Virus record (IMG/VR): IMGVR_UViG_3300024255_001563 | Coordinates: 32,001-96,000 of that record | Direction: 5' to 3' (one strand) | DNA length: 64,000 nt | DNA from: a virus | Taxonomy: Duplodnaviria > Caudoviricetes | Shown here: positions 1 through 64,000 of the stretch, in pieces | How positions within the stretch are numbered: position 1 is the first letter of the stretch | How the letters are laid out: each line of letters begins with the position of its first letter | Made by a program: the position numbers and the translations under genes | Notes under the pieces: generated by a model | Database searches by the model: none | Seen by the model: only the letters and a program-made list of their open reading frames with translations | Told to the model about the DNA's origin: nothing

Positions 1-1018
1 ATTCAAATACTTGTATTGCAGCATAGTCGCCACCTGTGCCCATACTAGGGTCGAGTGCAACAGCATATGTATATTGACTAGTTGGTTTTTTGTACCATCG
101 TGTTTGTCCCATATTGAGTACAGGATTGTCGCCTTCCATAGCAGCAAGCTTAATTGAATTAATTAGTGTTTCGTCAAATACTAGGAATTCGCAACCATAT
201 TCTCGTCGGAACTTTTCTTCACCGATACGCCCAACTTCTTCTACTTTCCACGCTTCGTCACGATCTGGATGTTCATCCCATTGTGCAACAAAACTATGAA
301 AGCCGTTTGATCCTAGCTCTTGCTCATTGCCGTGTGCATCAAATTTGTCTTCGGCTTGTTTCCAAATAGTAGCAAACGTATCTTCATCACTGTTAGGTGT
401 GCTAGTAATAATAGCTCTACCACCTGTTGCCAGTGTAGGTGATATCGAAGTCCAAAACTCTTCAGCAATGTTTGGTTGTACGAATGCAAACTCGTCACAG
501 TATAGTAGCGAGATACTCATACCACGTCCTGTGTTGCCTGTTGTAGTCTGTGCTACAATACGTGAACCGTTTTCAAATTCTATTGATTGTTTATTGTAGC
601 TTGTAACCCCTGCTCTAATATGATCAGGACAAGTTTCATACACAAAGCGTATACGAGACATAATCTCTTGCGCACCTGTGTATTTGTGTGCAGCAACTAG
701 AATAGTTTGGTCTGGATTAAACATTGCATACCAAGCAAGGTATATACTAGCACAGGTTGTTTTACCTGTTTGTCTAGGCATCATGTTAATGTTAAAGCGA
801 TAGTTATGATAGCTGTGCATCAAACGCAGCTGATATTCAAAAGGATCAAACAGCAACTTACCTTTTACAGGGTGTTGAATGTATGCAAACTTACGAGCAA
901 AGTACAAATACCCCTCGTCAGGATCCATACATTTCATCAAGTCTTCGACTTGTTCATTTGTGAATGTTTCTTGTTTGTTAGCTTTCTTAATAAGAACGCC
1001 GTCTAATGATGCTGCCAT
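1..1018 (-). CDS. terL: Terminase large subunit (T4 gp17-like), 3' end truncated by the window edge; absent from the ORF track
   Basis: Manual translation from ATG at 1018 gives MAASLDGVLIKKANKQETF... with Walker A PRQTGKTT, Walker B LLYCDEFAF, coupling motif ITSTPN and the start of the nuclease domain (ALDPSMGTGGDYAAIQV). The frame stays open to the window edge. Confidence 0.95.
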   Translation of the reverse strand, partial: MAASLDGVLIKKANKQETFTNEQVEDLMKCMDPDEGYLYFARKFAYIQHPVKGKLLFDPFEYQLRLMHSYHNYRFNINMMPRQTGKTTCASIYLAWYAMFNPDQTILVAAHKYTGAQEIMSRIRFVYETCPDHIRAGVTSYNKQSIEFENGSRIVAQTTTGNTGRGMSISLLYCDEFAFVQPNIAEEFWTSISPTLATGGRAIITSTPNSDEDTFATIWKQAEDKFDAHGNEQELGSNGFHSFVAQWDEHPDRDEAWKVEEVGRIGEEKFRREYGCEFLVFDETLINSIKLAAMEGDNPVLNMGQTRWYKKPTSQYTYAVALDPSMGTGGDYAAIQVFE

Positions 1019-1023
1019 AATAT

Positions 1024-1029
1024 TATTTA
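1024..1029 (-). promoter_or_regulatory. Late promoter hexamer TAAATA, 5 nt upstream of the terL ATG
   Basis: Minus strand reads ggTAAATAatattATG with no SD; resembles the T4 late promoter TATAAATA. Confidence 0.7.
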
Positions 1030-1032
1030 CCC

Positions 1033-1060
1033 AAAAAAATAGCACCCGAAGGTGCTATTT
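1033..1060 (-). terminator. Rho-independent terminator after the 345-aa gene
   Basis: AAATAGCACC-TTCG-GGTGCTATTT followed by a T run; cUUCGg tetraloop. Confidence 0.9.
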
Positions 1061-1088
1061 GGCCGTTCGCTCTATCGGTAGAACGTTC

Positions 1089-2126
1089 TTATTTCTTTTG
1101 GAACTGTGGAGGTACTACACCTTTTTTAGGCTTGCTTCCGCCTTTGCTTTTCTTGTCACCAGTCTTTTGATTTAAGAAAGCAGGCTTATCGTCATCAGTG
1201 CCTTTTTTGCCATCTGGTCCTGCGCCCATAGGCATCTTCTTTTCAGCAAGTGCTGCCCATAATTTACTTTTTATAGATTCAGTTGCCATTGGATTATCGC
1301 CACGTTGTGCCGCTTTGTATGATTTCTTTTCGCGGTTGATACCACCACTTAAATCTTTAATCATTACTTCGTGATCGTCATACTTCTCATCTGGTTCGTT
1401 AGCGTAACCTTCAAGATTTGGAAGATGATCGTAGTCACTGTCATCGCTACCGTCAATCATATCCATAGCATCTTGTGCTACCATAGAAGCACGATTTGGA
1501 CCGCCGCCTTCACCTTCGCCGAAGTCTTCTGGCTCAAGACTTCTAAGTACTTTAAAAGCATTTGTTACTATTGGATCGCCCATATCTTTAACTTCGTCAA
1601 ACATATCATTTAGTTCATCAACAACGTTGTCGTAACTATGCATTCCTTTTTGTATTTCTTGTGCAAAATCGTGTAGTTGTTCTTGCATATCAGTTACAGC
1701 ATCTTTCATGCCGCCTTCTTCCATATCTGCTTCATCGCCTTTAGGAAGTGGCATTTCTTTATCGTCAAATCCTGGCTCGTCCATTATACTCGACAAGCGT
1801 TCCATATCCATACGTGGTGACATCATTTTGTCTGCTGCTGGTGCTGCATCACCTAGTCCTGCGTTCTTCATCATATCTAATAAATCAGCAACATGTTCTT
1901 TGCCACTTGCATTCATTGATACACTTACTGTTACTGGATTACCTTTGTCCATCTCTGGTGCAGGTATTGTAGGCATAGGTCCTTCGTCAACCATTGGTCC
2001 ACATTCATCTACTGCCTGAATTGACTCTAAAATAGTTTTCATATCGTTAACATTTGATCCTGCTACTGACGGCTTATCGCCTGCTGCTGCTGAATCCATA
2101 TTTTCTAAGATTTTTTTCATATCCAT
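1089..2126 (-). CDS. Acidic, Met-rich probable prohead core/internal head protein
   Basis: 345 aa, D/E-rich, repeated [ILV]-x-E motifs (ILEN, ILES, NLEG, VDEG) resembling gp21-protease cleavage sites; SD GGAGG. Confidence 0.55.
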   Translation of the reverse strand: MDMKKILENMDSAAAGDKPSVAGSNVNDMKTILESIQAVDECGPMVDEGPMPTIPAPEMDKGNPVTVSVSMNASGKEHVADLLDMMKNAGLGDAAPAADKMMSPRMDMERLSSIMDEPGFDDKEMPLPKGDEADMEEGGMKDAVTDMQEQLHDFAQEIQKGMHSYDNVVDELNDMFDEVKDMGDPIVTNAFKVLRSLEPEDFGEGEGGGPNRASMVAQDAMDMIDGSDDSDYDHLPNLEGYANEPDEKYDDHEVMIKDLSGGINREKKSYKAAQRGDNPMATESIKSKLWAALAEKKMPMGAGPDGKKGTDDDKPAFLNQKTGDKKSKGGSKPKKGVVPPQFQKK

Positions 2127-2130
2127 AATT

Positions 2131-2688
2131 TCAGCCTCCTACAACTGCTTTAGTATTTTCTACATCGCCAATGTCAGATGACTCTCCAACTGGTGCGCCT
2201 TCTGCACCACTGTGTTCATTTTCTTTGCGAGCAGTTTCTAATTCTTTTAACAAACTCATCACACGATTGCCTGCTACATCTTCTTGTGCAGTTTCGCCGC
2301 CCATGTCTTCTTTGGTTAACATAGATTCGTATGGCGCAGTGTCTTTTAGTTTTTGATATTCTTCTCTAGGATCATTCATATTGCGTACAATAATGTATGA
2401 TTGATCAATGCCACAACACTTACCCAAATACTCTTGTAGTACTTGACTAGTTGTTGGGTATTCAACTTCTGCTTCAAAATATGTAACTTCCATATTTTGT
2501 AACTGCGGGAAGTCTAGTGGACGCTCTTGTATCGGCGTCTTTTTACCCGATGTCATGTTTATTACACTAAATTTCTTTAGAGCAGTTTCTAACTTATCTA
2601 CACAGTCGTCTGGACAGTTTCCAGCAACTCCTATTTTAAATTCATAAGTCTTTTTAGACTCGGTAAGTATTTCTGTAAATGATCTCAT
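2131..2688 (-). CDS. Hypothetical virion/head-associated protein
   Basis: 185-aa ORF with TAAATA at 2716-2721 and AGGA SD; N-terminal LTES motif. Confidence 0.55.
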   Translation of the reverse strand: MRSFTEILTESKKTYEFKIGVAGNCPDDCVDKLETALKKFSVINMTSGKKTPIQERPLDFPQLQNMEVTYFEAEVEYPTTSQVLQEYLGKCCGIDQSYIIVRNMNDPREEYQKLKDTAPYESMLTKEDMGGETAQEDVAGNRVMSLLKELETARKENEHSGAEGAPVGESSDIGDVENTKAVVGG

Positions 2689-2714
2689 TGCGCATTGATC
2701 CTGTTGTCTATGTA

Positions 2715-3215
2715 TTATTTATCTTTATCTAAGCCTTTAAGTCGCTCTAAAAGACTATTTCTATCAGTAACTACATAACCTTCGCCGTTAATGATAGAGT
2801 CGTCATTTTTATTACTATCTTTGTCCATTTTTTCTTTTTTAAGTTGTAGTTCAACCATTTTTAATTTTTTGTCTAATTTTGCAACTTTAGCATCTAATCC
2901 TGTTTTAAGCATCCCGCCTGCAACTTCAAATACACGACCGCTGTAACGACTTTCAACATTCATACCTAAATCCATTAGATCTTCATATGCTTGCATTGCT
3001 TTATCTGCTACTTCATTAAGTTCTTTATCAGCTGCTTCGCCTAGGCCTTTTACACTTGGCAGTGCCGCAGTAATTTTATCAAACTCGGCTATATCTCTAA
3101 AAGTTTCTGCTTGTTCGATTTCGTATGCTTTTTGTTCTTCTTCTTGATCTTCTGCTTGTTCAATGATTTCTTTTGAATCAGGTAAGTTTAACAAGTCTTC
3201 TAATTTTTTAGTCAT
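2715..3215 (-). CDS. terS: Terminase small subunit (gp16-like)
   Basis: Helical segment YEDLMDLG...RVFEVAGGMLK...KLDKKLKMVELQLKK resembles the RAYEVAGQLIK core of T4-like gp16; close to terL. Confidence 0.7.
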   Translation of the reverse strand: MTKKLEDLLNLPDSKEIIEQAEDQEEEQKAYEIEQAETFRDIAEFDKITAALPSVKGLGEAADKELNEVADKAMQAYEDLMDLGMNVESRYSGRVFEVAGGMLKTGLDAKVAKLDKKLKMVELQLKKEKMDKDSNKNDDSIINGEGYVVTDRNSLLERLKGLDKDK

Positions 3216-3244
3216 GGGTCCAATCCATTATATGCTACTATTAT

Positions 3245-3682
3245 TTATCTTTTACGACCATTGTGGAAAATATCATCTTCAGTAACAATACGGAATATTA
3301 TTCCTTTTTGTTTACACCATGCTCTAGCTGCTTCCCACTTTGCTTGATTAACAACATAATGTGCTTGATTATGTTTACTTCTGCCTAGTCTTTCTCGCAT
3401 TGCTTGATTAGCAGGTTTAACTTCAATTAATTCTACACGCTGCTTCGTGCCTTTGTCTGAATAAACTATAAAAAAATCCGGAACATATATAGTTTGCTTG
3501 CCGGTAAGTGGATTTCTATAAGGTATGCGTATTGCTTCACTAGCCCATTGTAATATAGCAGGATGATCGTCACACATTTTCATAAATGTAAATTCCCAGC
3601 CTGATCGATACGTAGGTGTTTTTGTACCTACATACTTTTGTGGGTTTTTTAGATTATACTTACCTTGAGCAAAACGTCCCAT
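3245..3682 (-). CDS. gp4: Head completion nuclease (T4 gp4-like, TnsA/PD-(D/E)xK fold)
   Basis: GKY..KNPQKY.G...TYRSGWE..FMK.CD..P.ILQWASE...IPY...YVPDF...IEVKP signature. Confidence 0.9.
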   Translation of the reverse strand: MGRFAQGKYNLKNPQKYVGTKTPTYRSGWEFTFMKMCDDHPAILQWASEAIRIPYRNPLTGKQTIYVPDFFIVYSDKGTKQRVELIEVKPANQAMRERLGRSKHNQAHYVVNQAKWEAARAWCKQKGIIFRIVTEDDIFHNGRKR

Positions 3683-4047
3683 TAGACAATAATATTTCTA
3701 GCCTCGAGTCTCAAACCTTCAATGTTAGTTTTAAAACCTAACTGACTGGTTTTATCTCTGCTGTTATTAAGTATTTGTCCTACAACATTATTAAGTTGTA
3801 CATCATTAACGCCGTCTAAAGTGTCTAATAGTTTTTGTACAGGAATTTTATCAATCCTTGCTTGTGCTAATAATATATTAGCAGTTGAAGTTGCACTGAC
3901 TTCTTCAAAGCCTCTTTTTAAAAAATAACCAATCGCTGAATCAATATCGGCTGCACTAAATGCTGCTGTTGGTTGATAAAATTTATCAAAAAATCGTTTA
4001 ACTTTTGTTGCGCTATCTGGGCTTAAAGTATTTGGTACCTGTGACAA
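3682..4047 (-). CDS. Hypothetical protein, TTG start
   Basis: 121-aa ORF; AGGAGA SD 6 nt before TTG; TAATG coupling to gp4. Confidence 0.7.
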   Translation of the reverse strand: MSQVPNTLSPDSATKVKRFFDKFYQPTAAFSAADIDSAIGYFLKRGFEEVSATSTANILLAQARIDKIPVQKLLDTLDGVNDVQLNNVVGQILNNSRDKTSQLGFKTNIEGLRLEARNIIV

Positions 4048-4057
4048 TAAATTTCTC

Positions 4058-5236
4058 CTATTTTATAGCATTTACGACTGCGTTTGCTAGATTTACAATC
4101 TTTCTGTCGCCGCCTACTAATTTTCCAATAATTTCGGTTTGTATTGCTTTCTGTGTTGCACTTTCTAATGTGTCATACTGTTGAAAATTTCTACTACTAT
4201 ACGAATCACTAAACGAACCTGTGCCTAAAGTAACTTTAACTAGACTATTTAAAGCAGCAGGATTGTTTAATATTCTATCAGCAAGTACACTAGGATCGTT
4301 ACCTACATCTCTAACAGTATTTGCAATTCTTATAGCAAGATCAACTTCTGGTGCACCTGGAAATTTAAGATTATTTATGCCGCCGGTACTTAATACTGAA
4401 TCAGCTATTATTGCTCCTAATGTAGGAGCACCTGTGCTAGAATTTCTACCTAATAATGGATTAGTAGGATAACCAAAATTATTTGATGTGTGCCTAAAAG
4501 GTCTAGGTTGATCAGCATAAAATTGTTCTAGTTTATCACTAACAGGACTAGGTGTATTATCGTATCCAGTTTCTGGTGCAGTAAATCCTTTTGGCGTGTC
4601 AAAATCATTTACATATCCGCTATCATATAATACCGATTCATACATTACTGTTAATTGATTTTCAGTAATACCTGAGGCGTCACTATAATCCAAATCACTA
4701 TGTTGCCAGTTTTGCACTACTGGATTAATTAATGTATAACTATTCCATTCTTGTTTTGCTAATTGAAAAATTTTAATTTCTTTAAAAAAGGGTGTATTAA
4801 AGTTATTATCTAACCCGTAGCTAGGAACACTGTTTGCAAACTTATCTAGTGGATCATAATCAAATCCAGAATTTTTCTTACCGTCTCTATAATAAAAATT
4901 ATAATATTCTTTTAATAAGTCTTTTGTGTGTCCTGCCATATCGTCGTGAAATGTAAAAGTTACAGGTTCGTAGTCTATTCGTGTTTGAACATTCTTTTTT
5001 CTATTATATTGTTGCACAGTAGAAATCTGTGATGTATATGAAGGTAAGTTTAAACTTTTAACTAATACATTTATTAAATTATTTTTAAAAGAAGAAATAG
5101 GAGACTTAAATCTTGCTTCGGGTGTTAGGTCAAAATAGCAATGATATAGATACTTAACCTTCGGAGAAAAATCAAGCCTCTGTTGTGTATATAAATTATG
5201 GGCATGCTGAGCATCTCGTAAAAGAATTGACGACAC
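4058..5236 (-). CDS. Tail-tube-fold baseplate/tube initiator protein (gp54/gp48-like), GTG start
   Basis: LVKSLNLPSY...QYNRKKNVQTRIDYEPVTFTFHDD parallels the gp19 tube fold. TAAATA 5256-5261 and AAGGAG SD place the start at GTG 5236 rather than 5302. Confidence 0.7.
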   Translation of the reverse strand: MSSILLRDAQHAHNLYTQQRLDFSPKVKYLYHCYFDLTPEARFKSPISSFKNNLINVLVKSLNLPSYTSQISTVQQYNRKKNVQTRIDYEPVTFTFHDDMAGHTKDLLKEYYNFYYRDGKKNSGFDYDPLDKFANSVPSYGLDNNFNTPFFKEIKIFQLAKQEWNSYTLINPVVQNWQHSDLDYSDASGITENQLTVMYESVLYDSGYVNDFDTPKGFTAPETGYDNTPSPVSDKLEQFYADQPRPFRHTSNNFGYPTNPLLGRNSSTGAPTLGAIIADSVLSTGGINNLKFPGAPEVDLAIRIANTVRDVGNDPSVLADRILNNPAALNSLVKVTLGTGSFSDSYSSRNFQQYDTLESATQKAIQTEIIGKLVGGDRKIVNLANAVVNAIK

Positions 5237-5285
5237 AATGAATCTCCTTATAAAGTATTTATTATAATCAATTATATACGCACAT

Positions 5286-5316
5286 AAAAAAATAGAGAGC
5301 AAAAGCTCTCTATTTT
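5286..5316 (-). terminator. Rho-independent terminator after the tail tube gene
   Basis: 12-bp stem AAAATAGAGAGC/GCTCTCTATTTT with a T tract on the minus strand. Confidence 0.85.
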
Positions 5317-5339
5317 ATAGTTATGCCACTATATAATAA

Positions 5340-6017
5340 TTAACCTTGAACTGACTGGTTACCTGTAACTAGTACTCCAGGTCCTGTTGACGTGTCACCA
5401 CTTGGTCTATTAACAGGTTCGCCTACGCCATTATTTCTAGTAGTTCCGTCTGCATCTGTTTGTACTGCATTGTCGTATCTTATACTTAATGTAACAGTAA
5501 CTGGATCAGTCGATGCACTATATGCTAATGAATTATAATTAGCTGATTCTAAATAGCAACCTACTAGATTCCATTGTTCTAATACAGTTGGAGCTGTTGC
5601 GTCTCCGCCGTTGCCGCCGTCTAATATTTGAATTTTTGTTTCAAATTTATAACTTGCTCCAGAAACTGCACTTGCTTGTTCATAAAAGTCAAATTGTTTC
5701 TGTAACTGTTGTCCGGTTACTTTACTTATATTATTATTTACATCGTCACGTAATGTAAGTGTAATCGGATCCCAAGAATGTTTACCTGCAAGGTATGATC
5801 TTGAGTTATACACATCTAGTGTAATTGTTTCGAAATTAACTGTTGGACGAGTAACGTCTACAACCTGTTTTGTTACTTCAGTTAGTAGTCCTCCGTCAAT
5901 ACCAAAATTTTGTAATACAACTCGAAATCTGTATTGCAATTTCGGCATTAACAATGTGCCGTTTCTTTGGCCATCGTCGATCGGAACCGAAATATTTCTT
6001 AATGATGTTAGTGGCAT
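5340..6017 (-). CDS. gp19: Tail tube protein
   Basis: LMPKLQYRFRV...VTRPTVNFE...YLAGKHSWDPITLTLRDD...W.LVGCY...LSIRYDNA; follows the sheath gene; TAAATA 6042-6047. Confidence 0.9.
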   Translation of the reverse strand: MPLTSLRNISVPIDDGQRNGTLLMPKLQYRFRVVLQNFGIDGGLLTEVTKQVVDVTRPTVNFETITLDVYNSRSYLAGKHSWDPITLTLRDDVNNNISKVTGQQLQKQFDFYEQASAVSGASYKFETKIQILDGGNGGDATAPTVLEQWNLVGCYLESANYNSLAYSASTDPVTVTLSIRYDNAVQTDADGTTRNNGVGEPVNRPSGDTSTGPGVLVTGNQSVQG

Positions 6018-6082
6018 ATTTTATCCTCTCTTTGATACATATATTTAGCTCTTTTTAGTAATCAGGCCCTAGGGCCTAATTA

Positions 6083-9000
6083 TCAACCTCCTAATGCAGC
6101 AATTTCGCCTGTGTTTTTAATACGCAACGGAATGTAAATAAATTCAATTGCTTTTACTGGTTCAATTGCTATATCTAACCAAAGCTCGTTACGATCAATT
6201 CTAGCTGGTGTGTTATTTGAATCATCACATACTGTAATGAAATCATACAATGCACGTAAGCTAACTAATTCTAAACAGAATGCATCAGCTGCTGATTTGA
6301 CTTGATCTCTTGTGATTCTGTCATTCGGTTCAAACAAGTAAGGTCTTGCTAATAGTTCAAGCTGTGTTCTCATATAAACAATCAACCTTGCTACATTAAC
6401 TCTATCAAGAGCGCTTGCATTTCTTGCTCTAGTTTTTTGACCAAATACAACTAATCCTGCTCCACTAATAAATGTAATTGGATTAATATTATTTTCGTAT
6501 AATGTATCTCTTTGTCCTGTATTAAGAGAAATACTTACAAACTCTCCTTCAGAATTTACATATCCTGAACTTGTTGCGTTTGTAACTCCGCCACGTCTTG
6601 TACCAGCTGGTGCAAACCATGGATAAGCAACTTGGTCATTTATTATCATTGTGCGTAGAGCCATATGACTTGGTGGAACAGCAATGTTATTACCGTTATT
6701 ATCGCTTGAGAATCCCCATGGATAATACATACCTAAATATTCATCAAAACTCACAGCACCATTATCATTATCTTCTACTGCTGAACGAACATTTGCTGCC
6801 CAGTTATTCAAAGATGTTGCATCTGGTGTTAATCTTGCAGGAGAATCACCTACAACAAATCCTGTTAAGCGTCTGTCGTAATTAAGTGTGATCAATTCTC
6901 CGATTAGTTCCGGATATCCTGGACATGCCATTAAGTTAAATCTTCTTGCTTCTTCGTCACGGATATCTTGATTACTGTTAACATTTGCTTGTAATGACTG
7001 TACAACTGATTTTCGTTGTGCAAGTCTACCAAATGTACCCGAACCGTCTGCATTATTACCACTTAGTGTTACCCAACGGTGTGGATAATATGTATCCATT
7101 GATTGTGCATTACCGTTAGCATCAAACACATCTCCGCTATCAACTGTATATTGCTCGTTATCACCCGATGTATCTATGTAGTTGCGCTCAAAACGCTTAA
7201 CATTAAATCCGCTTCTACGTGTGTTCCATAGTAGCATACCTTTTGGATATAGTGCTGGATCTGGACAATCAGGATCTACATAATTGCTTTCTAGTAGATC
7301 TGTAATTTCTGCTGCATCACTTTCTGATCCTGCTGTGCCCCAACGTGCGTCTGCAAATAGTATACCATTTTCAGTTGTTTGATCTGTTTTATCTAACAAC
7401 ACCCACGAACTTAAAGCTTCGTTATATTTGTATACAGTTCCGTACTCTTCAATGTCGCCAGTTGCAATCCAAATATCGCCATCTTGTAATGGATCTGCTT
7501 GTGAATTTTCAGTAGGTTCACTAGCTGATACTATAGGTCCATTTGGATCTGTATCACCAGTACCATTTCCGTGATCATAATTTAAATACCCTATCCAGTT
7601 TGCACCGTCGTGTATCATCATATCAACTTCGTCTACTACTGAACTGTACCAAACTTCGCCGTCTGCTGTTAAGCTTAATGGTGCATCAACTGCTGGAGTA
7701 TAGTTTAATACTTTCCAGTTTGAAGCTAAAAATACACCAGAAACGCTAACTTCACCTAGTAGTGTCGGTGCGTCTGTAATAATTTGGTTTGGTGCACCAT
7801 ACAAGTTTGATGTAGTTGAAGTGTCTCCTGCAACAAATGCAGCAAATCCTGAAGAAGCTAATGCTCCGTCGATATCGTAAAGATAAAAATCACCGCCTGT
7901 TTTATGTTCAATAGTAATTCTATTTTGACTATCAACACTTGCTACAATATTTGTTAAACCTGCTGCGTTAATTGCGCCTGCAATTGTATCTGCATCACCT
8001 GATGCGCCTGCTGCTGTAAAACTAACAGTTACTGGTGCAGCAAATACATTTGAATTTGTTTTTGTTTCAGCAATTGCAAAGTCATATGCAACTAAATTTG
8101 TTAATCCAGTTGTAATTTTAGGACTTTTAATAGATGTAGTACCGCTAGAATTTCTACGATAAAATTTAAAGTTAACTTTTGGATTAGTATCTTCTTCAAA
8201 ATTTACTTTTGCATAAAGATCGCCCGTTACAAGATTTGACCCACCGCCGGCTCTGTCTAATCCATATAGTGCTGCTGAACTAGTTTGAAAAGCAGGAACA
8301 GTTAATCTTTCCCATAAATTAGTTTCAGCGTTATAATTTTTTATACGTAGATCAATACCGCCATTTGGTTCTGTTGTTTTAAACCAAATTGAACCAGTTG
8401 GTCTTGGGTTAACATCTACTGCTTTAAACGTAGGTACACTTGTATGATCAGCAACAGCAACTTTAGGTGAATAATAAGTGCCTGCTACTAGCCCAAGTTC
8501 TGCATTTGCTGTTCCTGCGCCTATTACTAAGCTTTCGTTTGTTGTATATATTTCTAATGCACTATCTACAACTGCTGCCGACACTCCTGAAATACCTGCA
8601 TCATTAATATCCACTGCTGCTAATGCTGCCGATGCACCACTTAATGTAATTGCTACTGCGCCGTCAATAATAACTGTATTACTAGGTGTAACTGTTGGAT
8701 TTTGCAACGAACCTCTTACTGTATAATGACTAGACTTCCATGCATCTGACCCAACTTCTACCCAAGTTCCGCTATTATTTTTATAGTATGTACTATTCAT
8801 AGTGGTAATGGCTACAATGCAATAATCGCCTATTGCACCTACGCTTGCTTTAGGTGCTCCCGGTGCTGATAAACTTTCGCCTACTGTTCTATCAACATCA
8901 TTTGGAGTTAAAACAATAGGTACTATAGTATTAAAACTTTGTCCGCCGGCTGCATTAATAGCTGCGCCATTCCATTCTTGAATTCCAAAGTCTGTAGATT

Positions 9001-9418
9001 GTACATCAAACCAGTATGAGCCTGCTTCTGGTTCGCCTCCTGGTGCAGTTGCACTTGCTGTTAGTTTTCCTAAATCAAGATCTGCTCTACATACATATAC
9101 ACGATTAGTAACTCCTAATAACGAATATGCAGTTTGTAATCCGTATTCATTTAGTTCTCCTGCATGAATCGGATTATTGTTAGTATCAGTATAAAATGTT
9201 GGAGTACCAAATAATTCAACTAATTCTCTTTGTGAAGTAACTAAGTACGGTGTTCCAGCATTTGCTGCTAGTGTTCCTGCTGCTAGCTCTGAGCCGCTGC
9301 CGTTCAGCTTATTTTCAGCAGAAGCTACAAATATCATAGGTACAGTACCAGCAGCTGCCGGAGTATAAAAACTCTCGTCTATGACTTGTACTTCTACACC
9401 TGGTGATGTTAATGCCAT
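6083..9418 (-). CDS. gp18: Tail sheath protein with large internal insertions (1111 aa)
   Basis: N-terminal MALTSPGVEVQVIDES; C-terminal PWFAPAGTRRG, LYENNINPI, FGQKT, LDRVNVARL, FEPND, IEPVKAIEFIYI; TAAATA 9453-9458. Confidence 0.95.
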   Translation of the reverse strand: MALTSPGVEVQVIDESFYTPAAAGTVPMIFVASAENKLNGSGSELAAGTLAANAGTPYLVTSQRELVELFGTPTFYTDTNNNPIHAGELNEYGLQTAYSLLGVTNRVYVCRADLDLGKLTASATAPGGEPEAGSYWFDVQSTDFGIQEWNGAAINAAGGQSFNTIVPIVLTPNDVDRTVGESLSAPGAPKASVGAIGDYCIVAITTMNSTYYKNNSGTWVEVGSDAWKSSHYTVRGSLQNPTVTPSNTVIIDGAVAITLSGASAALAAVDINDAGISGVSAAVVDSALEIYTTNESLVIGAGTANAELGLVAGTYYSPKVAVADHTSVPTFKAVDVNPRPTGSIWFKTTEPNGGIDLRIKNYNAETNLWERLTVPAFQTSSAALYGLDRAGGGSNLVTGDLYAKVNFEEDTNPKVNFKFYRRNSSGTTSIKSPKITTGLTNLVAYDFAIAETKTNSNVFAAPVTVSFTAAGASGDADTIAGAINAAGLTNIVASVDSQNRITIEHKTGGDFYLYDIDGALASSGFAAFVAGDTSTTSNLYGAPNQIITDAPTLLGEVSVSGVFLASNWKVLNYTPAVDAPLSLTADGEVWYSSVVDEVDMMIHDGANWIGYLNYDHGNGTGDTDPNGPIVSASEPTENSQADPLQDGDIWIATGDIEEYGTVYKYNEALSSWVLLDKTDQTTENGILFADARWGTAGSESDAAEITDLLESNYVDPDCPDPALYPKGMLLWNTRRSGFNVKRFERNYIDTSGDNEQYTVDSGDVFDANGNAQSMDTYYPHRWVTLSGNNADGSGTFGRLAQRKSVVQSLQANVNSNQDIRDEEARRFNLMACPGYPELIGELITLNYDRRLTGFVVGDSPARLTPDATSLNNWAANVRSAVEDNDNGAVSFDEYLGMYYPWGFSSDNNGNNIAVPPSHMALRTMIINDQVAYPWFAPAGTRRGGVTNATSSGYVNSEGEFVSISLNTGQRDTLYENNINPITFISGAGLVVFGQKTRARNASALDRVNVARLIVYMRTQLELLARPYLFEPNDRITRDQVKSAADAFCLELVSLRALYDFITVCDDSNNTPARIDRNELWLDIAIEPVKAIEFIYIPLRIKNTGEIAALGG

Positions 9419-9528
9419 TTTTTCTTTCTCCTATTGGGTAGTGTTCTTAATGTATTTAGTAGATTTATTTTAAATCCACCTATTAAACCATACGAAAAAG
9501 GGGCGAAAAAGGTGCGATAAATAAAGTT

Positions 9529-9867
9529 ATGAGACCATTATGTATTTGTAAGCAAAGACCAGCAGCAATTAATTACCGTAAAGGTAATAAAGTATACTAT
9601 AGAAAAAAATGCGAAATCTGTGTTAAGCATGGAAGTATCGGACACGGTCTTCCAAGGTGGCAAATTGCAGGATATATTAAAAAAGACTATTGTGAAAAGT
9701 GTGGATTTAAATCTAAGTATCAAGAACAATTTGACGTTTTTCATATAGATGGGCGTTTAGAAAATTCTAGACCTAGTAACTTAAAAACTATATGTGCAAA
9801 TTGTCAGCGTATTTTACAAAAAGAAGGATCGTTATGGAAACAAGGCGATCTTACTCCAGATTTTTAG
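9529..9867 (+). CDS. Zn-finger HNH-like endonuclease
   Basis: CEIC, CEKC, FHIDGRLENSRPSNLKTICANCQ (terminal His replaced by Gln); TAAATA 9518-9523 lies 5 nt before the ATG. Confidence 0.75.
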   Translation: MRPLCICKQRPAAINYRKGNKVYYRKKCEICVKHGSIGHGLPRWQIAGYIKKDYCEKCGFKSKYQEQFDVFHIDGRLENSRPSNLKTICANCQRILQKEGSLWKQGDLTPDF

Positions 9868-9868
9868 G

Positions 9869-9897
9869 TTGACATTTAATTTACTTTATGTTATTAT
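9869..9897 (+). promoter_or_regulatory. Sigma70-type promoter with extended -10
   Basis: TTGACA, 17-nt spacer, TGnTATTAT. Confidence 0.8.
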
Positions 9898-9931
9898 TAT
9901 TGTAATGATAAGGCATTAATAGGAGTACGGC

Positions 9932-10207
9932 ATGTCGATTGATTACAAGTTTAATGAAAAAGCACTTATTGAAGAGTTTCAAGCATATATTGATAGTACA
10001 TATCAAGGTCATTATGCTACTAATAAATTTCAATCAACTGAAGTGATTATTGAAAGAGGTCATGGTACTGGATTTTGTATGGGCAACGTTGACAAGTATT
10101 CTAATCGTTACGGCAAAAAAGGTTCTAAGGATGACGCAAGAAAAGACTTAATGAAAGTTTTACATTATGCACTAATACAATTGCATATACATGATAACGA
10201 TCTTTAA
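9932..10207 (+). CDS. DUF3310-like small protein (T7 gp1.7/SaV-related family)
   Basis: HY...FCMGNVDKYSNRYGKKG...DLMKVLHY motif; AGGAG SD. Confidence 0.65.
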   Translation: MSIDYKFNEKALIEEFQAYIDSTYQGHYATNKFQSTEVIIERGHGTGFCMGNVDKYSNRYGKKGSKDDARKDLMKVLHYALIQLHIHDNDL

Positions 10208-10959
10208 CCTATTGTAAAGCCATATCCTGTGCCGCCTGCAACAGCTAACGACACTTCTTGTTCTAGCTTATCCATCTCAGTTTGTGCTTCTGCCTTTAAT
10301 GCATCACCGTTTAGTGTTGATCCACCTTGTGGACCTGCAATAGTAGCAAACTTTGAACGTGCTTCGCCTAGCATATATTTACAACTCGCAAGTGTATAAT
10401 CTTTAATCCATTGTACAGCTAGGTAATCTTTTAATAATTCTTCATCTGGACGAAAGTTATATACCATTAATAAAAGATCCTCTTCAGAGCGTGGCCTTTG
10501 TAATATTGTCAATTTCTTTGTAGTCGAATTCCACTGAAATTCTATAAAACTACCAAACATTCTGCCTACTAGTTCTTGATACTGACTAAACATATCATAT
10601 GTTGCTAGTCCGCCCATTTTAGAACCTGATAACAGATAAGTGTTTGTGTAAGCAAGATTAAATGGTTCAAACAGTGTCCCGCCGCCTCCGCCACCGGATC
10701 TTGATCCTATTGATCTACGGAAAATTTGTCTAACTTCCATTACTTCATTAGGTAAAATATATTCGTTTTGATCTATTACTGTTGGCATAAACATATACGA
10801 TTCTTCTACACTATAATCACTGCGCATACGATATCTTGTTAACGCCTTTGTTAACGCTGTTTGATAATGTATCGGGTCTAATTCAACATCGACCATTCCA
10901 CCACCGAGGAATGCGTTTACATAATCAAATATTTCTTGTTTTTGTGTTGCTAGTGTCAT
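10204..10959 (-). CDS. gp13: Neck protein (gp13-like)
   Basis: LGGGMVDVELD, EYILPNEVMEV, WIKDYTLASCK.MLGEARSKF...GPQGGSTLNG..LK.EA..EM.KLE; TAAATA 10977-10982. Confidence 0.8.
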   Translation of the reverse strand: MTLATQKQEIFDYVNAFLGGGMVDVELDPIHYQTALTKALTRYRMRSDYSVEESYMFMPTVIDQNEYILPNEVMEVRQIFRRSIGSRSGGGGGGTLFEPFNLAYTNTYLLSGSKMGGLATYDMFSQYQELVGRMFGSFIEFQWNSTTKKLTILQRPRSEEDLLLMVYNFRPDEELLKDYLAVQWIKDYTLASCKYMLGEARSKFATIAGPQGGSTLNGDALKAEAQTEMDKLEQEVSLAVAGGTGYGFTIG

Positions 10960-10976
10960 ATGAAGTTCTCCAATAG

Positions 10977-10998
10977 TATTTATTCGTTACGATAAATA
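10977..10998. promoter_or_regulatory. Back-to-back divergent late promoters for gp13 and gp14
   Basis: TATTTA 10977-10982 and TAAATA 10993-10998 within a near-palindrome. Confidence 0.7.
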
Positions 10999-11021
10999 TG
11001 TATAACAATAGGAGAACGGCT

Positions 11022-12176
11022 ATCCCTCGCTTATCACTATACAAACCAGAACGTGGCAATGATTATGAATTTCTCGATCGTCAGATTGAAGAAATGTTTC
11101 ATATTGGCGGAACTGATATTAATATACACAAATATTTAGGACCAGTAAATCCTGAAGAAGATGAAGCAACGGCTGCACAACCGCAATACAATGCTTTAAA
11201 TGAAACTAATATACAAGATTTGCTATTTTTAGAAAATAGAGATAGAAAATACGAAAAAGATGTATATAGTCATAGAGCTATATATAATGTTCAAGATATT
11301 GATTTTGATTTAAGTCAGTTTGGATTATTTTTAAGTAATGATACATTATTCATGACTGTGCATATTAGAAGTATTGTAAAAACTTTAGGCAGAAAACCTT
11401 TAAGCGGAGATGTTATAGAATTACCGCATTTAAAAGATGAGTATGCATTAAACGATTATGATGTTGCATTAAAACGCTTTTATGTTATCGAAGATATTAC
11501 TCGAGCTGCTGAAGGATTTTCGCAGACTTGGTATCCACACCTATATAGACTAAAATTAAAACAAATATACGACGGTAGAGAATATGCTGAAATTTTAGAT
11601 TTACCAGTTAGTGAAACAAGCGATACAACACTAAGAGACGTATTATCAACATATGAAAAAGAAATGCAAATTAATAATGCAGTAGTGCAACAAGCAGAAG
11701 CAGACGCACCATTAAGTGGCTATGACACTACGCACTTTTACACTATGGCCTATAACGAAGACGGAACAATTGATCTTGAAACAGCAGATCAAACAGATAT
11801 AGATGCAAGTAATATTACTAACACAACAGACGAAATTTCTGCAAATCCTGAAAGAAGTGCATACAATGGATACTTAGTCGGTAATGATACTCCAAATGGT
11901 GCTCCGTATGGTGCAGGAATACAATTTCCTAGAGTAAATTATGACGGCGACTATTTCTTGCGTACTGATTTTTTACCTAATAGATTATTTAGATATGACG
12001 GAAATAAATGGGTAAAAGTTGAAGATAATGTTAGAATGACATTAACTAATAGTCTTGATCGAATAACACAAAGACATTCATTTGTAAATAACACTAATAG
12101 TAGCGAGATTGCTGGAGAAACTGTCGAAGAAAGACAAAGTATATCTAAAGCACTAAAACCTAGGGCAGATAATTAA
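11022..12176 (+). CDS. gp14: Neck/head-closure protein (gp14-like); probable ATC start at 11022 (ORF track starts at 10998)
   Basis: IQDLLFLENRDRKY...DFDLSQFGLFL..D.LFMTVH...GDVIELPHL...YRLKLK; located between gp13 and gp15; AGGAGA at 11010-11015 precedes ATC. Confidence 0.7.
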   Translation: MPRLSLYKPERGNDYEFLDRQIEEMFHIGGTDINIHKYLGPVNPEEDEATAAQPQYNALNETNIQDLLFLENRDRKYEKDVYSHRAIYNVQDIDFDLSQFGLFLSNDTLFMTVHIRSIVKTLGRKPLSGDVIELPHLKDEYALNDYDVALKRFYVIEDITRAAEGFSQTWYPHLYRLKLKQIYDGREYAEILDLPVSETSDTTLRDVLSTYEKEMQINNAVVQQAEADAPLSGYDTTHFYTMAYNEDGTIDLETADQTDIDASNITNTTDEISANPERSAYNGYLVGNDTPNGAPYGAGIQFPRVNYDGDYFLRTDFLPNRLFRYDGNKWVKVEDNVRMTLTNSLDRITQRHSFVNNTNSSEIAGETVEERQSISKALKPRADN

Positions 12177-13600
12177 TGCTATATTTTTATGACGGACAAG
12201 TAAGACGATATATTAGTCAAATTATACGTATGCTAAGTAATTTTTCTGTGCAAGACGGCAAAGGCGGATTAAAAGAAATACCAGTAATGTATGGTGATCT
12301 TACTAGACAAGTAGCTAATATAATTAGAGAAAATAGCGAAAATAAATTGCCTAGTGCGCCACGAATGAGTGTTTATGTTACAGGTTTAGAATTAGAAAGA
12401 GATAGAATACAAGATCCTAGTTTTATTAAAAAAACAAACATTGTAGAACGTGCATATGATAAAGAAAATAATCAATATCTTAACTATCAAGGTAAAAACT
12501 ATACTGTAGAAAAACTTATGCCTATGCCTTATTTGCTGCGAGTTAATGCAGATATCTGGGCAAGTAGTACAGATCAAAAATTACAAATATTAGAACAAAT
12601 TTTAGTATTTTTTACACCGAGTCTCGAAATACAGACTACTGACAATTATATCGACTGGACAAGTTTAACTGTTATAAATCTTGATAATATACAATGGACA
12701 AATAGAAGCATTCCAGTAGGTGTAGATAGTGAAATTGATGTAGCAACACTTACATTTACAACTCCGATTTATATTAGCACTCCGGCTAAAGTAAAACGTC
12801 TAGGTGCTATAACTAATATTATTACAAGTATGTTTGACGAAACTCAGGGTACTATTGATTTAGGAAATGATCAAGCATCTTTAAACAGATGGGACGATGT
12901 TGCAACATCGGGTAGATTCACAGGCGAGTTTGGTGAAACAGCCGAAACACAAATTGCAAAACATTCAGCTGATGTTAATGATGGACAATACGGTGTATAT
13001 ATAAGAGGAAATCAAGCACAGTTATACGGTAGAGGTTCTATCGGTACAACAAGTTGGCGTTCAGTAACAGAAAATTTACCAGGAACTTATACCGGGGGCG
13101 TTAGTAGAATATTCCTAACAAGTTTAGACACTGATGCAGTTCTTACTGGAACAATTGCATTAAATGAATTAGATGAAACAATACTAATAGTAAACTGGGA
13201 TGTTGACAGTTTTCCTGACGATGACATTATTTCCAGTGACATCGGCGATCGTACTAGTATAGATTATATAATTGATCCACGTAGACGTAATCCTTCTGAT
13301 ATTAAAACTCCAGGTACTAGGATACTACTTTTAGATGATATCGGTGGAGAAGATGCACTAGAATCAGCAATAGCGTGGAAAAATGTAGACAATAGTCAAT
13401 TAGTAGCAAGTGCTAATGATATAATAGAATGGACTGGTACAAAATGGAATATAATTTTTGATGCTAGTGAAACAGATGAAATAACTTATATTACTAATTT
13501 AAATACAGGAATACAATACAGGTTTAGCAATGGTGAATGGCTAATAAGTGTTGAAGGCGATTATCCAGTTGGCACCTGGCGTCTTGACCTTTATGGCTAA
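12176..13600 (+). CDS. gp15: Tail terminator/sheath stabiliser (gp15-like) with C-terminal extension
   Basis: YFYDGQVRRY...IPVMYG...LPSAPRMS...PMPY.L....DIW...QKLQILEQILVFFTP; TAATG coupling to gp14. Confidence 0.75.
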   Translation: MLYFYDGQVRRYISQIIRMLSNFSVQDGKGGLKEIPVMYGDLTRQVANIIRENSENKLPSAPRMSVYVTGLELERDRIQDPSFIKKTNIVERAYDKENNQYLNYQGKNYTVEKLMPMPYLLRVNADIWASSTDQKLQILEQILVFFTPSLEIQTTDNYIDWTSLTVINLDNIQWTNRSIPVGVDSEIDVATLTFTTPIYISTPAKVKRLGAITNIITSMFDETQGTIDLGNDQASLNRWDDVATSGRFTGEFGETAETQIAKHSADVNDGQYGVYIRGNQAQLYGRGSIGTTSWRSVTENLPGTYTGGVSRIFLTSLDTDAVLTGTIALNELDETILIVNWDVDSFPDDDIISSDIGDRTSIDYIIDPRRRNPSDIKTPGTRILLLDDIGGEDALESAIAWKNVDNSQLVASANDIIEWTGTKWNIIFDASETDEITYITNLNTGIQYRFSNGEWLISVEGDYPVGTWRLDLYG

Positions 13601-13608
13601 TTATTATT

Positions 13609-14070
13609 ATGAAACAAATAATCTGTAGCGGTGCTTTATTCTACTCTCTTGACACTCGAAGATTTCTTTTTTTACACAGAAATAATGGTAAAAGAAAAAA
13701 TCTATGGGGATTAGTCGGAGGTACTAATGAAGGTAAGGAAACACCTTGGGAAGGACTTCGTAGAGAAGTTGAAGAGGAAATAGGGTTTCTGCCAGAAATA
13801 GTAAAAACTATGCCATTAGAAACTTTTATATCTAATGATGAACTATTTCATTATCATACATATATTTGTATAGTTCAAGACGAATTTATTCCAAAACTAA
13901 ATTTTGAACATGATGGATATGCTTGGGTTAGTTTTACAAAGTGGCCCAAACCATTACACGACGGTGTAAGAAATACACTAAACAATAGAGTTAATCAAAA
14001 AAAATTACAGACAGTATTTGAAGTGTTAGATTTATTATTAGAGAAAAGCAATGGAACCAAAACAATTTAG
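13609..14070 (+). CDS. Nudix hydrolase
   Basis: Full Nudix box GTNEGKETPWEGLRREVEEEIG. Confidence 0.9.
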   Translation: MKQIICSGALFYSLDTRRFLFLHRNNGKRKNLWGLVGGTNEGKETPWEGLRREVEEEIGFLPEIVKTMPLETFISNDELFHYHTYICIVQDEFIPKLNFEHDGYAWVSFTKWPKPLHDGVRNTLNNRVNQKKLQTVFEVLDLLLEKSNGTKTI

Positions 14071-14695
14071 AAATATAGGATATATGTTACACAAACTACA
14101 AGATAGTGAGCTGTCTCATATATCTCAACGAATTAAAGATATACAAGATAATTTTGATACTTCTACTCCGGTAAATTATCAACTTATAGGACAAATTGAA
14201 AGAGAATTTGATCTAGCAGATGATAAAAAGTGTCAAGAAGAAATGTATAAAATTTTAATGCCGCTTGTAGAAGAATATGAAAATCATTTTACTTATTTAA
14301 AAAATAGATCAAGATTATTAGTTGATAAAAGTCCTGCACTTACTTTAGAAAGTTTGTGGGTAAATTATCAAAAAAAATATGAATTTAATCCTACACATAA
14401 TCACAACGGCGTATATTCATTTGTTATATGGCACAAAATACCATATAGTATAGAAGACGAAAAACAAAATAGTCCAGGTAAAAAAGCAAATAATGCATTA
14501 GCTGGACACTTTGAATTTCAATTTACTAATAGTTTAGGAAATATATTGCAGGAATCATTGCCTGTAGACAAAGAATGGAATAATACTATCTGTCTTTTCC
14601 CTGCTGAAATGATACATAATGTGTATCCATTTTTTACATCAGACGATTATAGAATTACAATTTCAGGAAATATAAGTTTGGAGATACACAAGTGA
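14051..14695 (+). CDS. 2OG-Fe(II) oxygenase (HxH type)
   Basis: FNPTHNH, FPAEMIHNVYPF, RITISGN. Confidence 0.8.
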   Translation: MEPKQFRNIGYMLHKLQDSELSHISQRIKDIQDNFDTSTPVNYQLIGQIEREFDLADDKKCQEEMYKILMPLVEEYENHFTYLKNRSRLLVDKSPALTLESLWVNYQKKYEFNPTHNHNGVYSFVIWHKIPYSIEDEKQNSPGKKANNALAGHFEFQFTNSLGNILQESLPVDKEWNNTICLFPAEMIHNVYPFFTSDDYRITISGNISLEIHK

Positions 14696-15054
14696 GTGAT
14701 AATGTAGAAAAACATTCTTGGGGATTTGAAGCAGTATGGGCAAAAGCTGACGGCTATGGTGCTAAACATATGATGTTCCTACAAGCAGGAAGTAAAACCG
14801 ATATATTTTTTCAAAAAAAGACACATAAAACTTGGTTTGTTGCATCAGGAAATTTTTCTATAAAATGGATAGATACAAGTAATGGTAAAGTATTTGAATC
14901 GAAACTAGAAGAAGGATCTGTGTTTGAAGTTGAAACTTTAAAGCCAGTATGTTTAGAAGCACTTACAGATAATAGTTCAATTACCGAAGTTAATAACGGT
15001 ATATACGATAATGATAAATTTATTGTTTACCCTAGTAATAATGTAGGAATATAG
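14692..15054 (+). CDS. Cupin-fold protein (sugar isomerase-like), GTG start
   Basis: KHSWGFEAVW...F..K.HKTWFV.SG...LEEG.VF.V pattern. Confidence 0.6.
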   Translation: MSDNVEKHSWGFEAVWAKADGYGAKHMMFLQAGSKTDIFFQKKTHKTWFVASGNFSIKWIDTSNGKVFESKLEEGSVFEVETLKPVCLEALTDNSSITEVNNGIYDNDKFIVYPSNNVGI

Positions 15055-15315
15055 ATGTTACCTAAACTATCAGAATCACAATTCTTTAAAGACGAACTAA
15101 AATTGTTTGAAATTCATATGCAAGATCTATCAAACGACAAAAAAATCGAAGCACAAAAAAAGATTGCAAGTCTTTTAGAACTAGTAGAATATGTAGACAC
15201 AGGTCATACACAAAAAATTGGATCTAGAATAACTCCGTCATTAATGGATAATACTAGATCGCAAATTGTAGATCTTAGAAAACAAATAGCAAAAATTTGT
15301 AATATTAAGATATAG
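15055..15315 (+). CDS. Hypothetical protein
   Basis: 86-aa helical ORF with AGGA SD. Confidence 0.6.
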   Translation: MLPKLSESQFFKDELKLFEIHMQDLSNDKKIEAQKKIASLLELVEYVDTGHTQKIGSRITPSLMDNTRSQIVDLRKQIAKICNIKI

Positions 15316-18300
15316 TTATTGCGCCAAACATATTATTGTGGAATTCACATTGATAATAATATGTTCCTGTAGTTGTTGGTGTCCAGTATACTGATCCTAA
15401 AGTTGCACCTTGATTAGTTACACCTATGGCTTGATCGCCTGTACCTGTACCTTGAACAGTCTTGAGGTAGAAAGGATGTCCTGGTGCATTTACAGAGAAT
15501 TCAACGTAATCACCAACATTAAATGCTAGTGCAGGATCATTTCCGTTCACACTACCGTTTCTGTCACTACCGCTTAGAGTATAGTTTTGTGTATTATTAG
15601 CACTTACACTGATAACATAATCAGGTGCAACACTTGTATCTAGAATTGTTACATCTTCTGTTAAACTGCCAGTACTATTACCTAAACTATCTGTTGATGC
15701 AAGTGTAACAGTCATTGTTTCTGCACCTTCAGTTAATGAATCGTTTTCTAATGTAATAGTAAATGTGCCTGTGCCACTATTAATGTTAATTACACCGCCT
15801 AGTGTCGCCGCTGTAATATCATCTACGGTTACACCAGAGATAGAATACCCAACAGTTGTGCCGTCATCTACTCCGCTTGTAGATAGTGTATATGTAACAG
15901 TTGTTCCTTCTCCTACTTCGGTTGCATCAGCAGTTAATGAATCATATGTTATAGGAATCGATGTGTCTGCAATAACAATGTCAATACTATCTCGACCATT
16001 ATCTAATGATAGTGTCATAGTTTCTGGACCTTCTGTAGTAACATCGTTTGCAATGACAAATGCTATTGTATCTGTATTACTATTAACTGTAAAGTTGCCA
16101 GTAATACTACCACTACTCAAGTCACTTGCATCGATACCTGTTATTGTATATGCAATAGATGTGCCATTAGCTAGACTTGTAGTATCAAGTGTAATATTTA
16201 CTGTATCGCCTTCATCGACGGACACACTATTTGCACTTAGTTCATATGTTGGACCTAGACTTGTATCTAAAATTGTAATACTAATGTCATCTTCACTATT
16301 ATCTAGTGCTAGATTCATAACTTCAGATCCTTCTGTAGTAATATCTTGATCAAATGTGAAACTCAATGATGCAAAATTACTGCTAACAGTAAAGTTACCT
16401 GTTATAGATCCGCTTGATAAATCCGATGCATCTATACCTGTAATAGTATACGGAACAACCGTTCCGTTTGATACGTTTGTTGTGTTAAGTAAAATATTTA
16501 CACTATCGCCTTCATTAACAGTTGTTGAACCAGAGCTTAGTATATATGTAGGTGATCCTGTAATACTAGTATCATTAATTACAACACTTACATCTTCACC
16601 TAGTCCGTCTAATGTTAATGTTAATGATTCACTACCTTCTGTAGTAGCATCATCTGCAATATTTATTGCAAGTGTATCTGTATTTGAAGTTATAGTAAAC
16701 GATCCTGTTAGTGCTATATCTATATCAGATACATCAACACCTGTAATTGTGTATGGAATACTAGTAGCATCTGCTATATCTGTTGTTGTAAGAGTAATAA
16801 CAATCGAATCGCCTTCGTTTACATCTGGAACACTACTTGATAGACTATAGGTCGGCGGCGCTGTACTTGTATCTGCAATAACCACATTGTCTGATAAAGA
16901 AGTTGTTCCATTTCCGTTACTATCAGTTGCGTCTAATGTTATTATAAGAGTTTCAGCACCTTCTGTATCTAAGTCTTCTACAAGATCTATGCTTAATGTT
17001 GATGTATTACCTACAATTGTAAATATACCAGTTAAGCTTACTAAGTCTATATCATCTACCGATACCCCTGTAATTGTATATCCAACTGTTGTATCATCAG
17101 CAATTTGACTTGTATTAAGAGTAAACGTAATTGTATCGCCTTCATCTGCCGTTTCTACATCTGCTGCAAGACTTGTATATGTCGGAACAACAGGAGTTGT
17201 ACTAGTGTCTATAATAGTAACATCAACACTATCACCGCCATTGTTAAGTGCTAGTGTAATTGTTTCAGTGCCCTCTGTAGATAAGTCCTCTGCTAATGTA
17301 AAGCTAATATTAGAAGTATTATTTACAACTATAAAGCTTCCTGATATACTACCAGAAGTAAAATCATTAGCTGTTATTCCTGTACCTGTAATCGTATATT
17401 GAATTGGTGTTCCGTTTGGAATATTTGTAGTTGTTAGATCAACATTAAATGTTGCTCCTTCATTAACAGTTGTCGGAGAAGCTATAAGTGAATATGTAGG
17501 ATCTAGAGATGTATCATTAATAGTTATTGGATTTGATGTTACGCTAGTACCGTTTATGTTTAATGTTAATTCTTCAGCGCCTTCTGTAGTAGTATCTTCT
17601 GCAATTGCTAATTCAATAATTGATTTATTATTATATCCTGCATAAAAATTTCCATTTAAATCTACTGCGGTATCATTAACCTTTATAATAGAAAATATTG
17701 TATCAGGTCCTGAAGCAGACTCTTCCACTCCTAATCTATATGTATTTCCGTCTGTTGAAGTAAGTAATCCGTTTTCAGAAAAGGCAGAATCTGAATTATA
17801 ATCACCTACAATTGATGTATTCCAACGTAATCGATATCTATATCGTTGCCCGGGTGCAGAACTACCAGTTAATGTTCTAATTACTTCGTATGTATTACTA
17901 ACATACCTTTCTTGCCATTGATATAGATTACTAATATCTGAAGTTGTAATTCCCGAAAGTGTAAACGGAATGTCTGTTCCTTCGTCTATATTTACTGTTG
18001 TAAGAGTATATCTTACTGTGCCGCCTTCATCGATGCTAGTAACATTTTGAGATAGATAATATAGCGGAATAGTAGTAGAAAGCGATACAGTACCAGATAA
18101 CGATAAGGGTTGTTTTCCGTATTTCGAAAACATCATTCTATTAGGACTGCCCATTAATGATGTTTCGTATGCTGTATAATCTGAATCTAATCCTGTAGAA
18201 TATAATACATCTTTACTTTCAGCTACTAATTTGTTTTTTATTTGTAACGGAGTTGCATTAGGATCTACTTGTAAATGAAGTGCAATTAACCCAGCAACTT

Positions 18301-19642
18301 GAGGAGCTGCCATGCTTGTGCCGCCGATGTTTGCAATTTTATAACCCGGAGTAAAATAATCTCCTGCACTTGAACCAAATACATTAGTATCACTACAAGC
18401 ACTTATTATATCAGTTCCTGGGGCCCAGAAATTTGTACCAGGCCCTTTATTACTACTGCCTGCTGTTTTATCTCTAAATACTACACCATCTTGTTGTGTA
18501 GTACTATCTACATTACCTACAATAAATGCTTCTTCGCTATATGGACTAGATCCTTGATGATATTGAGTATTAAGTCCACTAAAAGTCACTTCGTTGTTGT
18601 AATCAAGGCCTGTAGGCACATCTATTTTATAATATTGATTTCCCGATGCAATACAAACATGTATTCCTGCATCAATCATGTCTTCAACCTCTGCATCAAT
18701 TTGCGCTAGTCTTACTGGAATTCTTCTACTTGTACCGCTGGGGCCAGTTAGTTGAGGAACTATACCATACGTTTGCCATAACTGATTTTGTGTTTCACCA
18801 AGATAAGACCATGGTGTTCCTCGATATGTCCCTCCAGTCGGGTCAGTAGTAGTAATTGTTCTACCGTATCCCCAACTCATATTTACTACTGTAGGACGTC
18901 CGTTAGTTTTTGCTAAATGCCATAATCGAATCACATCAAAGCAGTCAGTTGTGCTTATGCCTCCATTTGGATCCGAAGGCCCTTCTAATCCCGAAACTTT
19001 TACTGCATATATGTTTGCATTTTTAGCCCAGCCATATGTTTTACCTGCTGTAATTCCTGCGCAATGTGTTCCGTGGCCGTGATAATCAATATAATGTCCT
19101 GCAGGCATTGTGCCAGGTAATCCACTTTCGCTATACCAATCAATTTCTATAAATCTACTAGCACCTTGCATGTTTTGCCATTCTGGATGATCGGCACTAG
19201 TACCTGTATCTTGTATTACTACATCAACATCAGTTCCGTCTAGCCCATAAGGATAAAATCCATCCGGTGCAGTAGTTCCAGCAGAATACGAATTTGTATC
19301 ATCAATACACCTTCTAAGACCCCAGTTTGCTTTTGTATTATCTACTGCTGAAGTTTTATCAAAGTTAAATCCTTGTGTAAGATGAAGCATTTTATCTATA
19401 CCGTCTTGTTGATCTATAGGTACTTCCACTGCTTCTACTCTTGGATCATTTTTTAATCTTTCGGCTTCTTCGTCACTTAATAGCCAGTTAGTCATTCTCT
19501 TAGAGCCTGGTCTAGAATTCACAACGTCTACTGATCTTTCAGGTATAAATTCGCTTCCGGTTGAGCTAGATAATTCTGTATCTAATTCTTCTAAATTATT
19601 ATTTCTTTTTACAACTACTACATATTCTTTTTCGGTGCTCAT
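15305..19642 (-). CDS. Subtilisin-like S8 serine protease with prodomain, 7 Calx-beta/Ig-like repeats and a C-terminal cupredoxin-like domain
   Basis: Catalytic triad VVIQDTG / HGHGTHCAG / GTSMAAPQVAG; about 100-aa repeats; terminal HPFYLKT...YYYQCEFHNNMFG; no signal peptide. Confidence 0.9.
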   Translation of the reverse strand: MSTEKEYVVVVKRNNNLEELDTELSSSTGSEFIPERSVDVVNSRPGSKRMTNWLLSDEEAERLKNDPRVEAVEVPIDQQDGIDKMLHLTQGFNFDKTSAVDNTKANWGLRRCIDDTNSYSAGTTAPDGFYPYGLDGTDVDVVIQDTGTSADHPEWQNMQGASRFIEIDWYSESGLPGTMPAGHYIDYHGHGTHCAGITAGKTYGWAKNANIYAVKVSGLEGPSDPNGGISTTDCFDVIRLWHLAKTNGRPTVVNMSWGYGRTITTTDPTGGTYRGTPWSYLGETQNQLWQTYGIVPQLTGPSGTSRRIPVRLAQIDAEVEDMIDAGIHVCIASGNQYYKIDVPTGLDYNNEVTFSGLNTQYHQGSSPYSEEAFIVGNVDSTTQQDGVVFRDKTAGSSNKGPGTNFWAPGTDIISACSDTNVFGSSAGDYFTPGYKIANIGGTSMAAPQVAGLIALHLQVDPNATPLQIKNKLVAESKDVLYSTGLDSDYTAYETSLMGSPNRMMFSKYGKQPLSLSGTVSLSTTIPLYYLSQNVTSIDEGGTVRYTLTTVNIDEGTDIPFTLSGITTSDISNLYQWQERYVSNTYEVIRTLTGSSAPGQRYRYRLRWNTSIVGDYNSDSAFSENGLLTSTDGNTYRLGVEESASGPDTIFSIIKVNDTAVDLNGNFYAGYNNKSIIELAIAEDTTTEGAEELTLNINGTSVTSNPITINDTSLDPTYSLIASPTTVNEGATFNVDLTTTNIPNGTPIQYTITGTGITANDFTSGSISGSFIVVNNTSNISFTLAEDLSTEGTETITLALNNGGDSVDVTIIDTSTTPVVPTYTSLAADVETADEGDTITFTLNTSQIADDTTVGYTITGVSVDDIDLVSLTGIFTIVGNTSTLSIDLVEDLDTEGAETLIITLDATDSNGNGTTSLSDNVVIADTSTAPPTYSLSSSVPDVNEGDSIVITLTTTDIADATSIPYTITGVDVSDIDIALTGSFTITSNTDTLAINIADDATTEGSESLTLTLDGLGEDVSVVINDTSITGSPTYILSSGSTTVNEGDSVNILLNTTNVSNGTVVPYTITGIDASDLSSGSITGNFTVSSNFASLSFTFDQDITTEGSEVMNLALDNSEDDISITILDTSLGPTYELSANSVSVDEGDTVNITLDTTSLANGTSIAYTITGIDASDLSSGSITGNFTVNSNTDTIAFVIANDVTTEGPETMTLSLDNGRDSIDIVIADTSIPITYDSLTADATEVGEGTTVTYTLSTSGVDDGTTVGYSISGVTVDDITAATLGGVININSGTGTFTITLENDSLTEGAETMTVTLASTDSLGNSTGSLTEDVTILDTSVAPDYVISVSANNTQNYTLSGSDRNGSVNGNDPALAFNVGDYVEFSVNAPGHPFYLKTVQGTGTGDQAIGVTNQGATLGSVYWTPTTTGTYYYQCEFHNNMFGAITIS
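15630..18065 (-). repeat. Seven tandem ~100-aa Calx-beta-like repeats; the first carries a ~90-aa insertion
   Basis: Consensus PTY.L......V.EG.....L.T.....GT...YTITG....D......G.F....N......D..TEG.E...L.L.......I.DTS. Confidence 0.85.
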
Positions 19643-20823
19643 GTTATGCTTCCTGTATCTAATTCGACCCAGCTTCCGTTTTGATATGCTTCTATTTTAT
19701 TAGAAGTTGTATTATATATCATATCTCCATTTACTGAAATTAAACCATCTCTATCTGTATCACTAAAACTAGGCAATCTTAAAGGGCCGCCTGTAATAGA
19801 TACACCGTCGCCTGTACTTATTGTTAATCTTGCTGCTGTTTCTAATTCAGCATTTCCTATTCCTGTATTTTTTAATGAGCTTGTTTCTATTGTATTTGCA
19901 ATAAGATCTCCGAGTATTAAATCTGACCCGGATTGTATGCTAGGAGGATCTACAAAGGTTACTACTCCGCTACCGTTGGTTTGTAAAAATTGTCCAGTAT
20001 CACCGTCTGTTATTCCTAAATCAAAAAATTCAGTTGGCTTTGGTCTTACAAACGATCCGCTTGACTCTACATAAACATATAACAATTCGTCATCGCTATC
20101 AAACCATAAAGTGCCATTTGTAGCTTCAGATGGTTGAGACGGACTAACTGTAATATTTGCGCCGCTATCATCGTCGCCACCGCTGCCTGTTCCTGGCATA
20201 CTCACAGTTATAGTATTTCCCATAAGTGTATGATTTTGACACCAATAATAAAGTGTTTCAGGAGTTGAGGTTGTTACTGTAATTTGTACTTGTCTTGTTT
20301 TAGATCTTTGAAAATCTCTCCAATATTCTGCTTGTGTTACTTCTTCACCGTTTAGAATATATATTACATTTTCTAAATACGATGTGCCACCGCCGAGTTC
20401 ACCACTGGCGTTGTCTGAACTAAAATTTAACGGGTGTTGATTATTTGCGCCGCCTTCAGCATTTGGAAAATATACATTTGTTTGATCTGTTTGATCAAAA
20501 ACATAAGTGTAACCTACTACCATTGATATTGCTGGTTTATACTCTCCGTTTAGCACATACTTGTTACCGGAATCACCACCTTGTGGACCTGTAATAGTTA
20601 CATTATACTTTACAGTTGCTATCTCTTTTGCAGCAATATTTCTAGGTAACGCTTCGTCAGTGAGTACTTCAAATCCGCCTCGGTTTATAGTTCTGCCACT
20701 ATAAACTCTTAAAGTATTTGTTTCTTTACTAAAAAATACCTCACCGCTAGAACCTGTAGCTCTATCTAAAAATTCTTTTGCTCTAGGAATTATCCTTATA
20801 CGATCAACAATAGGTGATGCCAT
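19639..20823 (-). CDS. Putative virion structural protein with cupredoxin-like domain and C-terminal fibre module
   Basis: HPLNFS...LYYWCQNHTLMG; C-terminal GDMIYNTTSNKIEAYQNGSW; TAAATA 20847-20852; ATGA overlap with the protease gene. Confidence 0.7.
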   Translation of the reverse strand: MASPIVDRIRIIPRAKEFLDRATGSSGEVFFSKETNTLRVYSGRTINRGGFEVLTDEALPRNIAAKEIATVKYNVTITGPQGGDSGNKYVLNGEYKPAISMVVGYTYVFDQTDQTNVYFPNAEGGANNQHPLNFSSDNASGELGGGTSYLENVIYILNGEEVTQAEYWRDFQRSKTRQVQITVTTSTPETLYYWCQNHTLMGNTITVSMPGTGSGGDDDSGANITVSPSQPSEATNGTLWFDSDDELLYVYVESSGSFVRPKPTEFFDLGITDGDTGQFLQTNGSGVVTFVDPPSIQSGSDLILGDLIANTIETSSLKNTGIGNAELETAARLTISTGDGVSITGGPLRLPSFSDTDRDGLISVNGDMIYNTTSNKIEAYQNGSWVELDTGSIT

Positions 20824-20860
20824 CTATATTCTCCATTCGATACTATTATTTATCGTATAT

Positions 20861-22390
20861 TTAATCTAGTTGTCCTGTATATTCCCATAATATATTTTCT
20901 TGTTTAATAGTTTCTGTAAACTGATCAAATCTATAATTAGCACGATATATTCTTTCTACTCTATCATGTAATTCTTTAAGTTCTTGCTGTGCTTGATTTA
21001 TACTAAAATCGTTTAGATATTTCGAACAAACTTCAGGTGAAAGTTGACCAGTTTGTATTAATATATAGCTCCACAATTGCCATCCTGCTGCTCCAGGATA
21101 TGACGGAAAATCATAAAGTGTTGGCATTTTAGTTTTACACATTTCTCGAATCATTTTTGAAAATTCTGTTTCAATTGCACCGCTTGTAATGTATTTCCAA
21201 AATTCACTATCTGTACGCCCGCCCATATAATGCGCTACAAGAAAATCTTTAAAATCGTCAAACATTTTGTTTACTCTTTTATTGTATGCTTTAATACATG
21301 CAGGATTTAAAGTTGTTTCTAAATCATCTTTTAAGTATTCAAATGCAAAGTATTTAAGTTGTACAATTGCACCATGAATTGAAGTTGCTTCTAAAGGTTC
21401 TGCAAAAGTACTACTAAGCCCAATGGTTAAACAATTCTTAACCCATGTATTTTCTAGTCTTCCAGTATCAAAAGTAAATGGATCTCTTAATGGTTCAATT
21501 TTTCTACCAAGAGTTTTCTCAATTTCATTTAACGCTTCGTCGTCACTTATAAAATCACTACAATATGTATAGCCGCAGCCTTTCCTTGTTTGTATAGAAG
21601 CTTGCCACATCCAGCCAGCTGATAGCGCCTGAGCTTCTGTATAAGGATCTGGTTTTGTAGTGTCGTCGTACTGTAAGAAGAAAGGTATAGCTCTGTCAAC
21701 AGGTAAATTTTCTTTATAACAAATCCACTTTGTTCCTAATTTATTAGCTAGTATTCGTCTAAATCCTGAACAATCTATATAAAAATCAGAGTCTATAATT
21801 GTCTCATTATCTAATATCAGCTTGTCTATTCTTCCCTTTTCGTCTTGTGTTACTTCATTTATTATTGCATCAATTAATTCAACATTTTCGTAACGTGTGC
21901 AAACTTTTTGTAAGTAATCAGCTACTAGTCTTGCATCAAAATGCCATGCATGTGTCTGTTCTTCGTAAGTTCCTGTTCTTTTAAGTATAGGTGATGTTCT
22001 AGCTTCCATCAAACACCCAAAATATGTACCTCTATGTAAATTTTGTTTATCGTTTACTGCTAAGAATGAAGTTACACTATCAAGTAAATTCAAAGCAGTT
22101 GGAGTTCCGTCTATCGGCGCAAAGTAATTATAATCCTTTACCCAATCTTTATGCAATATGCCATACTTAGGCATTGCGGCTGTCTTTCTTATAAAATCTA
22201 ATGGATCAATACCAAAGTCACCGTAAGTTCCTAATATAAAATCCATTAGTTCTCCAGTTACTCCTTCACCGGCTCCGAGTATTCCGATTTTACTTGACGC
22301 AACTATTTTAATTTTTGCATTTGAATTATGTGCTAAAAATAAAGCCGATATCCATCCTGCTGTTCCACCGCCGACTACTGTAATTTCCAT
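20861..22390 (-). CDS. Flavin-dependent halogenase, tryptophan halogenase (PrnA) family
   Basis: VVGGGTAGW, GAGEG, catalytic-Lys segment PKYGI..KDW, IDCSGF, FAEPLEATSI; WMWQAS in place of WxWxIP. Confidence 0.85.
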   Translation of the reverse strand: MEITVVGGGTAGWISALFLAHNSNAKIKIVASSKIGILGAGEGVTGELMDFILGTYGDFGIDPLDFIRKTAAMPKYGILHKDWVKDYNYFAPIDGTPTALNLLDSVTSFLAVNDKQNLHRGTYFGCLMEARTSPILKRTGTYEEQTHAWHFDARLVADYLQKVCTRYENVELIDAIINEVTQDEKGRIDKLILDNETIIDSDFYIDCSGFRRILANKLGTKWICYKENLPVDRAIPFFLQYDDTTKPDPYTEAQALSAGWMWQASIQTRKGCGYTYCSDFISDDEALNEIEKTLGRKIEPLRDPFTFDTGRLENTWVKNCLTIGLSSTFAEPLEATSIHGAIVQLKYFAFEYLKDDLETTLNPACIKAYNKRVNKMFDDFKDFLVAHYMGGRTDSEFWKYITSGAIETEFSKMIREMCKTKMPTLYDFPSYPGAAGWQLWSYILIQTGQLSPEVCSKYLNDFSINQAQQELKELHDRVERIYRANYRFDQFTETIKQENILWEYTGQLD

Positions 22391-22405
22391 AAATTATCCT
22401 TTATA

Positions 22406-22453
22406 TAAATATGTATCTAAAAAATTAACTGGGTACTTTATTTATGGTAAATA
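22406..22453. promoter_or_regulatory. Cluster of divergent late promoter hexamers driving the halogenase units
   Basis: TATAAATA 22404-22411 (+), TATTTA 22439-22444 (TAAATA on -), TAAATA 22448-22453 (+). Confidence 0.7.
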
Positions 22454-22470
22454 CTCTGCAAGGAGTTCAT

Positions 22471-23070
22471 ATGGAATTAAATTTTGAATATCTTTTTTCA
22501 ACATATCTATCTACTTTAAAAAATCTTAATATCGACAATGATTCTTTAGAAGAGTATGCATACTTGCAAAGAGAAAAAGATAACGGTGTAGAAAAAAGTA
22601 ATTGGAAGGGCTGGCAAAGCGATACTTTAGAAGAACAAAATTCTGAAGTTGAAAAGCTATGTTCTATAATAGAAGACGCATGTAATGAATTAAAAAATAA
22701 CTTAGGATTTAAAAAACACTTAATTCCAAAAATAAACAATATATGGCTCAATATTAATTCTAACGGATCTTTTAATCGTCCACATTTACATCCTGGTAGT
22801 ATATTTTCTGGAACGTATTATATAAAAAAATCAGCAGAGGATGGAAATATAGTATTTACTACACCTTGTGTACAGCAACAATATCATATAGAAAAAGAGT
22901 TAATAGACCAATTTAATCCTACAACATCAAGTGTATATAGTATTCCCACAGACCCGGGTACAATGATACTATTTCCGTCATGGGCAGAGCATTTTGTTGA
23001 ACCCAACAACACAGATGTAGATAGAATTTCTATTGCGTTTAACGTAGCATTATTAGAGGATAACACATGA
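22471..23070 (+). CDS. 2OG-Fe(II) oxygenase (TIGR02466-like, HxH type); start revised from 22444
   Basis: GWQS, WLNIN..GSFNRPHLHPGS.FSGTYY, LFPSWAEHFVEPN, RISIAFN; AAGGAG SD before 22471. Confidence 0.85.
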   Translation: MELNFEYLFSTYLSTLKNLNIDNDSLEEYAYLQREKDNGVEKSNWKGWQSDTLEEQNSEVEKLCSIIEDACNELKNNLGFKKHLIPKINNIWLNINSNGSFNRPHLHPGSIFSGTYYIKKSAEDGNIVFTTPCVQQQYHIEKELIDQFNPTTSSVYSIPTDPGTMILFPSWAEHFVEPNNTDVDRISIAFNVALLEDNT

Positions 23071-24548
23071 AAAATTTAGTGATCGCAGGCGGCGGCTCTG
23101 CGGGCTGGTTAACAGCACTTTTTGTAAAACAACTTTTTCCAGATCATAATGTAACGTTAGTACAAAGTAGCGAAATAGGAACTATCGGCGTCGGTGAAGC
23201 AACTACTCCTCATCTACCAAATTTTCTTGATAGTTTAAAAATACATCCTGTAGATATAATACCGCATATTAAAGGCAGTATAAAAAATGGTATCAGTTTT
23301 GAGAATTGGAATGGCGATAATAAAAAATATATGCATGCATTTCATGATAAAATTATAGATTTTCAAATTCCTAATATATTTGATCGTAACTGTACTGATT
23401 ATCATCATAGAGAAATAATTTCAAAAAAATTATCTATGAAAGAATATCTTTATCAACAAAAAATAGCATATGAAAATAAAGTAGATATCGAAAATGTAAA
23501 TTGGGCATTGCACTTTGATGCAAAAGAGTTTGCTAATTATTTGCAAAAAATAGCAATAGATAGAAATATAAAATTAATAGATGATGAAATAGTAGGGTTT
23601 GAAAATGATGAAAAAAACTTTATTACAAAAGTAATACTAAAAAATAATAGAAGTGTAAGCTGTGATTTTATATTCGATTGTACTGGATTTAGAAGAGAAA
23701 TAATAGGAAAGTTTTACAAAGAAAAATGGAAGAGTTATAGATCTTACATGCCTATGAAAAAAGGCATTCCATTTTGGCTAGAATCAAAAGAAAGTTTGCC
23801 ATCATATACTTCTAGTATTGCATTGAAAAATGGATGGAGTTGGCAAATACCGCTGCCTCATAGAACTGGTAGTGGTTATATTTTTGATTCTGATTACATA
23901 AGTGTAGACGAAGCACTAAATGAAGCAGAAGAATTCTATAAACAAAAACTGGAAGTAAGAAAAGTAATAGATTTTGATCCTGGAAGATTTGAAAATCTTT
24001 GGATTAAAAACTGCATTGCTGTTGGATTATCAGGCAGTTTTTTAGAACCTTTAGAATCAACCTCTATTTGGCAAACTATTGATCAATTAGAAACGTTAAA
24101 ACATTTCTTAAACGTCCTTACAAAAGACGAAAATGATTCAAGAAGTTTGTATAATGAAATGATGAATAACAGTATTGATCATAAAAGTTATTTTATATAT
24201 CTTCATTATTACACGAAAAGATCAGATAGTGATTTTTGGAAAGAATTTAAAGAAAAAAATCCTATGCCAGAAGAACTAAAAAATCTTTATAATTCTCTAA
24301 AAGATGGAAGCTTTAGATATTTCGATATGTTAAATCACAAAACTCCAGGAACATTTGCAGTATCAAGTTTTACACAAGTAGGATACGGGCTTAATATGAT
24401 TGACAATCTAGATAATTCAGTATATAATAAAATTCAACCTTCTGTAGAAGAATATAAAAATATAATTAATTATCATAATGATATGATTGCGATAGACCAT
24501 AGACATTTTTTAGAAAGACAATATGAAAATATTAGGAATAAATTTTAA
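23067..24548 (+). CDS. Flavin-dependent halogenase, tryptophan halogenase (PrnA) family
   Basis: IAGGGSAGW, IGVGEATTP, IKNGISFENW, FDCTGF, WSWQIP, FLEPLESTSI. Confidence 0.9.
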   Translation: MKNLVIAGGGSAGWLTALFVKQLFPDHNVTLVQSSEIGTIGVGEATTPHLPNFLDSLKIHPVDIIPHIKGSIKNGISFENWNGDNKKYMHAFHDKIIDFQIPNIFDRNCTDYHHREIISKKLSMKEYLYQQKIAYENKVDIENVNWALHFDAKEFANYLQKIAIDRNIKLIDDEIVGFENDEKNFITKVILKNNRSVSCDFIFDCTGFRREIIGKFYKEKWKSYRSYMPMKKGIPFWLESKESLPSYTSSIALKNGWSWQIPLPHRTGSGYIFDSDYISVDEALNEAEEFYKQKLEVRKVIDFDPGRFENLWIKNCIAVGLSGSFLEPLESTSIWQTIDQLETLKHFLNVLTKDENDSRSLYNEMMNNSIDHKSYFIYLHYYTKRSDSDFWKEFKEKNPMPEELKNLYNSLKDGSFRYFDMLNHKTPGTFAVSSFTQVGYGLNMIDNLDNSVYNKIQPSVEEYKNIINYHNDMIAIDHRHFLERQYENIRNKF

Positions 24549-26235
24549 TTCACATTGTTCTGCTTGTCTAATAGTAGATAATGAATTAATATATTTTAAT
24601 CAAGAAGAAAGACTATCTAGATTAAAAAACGATAGCGGTATTCCTTATCTTTGTCTAGAAGAAATAAAAAAAATAGAAACAAAAATAGATTTATTACTTG
24701 TAACAGGTTATAATTATAATATTAATAATGGTTTTTATTTGTTAAACTTTCTTAATAAAAGCGGTTTTAATATAGAAGGGTGGTACGGTTATTATAAATC
24801 ACACCATTTAGTTCATGCTGCAAAGGCTGTAAACGATAGCGGATTCGATGATGCTCTTGTGTTTGTACAAGATGGAAAAGGATCATCGTATATGCTATCA
24901 AACGGTTATGAAAGTATAGAAACTACTAGTATATTTGAGTATTCAAAAGATAAAGGCTTTTCTTGTGTTTATAAAAATTTGTTTTCTCACTATCATACAG
25001 CAAGAAATTTAGAAGTTGGAACAGATATATTTCCTATTATAGATCACGAATATGAAAAGGCTTATGCGTTTCCAACAGATCGCCTGTATGAAGATACAAA
25101 ATTTAACATTTCTAATCACTTCGATTTAGGATTATTATATACTATAACAGGACAGTGTTGCGGATTTACTGATGATGGCGGCAAATTAATGGGACTTCAA
25201 AGTTACGGAACTAACGACAGCGAATTACCAGATGTACTCTTTGATGATTATAAAATTAACATGGACAGTTTTATACTAGATCAGTCTAATATATATAATA
25301 ACGAATTTAACTATAAAAAATATCCATATCTAGCAATAGAACAAAAGAAGAAAAACTTTGCCTATAAAGTACAAAAATCTTTTGAAGAGAAACAACATAA
25401 TTTAATATCAAAATATCTAAAGGAAACAGGAAAAAAGAATTTAGTAATGTCTGGAGGAACTGCATTAAATGTAGTAGGAAATGGTAAACTGTTATCTAAA
25501 TTAGACTCTGATATTAATATTTTTATTGAACCTGTATGCGGCGATGAAGGTAATAGTATAGGAATTTGCAATCTGTATCTATTAGAAGACAACATAAAGA
25601 CATCTTTCAGTATTTACAATTGTGGGACAGATCCCGAATACAATTATAATTTACTTGATTTTGAATCTGAAAAAAAAGTTACTGATCAAGATATTGCTGA
25701 ACTTATTGCCAAAGGCGCAATTGTATCGTATTTCCACGGAAAGGGAGAAGCTGGTCCTAGAGCATTAGGAAATAGAAGTTTATTATTTAATCCTAGTATA
25801 ATAGATGGTAAAGATATAGTTAATCAAGTAAAAGGAAGAGAAAGCTTTAGACCGTTTGCATGTAGTATACTTGAAGAACATGCAAAAAACTGGTTTGACT
25901 TTAAAGGTCAAAATTCTTCCCCTTATATGATGTTTGCCCTTGAGTGCAATAAAGATGTAGAAAAAATAATTCCTAGTGTAATACACGTTGATGGAACTTG
26001 TAGAGTACAAACTGTAAATATAGAACAAAATAAAAATTATTATAATTTAATTAACGAGTTTTATAAAATTACAAATATTCCTTTACTTTTTAATACATCA
26101 TTTAATCTAGCAGGCGATCCTATTGTGCATACAGTACAAGACGCATTAGAATCTATAAGAAATAGTAAAATAGAATATTTATATCTACCCGAAATTAACA
26201 CCTTAATACATAGTGAGAACCTTTATGAAAACTAA
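24523..26235 (+). CDS. Carbamoyltransferase (NodU/CmcH/TobZ family)
   Basis: EERLSRLK, HHLVHA, DGKG, GKLMGL.SYG, GGTALN, GDEG..IG, GPRALGNRS, RESFRPFA, HVDGTCRVQTV, NTSFN. Confidence 0.9.
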   Translation: MKILGINFNSHCSACLIVDNELIYFNQEERLSRLKNDSGIPYLCLEEIKKIETKIDLLLVTGYNYNINNGFYLLNFLNKSGFNIEGWYGYYKSHHLVHAAKAVNDSGFDDALVFVQDGKGSSYMLSNGYESIETTSIFEYSKDKGFSCVYKNLFSHYHTARNLEVGTDIFPIIDHEYEKAYAFPTDRLYEDTKFNISNHFDLGLLYTITGQCCGFTDDGGKLMGLQSYGTNDSELPDVLFDDYKINMDSFILDQSNIYNNEFNYKKYPYLAIEQKKKNFAYKVQKSFEEKQHNLISKYLKETGKKNLVMSGGTALNVVGNGKLLSKLDSDINIFIEPVCGDEGNSIGICNLYLLEDNIKTSFSIYNCGTDPEYNYNLLDFESEKKVTDQDIAELIAKGAIVSYFHGKGEAGPRALGNRSLLFNPSIIDGKDIVNQVKGRESFRPFACSILEEHAKNWFDFKGQNSSPYMMFALECNKDVEKIIPSVIHVDGTCRVQTVNIEQNKNYYNLINEFYKITNIPLLFNTSFNLAGDPIVHTVQDALESIRNSKIEYLYLPEINTLIHSENLYEN

Positions 26236-26842
26236 TTATATTATAATTGACGATTTTTACGATAATCCCTGGGAAATAAGACAACGTGCTTTAGAATTAG
26301 AATATAAAAAACTAGAAGGTTCTACATATCCTGGTTTAAATTCTTTAGGATTTTTATACAATGATGAAATGCATAAAAATATTGAAGGCATCTTAAATAC
26401 AAAATTAGAAAATCCAAGAGACATGCAAGCTGGATATTTTCGTATTTCTCACGAAGATGCAGATGCTGCACAAGATATACATATAGATCCCGACTTTGAC
26501 TATGGAGGTGTATTGTTTTTAAATCCGCCTAATCAATGTACAAACGATGCTGGTACTAGTTTTTATACACACAAAATATTAGGAATCGACAAAGGTCCAA
26601 AAAATTTAGAAGAAGTTAAACAACTAGGATTTCCAGGTTATGAAAATTTTGTAAACGAAATGATTTATGGCGATTGTCTTGATAGGTCAAAATGGGAACG
26701 ATATTGCAGAATACCTTACAAATTTAATAGACTGGTATTATTTGATAGCCATTTATGGCATAGTCATGGAGTTAATTTTGGAAATAATTTACAAAATTCT
26801 AGATTAGTACAATTATTTTTTTATAAAAGGTTAAAAAAGTAA
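26225..26842 (+). CDS. DUF6445-like 2OG-Fe(II) oxygenase-fold protein (alternative GTG start at 26213)
   Basis: IIIDDFY.NP, YPG, IHID, GGVLFLNP, GTSFY, FNRLVLFD..LWHS. Confidence 0.7.
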   Translation: MKTNYIIIDDFYDNPWEIRQRALELEYKKLEGSTYPGLNSLGFLYNDEMHKNIEGILNTKLENPRDMQAGYFRISHEDADAAQDIHIDPDFDYGGVLFLNPPNQCTNDAGTSFYTHKILGIDKGPKNLEEVKQLGFPGYENFVNEMIYGDCLDRSKWERYCRIPYKFNRLVLFDSHLWHSHGVNFGNNLQNSRLVQLFFYKRLKK

Positions 26843-26843
26843 A

Positions 26844-27410
26844 TTAGTATACCCATGAAACATAACTATATCTAGTTCCTTTTGTTACTGGTTCTACTTT
26901 GTGAGGATACATAAAGTTACTAGGAAAAATTAAAACGGCGCCTGGAGGAATATCTATTACCGTATCCCACATAACAAACTCGCCACCTTCGTAATCATTA
27001 TTTAACCCGCCTACTATACTTAAAATTGGTATTCCGTTTATACCAGGCCCAAAAAGATCATGTATATGATCACAATGTAACTTCATTTTTTTCTTTTCAC
27101 TATACCGATTAAATCTTAACGGACTGTATCCACGCCACCCTGCAAACCATTTATGATCTAAATCATTAATAATATAATTTTCTAAGGCTTTGTAAAGATT
27201 ATCTTGTATTGTTTGTTTTTCTTTTATATCACTCCAAGACATTTGTAAATCATCTACAAACGTAACTCTTTCTTGTGTTGTATTATTATTAAAATAATGA
27301 TCTTCCCATAGCTCATCATTTTTCAAACTTTTTACTGTATTATTACAAGTATCTTCATCAATAATATTTTCATAAACTTTTATATATTTGTCAATTGTAT
27401 TGTTAATCAT
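26844..27410 (-). CDS. 2OG-Fe(II) oxygenase, prolyl-4-hydroxylase-like
   Basis: HCD, LN.DYEGGEF, FPSNFMYPHKVEPVTKGTRYS. Confidence 0.9.
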   Translation of the reverse strand: MINNTIDKYIKVYENIIDEDTCNNTVKSLKNDELWEDHYFNNNTTQERVTFVDDLQMSWSDIKEKQTIQDNLYKALENYIINDLDHKWFAGWRGYSPLRFNRYSEKKKMKLHCDHIHDLFGPGINGIPILSIVGGLNNDYEGGEFVMWDTVIDIPPGAVLIFPSNFMYPHKVEPVTKGTRYSYVSWVY

Positions 27411-28024
27411 ACGTTTAGCTCCGATAAAAAGAATTCGCTTCCGATTGAACCTTTTATAAATGTATTAAATGATAAACTCATTCTAGATTCCCTTTCTTGA
27501 TCTTCTTGCACAATATCTACATAATGTAAAAGACTGCTCGGAAATAATACTAACATTCCTGTGCTTACAGGATAATACCAGGTGCTAGCATTATGAATAT
27601 TATAAGTAACAGGTTCAATTTCTAGAGGATTAAAAATGCCTTTATCAAACCATATACTATCTGTATTTGGATTTGCACTAATATAATATACTCCACTTAC
27701 GAGACTGTTGGTATGAGCATGTTTATGATGCATTTCTCCTGGAAAAGTTTTATTACACCACGACTGTGTTATATGTAAAGATACCTGGTTATTAGGTTGA
27801 TAAACTTCCTTAAAATAAAACTGAACATGCTTGTCAATTTCATTACGCAAAGTAGAAAGTTCTTTTCTTTCTAGAAGGTATGAATCTACTGATCTATGAT
27901 TAAACTTATTTTGTTGAAAATCTTGAGATTTTATAAAATTAAATTCGTCTTGATGTGGTATGTAGTCTAACCCTGTTGTATAAACAGGTGTTGGAAATAA
28001 ATTATGTATGTTTGTATCTGCCAT
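27407..28024 (-). CDS. 2OG-Fe(II) oxygenase (TIGR02466-like, HxH type)
   Basis: LFPTPVY, SWCN....MHHKHAHTNSLVSGVYY, LFPSSLLHYV, RMSLSFN. Confidence 0.85.
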   Translation of the reverse strand: MADTNIHNLFPTPVYTTGLDYIPHQDEFNFIKSQDFQQNKFNHRSVDSYLLERKELSTLRNEIDKHVQFYFKEVYQPNNQVSLHITQSWCNKTFPGEMHHKHAHTNSLVSGVYYISANPNTDSIWFDKGIFNPLEIEPVTYNIHNASTWYYPVSTGMLVLFPSSLLHYVDIVQEDQERESRMSLSFNTFIKGSIGSEFFLSELNV

Positions 28025-28029
28025 AAAAT

Positions 28030-28058
28030 TATTTAGTTATATATGTATATTATAAATA
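28030..28058. promoter_or_regulatory. Divergent late promoters, each 5 nt before an SD-less ATG
   Basis: TATTTA 28030-28035 with ATG at 28024 (-); TAAATA 28053-28058 with ATG at 28064 (+). Confidence 0.75.
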
Positions 28059-28063
28059 CTTTT

Positions 28064-28576
28064 ATGAATGTAATTGATAATTTTTTAGACAAAAAAGAAT
28101 TCCAACAAATACAAGATATTTGTTTAGGGGCAAACTTTCCGTGGTTCTGTAATAGTAATATTGTTCGTCCTGAAAATAAAGATGAATTTCTTAATTTTTA
28201 TAATTATCAATTTACGCACACTTTATATCGAGATTATTCCCCTTGTAGTAACTATTTCAATGATATTTGCGATCCTTTATTTTTCAAGATTAATCCTGCA
28301 TCAATTATGAGAGTAAAAGCAAATCTTATACCGAGAGCAGATAAAAATGTAATACACGAGTATCATGAAGACATTACAAATTTTAAAGGAAAGACTGCTA
28401 TCTACTATGTAAACACTAATGATGGTAAGACATATTTTAAAGACCATCAATCTGTCGAGGCTGTAGAAAATAGATTAGTAATATTTGATAGTAATCTATT
28501 ACATACAGGCAGTACGTGTACAGATCAGCGCACTCGAGTTGTTTTAAATTTAAATTATTTCGAATGGAATAATTAA
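28064..28576 (+). CDS. 2OG-Fe(II) oxygenase; start revised from 28043
   Basis: VIDNFL, RVKANL, HED, TAIYYVN.NDG.T, ENRLVIFD..LLHTG, RVVLNLNY. Confidence 0.8.
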   Translation: MNVIDNFLDKKEFQQIQDICLGANFPWFCNSNIVRPENKDEFLNFYNYQFTHTLYRDYSPCSNYFNDICDPLFFKINPASIMRVKANLIPRADKNVIHEYHEDITNFKGKTAIYYVNTNDGKTYFKDHQSVEAVENRLVIFDSNLLHTGSTCTDQRTRVVLNLNYFEWNN

Positions 28577-29224
28577 TTAAACAAATCTAGGTCCTCTTAC
28601 CCAAATAACTATTGATTTTCGAACACCTTTTGTTACAGGTGCAACTCTATGCATTACAAAAGACGGAAATAAGATACATTGTCCTTTTGCACAAGGTACT
28701 ATGTCATTCTTTGGATCTGAAGTTCTTCCCATCATAAACTCGCCACCTTCAAAATCGACACCGGGTTCGTTTAATAATAATGTTAATGATAATTTACGTT
28801 GATGAGGATCTAGTTGCTGTTGACCTGTTTCTAAATCAATATGCCAGTCATATGTGCCGTTATCTTCAGCATGATATTCTGTATATTGAAATGCTTCGTA
28901 TCCATTTAAATCAAAGTTATAAAAATCTTCATTTACAGCTTCGATTATACTATTTAATCTTTGGAATATAAAATTATTATCTTCGTTCGGAAACTGCCAT
29001 CCAAGTTTAGATCTTCTAACGTCTTCTAATTTTCTTCCGTCCTGTTTAGCTGGATCATTATCTCTGTTTCCAACTTTTCCATCTTCAAGCTTTTGTGATG
29101 ACATTAATACTTGAATTTTTTCTAATTCTTCGTTAGAAAAAGACTCCATCCAATAACAGTACGGAGAAAAATATTGTGATCGTTGTATGGGGTTGTTTAT
29201 TAGTCTTTTAAATCTGCCAGACAT
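28577..29224 (-). CDS. 2OG-Fe(II) oxygenase, PKHD/prolyl-hydroxylase-like
   Basis: QYTEY....YDWHID, RKLSLTLLLN...FEGGEF, FPSFVMHRVAPVTKGVRKSIVIW. Confidence 0.9.
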   Translation of the reverse strand: MSGRFKRLINNPIQRSQYFSPYCYWMESFSNEELEKIQVLMSSQKLEDGKVGNRDNDPAKQDGRKLEDVRRSKLGWQFPNEDNNFIFQRLNSIIEAVNEDFYNFDLNGYEAFQYTEYHAEDNGTYDWHIDLETGQQQLDPHQRKLSLTLLLNEPGVDFEGGEFMMGRTSDPKNDIVPCAKGQCILFPSFVMHRVAPVTKGVRKSIVIWVRGPRFV

Positions 29225-29302
29225 CCTCTAAATCCTTTTTTTTAATACTAGTAGTAATTATCGTTTTATACTTACATGTATTATTAAACTGGATTTAGAG
29301 GA
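29224..29302 (-). promoter_or_regulatory. 12-bp perfect inverted repeat covering SD and start, flanking a TAATTA promoter variant
   Basis: TCCTCTAAATCC 29224-29235 and GGATTTAGAGGA 29291-29302; TAATTA 29255-29260. Confidence 0.55.
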
Positions 29303-29310
29303 CTAGATTT

Positions 29311-29871
29311 TTATAGTTCAGCTTGACCTTCAGGATCAGCTAAAGGTGTAAATGCTTGCCATTCGCCTGTACTATCATTCCATGCAAACTTTTCATCTCC
29401 TGATTCAGCTGATGCCGGCACAGGTTGTGTAATATCTGTTTGAACTGCATGCGGAGTTATAATACTATCGTGGCTTACCCAGTTAGTAGATATTTCGTCC
29501 CATAAATGATCGTTGCCATCTGTAGGATATGCTACAGGAGGAACATGCACACCGAGAGCATCATCAAACACCCACGAAGGAAACCCGCCATCGGCTCTCC
29601 AGTTAGCTTTTAAAGTATTCTTTTTATCTACTACTTCAGCATCTGTCATTTCTCTTAGAACCCAGTCATCTGATGCACTAGTACGATCAGCACTTACACT
29701 ATAAGCATGATCGTTGGTTTGATACACTCCTTCAACTGGTCTTTCAGTTCTAGTAAAAGGAACAAATGTTTTACCTTCTTTAAAGCTATCTGGTGCCGCA
29801 TCTAAGTTACTTTTTTCTATAGGATGATTTACAGCATTACCGTGTTCGTCTATTTCAATATATAATTCCAT
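29311..29871 (-). CDS. Tail-fibre-associated protein
   Basis: FPSW.FD.....VPPVAYP.DG....WDE....W motif, which I recognise from small genes next to phage fibres. Confidence 0.6.
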   Translation of the reverse strand: MELYIEIDEHGNAVNHPIEKSNLDAAPDSFKEGKTFVPFTRTERPVEGVYQTNDHAYSVSADRTSASDDWVLREMTDAEVVDKKNTLKANWRADGGFPSWVFDDALGVHVPPVAYPTDGNDHLWDEISTNWVSHDSIITPHAVQTDITQPVPASAESGDEKFAWNDSTGEWQAFTPLADPEGQAEL

Positions 29872-29883
29872 TATTATCTCCTA

Positions 29884-30885
29884 TTATTGATCGTTGGTGT
29901 TAGTGCCGGGCCATGATCTTGGGATTGTAGTTCCCCAAATGATTCTTACTACGCCTCGACCACCGTCGCCTGAACTAGAAGGCCAACTTGTACCTGGGCC
30001 GCCACCGCCGCCTCCGTACGCACCACCTCGTATATTATTTGAACTTTCGCCAGTTCCGCTCCATGGATTTTGTCCATAGTAGCCTCTCTCGCCACTGGAG
30101 CCTCCTAATCCACCGCCACCTTGTGGCGAACCTGATGTTGACCATGGAGTATACTGACCGTTACCGTTAGGTCCTTGTCCGTATATACCAGTGCCGCCTC
30201 CGGCGCCTGTACCGAATGTTGATGAGTAATTTCTGCCGCCAGCAGCTCCTCCAGAATATGGGTGCGGATATTCATTTACGTTGCCGCCACGTCCTGTGTA
30301 GCCGCCTGCGCCGCCTCCGCCAGTCCAATCAGTTGAATTGCCGCCTCCGCCGCCGCCGTCGCCGTTATATCCTCCACCGCGTCCGTTATTTCTCGGGCCG
30401 CCTGTTTGACCTTGTGCAGATCCGCCGCCATAGCCGCAAACAGTATTAGTACTTTGGAAATAGCTGTTGCCGCCATTTTGACCATTGCCGCCGCCGTAGC
30501 CAACAACAACTGTATAACTTCCGCCTGGTGTTACAGGTATAGTATTTTTCCAACCTAAACCTGCGCCAGCGCCGCCTGGGTTAGCCCAACTATTCTGGCC
30601 TCCGCCGCCGCCGCCGATAGCAAGCACGTTTACTTCGTAAACTTGTGAAGGTGCAACCCATGTATACGAACCTGGGTTCGTATAGTTTTGTTGTCCTGGT
30701 GGAATGGGTGGATTTGTCAGCGGTAGCGGTAGCCATTCACTGCCGTCATAACCTTCAAAATTGCCATCGCTTGTATTCCATCTCATCATGCCGGCGCTTG
30801 CTCCGCCTGGGCGTTGACCTGTTGTACCAGAAGCAACTTTTAAATATCCGGTGTCATTTATTGTCGTATTCTTTAAACTAGCCAT
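29884..30885 (-). CDS. Glycine-rich fibre-tip/receptor-binding-like protein
   Basis: N-terminal GTTGQRP..G.MRWNT...FEGYDG.EW module followed by many poly-Gly runs (IGGGGGG, YGGGGGGPG, GRGVVRIIW). Confidence 0.75.
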   Translation of the reverse strand: MASLKNTTINDTGYLKVASGTTGQRPGGASAGMMRWNTSDGNFEGYDGSEWLPLPLTNPPIPPGQQNYTNPGSYTWVAPSQVYEVNVLAIGGGGGGQNSWANPGGAGAGLGWKNTIPVTPGGSYTVVVGYGGGNGQNGGNSYFQSTNTVCGYGGGSAQGQTGGPRNNGRGGGYNGDGGGGGGNSTDWTGGGGAGGYTGRGGNVNEYPHPYSGGAAGGRNYSSTFGTGAGGGTGIYGQGPNGNGQYTPWSTSGSPQGGGGLGGSSGERGYYGQNPWSGTGESSNNIRGGAYGGGGGGPGTSWPSSSGDGGRGVVRIIWGTTIPRSWPGTNTNDQ

Positions 30886-30886
30886 A

Positions 30887-31750
30887 TTAATTTCTTCCTT
30901 TTAATGTTTCAACTTCAGCAGTAAGTTCTTTTACTGCTTCGATAAGATATGCAGTCAATTTAGTATATGTAATCCCATCTGCGGTTTTATCATCGTTGTA
31001 TTTAACCACATTAGGAAGTATTTTAGCTACTTCTTCCGCAATCAAGCCAGGTTCTTCTGTTGCACTGCCGTCTAATCTATCGTATGTTACACCTACTAAT
31101 CTCTTAATTGAGTTTAGAGCGCCTTCGATAGGTCTTACATTTTCTTTATACGTTATACTTGATGTTTCAGTAATACTTGTAAATCGTCCTGAACTTGGAG
31201 TTGATGATCCAACTGTAGTACCGTCAATTGCTCCGCCATTGATATCAACACTAGAACTTAATAAATTACCGCTAAATCTTGTTGCACTAATTGTGCCGTT
31301 ACTTGGCGTAAAACTAAATTTACTATTACTGGTTGTAACTGCTGTAATAATTCCGCTTGTTGATGTAATTAAAGTTGGGTAATAAGTAGTTCCACTTGTT
31401 GTGTTATTACTTACTGATACGTTAGCAGCAGCCCAACTTAATGTTCCGCTACCGTTTGTTTTTAAAAAATATCCGTCAGTGACGCCGCTTGCAGGTAGTG
31501 TATAAGTTATATTCGAACCAACTGTTCCAGGTACAGCAAGTGCAACATAATTTGAACTATCTGAATCTGTTAGTCTTAGTTGACTGTTTGATTGTAACGA
31601 AACATGTGCATTAGATCGAACATCACCTGTACCATTTGGTTCGAAAATAATATCATCGTTTGGCTCGATGGTTTGTAGTCTATTATTTTGAGCCGTAAAT
31701 GTACCTAAAACCGGTCCACCTTGGATACTTGTACTAATTCTTCTTGGCAT
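30887..31750 (-). CDS. Tail fibre protein with C-terminal intramolecular chaperone (peptidase S74)
   Basis: TSSITYKENV..I..AL..I..L.GV.Y.....GLIAEEV..ILP.VV...Y.KL...LIEAVKEL. Confidence 0.85.
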   Translation of the reverse strand: MPRRISTSIQGGPVLGTFTAQNNRLQTIEPNDDIIFEPNGTGDVRSNAHVSLQSNSQLRLTDSDSSNYVALAVPGTVGSNITYTLPASGVTDGYFLKTNGSGTLSWAAANVSVSNNTTSGTTYYPTLITSTSGIITAVTTSNSKFSFTPSNGTISATRFSGNLLSSSVDINGGAIDGTTVGSSTPSSGRFTSITETSSITYKENVRPIEGALNSIKRLVGVTYDRLDGSATEEPGLIAEEVAKILPNVVKYNDDKTADGITYTKLTAYLIEAVKELTAEVETLKGRN

Positions 31751-31762
31751 ATTATTTTCCTT

Positions 31763-32083
31763 CTAAGCTGTTGATGTTTCGATTCCATACACCACAGCAT
31801 TGCACTCCGTACTGTTTGAAAAACATACAATTTTTTGTCCTGCTGATAGCACAAAACCTGTTCTTTCTAAAACACCATTACCGATTAGCTCTGTATCATA
31901 TTCGACCCATTCTGCTGTAGTTGGGCTGTCTGTATCTGCTAGTGCTATTCTAATGTTTCTTGCTTGTGAATTTCGGTTAGTAAAGTTTACCGACACTACA
32001 CTAAAATGATCTACCGGGACGGTGTATACAGTTGTATTAGTTGCTGCTGTTAGCGCATTTGCCCCTAGTTTTCCGTTTGCCAT
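31763..32083 (-). CDS. Small beta-sandwich structural protein (paralogue 1)
   Basis: 106 aa; TVYTVP...VNFTN...L.AGQKI...VVYGIE. Confidence 0.65.
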   Translation of the reverse strand: MANGKLGANALTAATNTTVYTVPVDHFSVVSVNFTNRNSQARNIRIALADTDSPTTAEWVEYDTELIGNGVLERTGFVLSAGQKIVCFSNSTECNAVVYGIETSTA

Positions 32084-32098
32084 AAATTATCCTCTCTA

Positions 32099-35000
32099 TT
32101 ATCTTAACATGTAATTATATGCGAGTGGTAATCCTAATACACCACCTTGGAAATTAACCCTTGCTTTAATATTTATCAATTCTCCTGACACTGTTGTAAT
32201 TGTGTTAGTAGCTATAAAAATATCGCCTGCTGTTACAGAGTTAACGTTAAGTGACGCACCACCGCCACCAATTTGTGCTTCAATATATGCTTTGATAGCA
32301 CGTTGAGTTGGAACAACATTATCACTATTCGCTGTAAAGAACGGATCTGTTGAAAACTCGCTCACTGCTGCTGAGTTACCACCTAGTGTAACCTCGCCCA
32401 GTGTTAGTTCTTGTAGACCTGCAATGTTAAATGCTTCTGCATTCAATGTTGCAATACCAGTTGCTTGTTCAACACTGAACAAGTCACCAACTCTAAAGTT
32501 ACCATCTTGGTCTGTAGCAGTAAAGAATACTCGTCCACCGTCTGCTGTAACTGTTTCATTGGCTGGCGCTGGACTATTAACTGGTACACCTGGATAATTA
32601 GTATCGACAAAATTGCCTGTACCTATATCTAGGAAGTCGTGTCCTGTAAGTCTAACTTGTGAGAATCTGATACGTATTGTAACTGGATCACCATGTGCAG
32701 GTGCATCCGGTATTTCCATATCTGGACTCAATTGTAGGAATGTTGTATAACTTCCATCATTGCTGCCTAAGAAACTAACAGTATTAACTAATTTAAATAT
32801 TGTATCTGGTAAACTATCAAATACTATGTTAGATCCCGGTACTGGTCTATTTGTTAGCTGTCTTACTGCAACAAACAATCCAGTTTGGAAGAAGTCTGCA
32901 TACCCATTACTTAAATCATCATTAACATCAGCATCAGCTGCTTCGAAGTTTGTTCCTCTTGCTTCAAATGATGGCTGAGCTAACGCACCCTTACCGACTC
33001 TTACTTCAAAAGTAGCGTCATTAATGTTTCCTGGGTCAGTTATTGTAATGGATGGTGCTGATGTGTAGTTACTGCCTGGTTCCCAAAGTTTTACTTCGAA
33101 AATTCTTTCACTAGCAACACTAACTCTACCTCTTGCTGTACAGCCTATACGGAAGTCATGTACAAGATTTGATGTGCCATCGCCTGCTACTATAAATTTA
33201 CCAGTTTGTCCAGGATTACCAAATGCTATTACACCTAACTGTGTACTACTTGCAAAAGTTGGTGTATATGTACTCCATGTTCTACCATTTTCTGAATAAT
33301 ATACTCTATTATTAGTACCTGCAGAAGTAGCAACAAATACACCATTACCATAAGTTATGCTGTCTATTGCTGCGGGCATTGCTATTGCTGTCCATGTTGC
33401 ACCATTGTCTGTACTTAATGCTGAGTTTCCTGAGCCGTCACAAACAATAACTTTATTCTTGCCAGCGATAATTTTATTCCAGGTACTACTACTCGGTAAT
33501 GTAGATGTTGTCCAGGTATCGCCATCGTCATTTGAATAAGCAAAGTTAGCAGTTCCACTATAACATGTAAAGAAGTGTCCCATTCCAAACGCAATTGTAT
33601 CAGGTCCTGATGTAACTGTTCCTCTACTTGACCATGTCTCACCACCGTCTACACTTGTATAAACTGCTGTATCATTATCACATAATCTCATAAAAATATT
33701 ATTACCGTATGCAACATGACTTGCACCTGTACCTGATGCCCAAGTACCGGTTGTCCAGGTTGTTCCGTTTTCACTATACGCATAATCCTGCGTATCGCCT
33801 ACAACAATGTATGATGGTTCATACAGTGTAGATCCGTCATCAATTGATCCTGATGCCATTTTTGCATTAGATACGCCACTGATTCCTGCTGGAAATGCTC
33901 CACTACTCCATGTAACACCGTCAATACTAAATTCATATAAATTTGTACTTTGAGCGCCTGCAATAAATATACCTTTTTGAGCTAGTCCTTCGTAGTCAAA
34001 CTCAACTACTTCGCCACTTGCTCCTACACTAGTTAGTGTAAGTGTAATATCATTTGCTGGAGTTGCTCCACCTACTGATGTACCAGCTATAGTTAATGTA
34101 TCAAGTCTAGAATATCCGCTACCGCCTGCATTTACTGTTACATAATATTTTGCACCTACTTTATCTATATCAAATGTTGCAAGTGTTCCGTCACCAGTTG
34201 TAGTTGATGCTATACCGATGTATTGTGCAGTAGTTGCATGATGTATTATCTGTCCCCAGTTTTTACTACTACTAAAGGCTCCTTGTGTAGCTGATTGTGG
34301 CGGAGCACTAAATGAAACATTTGGTTCAATTTGATAAGTTGAACTTGCGTTAGGCGCTGTAATATCTTTACCTTCTTGGAAGTTATCCCATCCTGCTGAA
34401 CCATCTGATTCTTTAAGAACTGTTGCTATTTTAGTACCTGCATTATAAGTATCAATAATACCGAAGTTTCCTACTCCAGCACCACCTGTGATAATAAGTT
34501 TCATACCAGGATATGCTGTACTTAAATTACCGTCTGTTTGTGCTAGTGTAAGTTGTGTTGTACTACCTGCTTGTGCAGTGTTTTGTGCAATAGTAAATCC
34601 ACTACCACCTGCTAAATCTTCTTCAGCATCTGATACTTGTGTAACACGTACATTAAATACTGCATCATCTCTAAAGTCTTTTGTATCTTCAAATGTAAGT
34701 ATTTCATTATCACCTGCACCAAAGATATTAAGTTCTGCTTCAGTATATTCATTACCAGCATGACTATACTCCATAACAATTAAGCCGTCACCGTCACAGA
34801 ACACATCACTAATTGTTGCATTATACTGGAACTTGTTATCTACAATTGCTGTTACTGGTGTTTCTTCTGCATCAACACCTTCTGCAACTGAGCCAAATGT
34901 ACCATATGAGTTATTGCCGTTTGTAGCACGTATTCTACCACCGCTTTCAGCTAGATAACCGATATGCGAGTAGTATGTGAATACAGACACAAGTTCTGCT

Positions 35001-38000
35001 CTACCGTTGTTAAGAATATGTGCGCCGATACCGTCACTAATAACCTGTGTAAAGTCATTACTAACAATCGAGTCATTACCACCGTCGTGTAACGCACCGT
35101 CAATCTTTTGTCCAGTCGCTGCATAACCAAATGTTGTACAGTTTTGTATATATGGAGAACGTGCAGTAATCCAAACTGCTTCATGCTTTGGTCCCCAACC
35201 TGGGTCAAGCGATCCATATGCTCCTGCTGTAACTCTTCTTGTACCATATTCGTTTAGTGGTCCTAAGTCACCTTGTAGACCATCTAATGTCATTAATCGT
35301 AAACCTGTGCCATTACGTAAGTAGAAGAAATCTTCTTCTTGACAACCTATGATTGAATTAGCATAATAACGAGCTGCCAACTTTGTTTTATAGTTATTTG
35401 GCATTACAACTCTAATGTCATTTGTATAGTCTCTAACAAAGTTTACAGGATATAATAGATCATCTTTAACAGCATCTAAGTAGGCATTAACATCTCTTGA
35501 ACATGTTGCTTGACTATATGTGTAATCTGCTTCTACTTTAAAACTACCTGCATTTGTTGATATTGTAGTTAATGATCCATTTAAAGAATCGCTTATTGTA
35601 AATGTTGTACTAGAAATTATATTTGCAACATAATATGTTGTGTTTTCAAGTAGTCCTGAATTGCCAACTGCTAACTCTGAGTCTTCAAGATTTATAAATT
35701 CTAAAGGCATACCTGGTGACAACCACGATGTATCAGCAACAGTTAGTGTATTGCCTACTGAGCTAGTTTCAGTAATTGTATCACTAAAATAATCAGCTAT
35801 AAAAGCATGTACTTCTGCCTTAATAAAATCTTTATTAAGTTCAATTTGTCTTACTGCAAAGTGACTGTTAGGATCAGCTGTAACTTTATTACTACCTTGA
35901 TTTACTGTAGCACTAAAGATCATATCGTTTGCATACTGATATGCAAAGTCAATTGCTGCGTCAGCTGACGCTTCTGATGCATTAGCTTTTACTAGTTCTG
36001 CTGCATAAAGATTTGCTGCTAGAGTTGCTTCTGCTTGATCACCGTATACTTTAGCTGATGCAGTTCTCTTGTAAGAAATGCCAGCAATTATCGAAGCCAT
36101 ATTTGAACCAAGTGCTGCGTCATATGCTGCTGCATATGCAATAAGTTGAATGTCTCTTTCGCATTTTGTTTGATTATATGTTAAGTTAGGGAAGTTTGTT
36201 GTAATAAATGTAATTACATTTGATTTAACTGTTGTTAAATTTCCTGCATTAATAATAGCTGCATGATCTGCTTGTAATCCTGCACTTGCTCCAGTAATAT
36301 CAGGATAATTAATTGTAGGTATTGTACCGGTATCAATAATTCCTGTTACAACATCCATCAATGTTTCAATACTAGTACCTGCTGCTACACTGCCGCCGAC
36401 TCCAGTATTCTGAATTGTTGCTGATTGTTCTGTAGGACTAACTGAAATACTTCTAGATATCGGAACAAGTATATCTTTGAGATAACCATATGCTGCAAGT
36501 GTTGCAGTTTTTTCTTCTGAATCTATTTGTAAAGCGCCGCCGGTACCTGAATAATATGCAGATCCTGCTGTAACACTTTGCCAATCACCACCGTATGTTA
36601 AATCGTATGTTAATGCATCAAGAATATAACCAACATCTTGTTTACATTTTGTTTTACTATATTTTACAGCTGGATAGTTATTTGTAATGTATGCTAATAC
36701 TTCTGCATTAATAAAATCTTTATTAGCTTTAATAAGATCTCTTGCATATCCGTATTCTGAATCAAACCCAGATGGAAGAGGTAAAACAGCTTCTATCTTA
36801 GTACCTAATCTAAAGTCTATATCTTTTTTGATTGTTCGAACTGCTTGAGTTGCCCCAGTACCTTGTACATCAATACCAAATGGATACTCTCTACTTTGTG
36901 CAGTAGTGTTACCTGTAGTAGGAGTAACAGCAATACCTTGTACAACATCACTTATAACATCTTCTATTCTTTGAATTGCACGGAAACTGTATTTGCTATC
37001 AAATATAGGTGTTAAAGTTGTATTTGATGCTTTTCTAGGTTGTACATTTGTCGAACGTAGTTCGTCACCGATAATGCAGCATTCTGCAGGAACTATAATA
37101 GGTAGCATTTCGTAGTATCTACCTGTAGACACTTTAACAAGTGTATTTCTAATTAATCTTGCTGGTAAGTTATCTGCATTACCTGCTGTAATTGCATCTG
37201 TAACTATACCAACTAAGTTTGTAATATCAAGAAGTACAGGTTCTGCAACAAGTGTTTCGTCAATAAATTGTTCAACAACTGCTGTTGAATTATCACCATT
37301 TGCAACTTGATAATTTACATCAGGTGCAGTATTTTGTAGTACTCTTTGTATTACTTCTAATCCATAATTTATTGATGCTACTGTTTCGGCTTCTTGTCCT
37401 AAAGTATAAAATTCAGGAGCATTATTAACATATTCTAATGCAACTTTTCTACTTTCAACATTACCACCGTGTGTTAGATCCCAAACCACTGCATCAACAA
37501 TGTAACCCATATCTCTTTCACATTTTGATTCAGCATATGTAAATCCATCAAATATTTCACCGGTGCCTGCATTTGCAATCTGCCAGTCTGTCCATTCTAC
37601 TATTTCTCTTTGAATAAAATATTTGTTTAATTCTAAAAGTCTTCTTGCATCAGGATTTTTTGCTCCTTTTTCAATTTGCTCACATGCAAATTTAATGCTT
37701 CTAAATGGTTTATCTAAAGTACGTCCGTGTAATGGAGTAGGACCATCAGTACCATGTTCAGCTACGTAATAAACATCGTCTGCAACACCATAATATGTCC
37801 ATTCAGGAAGATTGGATTCAGATACTCTTAGTAACTGTCCTTCTTTACCTATCGGTAGTCTAGTAGGGCCTGAACCTGAATAATATACTAAATCGCCATC
37901 AGTGTTAAGAACACTTGTTTCTGTACCGATAGCTAGCACGTTCCAGTATGCTCCGCCTGTATCTTGATCTGGACGTGAATTTTCTGCGCCGCCACCAGGC

Positions 38001-39124
38001 TGAATTGCAGTTTCTGTTGAGTAGTCGTCGCCTTCAGAAATATGTCCGTTTATACAAACATATGAGTTATTTCCGTAACGAACAACATCACCTAATACAT
38101 ATTCTCTATCGTCTAACCATATACCTGTCCATTTTAAGCCAGTGGCAAGTTGTGACCAGTAATCTGTATCAGTAGGATCGTTTCCTGAACCTTTTTGTTT
38201 TGCAACATAAAGATATCCGCCTCTTGAAACTGTTTCGCCTGCATCGTATTCAACAGCTGAAGAATCATCATTGTATTCACCTAAGAATTTTATACCTTGT
38301 GTAAACAATGACCAGTTTGTACCGTCATCTGTTTGAGGATCAGTGTTTTCATTAACAGTATTTGCAATATATTGATTGCCACCGCTTCGTACAACATCAC
38401 CTTGCTGATAAATTTTTTCAGGGATCCAAATGTCTTCAAATTGAAATCCTTGTACAAAACTAGTCCAGTTAGCAGCATCAGCACCAAAACTATCTGTTGA
38501 AGTATGAGCAGTAGAACATATATATAAACTTGCGCCGTAATTTACAACATCGTTTAATTTATATCTAGTAGGACTTGACCATGCATTTTTATATTCTATA
38601 CCTGCATTAAAGGTATCCCAGTTTGCGCTATTAGCTTCTAATCCGCTATCGGCAGTTGCAGCAGATGTATGAAGTGCGTTACAAACATAAGTAACACCGC
38701 CATATTTAACTAAGTCGTTTACTCTATATCTAGTTGATGTAGTCCATTCACCTTTCCAGTCTAGACCTTCGGCATATACTGACCAGTTTGATAAATCATC
38801 TTCTAATCCGTCGTTTGCAGTTTCAGCAGATGTATGAACTGTATTACAAATATAAAGCCTTGCTCCATATTTTACAATGTCATCATATACATAATATGTA
38901 TTTGTTGCCCACTCACCTTTATATGTTTGCCCATCACTAACTAAATTCCATTTAGATGGTACTACATCTAAATCTATAAAAAAGTCATTAGCTGATGAGT
39001 GCCCAATTGTACAAATATACATTTTGCCGCCGTAGGCCACAACGTCATCTTTGTAATATACTGTAGTAGTTGCCCAGTCATTTTTCCAAACAAATCTGAT
39101 TCTACCTAACTTAAATTCTGCCAT
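32099..39124 (-). CDS. Giant tail fibre/baseplate protein (2341 aa): CBM5/12-like repeats, beta-helix, helical repeats, BNR-like propeller
   Basis: 7 W....Y..DVV.YG..Y.C...H repeats; YVAEHG.D...PF; SPYIQN; S.DG.TW Asp-boxes; [26 protein letters not shown] 39144-39149. Confidence 0.8.
   Translation of the reverse strand: [2341 protein letters not shown]
35470..37530 (-). repeat. Four dispersed helical KC.RD...DA...D...GGN repeats
   Basis: [88 protein letters not shown]. Confidence 0.8.
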
Positions 39125-39173
39125 TTATCTTACTCCGTTGTAATATTTATCTTTTCTTTCATAATGCTTAATA

Positions 39174-42100
39174 TTATGCTCGATCTTCGTTAAAGAAGCT
39201 CTGTCTTAAAAACATTGTTTGTGCTAGCATGGATCCTTGTATTCCATACCCTTCTCCACCATTAAAGTGTACTGGAACAGGTATAAACAATTCACCTTCT
39301 ACTACATCTATTCTATTTGCTTCGCTACCTATTAACACAACACCTGCTTGTAAATTATTTGTAGCAATCTCTGAACCACCTTGACTTAGTCTATTAGAAA
39401 AGAATGTTGCTATAGCTCGTTGTGTTGGAATAACATTATTAGAATCTTCTGTAAAGTTTACATCTGTACTAAATTCTCTAACAACTGTTCCTGAACCGCC
39501 TAGTCTTACGCCGCCTAGTGCAAGTTCACTCAAGCCGTCTAAGTTAAAGAATTCAGCACTAATAGTAACAATACCAGTTGCTTGCTCAACAGCAAACAAT
39601 TCTCCGCCTCTAAAGTTACCGTTTTGGTCTGTAGATGTATAAAATACTCTTCCGCCATCTACTTCAAATACTTCGTATTCTGGTGCAGCAACAAAGAAGT
39701 TACCATCTCTATAAATTGCAGGGTAGTTTGTTTCCTGAAAATTTCCTGTACCGATATCAAGGAAATCATGTCCACTAATACGACATTGAGAATATTGTGT
39801 TCTTATTTCGCATGTAGTGCCAGTTTGTAAACCATCTTCAATTTGCAAACTCGGAGTGATTTGAAATCTTGCACGTTTTGTACCAGCATTTTGACCATCA
39901 TCTCCTAAGTCAGTTATTGTTGACACAGTATAGATTTTTAAATCGCCTTCTTCCTCTGTATCAAGATCTTCGATAGTAGTAAATCTAAGCTGTGCTCCTG
40001 GACCAGGAATTTCTGCCGGTACACCAATAAGTGTAACTAATGTTCCTTCTGGAACAATATCAGCAAATCCGTCTCCAGTAATAGTAACTCTTGTAGTAGA
40101 TGTTCTATATCCTGTACCTCTATTTCTAAAAGTTGGCTGACCTAATACTCCATCGCCTAGGCGTAAATTATACAAAACTTCACTTGTATATGTATTATCA
40201 AAGATAGTTAATGTTGGGTCGTTTTCACCTTCAACATATCCACTACCTGGATCCCATATTTCCATTGTAGAAAGCTGTGAACCATTTACTACTGCTCTAA
40301 ACTTAGCTTGTGCACCTGTTCTAACTTTGTGCCAACCTTGTATTGTAGAATTATTAGCTAATACTACCCACGTTGGTTTTCCACTTAGTGTATTATAAGT
40401 TAGTGCTGAATAATCTTTAACCCAGAACATATCTCTACCTTGCCAGTTATAGCCGTCACTACTTGTAGCTACCCAAGAAGTTGCACCTGTAGCAGGTGTT
40501 GCATCGGCGCCGATGATTTGTCCATCGGTATTTGAAAGAGCAAACCAACTTCCGTTTGCAAATTTTACCTTGTTCCACTTCATTGTTGTAGAACCATCTT
40601 CAAGTGGCATATCAGGACCTTGTGCCCAAGTTAAACCTAAATCTAAACTATAAACTGTTGCACCGTCTCTGTCAACTGCTACAAATCTATTCTTACCGTA
40701 TGTTAATCCTACCCAAGCAAATGCGCCTGCTGGAAGAGCTGTGTCAAGTCTTGTCCAGGTAATTGCATCCTCGGAATATGCAACTGCTCGATCATTCCCT
40801 GCAATTACAACAAATCTGCCTCCGCCGTGTGCAATATTAGTCCATTGACTGGCTGTAGAATCTCCTAATGTATCGTCTGGAATAGTTGCTTGTGTCCATG
40901 TTACGCCATCTGTACTAGATATTACTGTATTACTATCTTCGGCACATATAACAAATTTACCTTCTGCAAAAACAACATCACTCCATGCTTCATTAGCTGG
41001 TAGTTGTTCAAATGTCCAGTTAATACCGTCAGATGATACTCCTACTCTATCGTCATCGTCGGCAATCAAAACAAATTTGCCGTTGCCGTTTGCTAGAGTA
41101 TGCCAGTTTCTAACTCTGTTTATAAATGTTTCATTCCAGTCTTGTGCATCTGCACTATATACAATAAAGTTAGGTTGTGCAACAGCAACATATATTCCAG
41201 ATAGAGCTGTACCTGTAGTAACTATACCTTGTATACTATTTGTACTATCGTCTGAATTAGCTGTAACTCTTATTACACAATCGTTAGCCGGTGTTTGGCC
41301 ACCTAGATCACTACCGAGTATTGTAATTTCGTCTCCTATAGCATAACCTGATCCGGGATTAACAATAGTTACTTCGTAATGCTGGCCGCTGCGTAATACG
41401 TTTACAACTGCTCCGGTCGGAACAACTGATGCATCAATTTCTCCGGTACCAAAGCCTAATGTTATTCCAGCATAATTTTGACTAGTTTCACCGTGAATTA
41501 AATCTTTAAAAGTTCTTTCATTAGGTAAAGTGCCTGCTTCCTTTTCGAATCCTGGATCACTCACTACAATTCTTGGTTCAATTCTATATACACAGTTGTT
41601 AGAAAGAGCAGGTTCAATTGTTGTTCCTGGAACAATATGATCCCAGCCAGGTTCTCCAGTACTTTCTTTTCTTACTGTTGCAACTTTTGTGTTTGCTACA
41701 TAATCGTCAACAATAGCATATTGTCCAGTTCCGTCGCCACTTACAATAAGTATTCTCATACCGTTATATGTATCATCTTGATTGTTATCTGATTGAGCAA
41801 GTGTGATTTGTGTAGTGTTTCCTACTTGAGCATTGTTACCATAGACACTATAACCACTACCGCCTGCAAGTCCTGAACCTTCATTTAGCAGTCGAGATTG
41901 GAATATGCTTCCATCTGTAATTTGGTCAAATACTACATCAATGCCGCCGCCGGCGCCAACTACATCTGCTGTAGCTGTTGTATAATTTTGTCCACAATGT
42001 ACATATTCAAATAGGAACACTTCGTCTTGAAATTCACCTGCATATACATTATTAACTATTGCGTCATTATTAGTATTATCAACACTTGTGTTTATAGGTG

Positions 42101-44663
42101 TTTCATTTGGATCAATACCTATTGAAACTGAACCAAATACTCCATATGAGTTATTACCGTTGGTTGCACGTATAATACCGCCATCTTCTGCTAGATATCC
42201 GATAGCTGCGTAATAGGTAAACACTGAAACAAGTTCTGCTCTTGCACCATTAGTTACCCAGGCACCTATGCCATCACTAATGACCTGTGTAAAATCGTTT
42301 GAAACAAATGATCTATTACCGCCGTTGTGTAGATTGCCATCAACTTTTTGTCCGATAGCAAATGTACCAAGAGTAGTAACACCTTGTATATATGGCGATC
42401 TATTATTAATCCAAACTGATTGATCGTCTGGACCCCAACCTGGATCTAATGCACAATATGCTCCACCGGTAGGACGTTGGTATAATTCAAATACATTAGC
42501 TTCATCAGGCGATCCAACTATACCGTCAACTGTCAGTTGTCTTATCCCGGTTGTATCTCTTAAATAGAACATATCAGGACCATTTGTACTACCGTTATAT
42601 CTATTATAATAAACTTCAGCTGCTCTTAGTGTTCTATAATTACCTTCGTATTTTAGATCGTAAAGTACAGAATCTATTAAAACAAGTATATCTCTTTTAA
42701 CTTTGTCCATATCATATGAGGCTGCATTTGTTTGTCTATATGCAAGTAATTCTGCTTGTAGCCATGCCTTATTTTGTTCAATAATATTAATTGCTGCTTC
42801 TCTATCAACATCTAATGTAGGAGCATTACTACCCGTAATTGTCGGCGCTGAGACCCCTGTATCATTTATATAAAATTCTAAATAATCTACAAAGTTAGTC
42901 AATAGTGCAACTGCTGCGGTTGCAACTTCTGATGTTGATGGAGCAAAATCAGTCGATAGTACTAGATCATTTCCGACAGTATTTTCAATTTCTACCAGCG
43001 TCAAAAAGTCTTCCATAATTTCTGACCAACGAGTTATATATCCATCTTTAGCAATAGGAAAATCATCAGCATAATCGCTATCAGGACCAGCTGCTTGAAT
43101 CGTAGTACTTCGTAGTTCGTCTCCCATAATTGTACAACCAGCAGGAACTGTGATAGGTAAAGTTTCATAATACCTTCCAGTACTAACTCTAATTTTTACC
43201 GGTGTAAGCGCATCATAATTACTTAATACAAATTCAGATGCATATTGTATTGTTTTAAATGGTTTTTCAGATTCTAGACCGTATCCAGTTTGATCTTTTC
43301 CGTGCATTGATACATAAACTACATCCGAATCTGAAATCCAATCTCTATAATATAATTCAATATCAGAGTCTACACTTAAAAATTCTTCGTAATTGCCGAT
43401 TGGCACATTAGTAGGTCCTTTTGTAGAACCGTCTCCAACGTTTCCTCTACTTAGACCATATGTAAGTAGATCACCTTCATCTTCTAATCCTGCATCTAAA
43501 CCAGCTTGAATAAATAATTCCCAGTATTCAAATCCGCTGCCGTTGTCACCTGGAAAATTATTATCTGCACTTATATGTTGTTCTACACAATTCCATGTAC
43601 TACCTTTATAAATTACAAGATCGTTTGGATAATATTGGTTTGCAATATTCCAAACATTATTCCATTTTACACTAGGGATTAATTTTTCCCATATACTCGG
43701 ATCTAAGAAATCGTTAGTCGATCCGTCAAGTTCTTCAACTTCTGAAACTGCAATGTAAACATCTCCACCACGTTGAATAACATCACCTGGTTTATAGTTA
43801 GCATTAATACTATAATCGCCTTTAAAGTTATATGAATATGAAAGTAATACCCAAACCGACGATCCTTTATCTTTAAATGGTTTTTGATTTGTATTATTTT
43901 GTATAGCATAATATGCATTACCGCTATAAATTACAACATCACCTATTTGATAATATGTAGCAGAATTCCATTCTCCGTCAAAATCAAAACCTGGTAACTC
44001 TACTACAAATTTTGTAATATCTATGTCATTTAACCCTGCTGTATGAGATTCAGTACAACGGTATAAAGTGCCACCGCTTCTTACAAGGTCGTTTTTTCTA
44101 TAACTTACGCCGCCAACAAATTCGCCTGCATAAGTTGTATTATCTAAAAATACTTCCCAGGCAGCAGCATTATCTTCTAACAACGTACCAGCAGCGTGTG
44201 CAGTTACACATTTATATGTAATACCATTATATCTTACTAGTGCGCCTGGAACATAATCTGCAGAACTGTCCCATGTACCAACATATGCTTGATGAGATCC
44301 TACAGACGTCCAGTTTTCTGATTGAGAACTGAATGCAGTAGCAGTATGATTTGTTGTACACTCCCAAAGTGTACCTTGATAAAATATAACATCGCCTAAG
44401 TCGTACGATGTTGCTTGCGACCACGGCCCAACGAATGAGCGGCCGCTTGTCATAACTCTCCATCGCGGATCTGCTAATGGTGGAGATGATTCTGGTACAA
44501 TGTAATCTAAATCTTCTCTAAAATCTGTAGACGCAGTATGTCCTACAAGACAAACATAAGATCTACCTTTTACTCGTATAATATCGTCTCTACTATATAC
44601 CGTGCCAGTGACCCAGTCACCTCGCCATACATACTTAAATCGTTCTAACTTAAACTCTGCCAT
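39174..44663 (-). CDS. Giant tail fibre/baseplate protein (1829 aa), paralogue of 32099-39124
   Basis: Same MAEFKL start, 7 CBM-like repeats, SPYIQG, SNDFTQVISDGIG, YSQCRISGHDFLDIGTGNF. Confidence 0.8.
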   Translation of the reverse strand: MAEFKLERFKYVWRGDWVTGTVYSRDDIIRVKGRSYVCLVGHTASTDFREDLDYIVPESSPPLADPRWRVMTSGRSFVGPWSQATSYDLGDVIFYQGTLWECTTNHTATAFSSQSENWTSVGSHQAYVGTWDSSADYVPGALVRYNGITYKCVTAHAAGTLLEDNAAAWEVFLDNTTYAGEFVGGVSYRKNDLVRSGGTLYRCTESHTAGLNDIDITKFVVELPGFDFDGEWNSATYYQIGDVVIYSGNAYYAIQNNTNQKPFKDKGSSVWVLLSYSYNFKGDYSINANYKPGDVIQRGGDVYIAVSEVEELDGSTNDFLDPSIWEKLIPSVKWNNVWNIANQYYPNDLVIYKGSTWNCVEQHISADNNFPGDNGSGFEYWELFIQAGLDAGLEDEGDLLTYGLSRGNVGDGSTKGPTNVPIGNYEEFLSVDSDIELYYRDWISDSDVVYVSMHGKDQTGYGLESEKPFKTIQYASEFVLSNYDALTPVKIRVSTGRYYETLPITVPAGCTIMGDELRSTTIQAAGPDSDYADDFPIAKDGYITRWSEIMEDFLTLVEIENTVGNDLVLSTDFAPSTSEVATAAVALLTNFVDYLEFYINDTGVSAPTITGSNAPTLDVDREAAINIIEQNKAWLQAELLAYRQTNAASYDMDKVKRDILVLIDSVLYDLKYEGNYRTLRAAEVYYNRYNGSTNGPDMFYLRDTTGIRQLTVDGIVGSPDEANVFELYQRPTGGAYCALDPGWGPDDQSVWINNRSPYIQGVTTLGTFAIGQKVDGNLHNGGNRSFVSNDFTQVISDGIGAWVTNGARAELVSVFTYYAAIGYLAEDGGIIRATNGNNSYGVFGSVSIGIDPNETPINTSVDNTNNDAIVNNVYAGEFQDEVFLFEYVHCGQNYTTATADVVGAGGGIDVVFDQITDGSIFQSRLLNEGSGLAGGSGYSVYGNNAQVGNTTQITLAQSDNNQDDTYNGMRILIVSGDGTGQYAIVDDYVANTKVATVRKESTGEPGWDHIVPGTTIEPALSNNCVYRIEPRIVVSDPGFEKEAGTLPNERTFKDLIHGETSQNYAGITLGFGTGEIDASVVPTGAVVNVLRSGQHYEVTIVNPGSGYAIGDEITILGSDLGGQTPANDCVIRVTANSDDSTNSIQGIVTTGTALSGIYVAVAQPNFIVYSADAQDWNETFINRVRNWHTLANGNGKFVLIADDDDRVGVSSDGINWTFEQLPANEAWSDVVFAEGKFVICAEDSNTVISSTDGVTWTQATIPDDTLGDSTASQWTNIAHGGGRFVVIAGNDRAVAYSEDAITWTRLDTALPAGAFAWVGLTYGKNRFVAVDRDGATVYSLDLGLTWAQGPDMPLEDGSTTMKWNKVKFANGSWFALSNTDGQIIGADATPATGATSWVATSSDGYNWQGRDMFWVKDYSALTYNTLSGKPTWVVLANNSTIQGWHKVRTGAQAKFRAVVNGSQLSTMEIWDPGSGYVEGENDPTLTIFDNTYTSEVLYNLRLGDGVLGQPTFRNRGTGYRTSTTRVTITGDGFADIVPEGTLVTLIGVPAEIPGPGAQLRFTTIEDLDTEEEGDLKIYTVSTITDLGDDGQNAGTKRARFQITPSLQIEDGLQTGTTCEIRTQYSQCRISGHDFLDIGTGNFQETNYPAIYRDGNFFVAAPEYEVFEVDGGRVFYTSTDQNGNFRGGELFAVEQATGIVTISAEFFNLDGLSELALGGVRLGGSGTVVREFSTDVNFTEDSNNVIPTQRAIATFFSNRLSQGGSEIATNNLQAGVVLIGSEANRIDVVEGELFIPVPVHFNGGEGYGIQGSMLAQTMFLRQSFFNEDRA

Positions 44664-44674
44664 TTATCTTTTCC

Positions 44675-45109
44675 TTAGTACTCTGCACCGCCGGACAACT
44701 GTCCTACTACTACGCCGTCTAAACCTTCTCCGTATCCCGGACTAGATATTCCTTCTGGAAAATCATAACCTTCCGAAACTCTTAATACAAATTCGCCTGT
44801 ATCTGGGTCAATAAAATAGGTTAAACTTCTACCTTCCCATTTAAGTTGTGGATATCGAAGATTGTCATAAACAATATTATGTTCTTCATCAATCCCGTCT
44901 AAAAAATCAATTCCTTCTTCAAAATCTGGAAAGTTTTCACCTTCTACGCCGATATCGTTAATAACAACACTATTGCCTTCAGCAACTGATAATTGATCCG
45001 ATCTGATTAAGTATAGTTCACCATCGATATTTCTTCTTAGACCATAGAGGTATCTTTTAATAATACCTGCTAAAACGTCTTGTGGTGTATTACCTACATA
45101 ATGTGTCAT
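44675..45109 (-). CDS. Hypothetical structural-module protein
   Basis: 144-aa ORF in the fibre operon with SD. Confidence 0.6.
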   Translation of the reverse strand: MTHYVGNTPQDVLAGIIKRYLYGLRRNIDGELYLIRSDQLSVAEGNSVVINDIGVEGENFPDFEEGIDFLDGIDEEHNIVYDNLRYPQLKWEGRSLTYFIDPDTGEFVLRVSEGYDFPEGISSPGYGEGLDGVVVGQLSGGAEY

Positions 45110-45119
45110 TATATTTTCC

Positions 45120-45449
45120 TTACGTTATTTCAACGTAACTTACAATTACGTCTACTGCGTCATTTAAATTTGCACTAACAAGCAATTTATTTTCAGGAGC
45201 AATAATTAATTTTTCGCCCTGTTGTACTGCTCTTAAACTTGTGTTAGCTGGCAAAAGTGTATCTTTTAAATAAAATCCTGTATTACTTGTATCATCTTCA
45301 ACATATACGCTAATATATACAAAGTCAGTTGTTAAGTTTGTACAACTTAACCCGATAATTGTAAATCTACTTGTAGGTTCTGTTGCCACAATTTCTACTG
45401 GCTTTGATCCTACATTTTTGACTACTTTATTTCTAAAAAACGTTGCCAT
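45120..45449 (-). CDS. Small beta-sandwich structural protein (paralogue 2)
   Basis: 109 aa; IGLSCTN...EKLIIAPENKL...VIVSYVEIT. Confidence 0.65.
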   Translation of the reverse strand: MATFFRNKVVKNVGSKPVEIVATEPTSRFTIIGLSCTNLTTDFVYISVYVEDDTSNTGFYLKDTLLPANTSLRAVQQGEKLIIAPENKLLVSANLNDAVDVIVSYVEIT

Positions 45450-45460
45450 TTATTTCATCC

Positions 45461-48400
45461 TTATCCGAATATTACTGCCATTGTAATAGCAATATCTTCT
45501 GCATCAATTCTCGATATCGAACCAGTTTGCCCTGCAACAGATCCCCAAACTGATCCGTCATAAGCTTCAACTCTTCCGTCGGCTGTATTAAATCGAAGCA
45601 TACCTACTTCTGTGTATGCAGGATTTGGTCTATCTAAACTTGTACCTACCGGAAGTACAAATCCGTTTGATCCTGCTATTTTAACATAACCATTATTAGT
45701 ATTTACAAAAGTTGTAACACCGTCTTCTACAACGTTTGTAATTGTATTACTAGAAAATGCAAAATCTTCTAATACTACGCTACCTGTTCCTTGTGCAGAA
45801 AACTGTAAATCAACATCTGTATTAATTGTTGTAATAACATTAGTATCGATTTCTATATCATCAACAGTTACTCTGTTAACATCTAATTTTACACTATCAA
45901 GTGTTCCTATAACAGTATCTTCTACTATAAATCTGATAATATTATCATTTGCACCTTGTGTTGCTTCAGCAGTAATTCTTGTGTCACCGTCAACATCTTG
46001 TAAGCCATTTAGTTTAATCCAGTCACTACCGTCGTAACCTTCAAATCTTGTTAACTCAGAATTATATCTAATAATACCTGCTTCGGCTGTAGGTCTGCTT
46101 GCTATATCACCTGTTGGTAATTTTAACGAACCTGTTGAATTTATTTTAGTATATTCACTGCCAGGTTGTATAATTATATCACTAGCTGTGGAACTAATAG
46201 TATAAGAATCAATATTAAAATTATCGATAGTTATAAACCCTGCGCCGTTAGCTCTAAGCTCTAAATTTGCATCTGATGTAGTTGTTCTAATGTAGTTATC
46301 TGTAATTAAGATATCATCTACGTATGCACTTTCAACGTATAGATTCTTCCATATTTTATTAGCAAGACCTAAATTAAATGTACTAGTAACTGATGGTTTT
46401 ATATCTGAAGCAATTCCTGCAACTATTTGTATATTATCTGTAACTTCGTCGCCGATTACAATATTACCACCAATTGTAACGTTTCCGGTAACATCTAAGT
46501 CGCCGCTAATATTAACATTATTATTAAGATTAATTTGATCTGATGCTGCTGTAAAATTAACATCTCCTGATAAGCTTTCAAGAGTATTTCCGCTAATTCT
46601 TAAATTTCCAGTATCAATTTTATCAGCTAATATTGATGTAGTATTCACACCATCTGTAAATGTAAGACCTGTATCAGTATCAACATTAAAGTTTGCTGCA
46701 CTAAAAGTAACTTGTCCTGTGTCTTGATTTACGTAAAATAAATCACCAACTCTAAAGTCACCTCTATGGTCTACAGAATTATATCTCATTTTTGCATTAT
46801 TGAGTGCAACTACTTCATTTGCTTGAATTACTGTAGTAGGATCATTTGTAACTTCTTTACCGTTACCGATGTATGCTAAATTTTGTCCGATAGCATAAAC
46901 AATTACTCCAGGACCATTACCGTATAATCCGTAATTACCATATACACAAGCACTTCCTATCATACGTACTTCTGCGCCGAAATCGCTATAATCAGCTAAA
47001 GTAAATTGTGTTGCTACTGCGCCGCCACTAAATCTAATATCTTGCTGTTGAATAGTTTCGTCTGTGAACACAGTTGAACTGTCTTCACCGTTAAATCTCA
47101 TTAACAGTACAGTATCTTCTGTTGAATAAAGATTAACAATCGGTGCTGTAAAGTTACTTGTATATTGTGCTACACCTTTTTGGATTCTAAAATCATCAAA
47201 GTGAGCATTTGCCGATTCGGTACCATCATGTTTTGCACCTATAGTTAAAGGTTTTGCAACACCGTAATTATTGTTATCAGTATATGTTGACCCTACTTGT
47301 GTACCGTCTACAAAAAGTTTTGTATCTGTACCTGATCTAGTAATTGCAATATGATGCCACGTACTTGCTGTTAGAGCACTTGTTCCTAAAATTTTAACTG
47401 CACTATCTGTATAGTAAACTATATCACCTGTATTTGTTGTATATACATAGGGAGTAATATCTGCATCGATGCCTGCTCTAAAGTCAAACAATGTTTCATT
47501 AGTTGCTGGCAATGCACCATTTGAGTAATACCATGTTTCTATTGTAAAATCGTCTGTCCCAAATCCAAAATCATTTTGTGCTACAATAGTTAAGTAATCA
47601 CCTGATCCGCCTAAGTCTAAACTTGCACTACCGAATTTTTTAATATCTTGATCTATACTTGCTGCGCCGTTACCTGCAACAGTTTTGCCTATTCTAGAAG
47701 TAGGCGTTTCAAATCCTTCAGACTTTCCAGATATATAAATTTTACCATCTGCATCTACACTCGAAATTGTTCCGGTTGCTAGTACAGTTACACCGTCTGT
47801 ATCATAATATGTAATAGTTTCTGATGCAGAATACGATCCAGTAAGGTCTGATACTCTAAGTGCTGTTTCGCCAGCACTTTTCTTACCTAGTGTGCCGTCT
47901 ATTGCATATATGCCTTTATCTGCAAAATATGTAAAACAATTTAACCATTCTACTCTTACACCATTTGTTAGTGTTATTGCATCAACTCCGGGTGTGATAA
48001 AAGTTGCACTATGAAAAAGACAACCAGCTTCTTTTGAACTAGCATCCATTACACTACCATCTAGTAAAGCGCCTTTACCTGCATCACCCTGATTAAATCC
48101 TCTTGGATCTTCTGCTGTTGTTACACTACCAGTTGTAATTACACTAACATTTCTTATGTAAGGTGATCTAGTTGTAACAGTTGCAGCAGATGCAAATTTA
48201 AATGCATATCCTGGACTATAGAAATTACTTATAGTTAAGTCTTCAATTGTAACTTCACCGGTTAATAAAAATCCATCGTTATTTTGTGTAGCAACTGTAG
48301 GTATAATTCTTACAGAACGCATACTGTGACCTTTTACAGTTACCCCTGCAGGAACAGTTAACGGAAATATCTCAGTATATGTTCCTGGCGTAATATGAAT

Positions 48401-49186
48401 TGTATCGCCAGATGATGCTACACTAAGAGCTTGCGTTAAACTAGCATACGGATCTTGCGGATGTGTTCCTGAGTGTATGTCGTCTCCATTTTCAGAAACA
48501 TAATAAATATTTCCTTGGCGTAAAATAAGATCAATTCCGTCTGCTTCAATAGCAGTACTGTTTACTTCTTCTGCGTAGAAATTTTGTACGTAAATGTCGT
48601 TCCATCTTTTACCGCCAGAATCAGGATCACTACCTAATGTATATGTATCAGTTTGTGAAGGAATAATATTACTACTAAGTTCTGAATTAAATTCGATATA
48701 ATCTGTATCAGCATCGCCAATTGTAATAACACCGTCTGCTGTAATATTACCTGTAGCATAAATGTCGCCCTGTACATTCATGTCGCTATGTATTTCAACT
48801 CGTCCTGTACCCTGTGGGGCAAGTTCTAAATTAGCATTAGTAGTATTTGTTCTAATTCGATTACCTTCGATATCAATACTATCAATTGTTAATCTATTTT
48901 GATAAACTACGTTATCTAATGTGCCTAAGGCAAGTGTACTTGTAGCACTTGATATCGTGTTACCTTGTATTCTAACATCGCCTATTTCTGCTAAAGTAGT
49001 TACTTCTAGTGTAGGTGTTCTCGAAACACCGTTTACATCTAAATCGTACTGAGGTGTAGCGTTGTTAATACCGATGCGCTGGTTATTAACATCTAAATAT
49101 AGAAGATCCGTCTCAAAAGCTAGATTTACTCCCTCACGAAGTAAGTTTTGCTTTAAGAGCGGACCACTTATGCGACCTACAGCCAT
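45461..49186 (-). CDS. Large tail fibre/baseplate protein (1241 aa) with beta-helix and inserted LamG/concanavalin-A-like domain
   Basis: YVSENGDD, TRSPYIRNVSV, LFHSATFITPG; LamG motif FTIETW...WHHIAITRSG...LFVDG...IGA...FDDFRI. Confidence 0.8.
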   Translation of the reverse strand: MAVGRISGPLLKQNLLREGVNLAFETDLLYLDVNNQRIGINNATPQYDLDVNGVSRTPTLEVTTLAEIGDVRIQGNTISSATSTLALGTLDNVVYQNRLTIDSIDIEGNRIRTNTTNANLELAPQGTGRVEIHSDMNVQGDIYATGNITADGVITIGDADTDYIEFNSELSSNIIPSQTDTYTLGSDPDSGGKRWNDIYVQNFYAEEVNSTAIEADGIDLILRQGNIYYVSENGDDIHSGTHPQDPYASLTQALSVASSGDTIHITPGTYTEIFPLTVPAGVTVKGHSMRSVRIIPTVATQNNDGFLLTGEVTIEDLTISNFYSPGYAFKFASAATVTTRSPYIRNVSVITTGSVTTAEDPRGFNQGDAGKGALLDGSVMDASSKEAGCLFHSATFITPGVDAITLTNGVRVEWLNCFTYFADKGIYAIDGTLGKKSAGETALRVSDLTGSYSASETITYYDTDGVTVLATGTISSVDADGKIYISGKSEGFETPTSRIGKTVAGNGAASIDQDIKKFGSASLDLGGSGDYLTIVAQNDFGFGTDDFTIETWYYSNGALPATNETLFDFRAGIDADITPYVYTTNTGDIVYYTDSAVKILGTSALTASTWHHIAITRSGTDTKLFVDGTQVGSTYTDNNNYGVAKPLTIGAKHDGTESANAHFDDFRIQKGVAQYTSNFTAPIVNLYSTEDTVLLMRFNGEDSSTVFTDETIQQQDIRFSGGAVATQFTLADYSDFGAEVRMIGSACVYGNYGLYGNGPGVIVYAIGQNLAYIGNGKEVTNDPTTVIQANEVVALNNAKMRYNSVDHRGDFRVGDLFYVNQDTGQVTFSAANFNVDTDTGLTFTDGVNTTSILADKIDTGNLRISGNTLESLSGDVNFTAASDQINLNNNVNISGDLDVTGNVTIGGNIVIGDEVTDNIQIVAGIASDIKPSVTSTFNLGLANKIWKNLYVESAYVDDILITDNYIRTTTSDANLELRANGAGFITIDNFNIDSYTISSTASDIIIQPGSEYTKINSTGSLKLPTGDIASRPTAEAGIIRYNSELTRFEGYDGSDWIKLNGLQDVDGDTRITAEATQGANDNIIRFIVEDTVIGTLDSVKLDVNRVTVDDIEIDTNVITTINTDVDLQFSAQGTGSVVLEDFAFSSNTITNVVEDGVTTFVNTNNGYVKIAGSNGFVLPVGTSLDRPNPAYTEVGMLRFNTADGRVEAYDGSVWGSVAGQTGSISRIDAEDIAITMAVIFG

Positions 49187-49292
49187 CTCTTTTCCTCAAT
49201 ACGGGGATCCTGTCCCTCCAACCACCTTACATTGCGGGTTGACCACAGTTTGTACCTGCAATACTTGGTCTATAGTGCATTAATATTATTTA
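49187..49292 (-). promoter_or_regulatory. Late promoter plus a ~95-nt GC-rich structured 5' leader
   Basis: TAAATA 49287-49292; stems GACCA/TGGTC, CAACC/GGTTG, GGGA/TCCC. Confidence 0.5.
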
Positions 49293-49305
49293 TCGTTTTT
49301 TACAA

Positions 49306-52300
49306 TTAACCTAGTAGAATGCTCCAAAGAGACACTTCTTCACGCATATAATCTTCTGTAACAGGATCTTCTTCAATACCCGTTCCGGGGATCCATGATA
49401 CATTATTCCAAACTTCTACACCTTTAATAGAAGGATTGTATCGGAATGCACCTATTTCTGGTCCAGGTCCGCTGTCTTCTGATACAGCAAGTACTAAATC
49501 AGTAACTGCGAATGCATTTAATCCTTTTTCATTTGTACCATTTTGAGAAATTCTAAATTTTATATTTGAAAAATCAACTGTCGAATCTTCGATGTTAAAT
49601 GTAATCTCAAAATCTTTCCATATAACAAATTCTGACCTATTTTCAATTTCCATTATTGGAGTTATTGTAACCATTCCGGCATCATCAGATCCGTCATAAG
49701 AGAACTCAAAATTTATATCGTCGCCTTCGTATAGTCTACTACCATTTGATCCGTCACCTAATATTAGTTTGCCTTTAAATCTTGCAGAGGTAAAATTACT
49801 TAAATCTAAACTATCAGTCACTGCATATCTAGTAGTGTTAGGTAAAATAGATGTATCTTCGTCAAATATATAATAATAGTTATTGCCATCAGGTGCATAT
49901 TCTACAAACTGATTTGTGTTTGTAGTAATTTTATATTGTATTTCTAGTTCCCAATTATTTGTCATACCAGAAACAAGAGTGTTTAGTGAACTCGGAACAG
50001 TTACTTCAACATTTATTCCATAATTTCCAGAGCCGCCTATTACTACTTGTGTTGGGAAAATACTTGCTTCTGTTCCTGTGTTAGAATATGTCCTAGTATC
50101 TTGCGGTACATCTCCAAACACTCCGGATATAGTCCAGTCTGTAGTATTACCGTTATCTTCAAATACACCTATTCTTGTTAGATATGTTGTTGCTGTGTCA
50201 TCGCTAGGCAATGTTATATCAACATATTCATTTGTATCTTGAAAGTTTCCTCTAAATCTTATTTGCGATAATTCTATATCGATTACATCTGAAATATCAT
50301 CTATACCAAAATCAATAAAATAGTTTTGTGATCCTGTACTAGTTGATCCTACTATCTGAGTATTAGTTACTGTTGTGGTGCCATTGCCGGTAGCAGTAGT
50401 TGTTGCTTGTGCAATTCTTACTCCGTTGTCAGATTCCCATAATGAACTTGCACTAATATCAGTCTCGGTAGATAAAGTATTAACATTGTCTGTTATTACT
50501 GTGCCAGCTAGTCCTATAATTGCAGCTAAAGTGCCTCCTGCTTTTACATAACCATTTTCACCACTTATAATTTCAAATGCACCAGCTGAAGGATTTGTCC
50601 AGGTCGTATTTCTAAAATATTCTTGATTATTAAGTGTTACCGTTCCTGTACCTTTTCTTCTAATCCAAAGATCAGCATCTGACTCAGAACTTGTAATTTC
50701 ATTATTATTAATTAAAACACTATCACTTTGTAATCCGGGTAGCGTAATACCTTCGTTGTTTATTTCTCCAACTTTTATAGCATTTATGTTAATATCAATA
50801 TAATTGTTTGTATCATTAGCAATTATACTAGTTCGTCTATCATCTGAATAGATGCCATCAAATGAAATTCTACCATCGCCGAAACCTTCAAAAACATTAT
50901 CTTCAGAACTAAATCTTAAAATTCCTACATCTTCAATTATTTCATCGTTTGTACCTACTGGTAGTCTTAATCCTTCCCCTTCAACAATTAAATTATTACT
51001 TGTAGTAAATTCAATATTTGTTGCATCAGTTGTTGTAATTGTGTTTTCTCTAAATCTAATTCCTTCAATTTCAACATAGCCTGCGCCATTTGATTGTAAA
51101 TTTAGATTAGCATCAGAAACAGTAGTTGTAATTGTAGTATCAAATATTTGTATATCGTCAATTACTATATTATCAGCATATACATCATTCCAAACTTTTG
51201 AATTACTACCTAAACTATGTGTTCTATCTTGATCGGGATAAAAATCTTGTTCTATGTTTACATTAAGATCTACAGTATCATCAGGATCATTACCTAGTCT
51301 AATCAACTCTCCTGAAATTGAAAGATCTCCTACAATATCTGTATTTTTATCAAATAATACATTTGAATTAAAGTTTGTAGTATTTGTTGCGCTATCAATA
51401 TTTAGATCACTTATTAGAGAATACATTGTTTCTCCTTCAAATCTAATATTTCCAGTTTCTACAAAAGATGTATTAAGTGTTGTTTGATCTGTACCGTTTG
51501 AGATTATAATTTGAGATAGTCCGTCTAGTGTAACATCCTCTGCATCAATACTTAATAATCCAGATTCTAAATCTACAAAAAATTCATTACCGACTTTAAA
51601 TTTACCCTTTTCGTCAGTGTTAGTTACATATATTTTTCCGCCATTAAGATCATTCCACTGTTGTTCTTCAATAACATCGTTAGGATCATTGTCTATTTTA
51701 TTTTGTGTACCTATGTATGCAAAATTATGATTAATAAGATACATAATTGTATCAGCACCGTCTGCATAGGCGCCATAGTAACCGTAAACATTAGCAGATC
51801 CAATACTACGAAGCTCTGCGCCATACTCTATAGTACTACCATCTGTACTAAGATGTCCTGTAGTGCCTCTTTCTGCAAATAAACCTTTGTCTGCAAAATA
51901 TGTAAAACTGTTAAGCCATTCTACTCGCACACCGTTAGTCATGTACAATCCAGTTACACCCGGAGTGATAAATGTTGCACTATGGAACAGCATACTAGCA
52001 GTCGGACTTGACGAATCGATAACGCCGCCGTCAACTGTTGCACCACTACCTGATTTAAATGCTGCTATTTTTAGTTCATAGCTATATGCAGTAGCTAATG
52101 TTATGCCGTCGGTTTCAAAATTACTACTCCTAAAAGGATATATGTCAGCATCTTTTGTAAGATTACGAAGATCATATCTGTAAAGGAAGTCAGTAGCCGG
52201 TCTATAAAAAAGATAATTGTCTACGATTGTATTACCGCTAACATTATTTGGTGTAGGAACTCCTGTCTTTGTTCCTGTAACACTTCCTGTGTTTAAATCA

Positions 52301-54144
52301 TATACTGTAATTGTATTAGATTCAACATTCACAAAAGTTGTTCCTTCAATTGCAAATTTTCCACCTGCATTTGAAGGTAAACCTAAATTACGTTGTAGTG
52401 TCCCTGTAGCAGTGTCGTAGACATCACCGTTGTTATCTCCTACAACAATATAATCATCACTAATAACAAATTTTGTTACTCCTAGTTCTAATGAATAAGA
52501 ATAACTTAGTTGTCCATTAGCATAACTGTCTAGTGTGTATACATTTATTGTGTCTTGTACAACAGCACTGGTATTGTATGCACTAGTAAGTGCTGCATAA
52601 TTGGTTGTGATCAACGATTCACCTTGTCCTAATTCTAGATCAGATCCAGATATACCAGACATGCCTGTAGGGGTAGGCACAGAACGTCGGCCAAAGCCTA
52701 AAGTAACTGTTTCTACTTGATTATCTTCGCCTATGACAAAAGTATTATGCGCAGGAAATCCATTACTTACAAAACTGCCTGCATCACCATAATTACCGCC
52801 AAACGAACCTATGCTTAAATCTTCTGAACCTTCTTCGCCAGTTTCTTTGTTAACCCATTTTAAATATGATCTAGCTGGAAAACCACTATATTCTCTAAAC
52901 CAGCCTATTGCCCAGTAATCTCTTGTATTAAGACCGTAATAACCTCTGTTTGATTGTTTGTTACCACTGGGACCAAACCATGTAACATCTTTTTGATCAG
53001 GATATAAAACTTTTTCAACATAACCTTCTGCTGTAATTACGCTTACATTTCTAACATATGGAGAGCGTGTGCTTAACACAGCATCTGTTGCAAAACTAAA
53101 TGCAGAACCTGGACTGTAAAAATCTTTTACAGTTAGATCTTCAACTGTTGAATTATCATTTAATTTAAACACATCTTCAAATTCATAACCAGCAGCAGGT
53201 TTTATAATTGTGTTTCTAATTTCTTCACCTTTAACTGTAACATTATCAGGAACTATCAAAGGTAGTTCTTCTTCATATTCACCTGCAAATATATGTACTG
53301 TTACAGTTCCTTCGCCGCTTGCATCAGCTGCTTCTAATGCACGTCTTACTGTTCTAAATGGCCCTTGTACATGATCGCCTACATTTGTATCGTCGCCGTT
53401 TTGCGAAACATAAAACATATTTCCAACTCTAGAATTGATAGTAACAAATCCTGAAATAACTTCGCCTGTTTCTACTGCTGCACCGTTTAGTAAATTTGAA
53501 TGTATTTCGCCAAATCTTCTATCACTACTACCTAAGTTGTATGTATCTGTAATGTCTGGAATAATATTACTTTGTACTTGCGTATCAAAACTAATTTCAT
53601 CAGGAGTCTCAGGACCAGTCCCAAATATTAAATCTCCGCCCATTGAAATGTTGCCTGTAGCATTCATACTACCGTATATGTCAACATTATTTAAAAATTC
53701 AACTGTGCCTGTTCCGCTTGGAATTAAATCTAAATTAGCATCACTATTATAAGTTGTAATTTTTTCATTATCTATGAGTATGTCAGAAGTTGCTAATGCA
53801 CTCAACTGTATATTAGGATCTGCTCCATCAACAGGAGTTGCTGTAAGATACAGTATGTCTGTGTCTACACCAACTGTATTATTTTGTGCTGTAAATAATG
53901 GAAAAACTTCCATAATATCTGCATTTAAATTTTCTGATCTAAATTTTGTCTTTACAGTTAAATCTTTACTAGGATTTTCTAAGTCTATACCTATTCGCCC
54001 AGTAACTGGATCAAGATGTAACAACGCAGTGTTAGATGCAGTGTTTTTAAAATTTAAATTTGGCTTGCCGGCGCCGCCTTGATATAACTCAAGATTGTCT
54101 TGTAATACGCCGCCGCCTATACGTCCAGTTTGTGGTTCAGGCAT
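49306..54144 (-). CDS. Large tail fibre/baseplate protein (1612 aa), paralogue of 45461-49186
   Basis: YVSQNGDD, TRSPYVRNVSV, LFHSATFITPGV...TNGVRVEWLN.FTYFADKG; TAAATA 54166-54171. Confidence 0.8.
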   Translation of the reverse strand: MPEPQTGRIGGGVLQDNLELYQGGAGKPNLNFKNTASNTALLHLDPVTGRIGIDLENPSKDLTVKTKFRSENLNADIMEVFPLFTAQNNTVGVDTDILYLTATPVDGADPNIQLSALATSDILIDNEKITTYNSDANLDLIPSGTGTVEFLNNVDIYGSMNATGNISMGGDLIFGTGPETPDEISFDTQVQSNIIPDITDTYNLGSSDRRFGEIHSNLLNGAAVETGEVISGFVTINSRVGNMFYVSQNGDDTNVGDHVQGPFRTVRRALEAADASGEGTVTVHIFAGEYEEELPLIVPDNVTVKGEEIRNTIIKPAAGYEFEDVFKLNDNSTVEDLTVKDFYSPGSAFSFATDAVLSTRSPYVRNVSVITAEGYVEKVLYPDQKDVTWFGPSGNKQSNRGYYGLNTRDYWAIGWFREYSGFPARSYLKWVNKETGEEGSEDLSIGSFGGNYGDAGSFVSNGFPAHNTFVIGEDNQVETVTLGFGRRSVPTPTGMSGISGSDLELGQGESLITTNYAALTSAYNTSAVVQDTINVYTLDSYANGQLSYSYSLELGVTKFVISDDYIVVGDNNGDVYDTATGTLQRNLGLPSNAGGKFAIEGTTFVNVESNTITVYDLNTGSVTGTKTGVPTPNNVSGNTIVDNYLFYRPATDFLYRYDLRNLTKDADIYPFRSSNFETDGITLATAYSYELKIAAFKSGSGATVDGGVIDSSSPTASMLFHSATFITPGVTGLYMTNGVRVEWLNSFTYFADKGLFAERGTTGHLSTDGSTIEYGAELRSIGSANVYGYYGAYADGADTIMYLINHNFAYIGTQNKIDNDPNDVIEEQQWNDLNGGKIYVTNTDEKGKFKVGNEFFVDLESGLLSIDAEDVTLDGLSQIIISNGTDQTTLNTSFVETGNIRFEGETMYSLISDLNIDSATNTTNFNSNVLFDKNTDIVGDLSISGELIRLGNDPDDTVDLNVNIEQDFYPDQDRTHSLGSNSKVWNDVYADNIVIDDIQIFDTTITTTVSDANLNLQSNGAGYVEIEGIRFRENTITTTDATNIEFTTSNNLIVEGEGLRLPVGTNDEIIEDVGILRFSSEDNVFEGFGDGRISFDGIYSDDRRTSIIANDTNNYIDININAIKVGEINNEGITLPGLQSDSVLINNNEITSSESDADLWIRRKGTGTVTLNNQEYFRNTTWTNPSAGAFEIISGENGYVKAGGTLAAIIGLAGTVITDNVNTLSTETDISASSLWESDNGVRIAQATTTATGNGTTTVTNTQIVGSTSTGSQNYFIDFGIDDISDVIDIELSQIRFRGNFQDTNEYVDITLPSDDTATTYLTRIGVFEDNGNTTDWTISGVFGDVPQDTRTYSNTGTEASIFPTQVVIGGSGNYGINVEVTVPSSLNTLVSGMTNNWELEIQYKITTNTNQFVEYAPDGNNYYYIFDEDTSILPNTTRYAVTDSLDLSNFTSARFKGKLILGDGSNGSRLYEGDDINFEFSYDGSDDAGMVTITPIMEIENRSEFVIWKDFEITFNIEDSTVDFSNIKFRISQNGTNEKGLNAFAVTDLVLAVSEDSGPGPEIGAFRYNPSIKGVEVWNNVSWIPGTGIEEDPVTEDYMREEVSLWSILLG

Positions 54145-54168
54145 TTTTTACTCCTTTGACATATGTAT

Positions 54169-54678
54169 TTATTTGTCAAAGTTATGTAATACAGTTACAG
54201 GTTTACCTAAAGGTGGTGCAGATCCAAATCTTATATACCATCCTTCTGCTTTACCACTAGGATTTTGTTTTAATGTATAGTTTGTCGTTGGTAACTGATA
54301 AACATTTTCAACAAATACTAATATATTTTGTGCAGCGGCAGGAATAGGATAATCACTATCTTGACTATCAAGAGGACCGAAGTCAACTTCACTTGCATCG
54401 CCTACGCCTAAACTTTGTACTATAATACCTGGATCTTGATTTGGTTCTTTGAACCGTATTTCTCTCCAAGCACCATTTTGATAAGCTTCTAATTGCTCGT
54501 CACCTGTGTTATATCTTACATAACCATTTTCTGGATAGAAAGGTCTTTGAGATTCTTCACCTTTTGGAACTAACAACCCCTTTTTACTATCCATAATAAC
54601 TTGATCGTTTTCATCGTATCTTACGCCCGGACCAGTTATACTTCTTAAATTTGTTGTTTGTCTTTTAATTAATCTCAT
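54169..54678 (-). CDS. Structural protein with fibre module; start revised from 54693
   Basis: LLVPKG..QRP....GYVRYNT...LEAYQNGAW; TAATG coupling at 54676-54680. Confidence 0.7.
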   Translation of the reverse strand: MRLIKRQTTNLRSITGPGVRYDENDQVIMDSKKGLLVPKGEESQRPFYPENGYVRYNTGDEQLEAYQNGAWREIRFKEPNQDPGIIVQSLGVGDASEVDFGPLDSQDSDYPIPAAAQNILVFVENVYQLPTTNYTLKQNPSGKAEGWYIRFGSAPPLGKPVTVLHNFDK

Positions 54679-55067
54679 TATACTTCCAACCAACTTACTG
54701 TAGCACTTAAATTTGTCGGACTATCTCCAACAATTACAATTCTATCTCCTGATTCTAAAACAATTTTTTCGCTATCGAATGTAAATGTTTCTCCTGAAGG
54801 CATTTGTAGTGAATTTACAACTTTATTAATATCACCTTTAGCTTCGTTACGTTTTACTATGTGCATATCAAAGTTTGTTGTTCCGGCTTCTTCGTGTACA
54901 ATATTCGGTACTTCATTATTACATACTAAAATATTAGTTACTGCATATCTTCTTGCCGGAGGATCTAATGGGTCTAATGGATCCCATGTTCCTATTGCCT
55001 TATAAGGATCTGGAACTTGTACTAAATCTTGATCTGTTGTTGTTATTAATAAATTGCGTATAGGCAT
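54678..55067 (-). CDS. Small beta-sandwich structural protein (paralogue 3)
   Basis: YAVTNILVCN...GETFTFDSEKIVLESGD...VSWLEV. Confidence 0.7.
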   Translation of the reverse strand: MPIRNLLITTTDQDLVQVPDPYKAIGTWDPLDPLDPPARRYAVTNILVCNNEVPNIVHEEAGTTNFDMHIVKRNEAKGDINKVVNSLQMPSGETFTFDSEKIVLESGDRIVIVGDSPTNLSATVSWLEV

Positions 55068-55427
55068 TTATATCTCCAAATAACTTATTACAACTGCTAA
55101 AGTTGTGTTGCCAGGATTAGTAATATCATCCGGTGTTCCTATTCCTACAATAGAATCACTACTTTCAATAATTATTTTTTCACTATCAAACGTAAAAGTT
55201 TCGCCTGCACGTAAACTCATTTGATTTATAATTCTGTTAATATCACCTCTAGACTGACCATTAGGTATTAAGTGCAAATCAAAAGTTGCTAAACCTTCTT
55301 GATCGTCTGACGGATTAGGAACATATGTATTACATACAATTATTGTTGTAATTGCATATTGCTTTGCAGCTGGCACTGTAAGCAACGCTGTTTCTGTTAT
55401 TCCTATAAATTTGTGTTCTATAGCCAT
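55068..55427 (-). CDS. Small beta-sandwich structural protein (paralogue 4)
   Basis: YAITTIIVCN...GETFTFDSEKIIIESSD...ISYLEI. Confidence 0.7.
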   Translation of the reverse strand: MAIEHKFIGITETALLTVPAAKQYAITTIIVCNTYVPNPSDDQEGLATFDLHLIPNGQSRGDINRIINQMSLRAGETFTFDSEKIIIESSDSIVGIGTPDDITNPGNTTLAVVISYLEI

Positions 55428-55435
55428 AAAAATTC

Positions 55436-56485
55436 CTAAAATATCATACTGTAAATCATTGATTTATTGTTACTTACTATTTCGTCACGTCTATCAAAAC
55501 TATTTACAAAATATAATCCAGTGTCGCCAAATTGTGGAACGTTTGTATATAACTTTAATCCTGCAGAACTATCATCCGGAGCACTCGGTTCTAATAATCC
55601 ATCGTCGTCGCCCGGTGTTGCATTTATTTGTAATACATCGTTAATTCTTACTGTACCTGTTCCAGGCGCTGAAAGAGTAAGATCGCTATTACTAACAGTT
55701 GATTCTATTTTAGTATCTAAAATTCGTATTCCTTGAATTTCAGCTCTATTTTCATAAAATTCACTTACAACAACATCGTCAATACCTATTTGTACAACAC
55801 TCGGATTTCCAGTATCTTCTCTGTCAATAGTTTCAACAAATGTTTTTGTTATTGTACCTTCTTCAATTCTATCTTGGAACACCCCTGCAAAATAAGAATT
55901 AACATAATCAACAATTGATTTAGTATTCGGTATGTTATCTGGATCGATAACACCATCAGAATTAGAACCACCTGTTAAATCAACTGTACCTGTTGCGATA
56001 TCACTATATGTAAAAACATTATTTTCATAATCAGTAGTACCTGTGACAGTAATTACACCAGTACCGTTGCTTATTAAATATAAGTCACTTCCGCCTGTAT
56101 TAATATGATTTGTTTGTAGTCCTTTAAGTGTTCCACTACCTCCGTCGGCAATATAAAGCCTAAATGCACCATCAGTTCCTCCTGGAACTACATTTGCAAT
56201 ATTTTCATCAAATACAAAAAATGTATCTGCATTTGTTCCTCTATCTATTCTAATACCTGCAGAATCAAGTGTAATACCTGCGCCAGTCTCTCCGCTGTTT
56301 ACAATAATTATATTGTCTTTTACAGTCATATTTTCAGACTGTACAGTAGTTGCGTTACCTTGTACAATAAGGTCGCCTGTTACTCTTACAACACCATTTT
56401 CATTACCAGTGTTTAATACAATAACACCACCTTCTTGTGTTTCTATAGTATAGTCACCATATGGTATTTTTAGAAATTTTGACAT
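55436..56485 (-). CDS. Fibre-shaft-like structural protein
   Basis: VTGDL.VQG..TTV.S....VKDNII..N.GE...G...GI.IDRG motif typical of large-myovirus fibre shafts. Confidence 0.7.
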   Translation of the reverse strand: MSKFLKIPYGDYTIETQEGGVIVLNTGNENGVVRVTGDLIVQGNATTVQSENMTVKDNIIIVNSGETGAGITLDSAGIRIDRGTNADTFFVFDENIANVVPGGTDGAFRLYIADGGSGTLKGLQTNHINTGGSDLYLISNGTGVITVTGTTDYENNVFTYSDIATGTVDLTGGSNSDGVIDPDNIPNTKSIVDYVNSYFAGVFQDRIEEGTITKTFVETIDREDTGNPSVVQIGIDDVVVSEFYENRAEIQGIRILDTKIESTVSNSDLTLSAPGTGTVRINDVLQINATPGDDDGLLEPSAPDDSSAGLKLYTNVPQFGDTGLYFVNSFDRRDEIVSNNKSMIYSMIF

Positions 56486-56847
56486 TATATTGTCCTAAGT
56501 AAAATAATATTTTCAGTTGAATCGTGTTCTAGATCCCACTTATAATTGATATTCTTAAAATCAATCATTGTATCATTCATAATTTTTTTTATAAAAACAA
56601 AGCTACATATTTTTAAACAAAGTGCCCTTATCGACATTTCATTTTCTTTTAATTCTTCAGTTGTTTTTTCGACCAACCTACATATACCAATGTTTCCATT
56701 ATCGTCTGCAACCTCAAATGTATTTTCAGAAAGTTGTGCTAAGACTTCACCGTGTGGTGTTGCCTTAGCACTTCCAATCTTTACTGAAACTACTAAGTTT
56801 TTTAGATTTTCTAAGAAATCCCAAAAAACATTTATCGGTCGTCCCAT
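56485..56847 (-). CDS. Hypothetical protein, paralogue of 56859-57320
   Basis: MGRP start; G..L.Q....F.V...G...C.LV....L...EM.I pattern shared with the neighbour. Confidence 0.65.
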   Translation of the reverse strand: MGRPINVFWDFLENLKNLVVSVKIGSAKATPHGEVLAQLSENTFEVADDNGNIGICRLVEKTTEELKENEMSIRALCLKICSFVFIKKIMNDTMIDFKNINYKWDLEHDSTENIILLRTI

Positions 56848-56858
56848 TAAGTTAGTCC

Positions 56859-57320
56859 TTATGCGTCTTCTGTGAAATCGTCGTCATCGGTTCCAACTAA
56901 TGTGTTGTCGTCGCCAGCTTCTTCAACTTGTGCTGCACCGTCTGCTACAGATGTACTAAAGTTCCATGCTACACTTACACCATCATAAGCATTACTACCT
57001 GTTGCACTTGGTGCTGACAATGTAGCTTTACGTCCAGAAATTTTACTTACTGTGTATGTTTCTGCATCGTCCATTTTGAATGAAATAGCCATTTCGCCTT
57101 CTGCTAATGCTGCTGGTAGTTTACCAGTTGTTAGCGTACAAGTAAATAAGCCTGGTGTTTCAATTTCTTCACATACAAATTTCTTTGATGCTTTTTGCTT
57201 TACAATGTAACCTTCTTTAACTGCTGTGCCGTTATGAAAATTTACTTTAATTTCGTTGCCGCCTGCTGTAGGTCCTACGCCTGCTACACCGAATAATCGT
57301 TTGTTTAGTGGTCTTCCCAT
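56859..57320 (-). CDS. Probable virion structural protein (capsid decoration candidate)
   Basis: 153 aa; own TAAATA 57417-57422, long structured leader, AGGAGA SD; directly after the capsid gene. Confidence 0.6.
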   Translation of the reverse strand: MGRPLNKRLFGVAGVGPTAGGNEIKVNFHNGTAVKEGYIVKQKASKKFVCEEIETPGLFTCTLTTGKLPAALAEGEMAISFKMDDAETYTVSKISGRKATLSAPSATGSNAYDGVSVAWNFSTSVADGAAQVEEAGDDNTLVGTDDDDFTEDA

Positions 57321-57422
57321 TTTTTTTCTCCTATAAAAAGTAGTCCTATGCCCGTTCTATGAGCTACGCTGCGGGTACAGCATAAGTCCGCCTTGCGGCA
57401 CACTATCTGACATATGTATTTA
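57321..57422 (-). promoter_or_regulatory. Late promoter plus a ~90-nt structured 5' leader
   Basis: GCC-GCAA-GGC GNRA hairpin; ATGCTG/CAGCGT stem whose loop CCCG can pair with downstream CGGG. Confidence 0.5.
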
Positions 57423-57431
57423 TCAAATAAG

Positions 57432-57464
57432 AAAAAAGCCCGACACAGTTAAGTATCGAGCTTT
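57432..57464 (-). terminator. Rho-independent terminator of the putative ncRNA
   Basis: 13-bp stem that pairs fully only on the minus strand (two G-U pairs), followed by a U tract. Confidence 0.8.
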
Positions 57465-57680
57465 TAATAATAAGGGTGATAGGTTGGACTTTGAGAATAC
57501 CAACAACCTCCTAGTAGCTCTCGCTAAATTCGGAGGAGCCTAGCATCGGATAGTTACTTCCAAAAACATATCTTTGTATCTCTACAATCATATGCTGCCA
57601 CTACAGCTACTAGCCAAGTTGTGTCACTACGCAACACCGTTCCTTGCACTATCTAACTTAGACCGTCGCCTAACTTATGT
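57432..57680 (-). ncRNA. Candidate structured non-coding RNA of about 245 nt, family not recognised
   Basis: Bounded by a sigma70 promoter and a terminator; GC-richer than the flanks; multiple hairpins, two capped by GAGA tetraloops; no SD-led ORF. Confidence 0.55.
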
Positions 57681-57684
57681 AACT

Positions 57685-57712
57685 AATATAACATCATTAC
57701 AAACAATGTCAA
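57685..57712 (-). promoter_or_regulatory. Sigma70-type promoter with extended -10
   Basis: TTGACA 57712-57707, 16-nt spacer, TGnTATATT; shares GGTTGACAtt...TGtTAT with the promoter at 9869. Confidence 0.7.
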
Positions 57713-57734
57713 CCACTTTTTTTAAAAAAGTCAT

Positions 57735-57761
57735 AAAAAAAGGCCCCGTAGGGCCTTTTTT
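57735..57761 (-). terminator. Rho-independent terminator after the major capsid gene
   Basis: AAAAAAGGCCC-TACG-GGGCCTTTTTT; cUACGg tetraloop; symmetric A/T tracts. Confidence 0.9.
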
Positions 57762-57780
57762 CGTTATTATAAAAATAATA

Positions 57781-58959
57781 TTAGCTAAAGCTTACATTAC
57801 CATTAGTAATTGCAACGTTAGCTAAGTAATCAGCTGCGTTACCAAGCGATGATGCTGTGTTGTTTAACTCAACATATCCGTAACGTGTCATGAATGACAC
57901 TGTTGGTTCGAATGATGTTGGGTCAAGCACAACGCCTGAGCTCATTAGTGGGATGTATGGGCAATAGAATGCTGCTGCATCTGATTCACTTGAACCTTTG
58001 TAGCCAACTAGTACTGCTGTACCGTCACCTGCATATGTGTCTACATAGACACGCATTGCGTTATTTAATGTACCAACCATTTTAGTGTTAGTTGGTGCTT
58101 CAAATGTACCCTCTGTTGTACGTGCAAATGCGCTTGTAGTAGCACTTTGTAGAATTGTTAGCGCAAATGGGCTAACGACTGCAAAGTTACCTGCGCCTCT
58201 GCGTGTACGCTGAGCGATTAGGTTTGATGCACGGTTGATTTGTACTGCAAGTGCTGCATGCTCGTCACCAACAAATGTTGCTGTACCAGACACGCCCGCT
58301 TGGTCGTATGTTTCAACTGCTGCACCACTTAGTGTGCGTAAAGAAGCTAATACTTCTTGATCGATTTCAGCAGTAATCTCTTGTGCTAGAGCAGCCATAA
58401 TTTCTGCTTCAACATCAATACCATGTTGGGACTGAGCATCTTGAGCTGATTCAAACGTCCAACGAGCACTCAACTTACGAGTTTTCGCTTCAACAGTTTG
58501 CTTCAAGATCTGAATGCTTAGTTGATTACCAGCTGCACCTTCAAGAGCTGCTGTACTGTTTGCTGCACCAGGGTTTGCTTCATCACCTGAATATGATGTT
58601 GCAATTTTGAATGGGCTTAGAGCCTCTTCACCTGCTGTTGCACCGTTGGCGCCCGCATTCACAGTGTCGCTATAACGAACACGTAGAGTGTGGATTTGAC
58701 CAACTGGACCAGTCATAGGCTGAACACCTACGATTTCATTAGCAATGACTGTTGGCATTACACGTCTGATCACTGGTAGGATCACACGATTTAGAGTTGC
58801 TACGTTACCGGCAGAAGTAGCGCCTGCAGTGGCTGTCTCTGACAAATACTTACGTGTATTTTCCAAAGTTGCGGCCATTACAGATTTCTTGTTGCCATTT
58901 AGGCCTTCAAGAAGTGCTGTCTTCGTATCCTGCCAGCGACTTTCTAGTAGTTCTGACAT
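57781..58959 (-). CDS. gp23: Major capsid protein
   Basis: PVIRRVMP..IANEIVGVQPMTGP.G, KQTVEAKTRKL.ARW..E.AQD...HG.D.EAE, FYCPYIPL, TRYG. Confidence 0.97.
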   Translation of the reverse strand: MSELLESRWQDTKTALLEGLNGNKKSVMAATLENTRKYLSETATAGATSAGNVATLNRVILPVIRRVMPTVIANEIVGVQPMTGPVGQIHTLRVRYSDTVNAGANGATAGEEALSPFKIATSYSGDEANPGAANSTAALEGAAGNQLSIQILKQTVEAKTRKLSARWTFESAQDAQSQHGIDVEAEIMAALAQEITAEIDQEVLASLRTLSGAAVETYDQAGVSGTATFVGDEHAALAVQINRASNLIAQRTRRGAGNFAVVSPFALTILQSATTSAFARTTEGTFEAPTNTKMVGTLNNAMRVYVDTYAGDGTAVLVGYKGSSESDAAAFYCPYIPLMSSGVVLDPTSFEPTVSFMTRYGYVELNNTASSLGNAADYLANVAITNGNVSFS

Positions 58960-58969
58960 TTCAATCTCC

Positions 58970-60070
58970 TTAATTCAATCCAGCAAGACGACGAATGTCT
59001 AATACATTACTATCATCTTCTGTACTACTGTTTGTTTGCGAAACCATTTCGCGGTTGCCTGTTACTTTTGTGCCTTCTGTAATTACTGCCTTACGCTTTG
59101 CTGGAGAATTTCCGTCAATAACTGATGGTAAGTACTTGTCAAAAGATTTTTGAAGTCTTTCGGTTTGTACTGATTCCAGTAAGTCTGTCATAATTTCTTT
59201 TTGATCCTTTGATAAAGGAGCAATTAAGTCATTAATTGTCTTCTCACGTTTTGCTGATTCAATTAAGCGTGATTTCTCTTTGTTAACTGATTCTGCGAGA
59301 GTTTTTGCTTTCGTAGCAAATGCCTTAGCTTCTGACAGTTGTCGATCTTTAACATCAATAACTTTTAGAAGTTTAGTTGTTTCTGATTTTTCATTTAAGT
59401 GAGAAACCATATATTCATTTGCAAATGCTTCAAAAATCTTACGACCGAAGTCGTTGCTACGTGCTGCATCGATATCTTCTTTCAGTGCTGAAATCTCTTT
59501 TTTGAGACCTTTTGCAACTGTTTCTGATACTGCTGTAGCACTTCTTTCGATAAAGTCTTTTTTGACTTTAGCAAAGTGCGTTTTAGCTTCACGTACTAAA
59601 CGTACTTTTGTTTCAGCTAAATCTTTTTTATCCTCATGGAACTCTGCTATCTCTGTAGATAGAGCTTCTACAACAAACTCTTCTAGCTTGGCATATGATT
59701 CTGCCATTGCTTTCTTGTCTGCTCGTAGTTCTTGAATTTCTTTTTGTAGCTGTTCAGCTACAAACCCTTTTAGTAGATTTGCATTTTCACGTTGTGCAAC
59801 GGCAAACTTAGCTTTTGCTTCAGCTAGCTGCGCACGATCTTGTGTAAATTCTGCAATTTCTTCTGTTAGGCGCTCAGAAAGCATGGCATCAATGGCTTCA
59901 ACCATTGTTGCTTTATCATGCTCGTATTTACTAGCAAATTCTTCACGTAACTCAGCAGTTGCCTGCATTTTGTTTTCGTGAATCTTGCCTTTCCAAGCTT
60001 CTTCAATCTGTGCTCTGATCTCGTCCGATACAACATCGTTTTCAAAGAGTGTTTTCAGTGCATCTATCAT
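58970..60070 (-). CDS. gp22: Prohead scaffold/core protein (gp22-like)
   Basis: Long coiled-coil, Glu/Lys/Ala-rich; lies between protease and capsid genes. Confidence 0.75.
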   Translation of the reverse strand: MIDALKTLFENDVVSDEIRAQIEEAWKGKIHENKMQATAELREEFASKYEHDKATMVEAIDAMLSERLTEEIAEFTQDRAQLAEAKAKFAVAQRENANLLKGFVAEQLQKEIQELRADKKAMAESYAKLEEFVVEALSTEIAEFHEDKKDLAETKVRLVREAKTHFAKVKKDFIERSATAVSETVAKGLKKEISALKEDIDAARSNDFGRKIFEAFANEYMVSHLNEKSETTKLLKVIDVKDRQLSEAKAFATKAKTLAESVNKEKSRLIESAKREKTINDLIAPLSKDQKEIMTDLLESVQTERLQKSFDKYLPSVIDGNSPAKRKAVITEGTKVTGNREMVSQTNSSTEDDSNVLDIRRLAGLN

Positions 60071-60083
60071 TACTTTCTCCTGT

Positions 60084-60707
60084 TCACTGGAGTTTGTTGA
60101 TTATATTAATCAACGATTCCTTAAGATACTTTTGTGCCTTAGTGTCATGTTTTGTTGCCTGTGCTAGTTCATATGCCTTCATTCCCCCACGTGCATTTAT
60201 CAAATGTTCATAAATTGGTGTAGGATATGCACCGGGGGCGCTGGGCTGAGCCACAACGTCCACGGTGATAATTTCGAAATCAGAAACGGTGTTACTGCCG
60301 TCGTCTGATACGTTACCACTACCACGCGACGAGACGCCTAGTTTAACGCCTGCCTCAAGCATCGTTTTAACTAGGTTTCCCATTGGTGTTGGTAGTATTT
60401 TTAGTTTACCGTAACCGTTATCACCTTCCATCCACGTTTCCGTGATCATATGGCTAACACGGTCAATGTTAATATTAAGACCTTCTGGATGATCAACTTC
60501 ACCGAGAACACTGTATCCTCCAGTAATTTGATCATTGAGAGTTTTGACAGCCCTGCCGATTTCATCTACAGGATACACTCGCTGATTAGCGTTGCGAACA
60601 CCACCTTGGATCATAATACCTTTTAAATAAAGGTCTTTTCCTTCGTTGGCACCCTCAAGCACTATATTAGCTTGGTCGAATGTCAAATGCTCTTGTAAGT
60701 TTCTCAT
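60084..60707 (-). CDS. gp21: Prohead protease
   Basis: LKGIMIQ...NANQRVYP...GEVDHP...RVSH...GKLKIL.TPMG...GVSSRGSG...DVVAQPSAP.A. Confidence 0.95.
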   Translation of the reverse strand: MRNLQEHLTFDQANIVLEGANEGKDLYLKGIMIQGGVRNANQRVYPVDEIGRAVKTLNDQITGGYSVLGEVDHPEGLNINIDRVSHMITETWMEGDNGYGKLKILPTPMGNLVKTMLEAGVKLGVSSRGSGNVSDDGSNTVSDFEIITVDVVAQPSAPGAYPTPIYEHLINARGGMKAYELAQATKHDTKAQKYLKESLINIINKLQ

Positions 60708-60723
60708 CTAGATTTCCTTACGG

Positions 60724-61719
60724 TTATTTGCCTACAACAGATTTTTTGTTGTCAGCAGTCTCAGGCTTGCCCTTTTTCTCAGCGCCGTGGCCTGGTTGCG
60801 ACTTCATTGATTTTGAAGCCTTACCGCCTGGAACATTTACATTCCCTGCGTTATCTTCTTTTTCGGCTGGGTTAGCTAATCCACCGGATGTACCGCTTTC
60901 GTCAGCTGTTTCACCTTGTACAAGATTTCCTGCTGTGCCGCCCATATCGTTTTTACCTGCTACTGCTGACTTAGTGTTTGCACCGTTGTCACCCATTGTA
61001 GCTGATACTTTTTCTACATACTCACGCATTTGTTCGCCTGCGCTTTTTACTGATTCGTCCATGTCTTTAGCTGCATCACCATACTTCTTTTCAAATTCTG
61101 CTTTTGACATGTTTTCTTTGTCTTTGATCATCTGCTCTGAATGACCACCTTCTTCGATTTCAGTGTCGTCTGACTCGTCAACTTCTTCGTCGGTTGCTTC
61201 AAACGCAAATGCTTCTTCTGGCTCTTCTTCACCTTCGTCGTCGCCCATGTCATCCATGTCGTCGTCGCCTTCGTCGTCGCCAGCCATCATTTTTTCAAAT
61301 TCTGCTTTTAGGTCGTCTAGTGCGTCTTCTAGGTCTTCAACACGATCTTCAACATCGCCTTCGCCTTCTTCGTCGCCTTCGTCGTCGCCATCTTCGATGT
61401 CACCTATCATGTTGTCTGCTGCATCGCCACCTATATCCATTGGATCTGCTTCTACTTCAAACTCGTCTAGGTCAAAACCTTCTTCAACTTCTTCGTCAGT
61501 TGCTTCATCTAGGTCTTCATCTGATTCATCTACTTCTTCATCAGTTGCTTCTTCAACTTCGTCATCTGACTCGTCTACTTCTGCTTCATCTTCGAGTAGT
61601 GATTCATATATATCTCTTGATTTTTCTACCACAATCTCGTGGAATAATGCTTCTGCACCATCTTTATCTTCGTTGATAAGAAGGTCGAGCATTTCTTCGA
61701 ATTTATTACGATCTGCCAT
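60724..61719 (-). CDS. Highly acidic prohead core protein
   Basis: 331 aa, extreme D/E content, DEEVDES/EATDEE repeats; TAAATA 61773-61778; in the head operon. Confidence 0.6.
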   Translation of the reverse strand: MADRNKFEEMLDLLINEDKDGAEALFHEIVVEKSRDIYESLLEDEAEVDESDDEVEEATDEEVDESDEDLDEATDEEVEEGFDLDEFEVEADPMDIGGDAADNMIGDIEDGDDEGDEEGEGDVEDRVEDLEDALDDLKAEFEKMMAGDDEGDDDMDDMGDDEGEEEPEEAFAFEATDEEVDESDDTEIEEGGHSEQMIKDKENMSKAEFEKKYGDAAKDMDESVKSAGEQMREYVEKVSATMGDNGANTKSAVAGKNDMGGTAGNLVQGETADESGTSGGLANPAEKEDNAGNVNVPGGKASKSMKSQPGHGAEKKGKPETADNKKSVVGK

Positions 61720-61828
61720 ATCTATCTCCTATAAATTTTATCACACTTAACCAGTGTGGGGCTGTCATAATGTATTTACTTAATAGATATAAAAGTGCGC
61801 AGAAATAGGCTCAAAACAGGCCATTTAT

Positions 61829-62605
61829 TCACGAGTTAGTAGTTTCTTCAATAATTTCTATAAAACTCTTAACATTTATGTGTTTTAAATTCTTAAATTT
61901 AGCTAAATCTTTTGGTATATACGAGTCATCTTCAATAACTCTTACATAATTTATTTTTGGGTTTGTTTGTATAACACTTGATGTTTGACGCATCCAGTTT
62001 CCAAAGAAGGTTGCACTATCGGTAGATTTTTTATAATTTGCAGTGTTTGAATATACATTATTAAAATGTTTGCCATCATTTAATCCTCTATAATCAAATC
62101 CTAAAATATAAATTGTTTCATACTTGTGTTCTGAAGCTAACCATAATGCAGTAGGACCACTACTCCAACCTTTACTCGGATTAAAATAATTAAAATGTTT
62201 AAATTTTACATATGACCTGTTTGGATTTGTCCAAACTTCATTTTTCTTTTGATATCCTGATTTATTAATTTCTAATATCATTTTAGTATCAACAGCAACT
62301 AAGTAATCAGGTTTATAATGTCTATAAAGAGCATTACATCCGTAAACTCTTCCCATCTGTTGCAAAGGTGACAATGGAATATTAGCTCTGCTAGTACCGT
62401 TACCTAATACAAAGGCAATTTTACCTTTGCTTTCTTCTTTTTTATATTTGTTTTGATTTTCTAAATTGTCGCTTATTGTATTAACTTGAACTTGTTTTTT
62501 TGCAGCTTCGCGACTTTCTCTTTCTTGCTGCTTTGTCTTTTTTCTTTGTTCTTTGATAACTTTCCACTGAGACTTTGTGTATTGAGACTTATCTAGTTTT
62601 ACCAT
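61829..62605 (-). CDS. DUF115/MptE-like (sialyltransferase-fold) putative glycosyltransferase with a basic N-terminal extension
   Basis: AFVLGNGTSR...VYGCNALY...PDYLVAVD...WSSGPTAL.LA...IYILGFDY. Confidence 0.65.
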   Translation of the reverse strand: MVKLDKSQYTKSQWKVIKEQRKKTKQQERESREAAKKQVQVNTISDNLENQNKYKKEESKGKIAFVLGNGTSRANIPLSPLQQMGRVYGCNALYRHYKPDYLVAVDTKMILEINKSGYQKKNEVWTNPNRSYVKFKHFNYFNPSKGWSSGPTALWLASEHKYETIYILGFDYRGLNDGKHFNNVYSNTANYKKSTDSATFFGNWMRQTSSVIQTNPKINYVRVIEDDSYIPKDLAKFKNLKHINVKSFIEIIEETTNS

Positions 62606-62607
62606 TA

Positions 62608-62853
62608 TTAAACACCTGCTTCAGCATTAGATTGTATGCCATACATTTGTCTAACAAATACTAGTTCCTTCTCCTGTTCTTCTTTGTGAAATTCACTAGC
62701 TTTTCTTATTTTATTAATTTGGCTTAATGTTAATCTTGTTTTTCTTGTATCGTCATAATCTACTGGAGATTCATCAGATGCAGGATCGTAAGTAGTGTCA
62801 TCTACTGTCTCTAAAGTTTCTTTGTCAAAATAAAATAATTCACGTAGTATCAT
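62608..62853 (-). CDS. Small head-module protein
   Basis: 81 aa; TAAATA 62859-62864 lies 5 nt before the ATG. Confidence 0.65.
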   Translation of the reverse strand: MILRELFYFDKETLETVDDTTYDPASDESPVDYDDTRKTRLTLSQINKIRKASEFHKEEQEKELVFVRQMYGIQSNAEAGV

Positions 62854-62861
62854 GTTAGTAT

Positions 62862-64000
62862 TTATACAGTTTGGCTAGTTGTTGTTGTTTCTGATCCTTG
62901 ACTATCAGTTGCACTAGAAGGACCATCTTCTGCTCCGCCTTCGATAGGAGTAACATCTCCTTCTAGTTCATCTTCTGCGCCAGTTAAATCGTCAGATATG
63001 CCTGCACCTGTAATTCCTTCGCTTCTAAGTTCTCCGCTAGCATCAGTTCCGTCTGCTGGCATTATGTCTTCATTTTCTTGTCGCCACAAGCGTTCGTTTT
63101 CTGCAACTTCTTCATCAGTCATTCCTAAGAACCTTTTTAGTGCAAATCTATTTGAAATATAAGGGATAGCACTCATTTGTGTGTATGTTGGTACACGAGC
63201 ATTATCAATTTCACTTTGACGATATGCAGCAAAGTTTTGTGGCGGTTGGAATCTAATATCAAACATTGAAGTATCAATGTTTATACCTTTTTCAAGTAAG
63301 TAGCGTTTAAACTCTGTGTTAAATTCTTCAATCACTAAGTTTTGTAAACGTTCACAGTAAGTATTAAATCTTAATTCTTGAATATATGCTGTACCCACTC
63401 TACCGTCATTATATTGGGCGGCACTGTCGTCAGCACCAGTTGGTAGGTAACTACTAGGTATACGCAAACCTCTAACCAATTTATTTGTGAAATATCTAAG
63501 GTCATCAATCTCTCCTAGGTTAGTACCGCCTGGTAGTGTTTCAACTTTTGATCCACGGCCTTCTGCTGTCTGTGGAAAAAAGTAATCTTCGTTGATTGAC
63601 AGAGGATTATATGAACTGTCTATGACATTTGATCCACCTCCTGTCGACGATGGGATACGTCTTTGATGTATTTCCGTTTTAACACGTTCCACAAATTGCA
63701 TAGCAAGGTGTGATGGCATGTTGCCCACATCAACGTAGAATACTCTGCGCTCTGGCGCACGTTGTACACGATAGATAATAATAGCATCTTCGAGTAATTC
63801 TTTTTGTTTGTATACTTTAAAAATAGTTTCAAGTAAACTATTACCAAAAGGAAAGTTGTTGTCTAAGCCTTCTGATAAACTTAAATGAACAACATGTTCA
63901 GCATCAACAGTGATTTCGTTTTCTTCTCTATGAAATCTGCTACCACTGGTCGATGTTTGAGGTTGTCCTACCATACCCCTTGCACCGCCGGAAGGTTGAT
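62862..64000 (-). CDS. gp20: Portal protein, 5' end outside the window
   Basis: LLEDAIIIYRVQRAPERRVFYVDVGNMP..A.QF, EDYFFP..EGRGSKVETLPGG.NLGEIDD..YF..KL.R.LRIP. Confidence 0.97.
   Translation of the reverse strand, partial: QPSGGARGMVGQPQTSTSGSRFHREENEITVDAEHVVHLSLSEGLDNNFPFGNSLLETIFKVYKQKELLEDAIIIYRVQRAPERRVFYVDVGNMPSHLAMQFVERVKTEIHQRRIPSSTGGGSNVIDSSYNPLSINEDYFFPQTAEGRGSKVETLPGGTNLGEIDDLRYFTNKLVRGLRIPSSYLPTGADDSAAQYNDGRVGTAYIQELRFNTYCERLQNLVIEEFNTEFKRYLLEKGINIDTSMFDIRFQPPQNFAAYRQSEIDNARVPTYTQMSAIPYISNRFALKRFLGMTDEEVAENERLWRQENEDIMPADGTDASGELRSEGITGAGISDDLTGAEDELEGDVTPIEGGAEDGPSSATDSQGSETTTTSQTV

Follow-up and report, generated by a model that had tools for sequence, protein, structure and literature searches.

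Gene clusters of the kind described here are already known from the cyanophages Syn9 and S-SSM6a (Iyer et al. 2010, 2021). In Syn9, gp40–gp54 comprise two Trp-type halogenases and ten tandem dioxygenases (Iyer et al. 2010, PMC2938197); Syn10, the source of the viral halogenase VirX1, carries an equivalent of this cluster. The S-SSM6a/P-SSM2-type cluster has 8–12 genes, including carbamoyltransferases, a halogenase, 2OG oxygenases and a cupin, and its published reading is a role in making a secondary metabolite or in capsule decoration (Iyer et al. 2021, PMC7824862). The g15–g18 hyperplastic region of cyanomyoviruses was described by Millard et al. 2009 (as reviewed in PMC2984593).

We analysed a stretch of 64,000 nucleotides (the window; positions 32,001 to 96,000 of IMG/VR record IMGVR_UViG_3300024255_001563; all coordinates below are those of the window). 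The source is an uncultured marine jumbo T4-like myovirus, whose capsid protein shares ~70% identity with its counterparts in relatives of Serratia phage BF. New for such a cluster are its late-type promoters, the swap of a halogenase allele between sister strains, and the repeated placement beside glycine-rich PF21722 genes of the fibre module, seen in Syn9, Syn10, S-RIM44, Sf-CH3, P-RSM6 and the source phage.

Enzymes of the module

An earlier note on this DNA had listed nine modifying enzymes at 20861–29224 (two halogenases, a carbamoyltransferase and six Fe/2OG oxygenases), and Pfam families could be assigned to all nine. Both halogenases are flavin-dependent and match PF04820 (Trp_halogenase). 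The first, hal1 (20861–22390, − strand; 303 bits, with a PDB alignment), contains GxGxxG, Lys75, W260/W262 within WMWQAS, and EPLEAT, and these residues are invariant. The second, hal2 (23067–24548, +; 357 bits), has Lys73, WSWQIP and EPLEST. Halogenase matches in the PDB included VirX1. The NodU/TobZ-type O-carbamoyltransferase (24523–26235, +; PF02543 and PF16861, Carbam_trans_N and Carbam_trans_C) consists of a Kae1-like domain with H94/H95/H98 and a YrdC-like domain; its PDB matches were TobZ, GdmN and NovN.

Among the oxygenases, ox1 (22444–23070, +; probable start 22471) and ox4 (27407–28024, −) belong to TIGR02466/PF13759, the former with the HxH...H...R signature and the latter with H102-x-H104, H167 and R181. 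DUF6445 was assigned to ox2 (26213–26842, +; probable start 26225; H90-x-D92, H183, R197), and ox5 (28043–28576, +; probable start 28064; H108-x-D110, H154, R165) is DUF6445-like. The match of ox5 was borderline (26 bits, with the cut-off at 24), and it was kept as an oxygenase because HxD...H...R is invariant in its orthologues. PF13640 was assigned to ox3 (26844–27410, −; PKHD/prolyl-hydroxylase-like; H112-x-D114, H170, R180) and to ox6 (28577–29224, −; PiuC/PKHD-like; H128-x-D130, H192, R202), which is the last gene of the fibre operon. The island oxygenases are not recent duplicates of one another. Catalytic residues of all nine enzymes are invariant across relatives with only ~45% identity.

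The enzyme set reaches beyond 20861–29224, and the island begins directly after gp15, the tail-sheath stabiliser (PF16724). A NUDIX hydrolase (13609–14070, +; PF00293, 56.5 bits), which in relatives lies directly between gp15 and hal1, is followed by a seventh oxygenase-like protein (14051–14695, +; PF13759), whose homologues adjoin hal2 in L015, L009/L036 and L045, and by a cysteine-dioxygenase-like cupin (14692–15054, +; phrog_7851, E 9e-13). Between the two enzyme blocks lie a subtilase-domain adhesin (15305–19642, −; Peptidase_S8, Reeler and Calx-beta) and, downstream of hal1, a fibre- or baseplate-wedge-like protein (19639–20823, −) with its own ATAAATA at 20853(−). At the other end, a small acidic partner protein (29311–29871, −) separates ox6 from a glycine-rich gene; it is kept beside ox6 in L013, L014 and L046, and it resembles the HTVC008M gp066 family only marginally. 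The module contains 2–3 flavin-dependent halogenases, one NodU/TobZ-type carbamoyltransferase and 6–8 Fe/2OG-type oxygenases from four families.

The A/T-richness reported earlier was confirmed, the GC content of the island being 0.27–0.31 against 0.33–0.40. The deficit arises at codon positions 1 and 2; GC3 of the island (0.182) is close to that of structural genes (0.19), as against 0.31 for early-like genes and 0.27 for a radical-SAM island of the same genome. The low GC content is due to amino-acid composition.

Promoter motifs and timing

According to the earlier note, every transcription unit of the island starts at the TAAATA/TAATTA hexamer of the capsid and tail genes. This held in part: ATAAATA, or a variant beginning with C or G, heads four of the five units, but the TAATTA at 29255 found no support. 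The sites noted at 22406, 22439 and 28053 sit inside full ATAAATA heptamers; 28030 is CTAAATA, a variant that also precedes the sheath gene, and 22448 is GTAAATA. One putative divergent promoter region (22391–22470) holds ATAAATA(+) at 22405–22411, ATAAATA(−) at 22445–22439 and GTAAATA(+) at 22447–22453, and its TAAATA cores are kept in L004, L006 and L014. The other (28025–28063) holds CTAAATA(−) at 28036–28030, 5 nt before the ox4 ATG, and ATAAATA(+) at 28052–28058, 5 nt before the ATG at 28064; its motifs are kept in L006, L013 and L014, with the 5-nt gap to the ATG retained on the + (ox5) side. The motifs are conserved at equivalent intergenic spots in relatives of ~45% protein identity. 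No motif of its own was found for ox6 (28577–29224).

ATAAATA occurs 49 times in the 200 kb of the genome, with 22 copies in the 4% that is non-coding. More than half (28 of 49) precede a gene on the same strand by at most 100 nt, against an expectation of ~3, and the motif is enriched, in the correct orientation, ahead of the genes for tube, adaptor, baseplate and fibre proteins. It resembles the late promoter of T4 and cyanophages (PMC2984593), and the genome encodes a gp55-type late sigma factor. In the radical-SAM island, in contrast, no late-type motif was found, and sigma70 promoters occur instead. A perfect sigma70-type promoter (TTGACA-17-TATAAT; 24400–24428, +) also lies within the 3′-terminal part of hal2, 95 nt ahead of the start of the carbamoyltransferase gene. 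The genome has 13 such perfect sites against ~0.4 in shuffles; the site at 24400–24428 is not conserved in relatives.

Late timing of the island, proposed earlier, is supported by these sequence features, namely the likeness of the motif to the T4/cyanophage late promoter, the gp55-type sigma factor, the positional conservation and the contrast with the radical-SAM island. The proposal has to be narrowed, however, as late-only expression is wrong for the carbamoyltransferase with its sigma70 promoter, and possibly for ox6. Late-type motifs also stand at the start of the halogenase units in Syn9, Syn10, Sf-CH3 and S-RIM44.

Late timing is compatible, too, with a post-replicative modification of nucleic acid, in which bases of progeny DNA or RNA would be oxidised, carbamoylated or halogenated shortly before packaging. 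The mom gene of phage Mu is a late gene and offers a precedent. A halogenase and an oxygenase of HTVC008M lie between the terminase subunits, the corresponding genes of L012 directly follow gp15 and precede the terminase genes, O-carbamoyltransferases would favour primary alcohols such as 5-hydroxymethyl, and ox6 weakly matches PF09859 ("Oxygenase-NA"), below the cut-off. On the other side, none of the island oxygenases falls in the TET/JBP or AlkB families by Pfam, and the island has no DNA methyltransferase or hydroxymethylase. We consider such a modification very unlikely.

Conservation and allele exchange

The location of the enzymes in a structural module, as claimed earlier, proved to be conserved. 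Order, orientation and position (from gp15/NUDIX to the fibres) are kept in at least five lineages, at 64–81% nucleotide identity and 40–56% amino-acid identity, and eight genes retain order and orientation at ~45% identity. A location beside structural genes recurs in Syn9, Syn10, S-RIM44, Sf-CH3, P-RSM6 and HTVC008M, and was not found in P-SSM2, S-B64 and S-H38. In a comparison of sister strains over ~15 kb (11797–26998), only hal2, exchanged as a cassette, and the C-terminal part of the adhesin were replaced.

These observations bear on whether the genes are unlinked cargo, that is, independent auxiliary genes gathered where the structural module tolerates insertions and sharing no substrate, for example for generic 2OG turnover or repair. 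The hypervariable g15–g18 region of cyanomyoviruses holds 4–14 inserted host-like genes (PMC2984593), and Sullivan et al. suggested roles in 2OG and nitrogen status (PMC3037559). Gene content near hal2 differs between lineages, and singleton halogenases are found in non-structural contexts. Against this stand the kept order and orientation of the eight genes, the conserved promoter motifs, and the same enzyme families repeatedly accompanying hal2 in otherwise different contigs; we consider unlinked cargo an unlikely explanation. Judged from its sequence, the module is very probably vertically inherited, catalytically intact and transcribed mainly from gp55-type late promoters along with neck, tail and fibre genes.

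Candidate substrates

The glycine-rich protein next to the island (29884–30885, −; Gly_rich_2, PF21722) is a candidate substrate. It contains 30% Gly, 23 Pro (7 in Pro-Gly), 11 Trp and 19 Tyr, with no collagen-like or long G-X-Y repeats, and is the sole PF21722 match in the 200-kb record, ~0.7 kb past the ox6 end of the island. PF21722 genes lie <1 kb from the halogenase cluster in the source genome and, directly upstream of the halogenases, in Syn9, Syn10, S-RIM44, Sf-CH3 and P-RSM6; in each of these six genomes all above-cut-off matches sit at the cluster locus. They also adjoin the cluster in the metagenomic L007, L015, L016, L025, L027 and L031, and in HTVC008M such a gene lies 1.7 kb from four oxygenases. 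The halogenases of P-SSM2/P-SSM5 and S-B64 are distant from their PF21722 genes, and five halogenase-bearing phages gave no PF21722 match.

The model of ox2 showed a confident double-stranded beta-helix fold. Its nearest folds were the protein prolyl hydroxylases OGFOD1, PHD2 and P4H, together with PKHD-type hydroxylases of unassigned substrate; amino-acid hydroxylases and halogenases matched at equal scores. As OGFOD1 acts on ribosomal protein uS12 and the Pseudomonas P4H on EF-Tu, the oxygenases might instead hydroxylate host translation factors or ribosomal proteins and so manipulate the cell late in infection. This would leave the halogenases, the carbamoyltransferase and the fibre-module linkage unexplained, and host takeover functions are normally early; we hold it to be quite improbable.

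Our leading reading is tailoring of the virion surface, to which, taken as a whole with module, late promoters and substrate, we give a probability of roughly 0.4. Late in infection, the enzymes would modify components of the virion surface that are produced at that time. Those oxygenases that most resemble prolyl hydroxylases would add hydroxyl groups to residues of the PF21722 protein encoded beside the island, and possibly to the adhesin; exposed Trp or Tyr would be targets of the halogenases, and the carbamoyltransferase may cap a hydroxyl on a residue or an attached sugar. On this view, the exchange of one enzyme allele for another would readjust the virion surface. Indirect support comes from the recurrent adjacency to PF21722 genes, and a virion target is further suggested by the ox2 folds, by the sequence matches of ox3 and ox6 to the PKHD/PiuC group, by the placement of ox6 and of hal1 (upstream of and co-oriented with the fibre-like and adhesin genes), by the hal2 and adhesin swaps, and by the late-type motifs on cyanophage halogenase units.

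Several points count against virion tailoring. Characterised NodU/TobZ enzymes all act on small molecules or sugars, and we know of no native flavin halogenase reported to halogenate proteins outside RiPP peptides. Several oxygenase families together with halogenases form a classic small-molecule tailoring pattern (PMC2938197), and a location beside fibre genes may mean no more than a permissive boundary or a hyperplastic region such as g15–g18 (PMC2984593). Also weighed on this side were the sigma70 promoter of the carbamoyltransferase, the lack of collagen-like repeats, the equal-score ox2 folds, and the unlinked or absent PF21722 genes of some phages.

The enzymes might serve a small-molecule or glycan pathway, leading to a halogenated, hydroxylated and carbamoylated amino-acid or sugar product or to decoration of the host capsule or LPS. 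The solved relatives of the carbamoyltransferase, TobZ, NovN and GdmN, act on sugar or polyketide hydroxyls, distantly related oxygenases in a single cluster recall cephamycin-type tailoring, VirX1 reportedly takes many small aromatics, and a NUDIX hydrolase stands beside the module. Iyer et al. interpreted the same enzyme combination in this way (2010, PMC2938197; 2021, PMC7824862). Yet the island has no scaffold-forming enzyme (NRPS, ATP-grasp, glycosyltransferase), methylase, HAD phosphatase or exporter, and such a pathway does not predict late-promoter control or PF21722 linkage; a lytic phage would profit little from producing an antibiotic shortly before lysis. We regard this pathway as possible, though doubtful.

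Comparison with known systems

In Syn9, as in the island, two flavin halogenases are grouped with several Fe/2OG oxygenases that are only distant relatives of one another, and the group adjoins fibre genes and PF21722 glycine-rich genes and is preceded by ATAAATA. The Syn9 cluster is a single co-directional operon with a JmjC/MINA-like member and no carbamoyltransferase, whereas the island, in a jumbo-type phage, is split into five divergent units, includes a carbamoyltransferase and gave no JmjC match; the halogenases of the two are only ~30% identical.

The Pelagibacter phage HTVC008M has four 2OG oxygenases before the head-tail adaptor; its enzymes lie inside a late structural module, and it has a single PF21722 gene, both as in the source phage. 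Its halogenase, 45% identical to hal2, is the closest from a cultured phage among the phage records searched. It differs in having one halogenase, no nearby carbamoyltransferase, another arrangement and a much smaller genome.

In giant viruses, virion fibre proteins are hydroxylated by virus-encoded enzymes, the mimivirus collagen hydroxylase and the PBCV-1 prolyl 4-hydroxylase. The idea that a virus modifies its surface fibres with an Fe/2OG hydroxylase from its own genome is shared with virion tailoring, but those viruses are eukaryotic and their substrates collagen-like, unlike the glycine-rich protein described above. To our knowledge, neither halogenation nor carbamoylation occurs in viruses of the mimivirus/PBCV-1 type.

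With the S-SSM6a/P-SSM2-type cluster the source phage has in common the carbamoyltransferase, halogenase, 2OG oxygenases and cupin; none of the island genes was identified as a HemK-like methylase, HAD phosphatase or O-methyltransferase, and late promoters and the glycine-rich linkage are absent from the published description (PMC7824862). The g15–g18 region resembles the island in position, since the island begins after gp15 and the L012 halogenase lies between g15 and g16, but it carries variable host-like cargo, whereas the island has a fixed gene order in at least five lineages.

Gene content of the island

The region 20861–29224 of the window contains nine closely packed ORFs on alternating strands. 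Two of these, hal1 (20861–22390, −) and hal2 (23067–24548, +), matched Trp_halogenase (PF04820) with 303 and 357 bits, respectively, against a Pfam cut-off of 21, and the gene at 24523–26235 (+) encodes a carbamoyltransferase with both of its domains present (PF02543, 80.8 bits; PF16861, 198.6 bits). Hence, the two halogenases and the carbamoyltransferase proposed in the earlier note were all matched by Pfam with scores above the cut-off. The oxygenase genes are named ox1 to ox6 in coordinate order. Both ox1 (22444–23070, +) and ox4 (27407–28024, −) belong to PF13759 and are members of TIGR02466, scoring 95 and 76 bits against an NCBIfam cut-off of 62.5. By Pfam, ox2 (26213–26842, +) and, near the cut-off, ox5 (28043–28576, +) are DUF6445 proteins, while ox3 (26844–27410, −) and ox6 (28577–29224, −) fall in PF13640 and, by NCBIfam, near the PKHD/YbiX hydroxylases. 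Orthologue alignments, along with promoter spacing, suggested 22471, 26225, and 28064 as the probable true starts of ox1, ox2, and ox5.

Outside the range first considered lie a NUDIX hydrolase gene (13609–14070), a further PF13759 gene (14051–14695), and a cupin gene (14692–15054). A subtilase-domain adhesin (15305–19642, −) and a fibre-like protein (19639–20823, −) are encoded between the two enzyme blocks. In the Protein Atlas, the DUF6445 and PF13759 clusters are mostly viral; nothing could be learned from the genes around a DUF6445 homologue on a 258-kb contig. Megablast searching of the phage collection returned no match to the island.

Catalytic residues and folds

PF04820 covered hal1 and hal2 at near full length, and their closest PDB matches were PyrH, PrnA, RebH, and VirX1 (E values of 1e-57 to 1e-64). 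The FAD-binding GxGxxG motif (GGGTAG in hal1, GGGSAG in hal2), the catalytic lysine (K75 and K73), and the glutamates of EPLE(S/A)T (E331/E334 and E327/E330) align with the same residues of the solved halogenases and were invariant in seven orthologues. The WxWxIP motif reads WSWQIP in hal2 and WMWQAS in hal1, where both Trp residues are invariant and IP is replaced. An assignment of the halogenases as LodB, QhpG, or GoxB maturases was dropped, the NCBIfam matches being far below the cut-off. Packaging of the enzymes for injection is also unlikely: the halogenase N-termini start directly with the FAD-binding motif, which argues against a capsid-targeting leader.

The carbamoyltransferase comprises a Kae1-like domain at the N-terminus, which holds an HxxxH metal site, and a YrdC-like domain at the C-terminus; H94, H95, and H98, together with C-terminal Lys/Arg residues, were invariant in the orthologues. 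Its PDB matches (TobZ, NovN, and GdmN) covered mainly residues 270–556. Since its score for the NodU equivalog was far under the NCBIfam cut-off, it is a member of the family but not a NodU orthologue.

All six remaining genes had been described as Fe/2OG oxygenases. This held for ox2, ox3, ox5, and ox6, which carry the HxD/E...H facial triad and the basic 2OG-binding residue (Arg). The canonical triad was not found in the PF13759/TIGR02466 members ox1 and ox4; they carry a non-canonical HxH...H with an Arg, a pattern shared with the uncharacterised PDB entries 2RG4 and 3BVC. These two are the solved relatives of ox1, and PiuC is that of ox6; a literature search on PiuC found nothing. Detectable likeness among the six was confined to ox1/ox4 (28%) and ox3/ox6 (45% over 55 residues), and the active-site residues of the halogenases and oxygenases were invariant in orthologues only about 45% identical. 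The island enzymes look active and are not recent duplicates.

Modelled with AlphaFold from 34 homologues, ox2 gave a confident structure (pLDDT 92.7), a double-stranded beta-helix. The nearest structures were OGFOD1, PKHD-type hydroxylases, PHD2, and bacterial P4H, and similar scores were obtained for the amino-acid hydroxylases and halogenases BesD, HalB, and WelO5; the Foldseek matches to OGFOD1, PHD2, P4H, BesD/HalB, and WelO5 had a probability of 1.0 and TM 0.5–0.6. Hydroxylation of host proteins is one reading of folds of this kind, less likely than action on the virion surface, for which prolyl-hydroxylase-like folds are also among the grounds.

Phage identity, synteny, and strain-level change

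The IMG/VR record is a myovirus fragment that is 57% complete by CheckV. In the major capsid protein it shares about 70% identity with jumbo phages of 350–470 kb (Serratia phage BF, Yersinia phage fHe-Yen9-04, Vibrio phage 2.275.O, and Sinorhizobium phage Phosso). No phages of the host genera Serratia, Yersinia, Vibrio, or Sinorhizobium were present among the 68 phage records matching hal2. The DNA was found in seawater/marine metagenome runs from many studies.

The earlier note had placed the island in the tail-fibre module. In at least five IMG/VR lineages, gene order and orientation were kept from gp15 to the S74 fibre: gp15, NUDIX, and hal1 (−); ox1, hal2, and carbamoyltransferase (+); ox3 and ox4 (−); ox5 (+); and ox6 (−), followed by a small protein, the glycine-rich protein, and the S74 fibre. 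In some lineages a third halogenase gene stands after ox3 and ox4 (−) and before ox5 (+). The five lineages (the window with L042/L043/L048; L004/L006; L013/L014; L044/L046/L047; and L045) are mutually 64–81% identical in nucleotides. Their proteins are 40–56% identical to those of the window, and the flanking structural proteins fall in the same range.

Against this stable order, some parts differ between close relatives. The sister strains L042 and L043 are otherwise 95–100% identical to the window, but their hal2 shows 58–79% nucleotide and 63% protein identity, the gene having been replaced as a cassette whose boundaries are sharp and lie at 23,100 and 24,525. These strains also have an additional DUF6445-like gene, resembling ox5, inserted after ox2 (i.e., after 26842), and the C-terminal part of the adhesin is replaced (region 15504–16259). 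Contigs with the window-type adhesin tip were too short to include hal2. That the enzyme genes are unlinked cargo is a less likely reading.

Late-type promoters

A TATAAATA-like −10 element of the T4 late type was enriched and correctly oriented before late genes. ATAAATA occurs 49 times in the 200,843-bp record, with 22 of these in the non-coding 4%, and 28 copies lie within 100 nt upstream of a same-strand gene, compared with about 3 expected. The genes so preceded encode the tail tube, head–tail adaptor, virion structural proteins, baseplate hub, and giant fibres, and also a gp32-like SSB, a radical-SAM protein, and a TauD-like dioxygenase; the sheath gene is preceded by CTAAATA. The NATAAATA late promoter and the g15–g18 hyperplastic region have been reviewed by Clokie et al. 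2010 (PMC2984593).

A late hexamer, TAAATA or TAATTA, had been claimed for every transcription unit of the island. ATAAATA was found in the hal1–ox1 gap at 22405 (+) and 22445 (−), and in the ox4–ox5 gap at 28052 (+), where the ox5 ATG follows after 5 nt, along with CTAAATA (−) 5 nt before the ox4 ATG. The TAAATA cores are kept in L004, L006, L013, and L014 with the same orientation and nearly equal spacing, and relatives also keep the distance of 5 nt between motif and start at ox5. For the ox6 unit (28577–29224), no late-type element was found, and the TAATTA proposed at 29255 lost its standing, as TAATTA showed little upstream enrichment. The gap upstream of ox6 is filled by an 11-bp inverted repeat, CCTCTAAATCC (29225–29235) and GGATTTAGAGG (29291–29301), with a 55-nt spacer; in L006 and L014, the start of ox6 is immediately preceded by a tight hairpin that carries a T-run.

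Starts only 5–7 nt after ATAAATA were seen at window positions 9517–9531, 28052–28066, and 62865–62851, and at 5401, 31437, 163242, and 169126 of the whole record. Were initiation to follow the pattern of T4 late promoters, mRNAs with this spacing would be leaderless or nearly so. It may be noted that an HNH endonuclease gene (window 9529–9867) between the sheath and adaptor genes has ATAAATA 6 nt before its start and is kept in relatives with about 60% identity. ATAAATA also stands 7–17 nt before the starts of the radical-SAM protein (168070–169113 of the record) and the TauD-like dioxygenase (172461–173555). Tailoring enzymes under late-type control thus occur outside the island as well.

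A gp55-type late sigma factor is encoded at 104615–105439 (−) of the record (72615–73439 in window coordinates, beyond the window; phrog_12791, E 1e-78), and is 33% identical to T4 gp55. A T4 gp45 query found nothing. A perfect sigma70 promoter precedes the gp55-type gene by 25 nt. There are 13 perfect TTGACA-N16/17-TATAAT sites in the record, compared with about 0.4 in shuffles (examples, in window coordinates: 24400, 9869, 64797, 72610, and 73492). They stand before DnaB helicase, SbcD, gp55, and a separate radical-SAM island, and probably form a clean class of early promoters. In the radical-SAM island, ATAAATA is absent and sigma70 sites are used instead. One perfect site (24400–24428) lies 95 nt before the carbamoyltransferase gene and is specific to the hal2 allele of this strain; sigma70-like sites in general were not enriched in the region.

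From these elements we infer that the island would be expressed late. Modification of nucleic acids, as a role for the enzymes, is a less likely reading than action on the virion, for which the promoter class is one of the grounds. As for published data, the PMC7238727 supplements give orthologue groups without expression classes, and PMC12753301 covers other pelagiphages. Four sequencing runs yielded merely scattered contigs of low depth, from what is probably a DNA library.

Base composition

The island is richer in A/T than its surroundings, as the earlier note had stated (GC 0.27–0.31 compared with 0.33–0.40), and the drop falls on codon positions 1 and 2. GC3 was 0.182 for the island, 0.19 for the structural genes, 0.27 for the radical-SAM island, and 0.31 for the early-like right arm. 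Thus the synonymous usage of the island resembles that of late structural genes. Since its GC3 equals theirs, the A/T richness is no sign of recent import, and a foreign origin argued from low GC was rejected. A local GC peak of 0.51 at 30001–31000 is due to the GGN-rich glycine-rich gene.

Glycine-rich proteins beside the enzyme genes

The protein encoded at 29884–30885 (−), 660 nt from ox6, is 30% Gly and is the sole PF21722 match in the 200-kb record. PF21722 or very glycine-rich proteins of about 300 residues also occur 0–2 kb from enzyme genes in L007, L015, L016, L025, L027, L031, and HTVC008M, the genes often being followed by a small conserved partner gene. When PF21722 and PF04820 were mapped in 14 cultured phage genomes, glycine-rich genes were found about 0.5–0.7 kb directly upstream of the halogenase genes in Syn9, Syn10, S-RIM44, Sf-CH3, and P-RSM6, as a single copy in Sf-CH3 and as tandem pairs in the others, and these five genomes had no other PF21722 match above the cut-off. 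In Syn9 the PF21722 proteins are gp38 and gp39; Lys and Arg are scarce in the glycine-rich proteins. Late-type motifs precede the small ORF heading the halogenase unit in Syn9, Syn10, Sf-CH3, and S-RIM44. The two gene types are far apart in P-SSM2/P-SSM5 and S-B64, and in Syn1, S-PM2, S-H38, S-SCSM2R, and S-SRM01 the halogenase is a singleton and PF21722 gave no match. The S-PM2 halogenase match (NC_006820, 121319–122608) contains an in-frame TAA, is not annotated as a gene, and may be a pseudogene.

The association is suggestive but no proof, because the Kyanoviridae cases are non-independent and both gene sets lie at a module boundary. A collagen-like substrate was rejected, the longest G-X-Y run in the glycine-rich protein being only 6. 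Its AlphaFold model was unusable (pLDDT 45) and a PDB profile search gave no match, so that its likeness to the polyglycine-rich gp38 adhesins (PMC12032242) is an analogy only.

Interpretation and comparison with known clusters

The sequence shows a set of enzymes that is intact and long conserved, lies among late genes, and has promoters of the late type. The enzymes presumably share a substrate, and its nature can be proposed only by inference. We rank tailoring of the virion surface first, at a probability of roughly 0.4, with the glycine-rich protein as the prime candidate substrate. The grounds for this are the class of promoter, the way the island genes are interspersed with those for fibres and adhesin, the link to PF21722, folds like those of prolyl hydroxylases, and the exchange of alleles. 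Ranked closely after it is a small-molecule or glycan pathway, as published; this reading fits the carbamoyltransferase family and the multi-family oxygenase pattern well, but taken singly we consider it somewhat unlikely.

Tailoring of the virion surface has a bolder form: the phage would halogenate, hydroxylate, and carbamoylate its own receptor-binding apparatus (the PF21722 protein and/or the adhesin), and halogenase allele swaps would retune this surface. As a whole this is improbable. If true, it would provide the first halogenated virion protein and would explain why marine T4-like phages carry their long-puzzling arrays of halogenases and 2OG oxygenases, and also what VirX1 does natively.

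To our knowledge, the halogenase, 2OG-oxygenase, and carbamoyltransferase genes of marine T4-like phages, noted since 2005–2010, have no assigned function, and the sole published readings that we know of are a secondary metabolite, capsule decoration, and 2OG drawdown. The cluster type itself is already published; what is new is a set of testable leads applicable to cultured cyanophages. The window places a cluster of this kind in another clade, one of jumbo phages, that occurs in seawater metagenomes of many studies, and offers handles that are valid for cultured phages: late-type promoters, stable inheritance within the neck–fibre region, and repeated adjacency to one glycine-rich fibre-module family. 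A vague question thereby becomes directly testable on virions of Syn9, Syn10, or S-RIM44. Should the virion reading prove true, host recognition by phages would gain a new class of post-translational chemistry; should it fail, the small-molecule reading is the one to pursue.

The placement of such genes varies among phages. The Syn9 unit gp40–54 comes after the fibre genes and has ATAAATA in front of it. In HTVC008M, an oxygenase and a halogenase separate the terminase subunits and four oxygenases stand ahead of the adaptor, and L012 has a halogenase between g15 and g16; the single halogenases of P-SSM2, S-H38, and S-B64 lie in non-structural surroundings. Sullivan et al. 2010 (PMC3037559) listed such genes and proposed 2OG-related roles. 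For the Syn9 array, with its ten dioxygenases and two halogenases, Iyer et al. 2010 (PMC2938197) proposed a secondary metabolite. Like that array, the window has at least two Trp-type halogenases and several non-paralogous dioxygenases in one neighbourhood; unlike it, the window has no JOR/JmjC (MINA-like) member, Pfam finding no JmjC or cupin_8 in any island protein. The S-SSM6a cluster of Iyer et al. 2021 (PMC7824862) consists of carbamoyltransferases, a halogenase, 2OG oxygenases, and a cupin, and capsule decoration or a secondary metabolite was proposed for it. In contrast to that cluster type, no HemK-like methylase or HAD phosphatase was found at 13609–29224 by Pfam and PHROG scans; like it, the window joins carbamoyltransferase, halogenase, 2OG oxygenases, and cupin.

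Follow-up and report, generated by a model that had tools for sequence, protein, structure and literature searches.

The whole 64-kb stretch of DNA analyzed here (the window) belongs to a virus record of 200 kb with an estimated completeness of 57%. Its major capsid protein shares ~70% identity with capsid proteins from jumbo myophages of 285 to 470 kb, among them Vibrio phage 2.275.O, Sinorhizobium phage Phosso, GAP32, and PA5oct. A structured RNA with its own promoter and terminator lies between the capsid gene and a conserved gene of 153 amino acids (aa). All features around the RNA, including the neighboring genes, are on the minus strand; in the order of transcription they are as follows.

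57781 to 58959, minus strand: major capsid protein gene (Gp23 family), the upstream neighbor (Pfam PF07068, E = 1e-99; PHROG 138, major head protein).
57735 to 57762, minus strand: intrinsic terminator of the capsid transcript, a 12-bp GC-rich hairpin with a T-run.
57685 to 57712, minus strand: sigma70-type promoter, 11 of 12 matches, with the TG extension (-35 box TTGACA, 57712 to 57707; 16-nt spacer with the TG extension; -10 box TATATT, 57690 to 57685).
57476 to 57680, minus strand: core of a manA-type RNA, helices P1 to P9, ~205 nt (Rfam RF01745 match, 204 bits with our own model R1, and covariation).
57432 to 57465, minus strand: the RNA's own intrinsic terminator, AAAAGCUCGAUAC-UUAACU-GUGUCGGGC-UUUUUU (hairpin at 57465 to 57434, then the U-run).
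57417 to 57424, minus strand: late promoter box GATAAATA of the gene that follows, located 3′ of the terminator in 37 of 40 copies.
57318 to 57402, minus strand: freshwater-2 RNA motif (RF02980; 66.9 bits; gathering score, 49.9), a neighbor outside the manA unit.
56859 to 57320, minus strand: conserved 153-aa gene, the downstream neighbor, an open reading frame (ORF) with 341 relatives in viral contigs.

The original prediction, made from the sequence of the window, described a TTGACA-16-TGnTATATT promoter right after the capsid terminator and a stand-alone noncoding RNA ending at a terminator, and each of these elements was found. An A-rich tract lies upstream of the promoter. Two extended -10 sigma70-type sites occur in the window, and this one is the only one on the gene-bearing strand; the other match is at 9869 to 9897 on the plus strand (TTGACA-15-TGTTATTAT). 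Transcription would begin at about 57680 to 57678 (ACAUAA). The minimum-free-energy fold of the resulting 247-nt RNA has an energy of -77.8 kcal/mol, with a z score of -3.43 relative to shuffled sequences.

Beyond the terminator, the GATAAATA box, which matches the T4-type late promoter, is one of 13 on this strand of the window; those checked (before the 153-aa gene and before a 1,612-aa gene) lie just upstream of a gene start. The freshwater-2 motif begins a few bases after the late box and includes the Shine-Dalgarno sequence (SD) and ATG of the 153-aa gene, and on both counts it has the appearance of a late-transcript leader. Relatives retain it ahead of the 153-aa gene whether they carry manA or lack it. 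A literature search on freshwater-2 returned nothing relevant, and the 153-aa protein had no match in PHROG or Pfam.

The RNA was originally thought to match no tRNA, tmRNA, RNase P, 6S, or ribozyme consensus, and an Rfam search was proposed as a check on its novelty. That search removed the novelty: the manA model (RF01745) matched positions 57673 to 57473 over its full length (model positions 1 to 192 of 192) with 42.5 bits and an E value of 1.3e-9 when 601 nt were searched, and the same single match was obtained over the whole 200,843-bp virus record (E = 1e-10). The model found no match in 14 control genomes. The window copy falls below the manA gathering cutoff of 55.2 bits, an operational cutoff rather than a structural feature, and for this reason the match is visible in E-value mode only; Rfam gathering mode returned freshwater-2 alone in the window.

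Viral contigs supplied relatives of both the capsid gene and the 153-aa gene. Of 160 loci, 67 carried a homologous RNA in the corresponding position, as identified by a profile of window-type copies. In loci L111, L140, L027, and L049, the RNA that lies between the capsid and 153-aa genes as in the window scored 55.7 to 61.1 bits, above the manA gathering score, and the window copy is only ~47% identical to these cutoff-passing copies, which accounts for its low score. An nhmmer profile built from window-type copies found the cutoff-passing copies at the same coordinates. Model R1, in which the manA structure was mapped onto the window sequence and which was built from 36 distinct copies, scored both types at E < 1e-40. 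A blastn search with the 501-nt region as query found no match among 50,697 phage records. Since copies at the same locus pass the cutoff and the low score of the window copy is explained by divergence, we regard the RNA as a diverged manA member and not as a new family; that it is a manA homologue is close to certain.

The RNA adopts the manA architecture, with a P1 hairpin, a closing stem P2, P3, and a P4 junction bearing P5, P6, and P7, followed by P8 and P9. The elements of this fold that are discussed below, together with an ORF inside the RNA, are located as follows.

57658 to 57673, minus strand: P1 hairpin UUAGGC-GACG-GUCUAA, loop L1 GACG at 57667 to 57664; 6 of 6 pairs change on both sides.
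57597 to 57607, minus strand: P5 (GCU/GGC), loop L5 GUAGU at 57604 to 57600; UAGU of L5 is complementary to ACUA of L7.
57566 to 57595, minus strand: long P6 hairpin, GNRA loop L6 GAGA at 57582 to 57579; 11 of 11 pairs change on both sides.
57546 to 57563, minus strand: P7 (UUGGA/UCCGA), loop L7 AGUAACUA at 57558 to 57551, the partner of L5.
57507 to 57536, minus strand: P8 (CCUCC..UAGC/GCUA..GGAGG), apical loop L8 GAGA at 57522 to 57519; every P8a pair changes on both sides.
57483 to 57504, minus strand: P9 (GUUGG/CCAAC), 12-nt loop L9 UAUUCUCAAAGU at 57499 to 57488; 100% of cells paired.
57511 to 57591, minus strand: 26-codon ORF, not a gene; its start is lost or its frame is cut to 0 to 12 aa in most relatives.

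Covariation among related regions downstream of gp23, which had been named as a test of the RNA, was extensive. The model-fitted alignment A5 comprised 40 copies, 39 of them distinct; 86.5% of its cells were paired, compared with 66.6% after shuffling and ~40% with partners slid, and 48 of 58 pairs had changed on both sides. Because A5 is fitted to the model, the same count was made on A2, a MAFFT alignment blind to structure, in which 85.5% of cells were paired and 46 of 59 pairs had changed on both sides. Many G-U pairs are compatible with the minus strand only. Comparison of these sequences thus strongly supports a nine-helix manA fold across the 39 distinct copies. L1 is GACG in 23 of the 40 copies and L6 is a GNRA tetraloop in 39, in line with the GNRA loops noted originally. 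A terminal helix P0 (AUAAG at 57678 to 57674 with CUUAU at 57474 to 57470) reaches 6 bp in the cutoff-passing copies; we treat it as tentative, since ACAUAA also precedes a tRNA in locus L084 and may belong to the promoter.

Six stems had been drawn from the window sequence alone. UUAGGC/GUCUAA corresponds to P1, GUGUUGC/GUGACAC to P3b, and the two GAGA hairpins to P6 and P8; the comparative data support all four. GCUG/CAGC is not retained in relatives, where the supported P5 is GCU/GGC. For GGUUG/CAACC a helix does exist at that place, but the pairing was a few bases out of register with the supported P9.

The original prediction also proposed that a perfect 9-bp complement, CUAGUAGCU/AGCUACUAG, competes with the local hairpins and makes the RNA a conformational switch. 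The complement does exist in the window (57613 to 57605 and 57519 to 57511) and is perfect in the 8 closest copies (the window and 7 near-identical ones), but the best match falls to 3 to 6 bp in all other copies, in which P4, P5, and P8 covary; as a family-wide feature the switch was rejected. With the RNA matching manA, a new family built around such a switch is very improbable. Still less credible, to the point of being negligible, is a reading in which the stretch encodes a 26-aa peptide. The ATG-started ORF at 57591 to 57511 is present and lacks an SD, as had been stated, but at least 15 copies have lost its start codon, its length varies from 0 to 38 aa, and substitutions track base pairing, not codons. 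The codon-level conservation that was named as an argument against a noncoding RNA was not seen.

Both ends of the transcription unit are kept in relatives. A sequence of the form TTGAC(A/C/T)-16/17-TGnTAnnnT lies a few bases 5′ of the RNA in 39 of 40 copies, and a hairpin followed by a U-run lies within 75 nt of its 3′ side in 37 of 40, as anticipated for a separate unit inside a late structural gene cluster. These 3′ hairpins have 30 different stem sequences, and some are UUCG-loop terminators of the textbook type. The complementarity of the terminator arm to its own RNA (-8.19 kcal/mol) was no greater than that to other RNAs (-8.00 ± 0.27 kcal/mol; P = 0.24), and the fold and the terminator coexist in minimum-free-energy structures; both results indicate a plain terminator, not an expression platform. 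We looked across the copies for a covarying antiterminator or another alternative pairing for the terminator and found none.

These observations bear on the possibility that the RNA is a riboswitch-type leader, in which the manA fold would be the aptamer, the terminator the expression platform, and read-through into the 153-aa late gene the output. The family was proposed as a riboswitch candidate and has the Rfam type Cis-reg (PMC2864571); the order of promoter, structured RNA, terminator, and gene is the classical layout; and in other contexts described below (Mosig and gp32-like) the RNA is directly before a gene. At this locus, however, an A/U linker of 10 to 15 nt parts the terminator from the fold, with no overlap between them, and the many stem versions without a covarying antiterminator, like the textbook UUCG-loop terminators in some copies, are not what a regulatory terminator would be expected to show. 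The window RNA is also not in a 5′ UTR position: its own terminator and then a separate late promoter box precede the next gene, which retains its freshwater-2 leader whether or not manA is present. Finally, the same slot between promoter and terminator is also occupied by tRNA genes. We consider the leader reading quite unlikely here.

An alternative that we rate slightly lower again is that read-through from the capsid gene produces the RNA as a 3′ extension of the capsid mRNA, where it would stabilize or localize the late capsid transcript instead of being a gene of its own. Contigs from RNA libraries of four marine studies (X1, X3, X5, and X6) cover positions 57476 to 57722, promoter included; they come without ends, strand, or usable depth. 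One of them (X3 record 11) extends from the 3′ end of the capsid gene into the manA region, and further contigs continue through the promoter, as read-through would predict. RNA-library contigs may, however, contain DNA, and they do not define transcript ends. Against a 3′ extension, a strong terminator closes the capsid gene, 39 of 40 copies keep, base for base, a promoter that read-through would make needless, and in about one-third of further contigs the module is found away from capsid genes.

A conserved promoter and terminator bracket the RNA, as in a free-standing small RNA gene. Their retention, the late box that follows, the variable slot shared with tRNA genes, and the independence of freshwater-2 from manA argue for an independent stable-RNA cassette, and at this locus the RNA is probably a free-standing transcript.

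The spacer between the capsid and 153-aa genes varies in content among relatives. Of 87 loci with both genes, 48 carry manA, and the others have an empty spacer (145 to 213 nt), small ORFs, or tRNA genes. At L084:2740-2900, a tRNA-Gly (UCC) lies under the same promoter as manA (GGTTGAC-17-TGCTATTAT), with the same ACATAA start, and is followed by a terminator. Trp, Gln, and Cys tRNAs occupy the slot at L099:2656-2884, and at L025:4499-4573 a tRNA-Gly (UCC) directly follows manA.

Other occupants of this spacer were recorded as well. Small ORFs of ~110 to 130 aa are frequent in slots without manA (L097, L102, L129, L137, L154, and L065; spacers of 425 to 467 nt). They form two families, starting MQES.. 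and MEKIK.., and the latter also occurs 3′ of manA in L140 (2600-3000) and L142, behind its own TTGACT promoter. In many relatives a glutamine riboswitch aptamer (RF01739, 42 to 58 bits) lies between the capsid gene and manA (L140:2024-2073, L128:2357-2404, and L099:2311-2358, among others); it is absent from the window. The spacer behind the capsid gene is a collecting point for structured RNAs.

In the window, L105, L131, L018, and L050, the same terminator (GCTCGATACT..GTGTCGGGC) and downstream sequence flank the manA RNA. Because the versions of manA between these shared flanks are only 42 to 68% identical, this arrangement suggests that the RNA has been exchanged by recombination between conserved flanks.

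A scan for the invariant word ATAGTGCAAGGAA..AACTTG recovered 90 further viral copies, 57 of them after a capsid gene and the others elsewhere, with the promoter still present in ~80. In these other contexts, some copies are followed by a terminator and then a fresh promoter, as is seen ahead of a nucleotidyltransferase-like gene, and others lack a terminator. In Pelagibacter phage Mosig EXVC030M (MT647606.1, 108168-108375), which provides a named cultured carrier of manA, the RNA scores 124.6 bits with R1, has the same promoter, and ends 26 nt before a rubrerythrin gene with no terminator between them. T4-like marine phage contigs (L172, L173, L188, L206, L209, L238, and others) carry promoter and manA upstream of a gene of ~300 aa, labeled gp32-like (single-stranded DNA-binding protein) on the basis of its N-terminal residues and the order of genes in Mosig; a TATAAATA late box, and no terminator, lies between the two. 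What follows the RNA varies, so the conserved module consists of promoter and RNA. Where the terminator is missing, the RNA is at least physically a leader, and a leader role there is possible, which is the chief reservation about the free-standing reading.

When 185,579 representative prokaryote genomes were scanned for the pattern, 39 matches came up, about the number expected by chance; none was confirmed by R1 (best score, 15 bits), and they offered no clue to the host. RF01745 detected no manA in Vibrio phage 2.275.O or Sinorhizobium phage Phosso, the nearest cultured capsid relatives, but the controls were equally silent, so that this negative carries little weight.

Two loop pairs of the RNA are complementary across copies. 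At the central position of the pairing between L5 (UAGU in the window) and L7 (ACUA), 18 copies have A-U, 16 have G-C, and 3 have G-U, and 89% of cells in the L5/L7 interaction are paired. In the window, L8 GAGAG is complementary to UUCUC in L9. The corresponding L8/L9 pairs of other copies include AUGA/UCAU, AGGAU/AUCCU, CAGA/UCUG, UGAU/AUCA, AAUGAU/AUCAUU, UGGU/ACCA, and GGUA/UACC, so that at least 8 distinct sequence pairs preserve the complementarity. Since indels in L9 prevent a column-wise pair count, we compared cognate with permuted duplexes: over 23 loop classes the mean duplex energy was -3.08 kcal/mol for cognate loops and -1.25 ± 0.28 kcal/mol for permuted ones, and none of 20,000 permutations was as good. 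Sequence complementarity of this kind reads alike within and between molecules; an intermolecular reading of L5/L7 and L8/L9 would follow from analogy with known manA assemblies.

Those assemblies were described by cryo-EM in a 2026 preprint as pentamers, decamers, and a 60-mer cage formed in vitro, and no biological context was offered (bioRxiv 10.64898/2026.07.01.735769). The helices were named P1 to P9 in the same order as here. The 60-mer of A0F1 assembles via L5-L7′, L8-L9′, and L1-L1′ contacts, and Photobacterium manA decamers are held by L5-L7′ and L3-L8′ contacts and by the binding of the GNRA loop L6 to its receptor (L6-P6′) (10.64898/2026.07.01.735769). The oligomers were obtained in vitro only, at high RNA concentration and 10 mM Mg, with family members other than the window copy. 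By analogy, copies of the window RNA would join through L5-L7 and L8-L9 base pairing, aided by the GNRA loop L6, and the RNA is probably self-assembling. Whether it oligomerizes in vivo we consider an even bet.

Taken together, these data favor, with a probability of roughly 0.7, a free-standing small RNA gene of an uncultured marine jumbo myophage that encodes a diverged manA member and acts more probably as a stable RNA particle than in the control of a neighboring gene. In this model, host RNA polymerase would start at the near-consensus extended -10 sigma70 promoter, presumably early in infection, and transcribe ~245 nt up to the plain intrinsic terminator; the product would then act as a stable RNA particle, possibly with a cellular role for its assembly, rather than controlling the gene next to it. 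manA, a riboswitch candidate from 2010 onward, has remained an orphan, and the present locus with its ~70 relatives adds biological context. The literature that we found treats manA as a putative cis-regulator or describes its assembly in vitro; in it we found no description of a promoter-terminator cassette or of this phage group. The conserved promoter and terminator, the slot shared with tRNA genes, and the covarying cage loops lead us to adopt a trans-acting stable RNA, in place of a cis-regulator, as the working model.

A wider proposal, which we put forward as speculation and think somewhat unlikely, is that manA RNAs in general are not riboswitches but free-standing phage genes for self-assembling RNA particles that act in trans during infection. 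If this were true, the promoter-RNA-terminator module would be a mobile cassette swapped at hot spots like tRNA genes, the variable L8/L9 and L5/L7 pairs would be assembly-specificity codes under selection, and the particle would act in trans, for example by sequestering host factors or by scaffolding.

Compared with the manA motif as first described (RF01745; Weinberg et al. 2010, PMC2864571), the window RNA has the same nine helices in the same order and the same marine phage origin. It also shares the junction words (AGUG after P2, GAA, AACUU, and UUG..GGU..UCC..CCUAU), the GNRA L6, and the L5/L7 complementarity. It differs in its lengthened P6, in the L5/L7 pair (UAGU/ACUA instead of UGGU/ACCA), in the GAGA/UCUC pairing of L8/L9, and in lying between its own promoter and terminator instead of in a 5′ UTR.

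With respect to the structurally characterized assemblies, the window RNA combines features of both sets. Counterparts of the A0F1 contacts (L5-L7′, L8-L9′, and the GACG loop of L1) are recognizable in its sequence. With the Photobacterium constructs it shares the P1 word UUAGGCGACGG, the long P6 with its GNRA loop, and an L9 ending in AAAGUCC. A Photobacterium-type L3-L8′ contact is unlikely in the window RNA, because its L3 has only 3 nt.

Phage tRNA cassettes and morons resemble this locus in being promoter-to-terminator units between late genes, and in relatives the same promoter indeed drives a tRNA-Gly or a Trp-Gln-Cys tRNA set; the product in the window, however, is no tRNA and lacks any anticodon-type function. 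GOLLD and ROOL (RF01998 and RF03087, respectively) are structured phage and prophage RNAs of unknown function that are often located beside tRNA genes and for which homo-oligomeric cages have been reported. Both exceed manA several-fold in length, are unrelated to it in sequence and fold, and belong to different phage groups.
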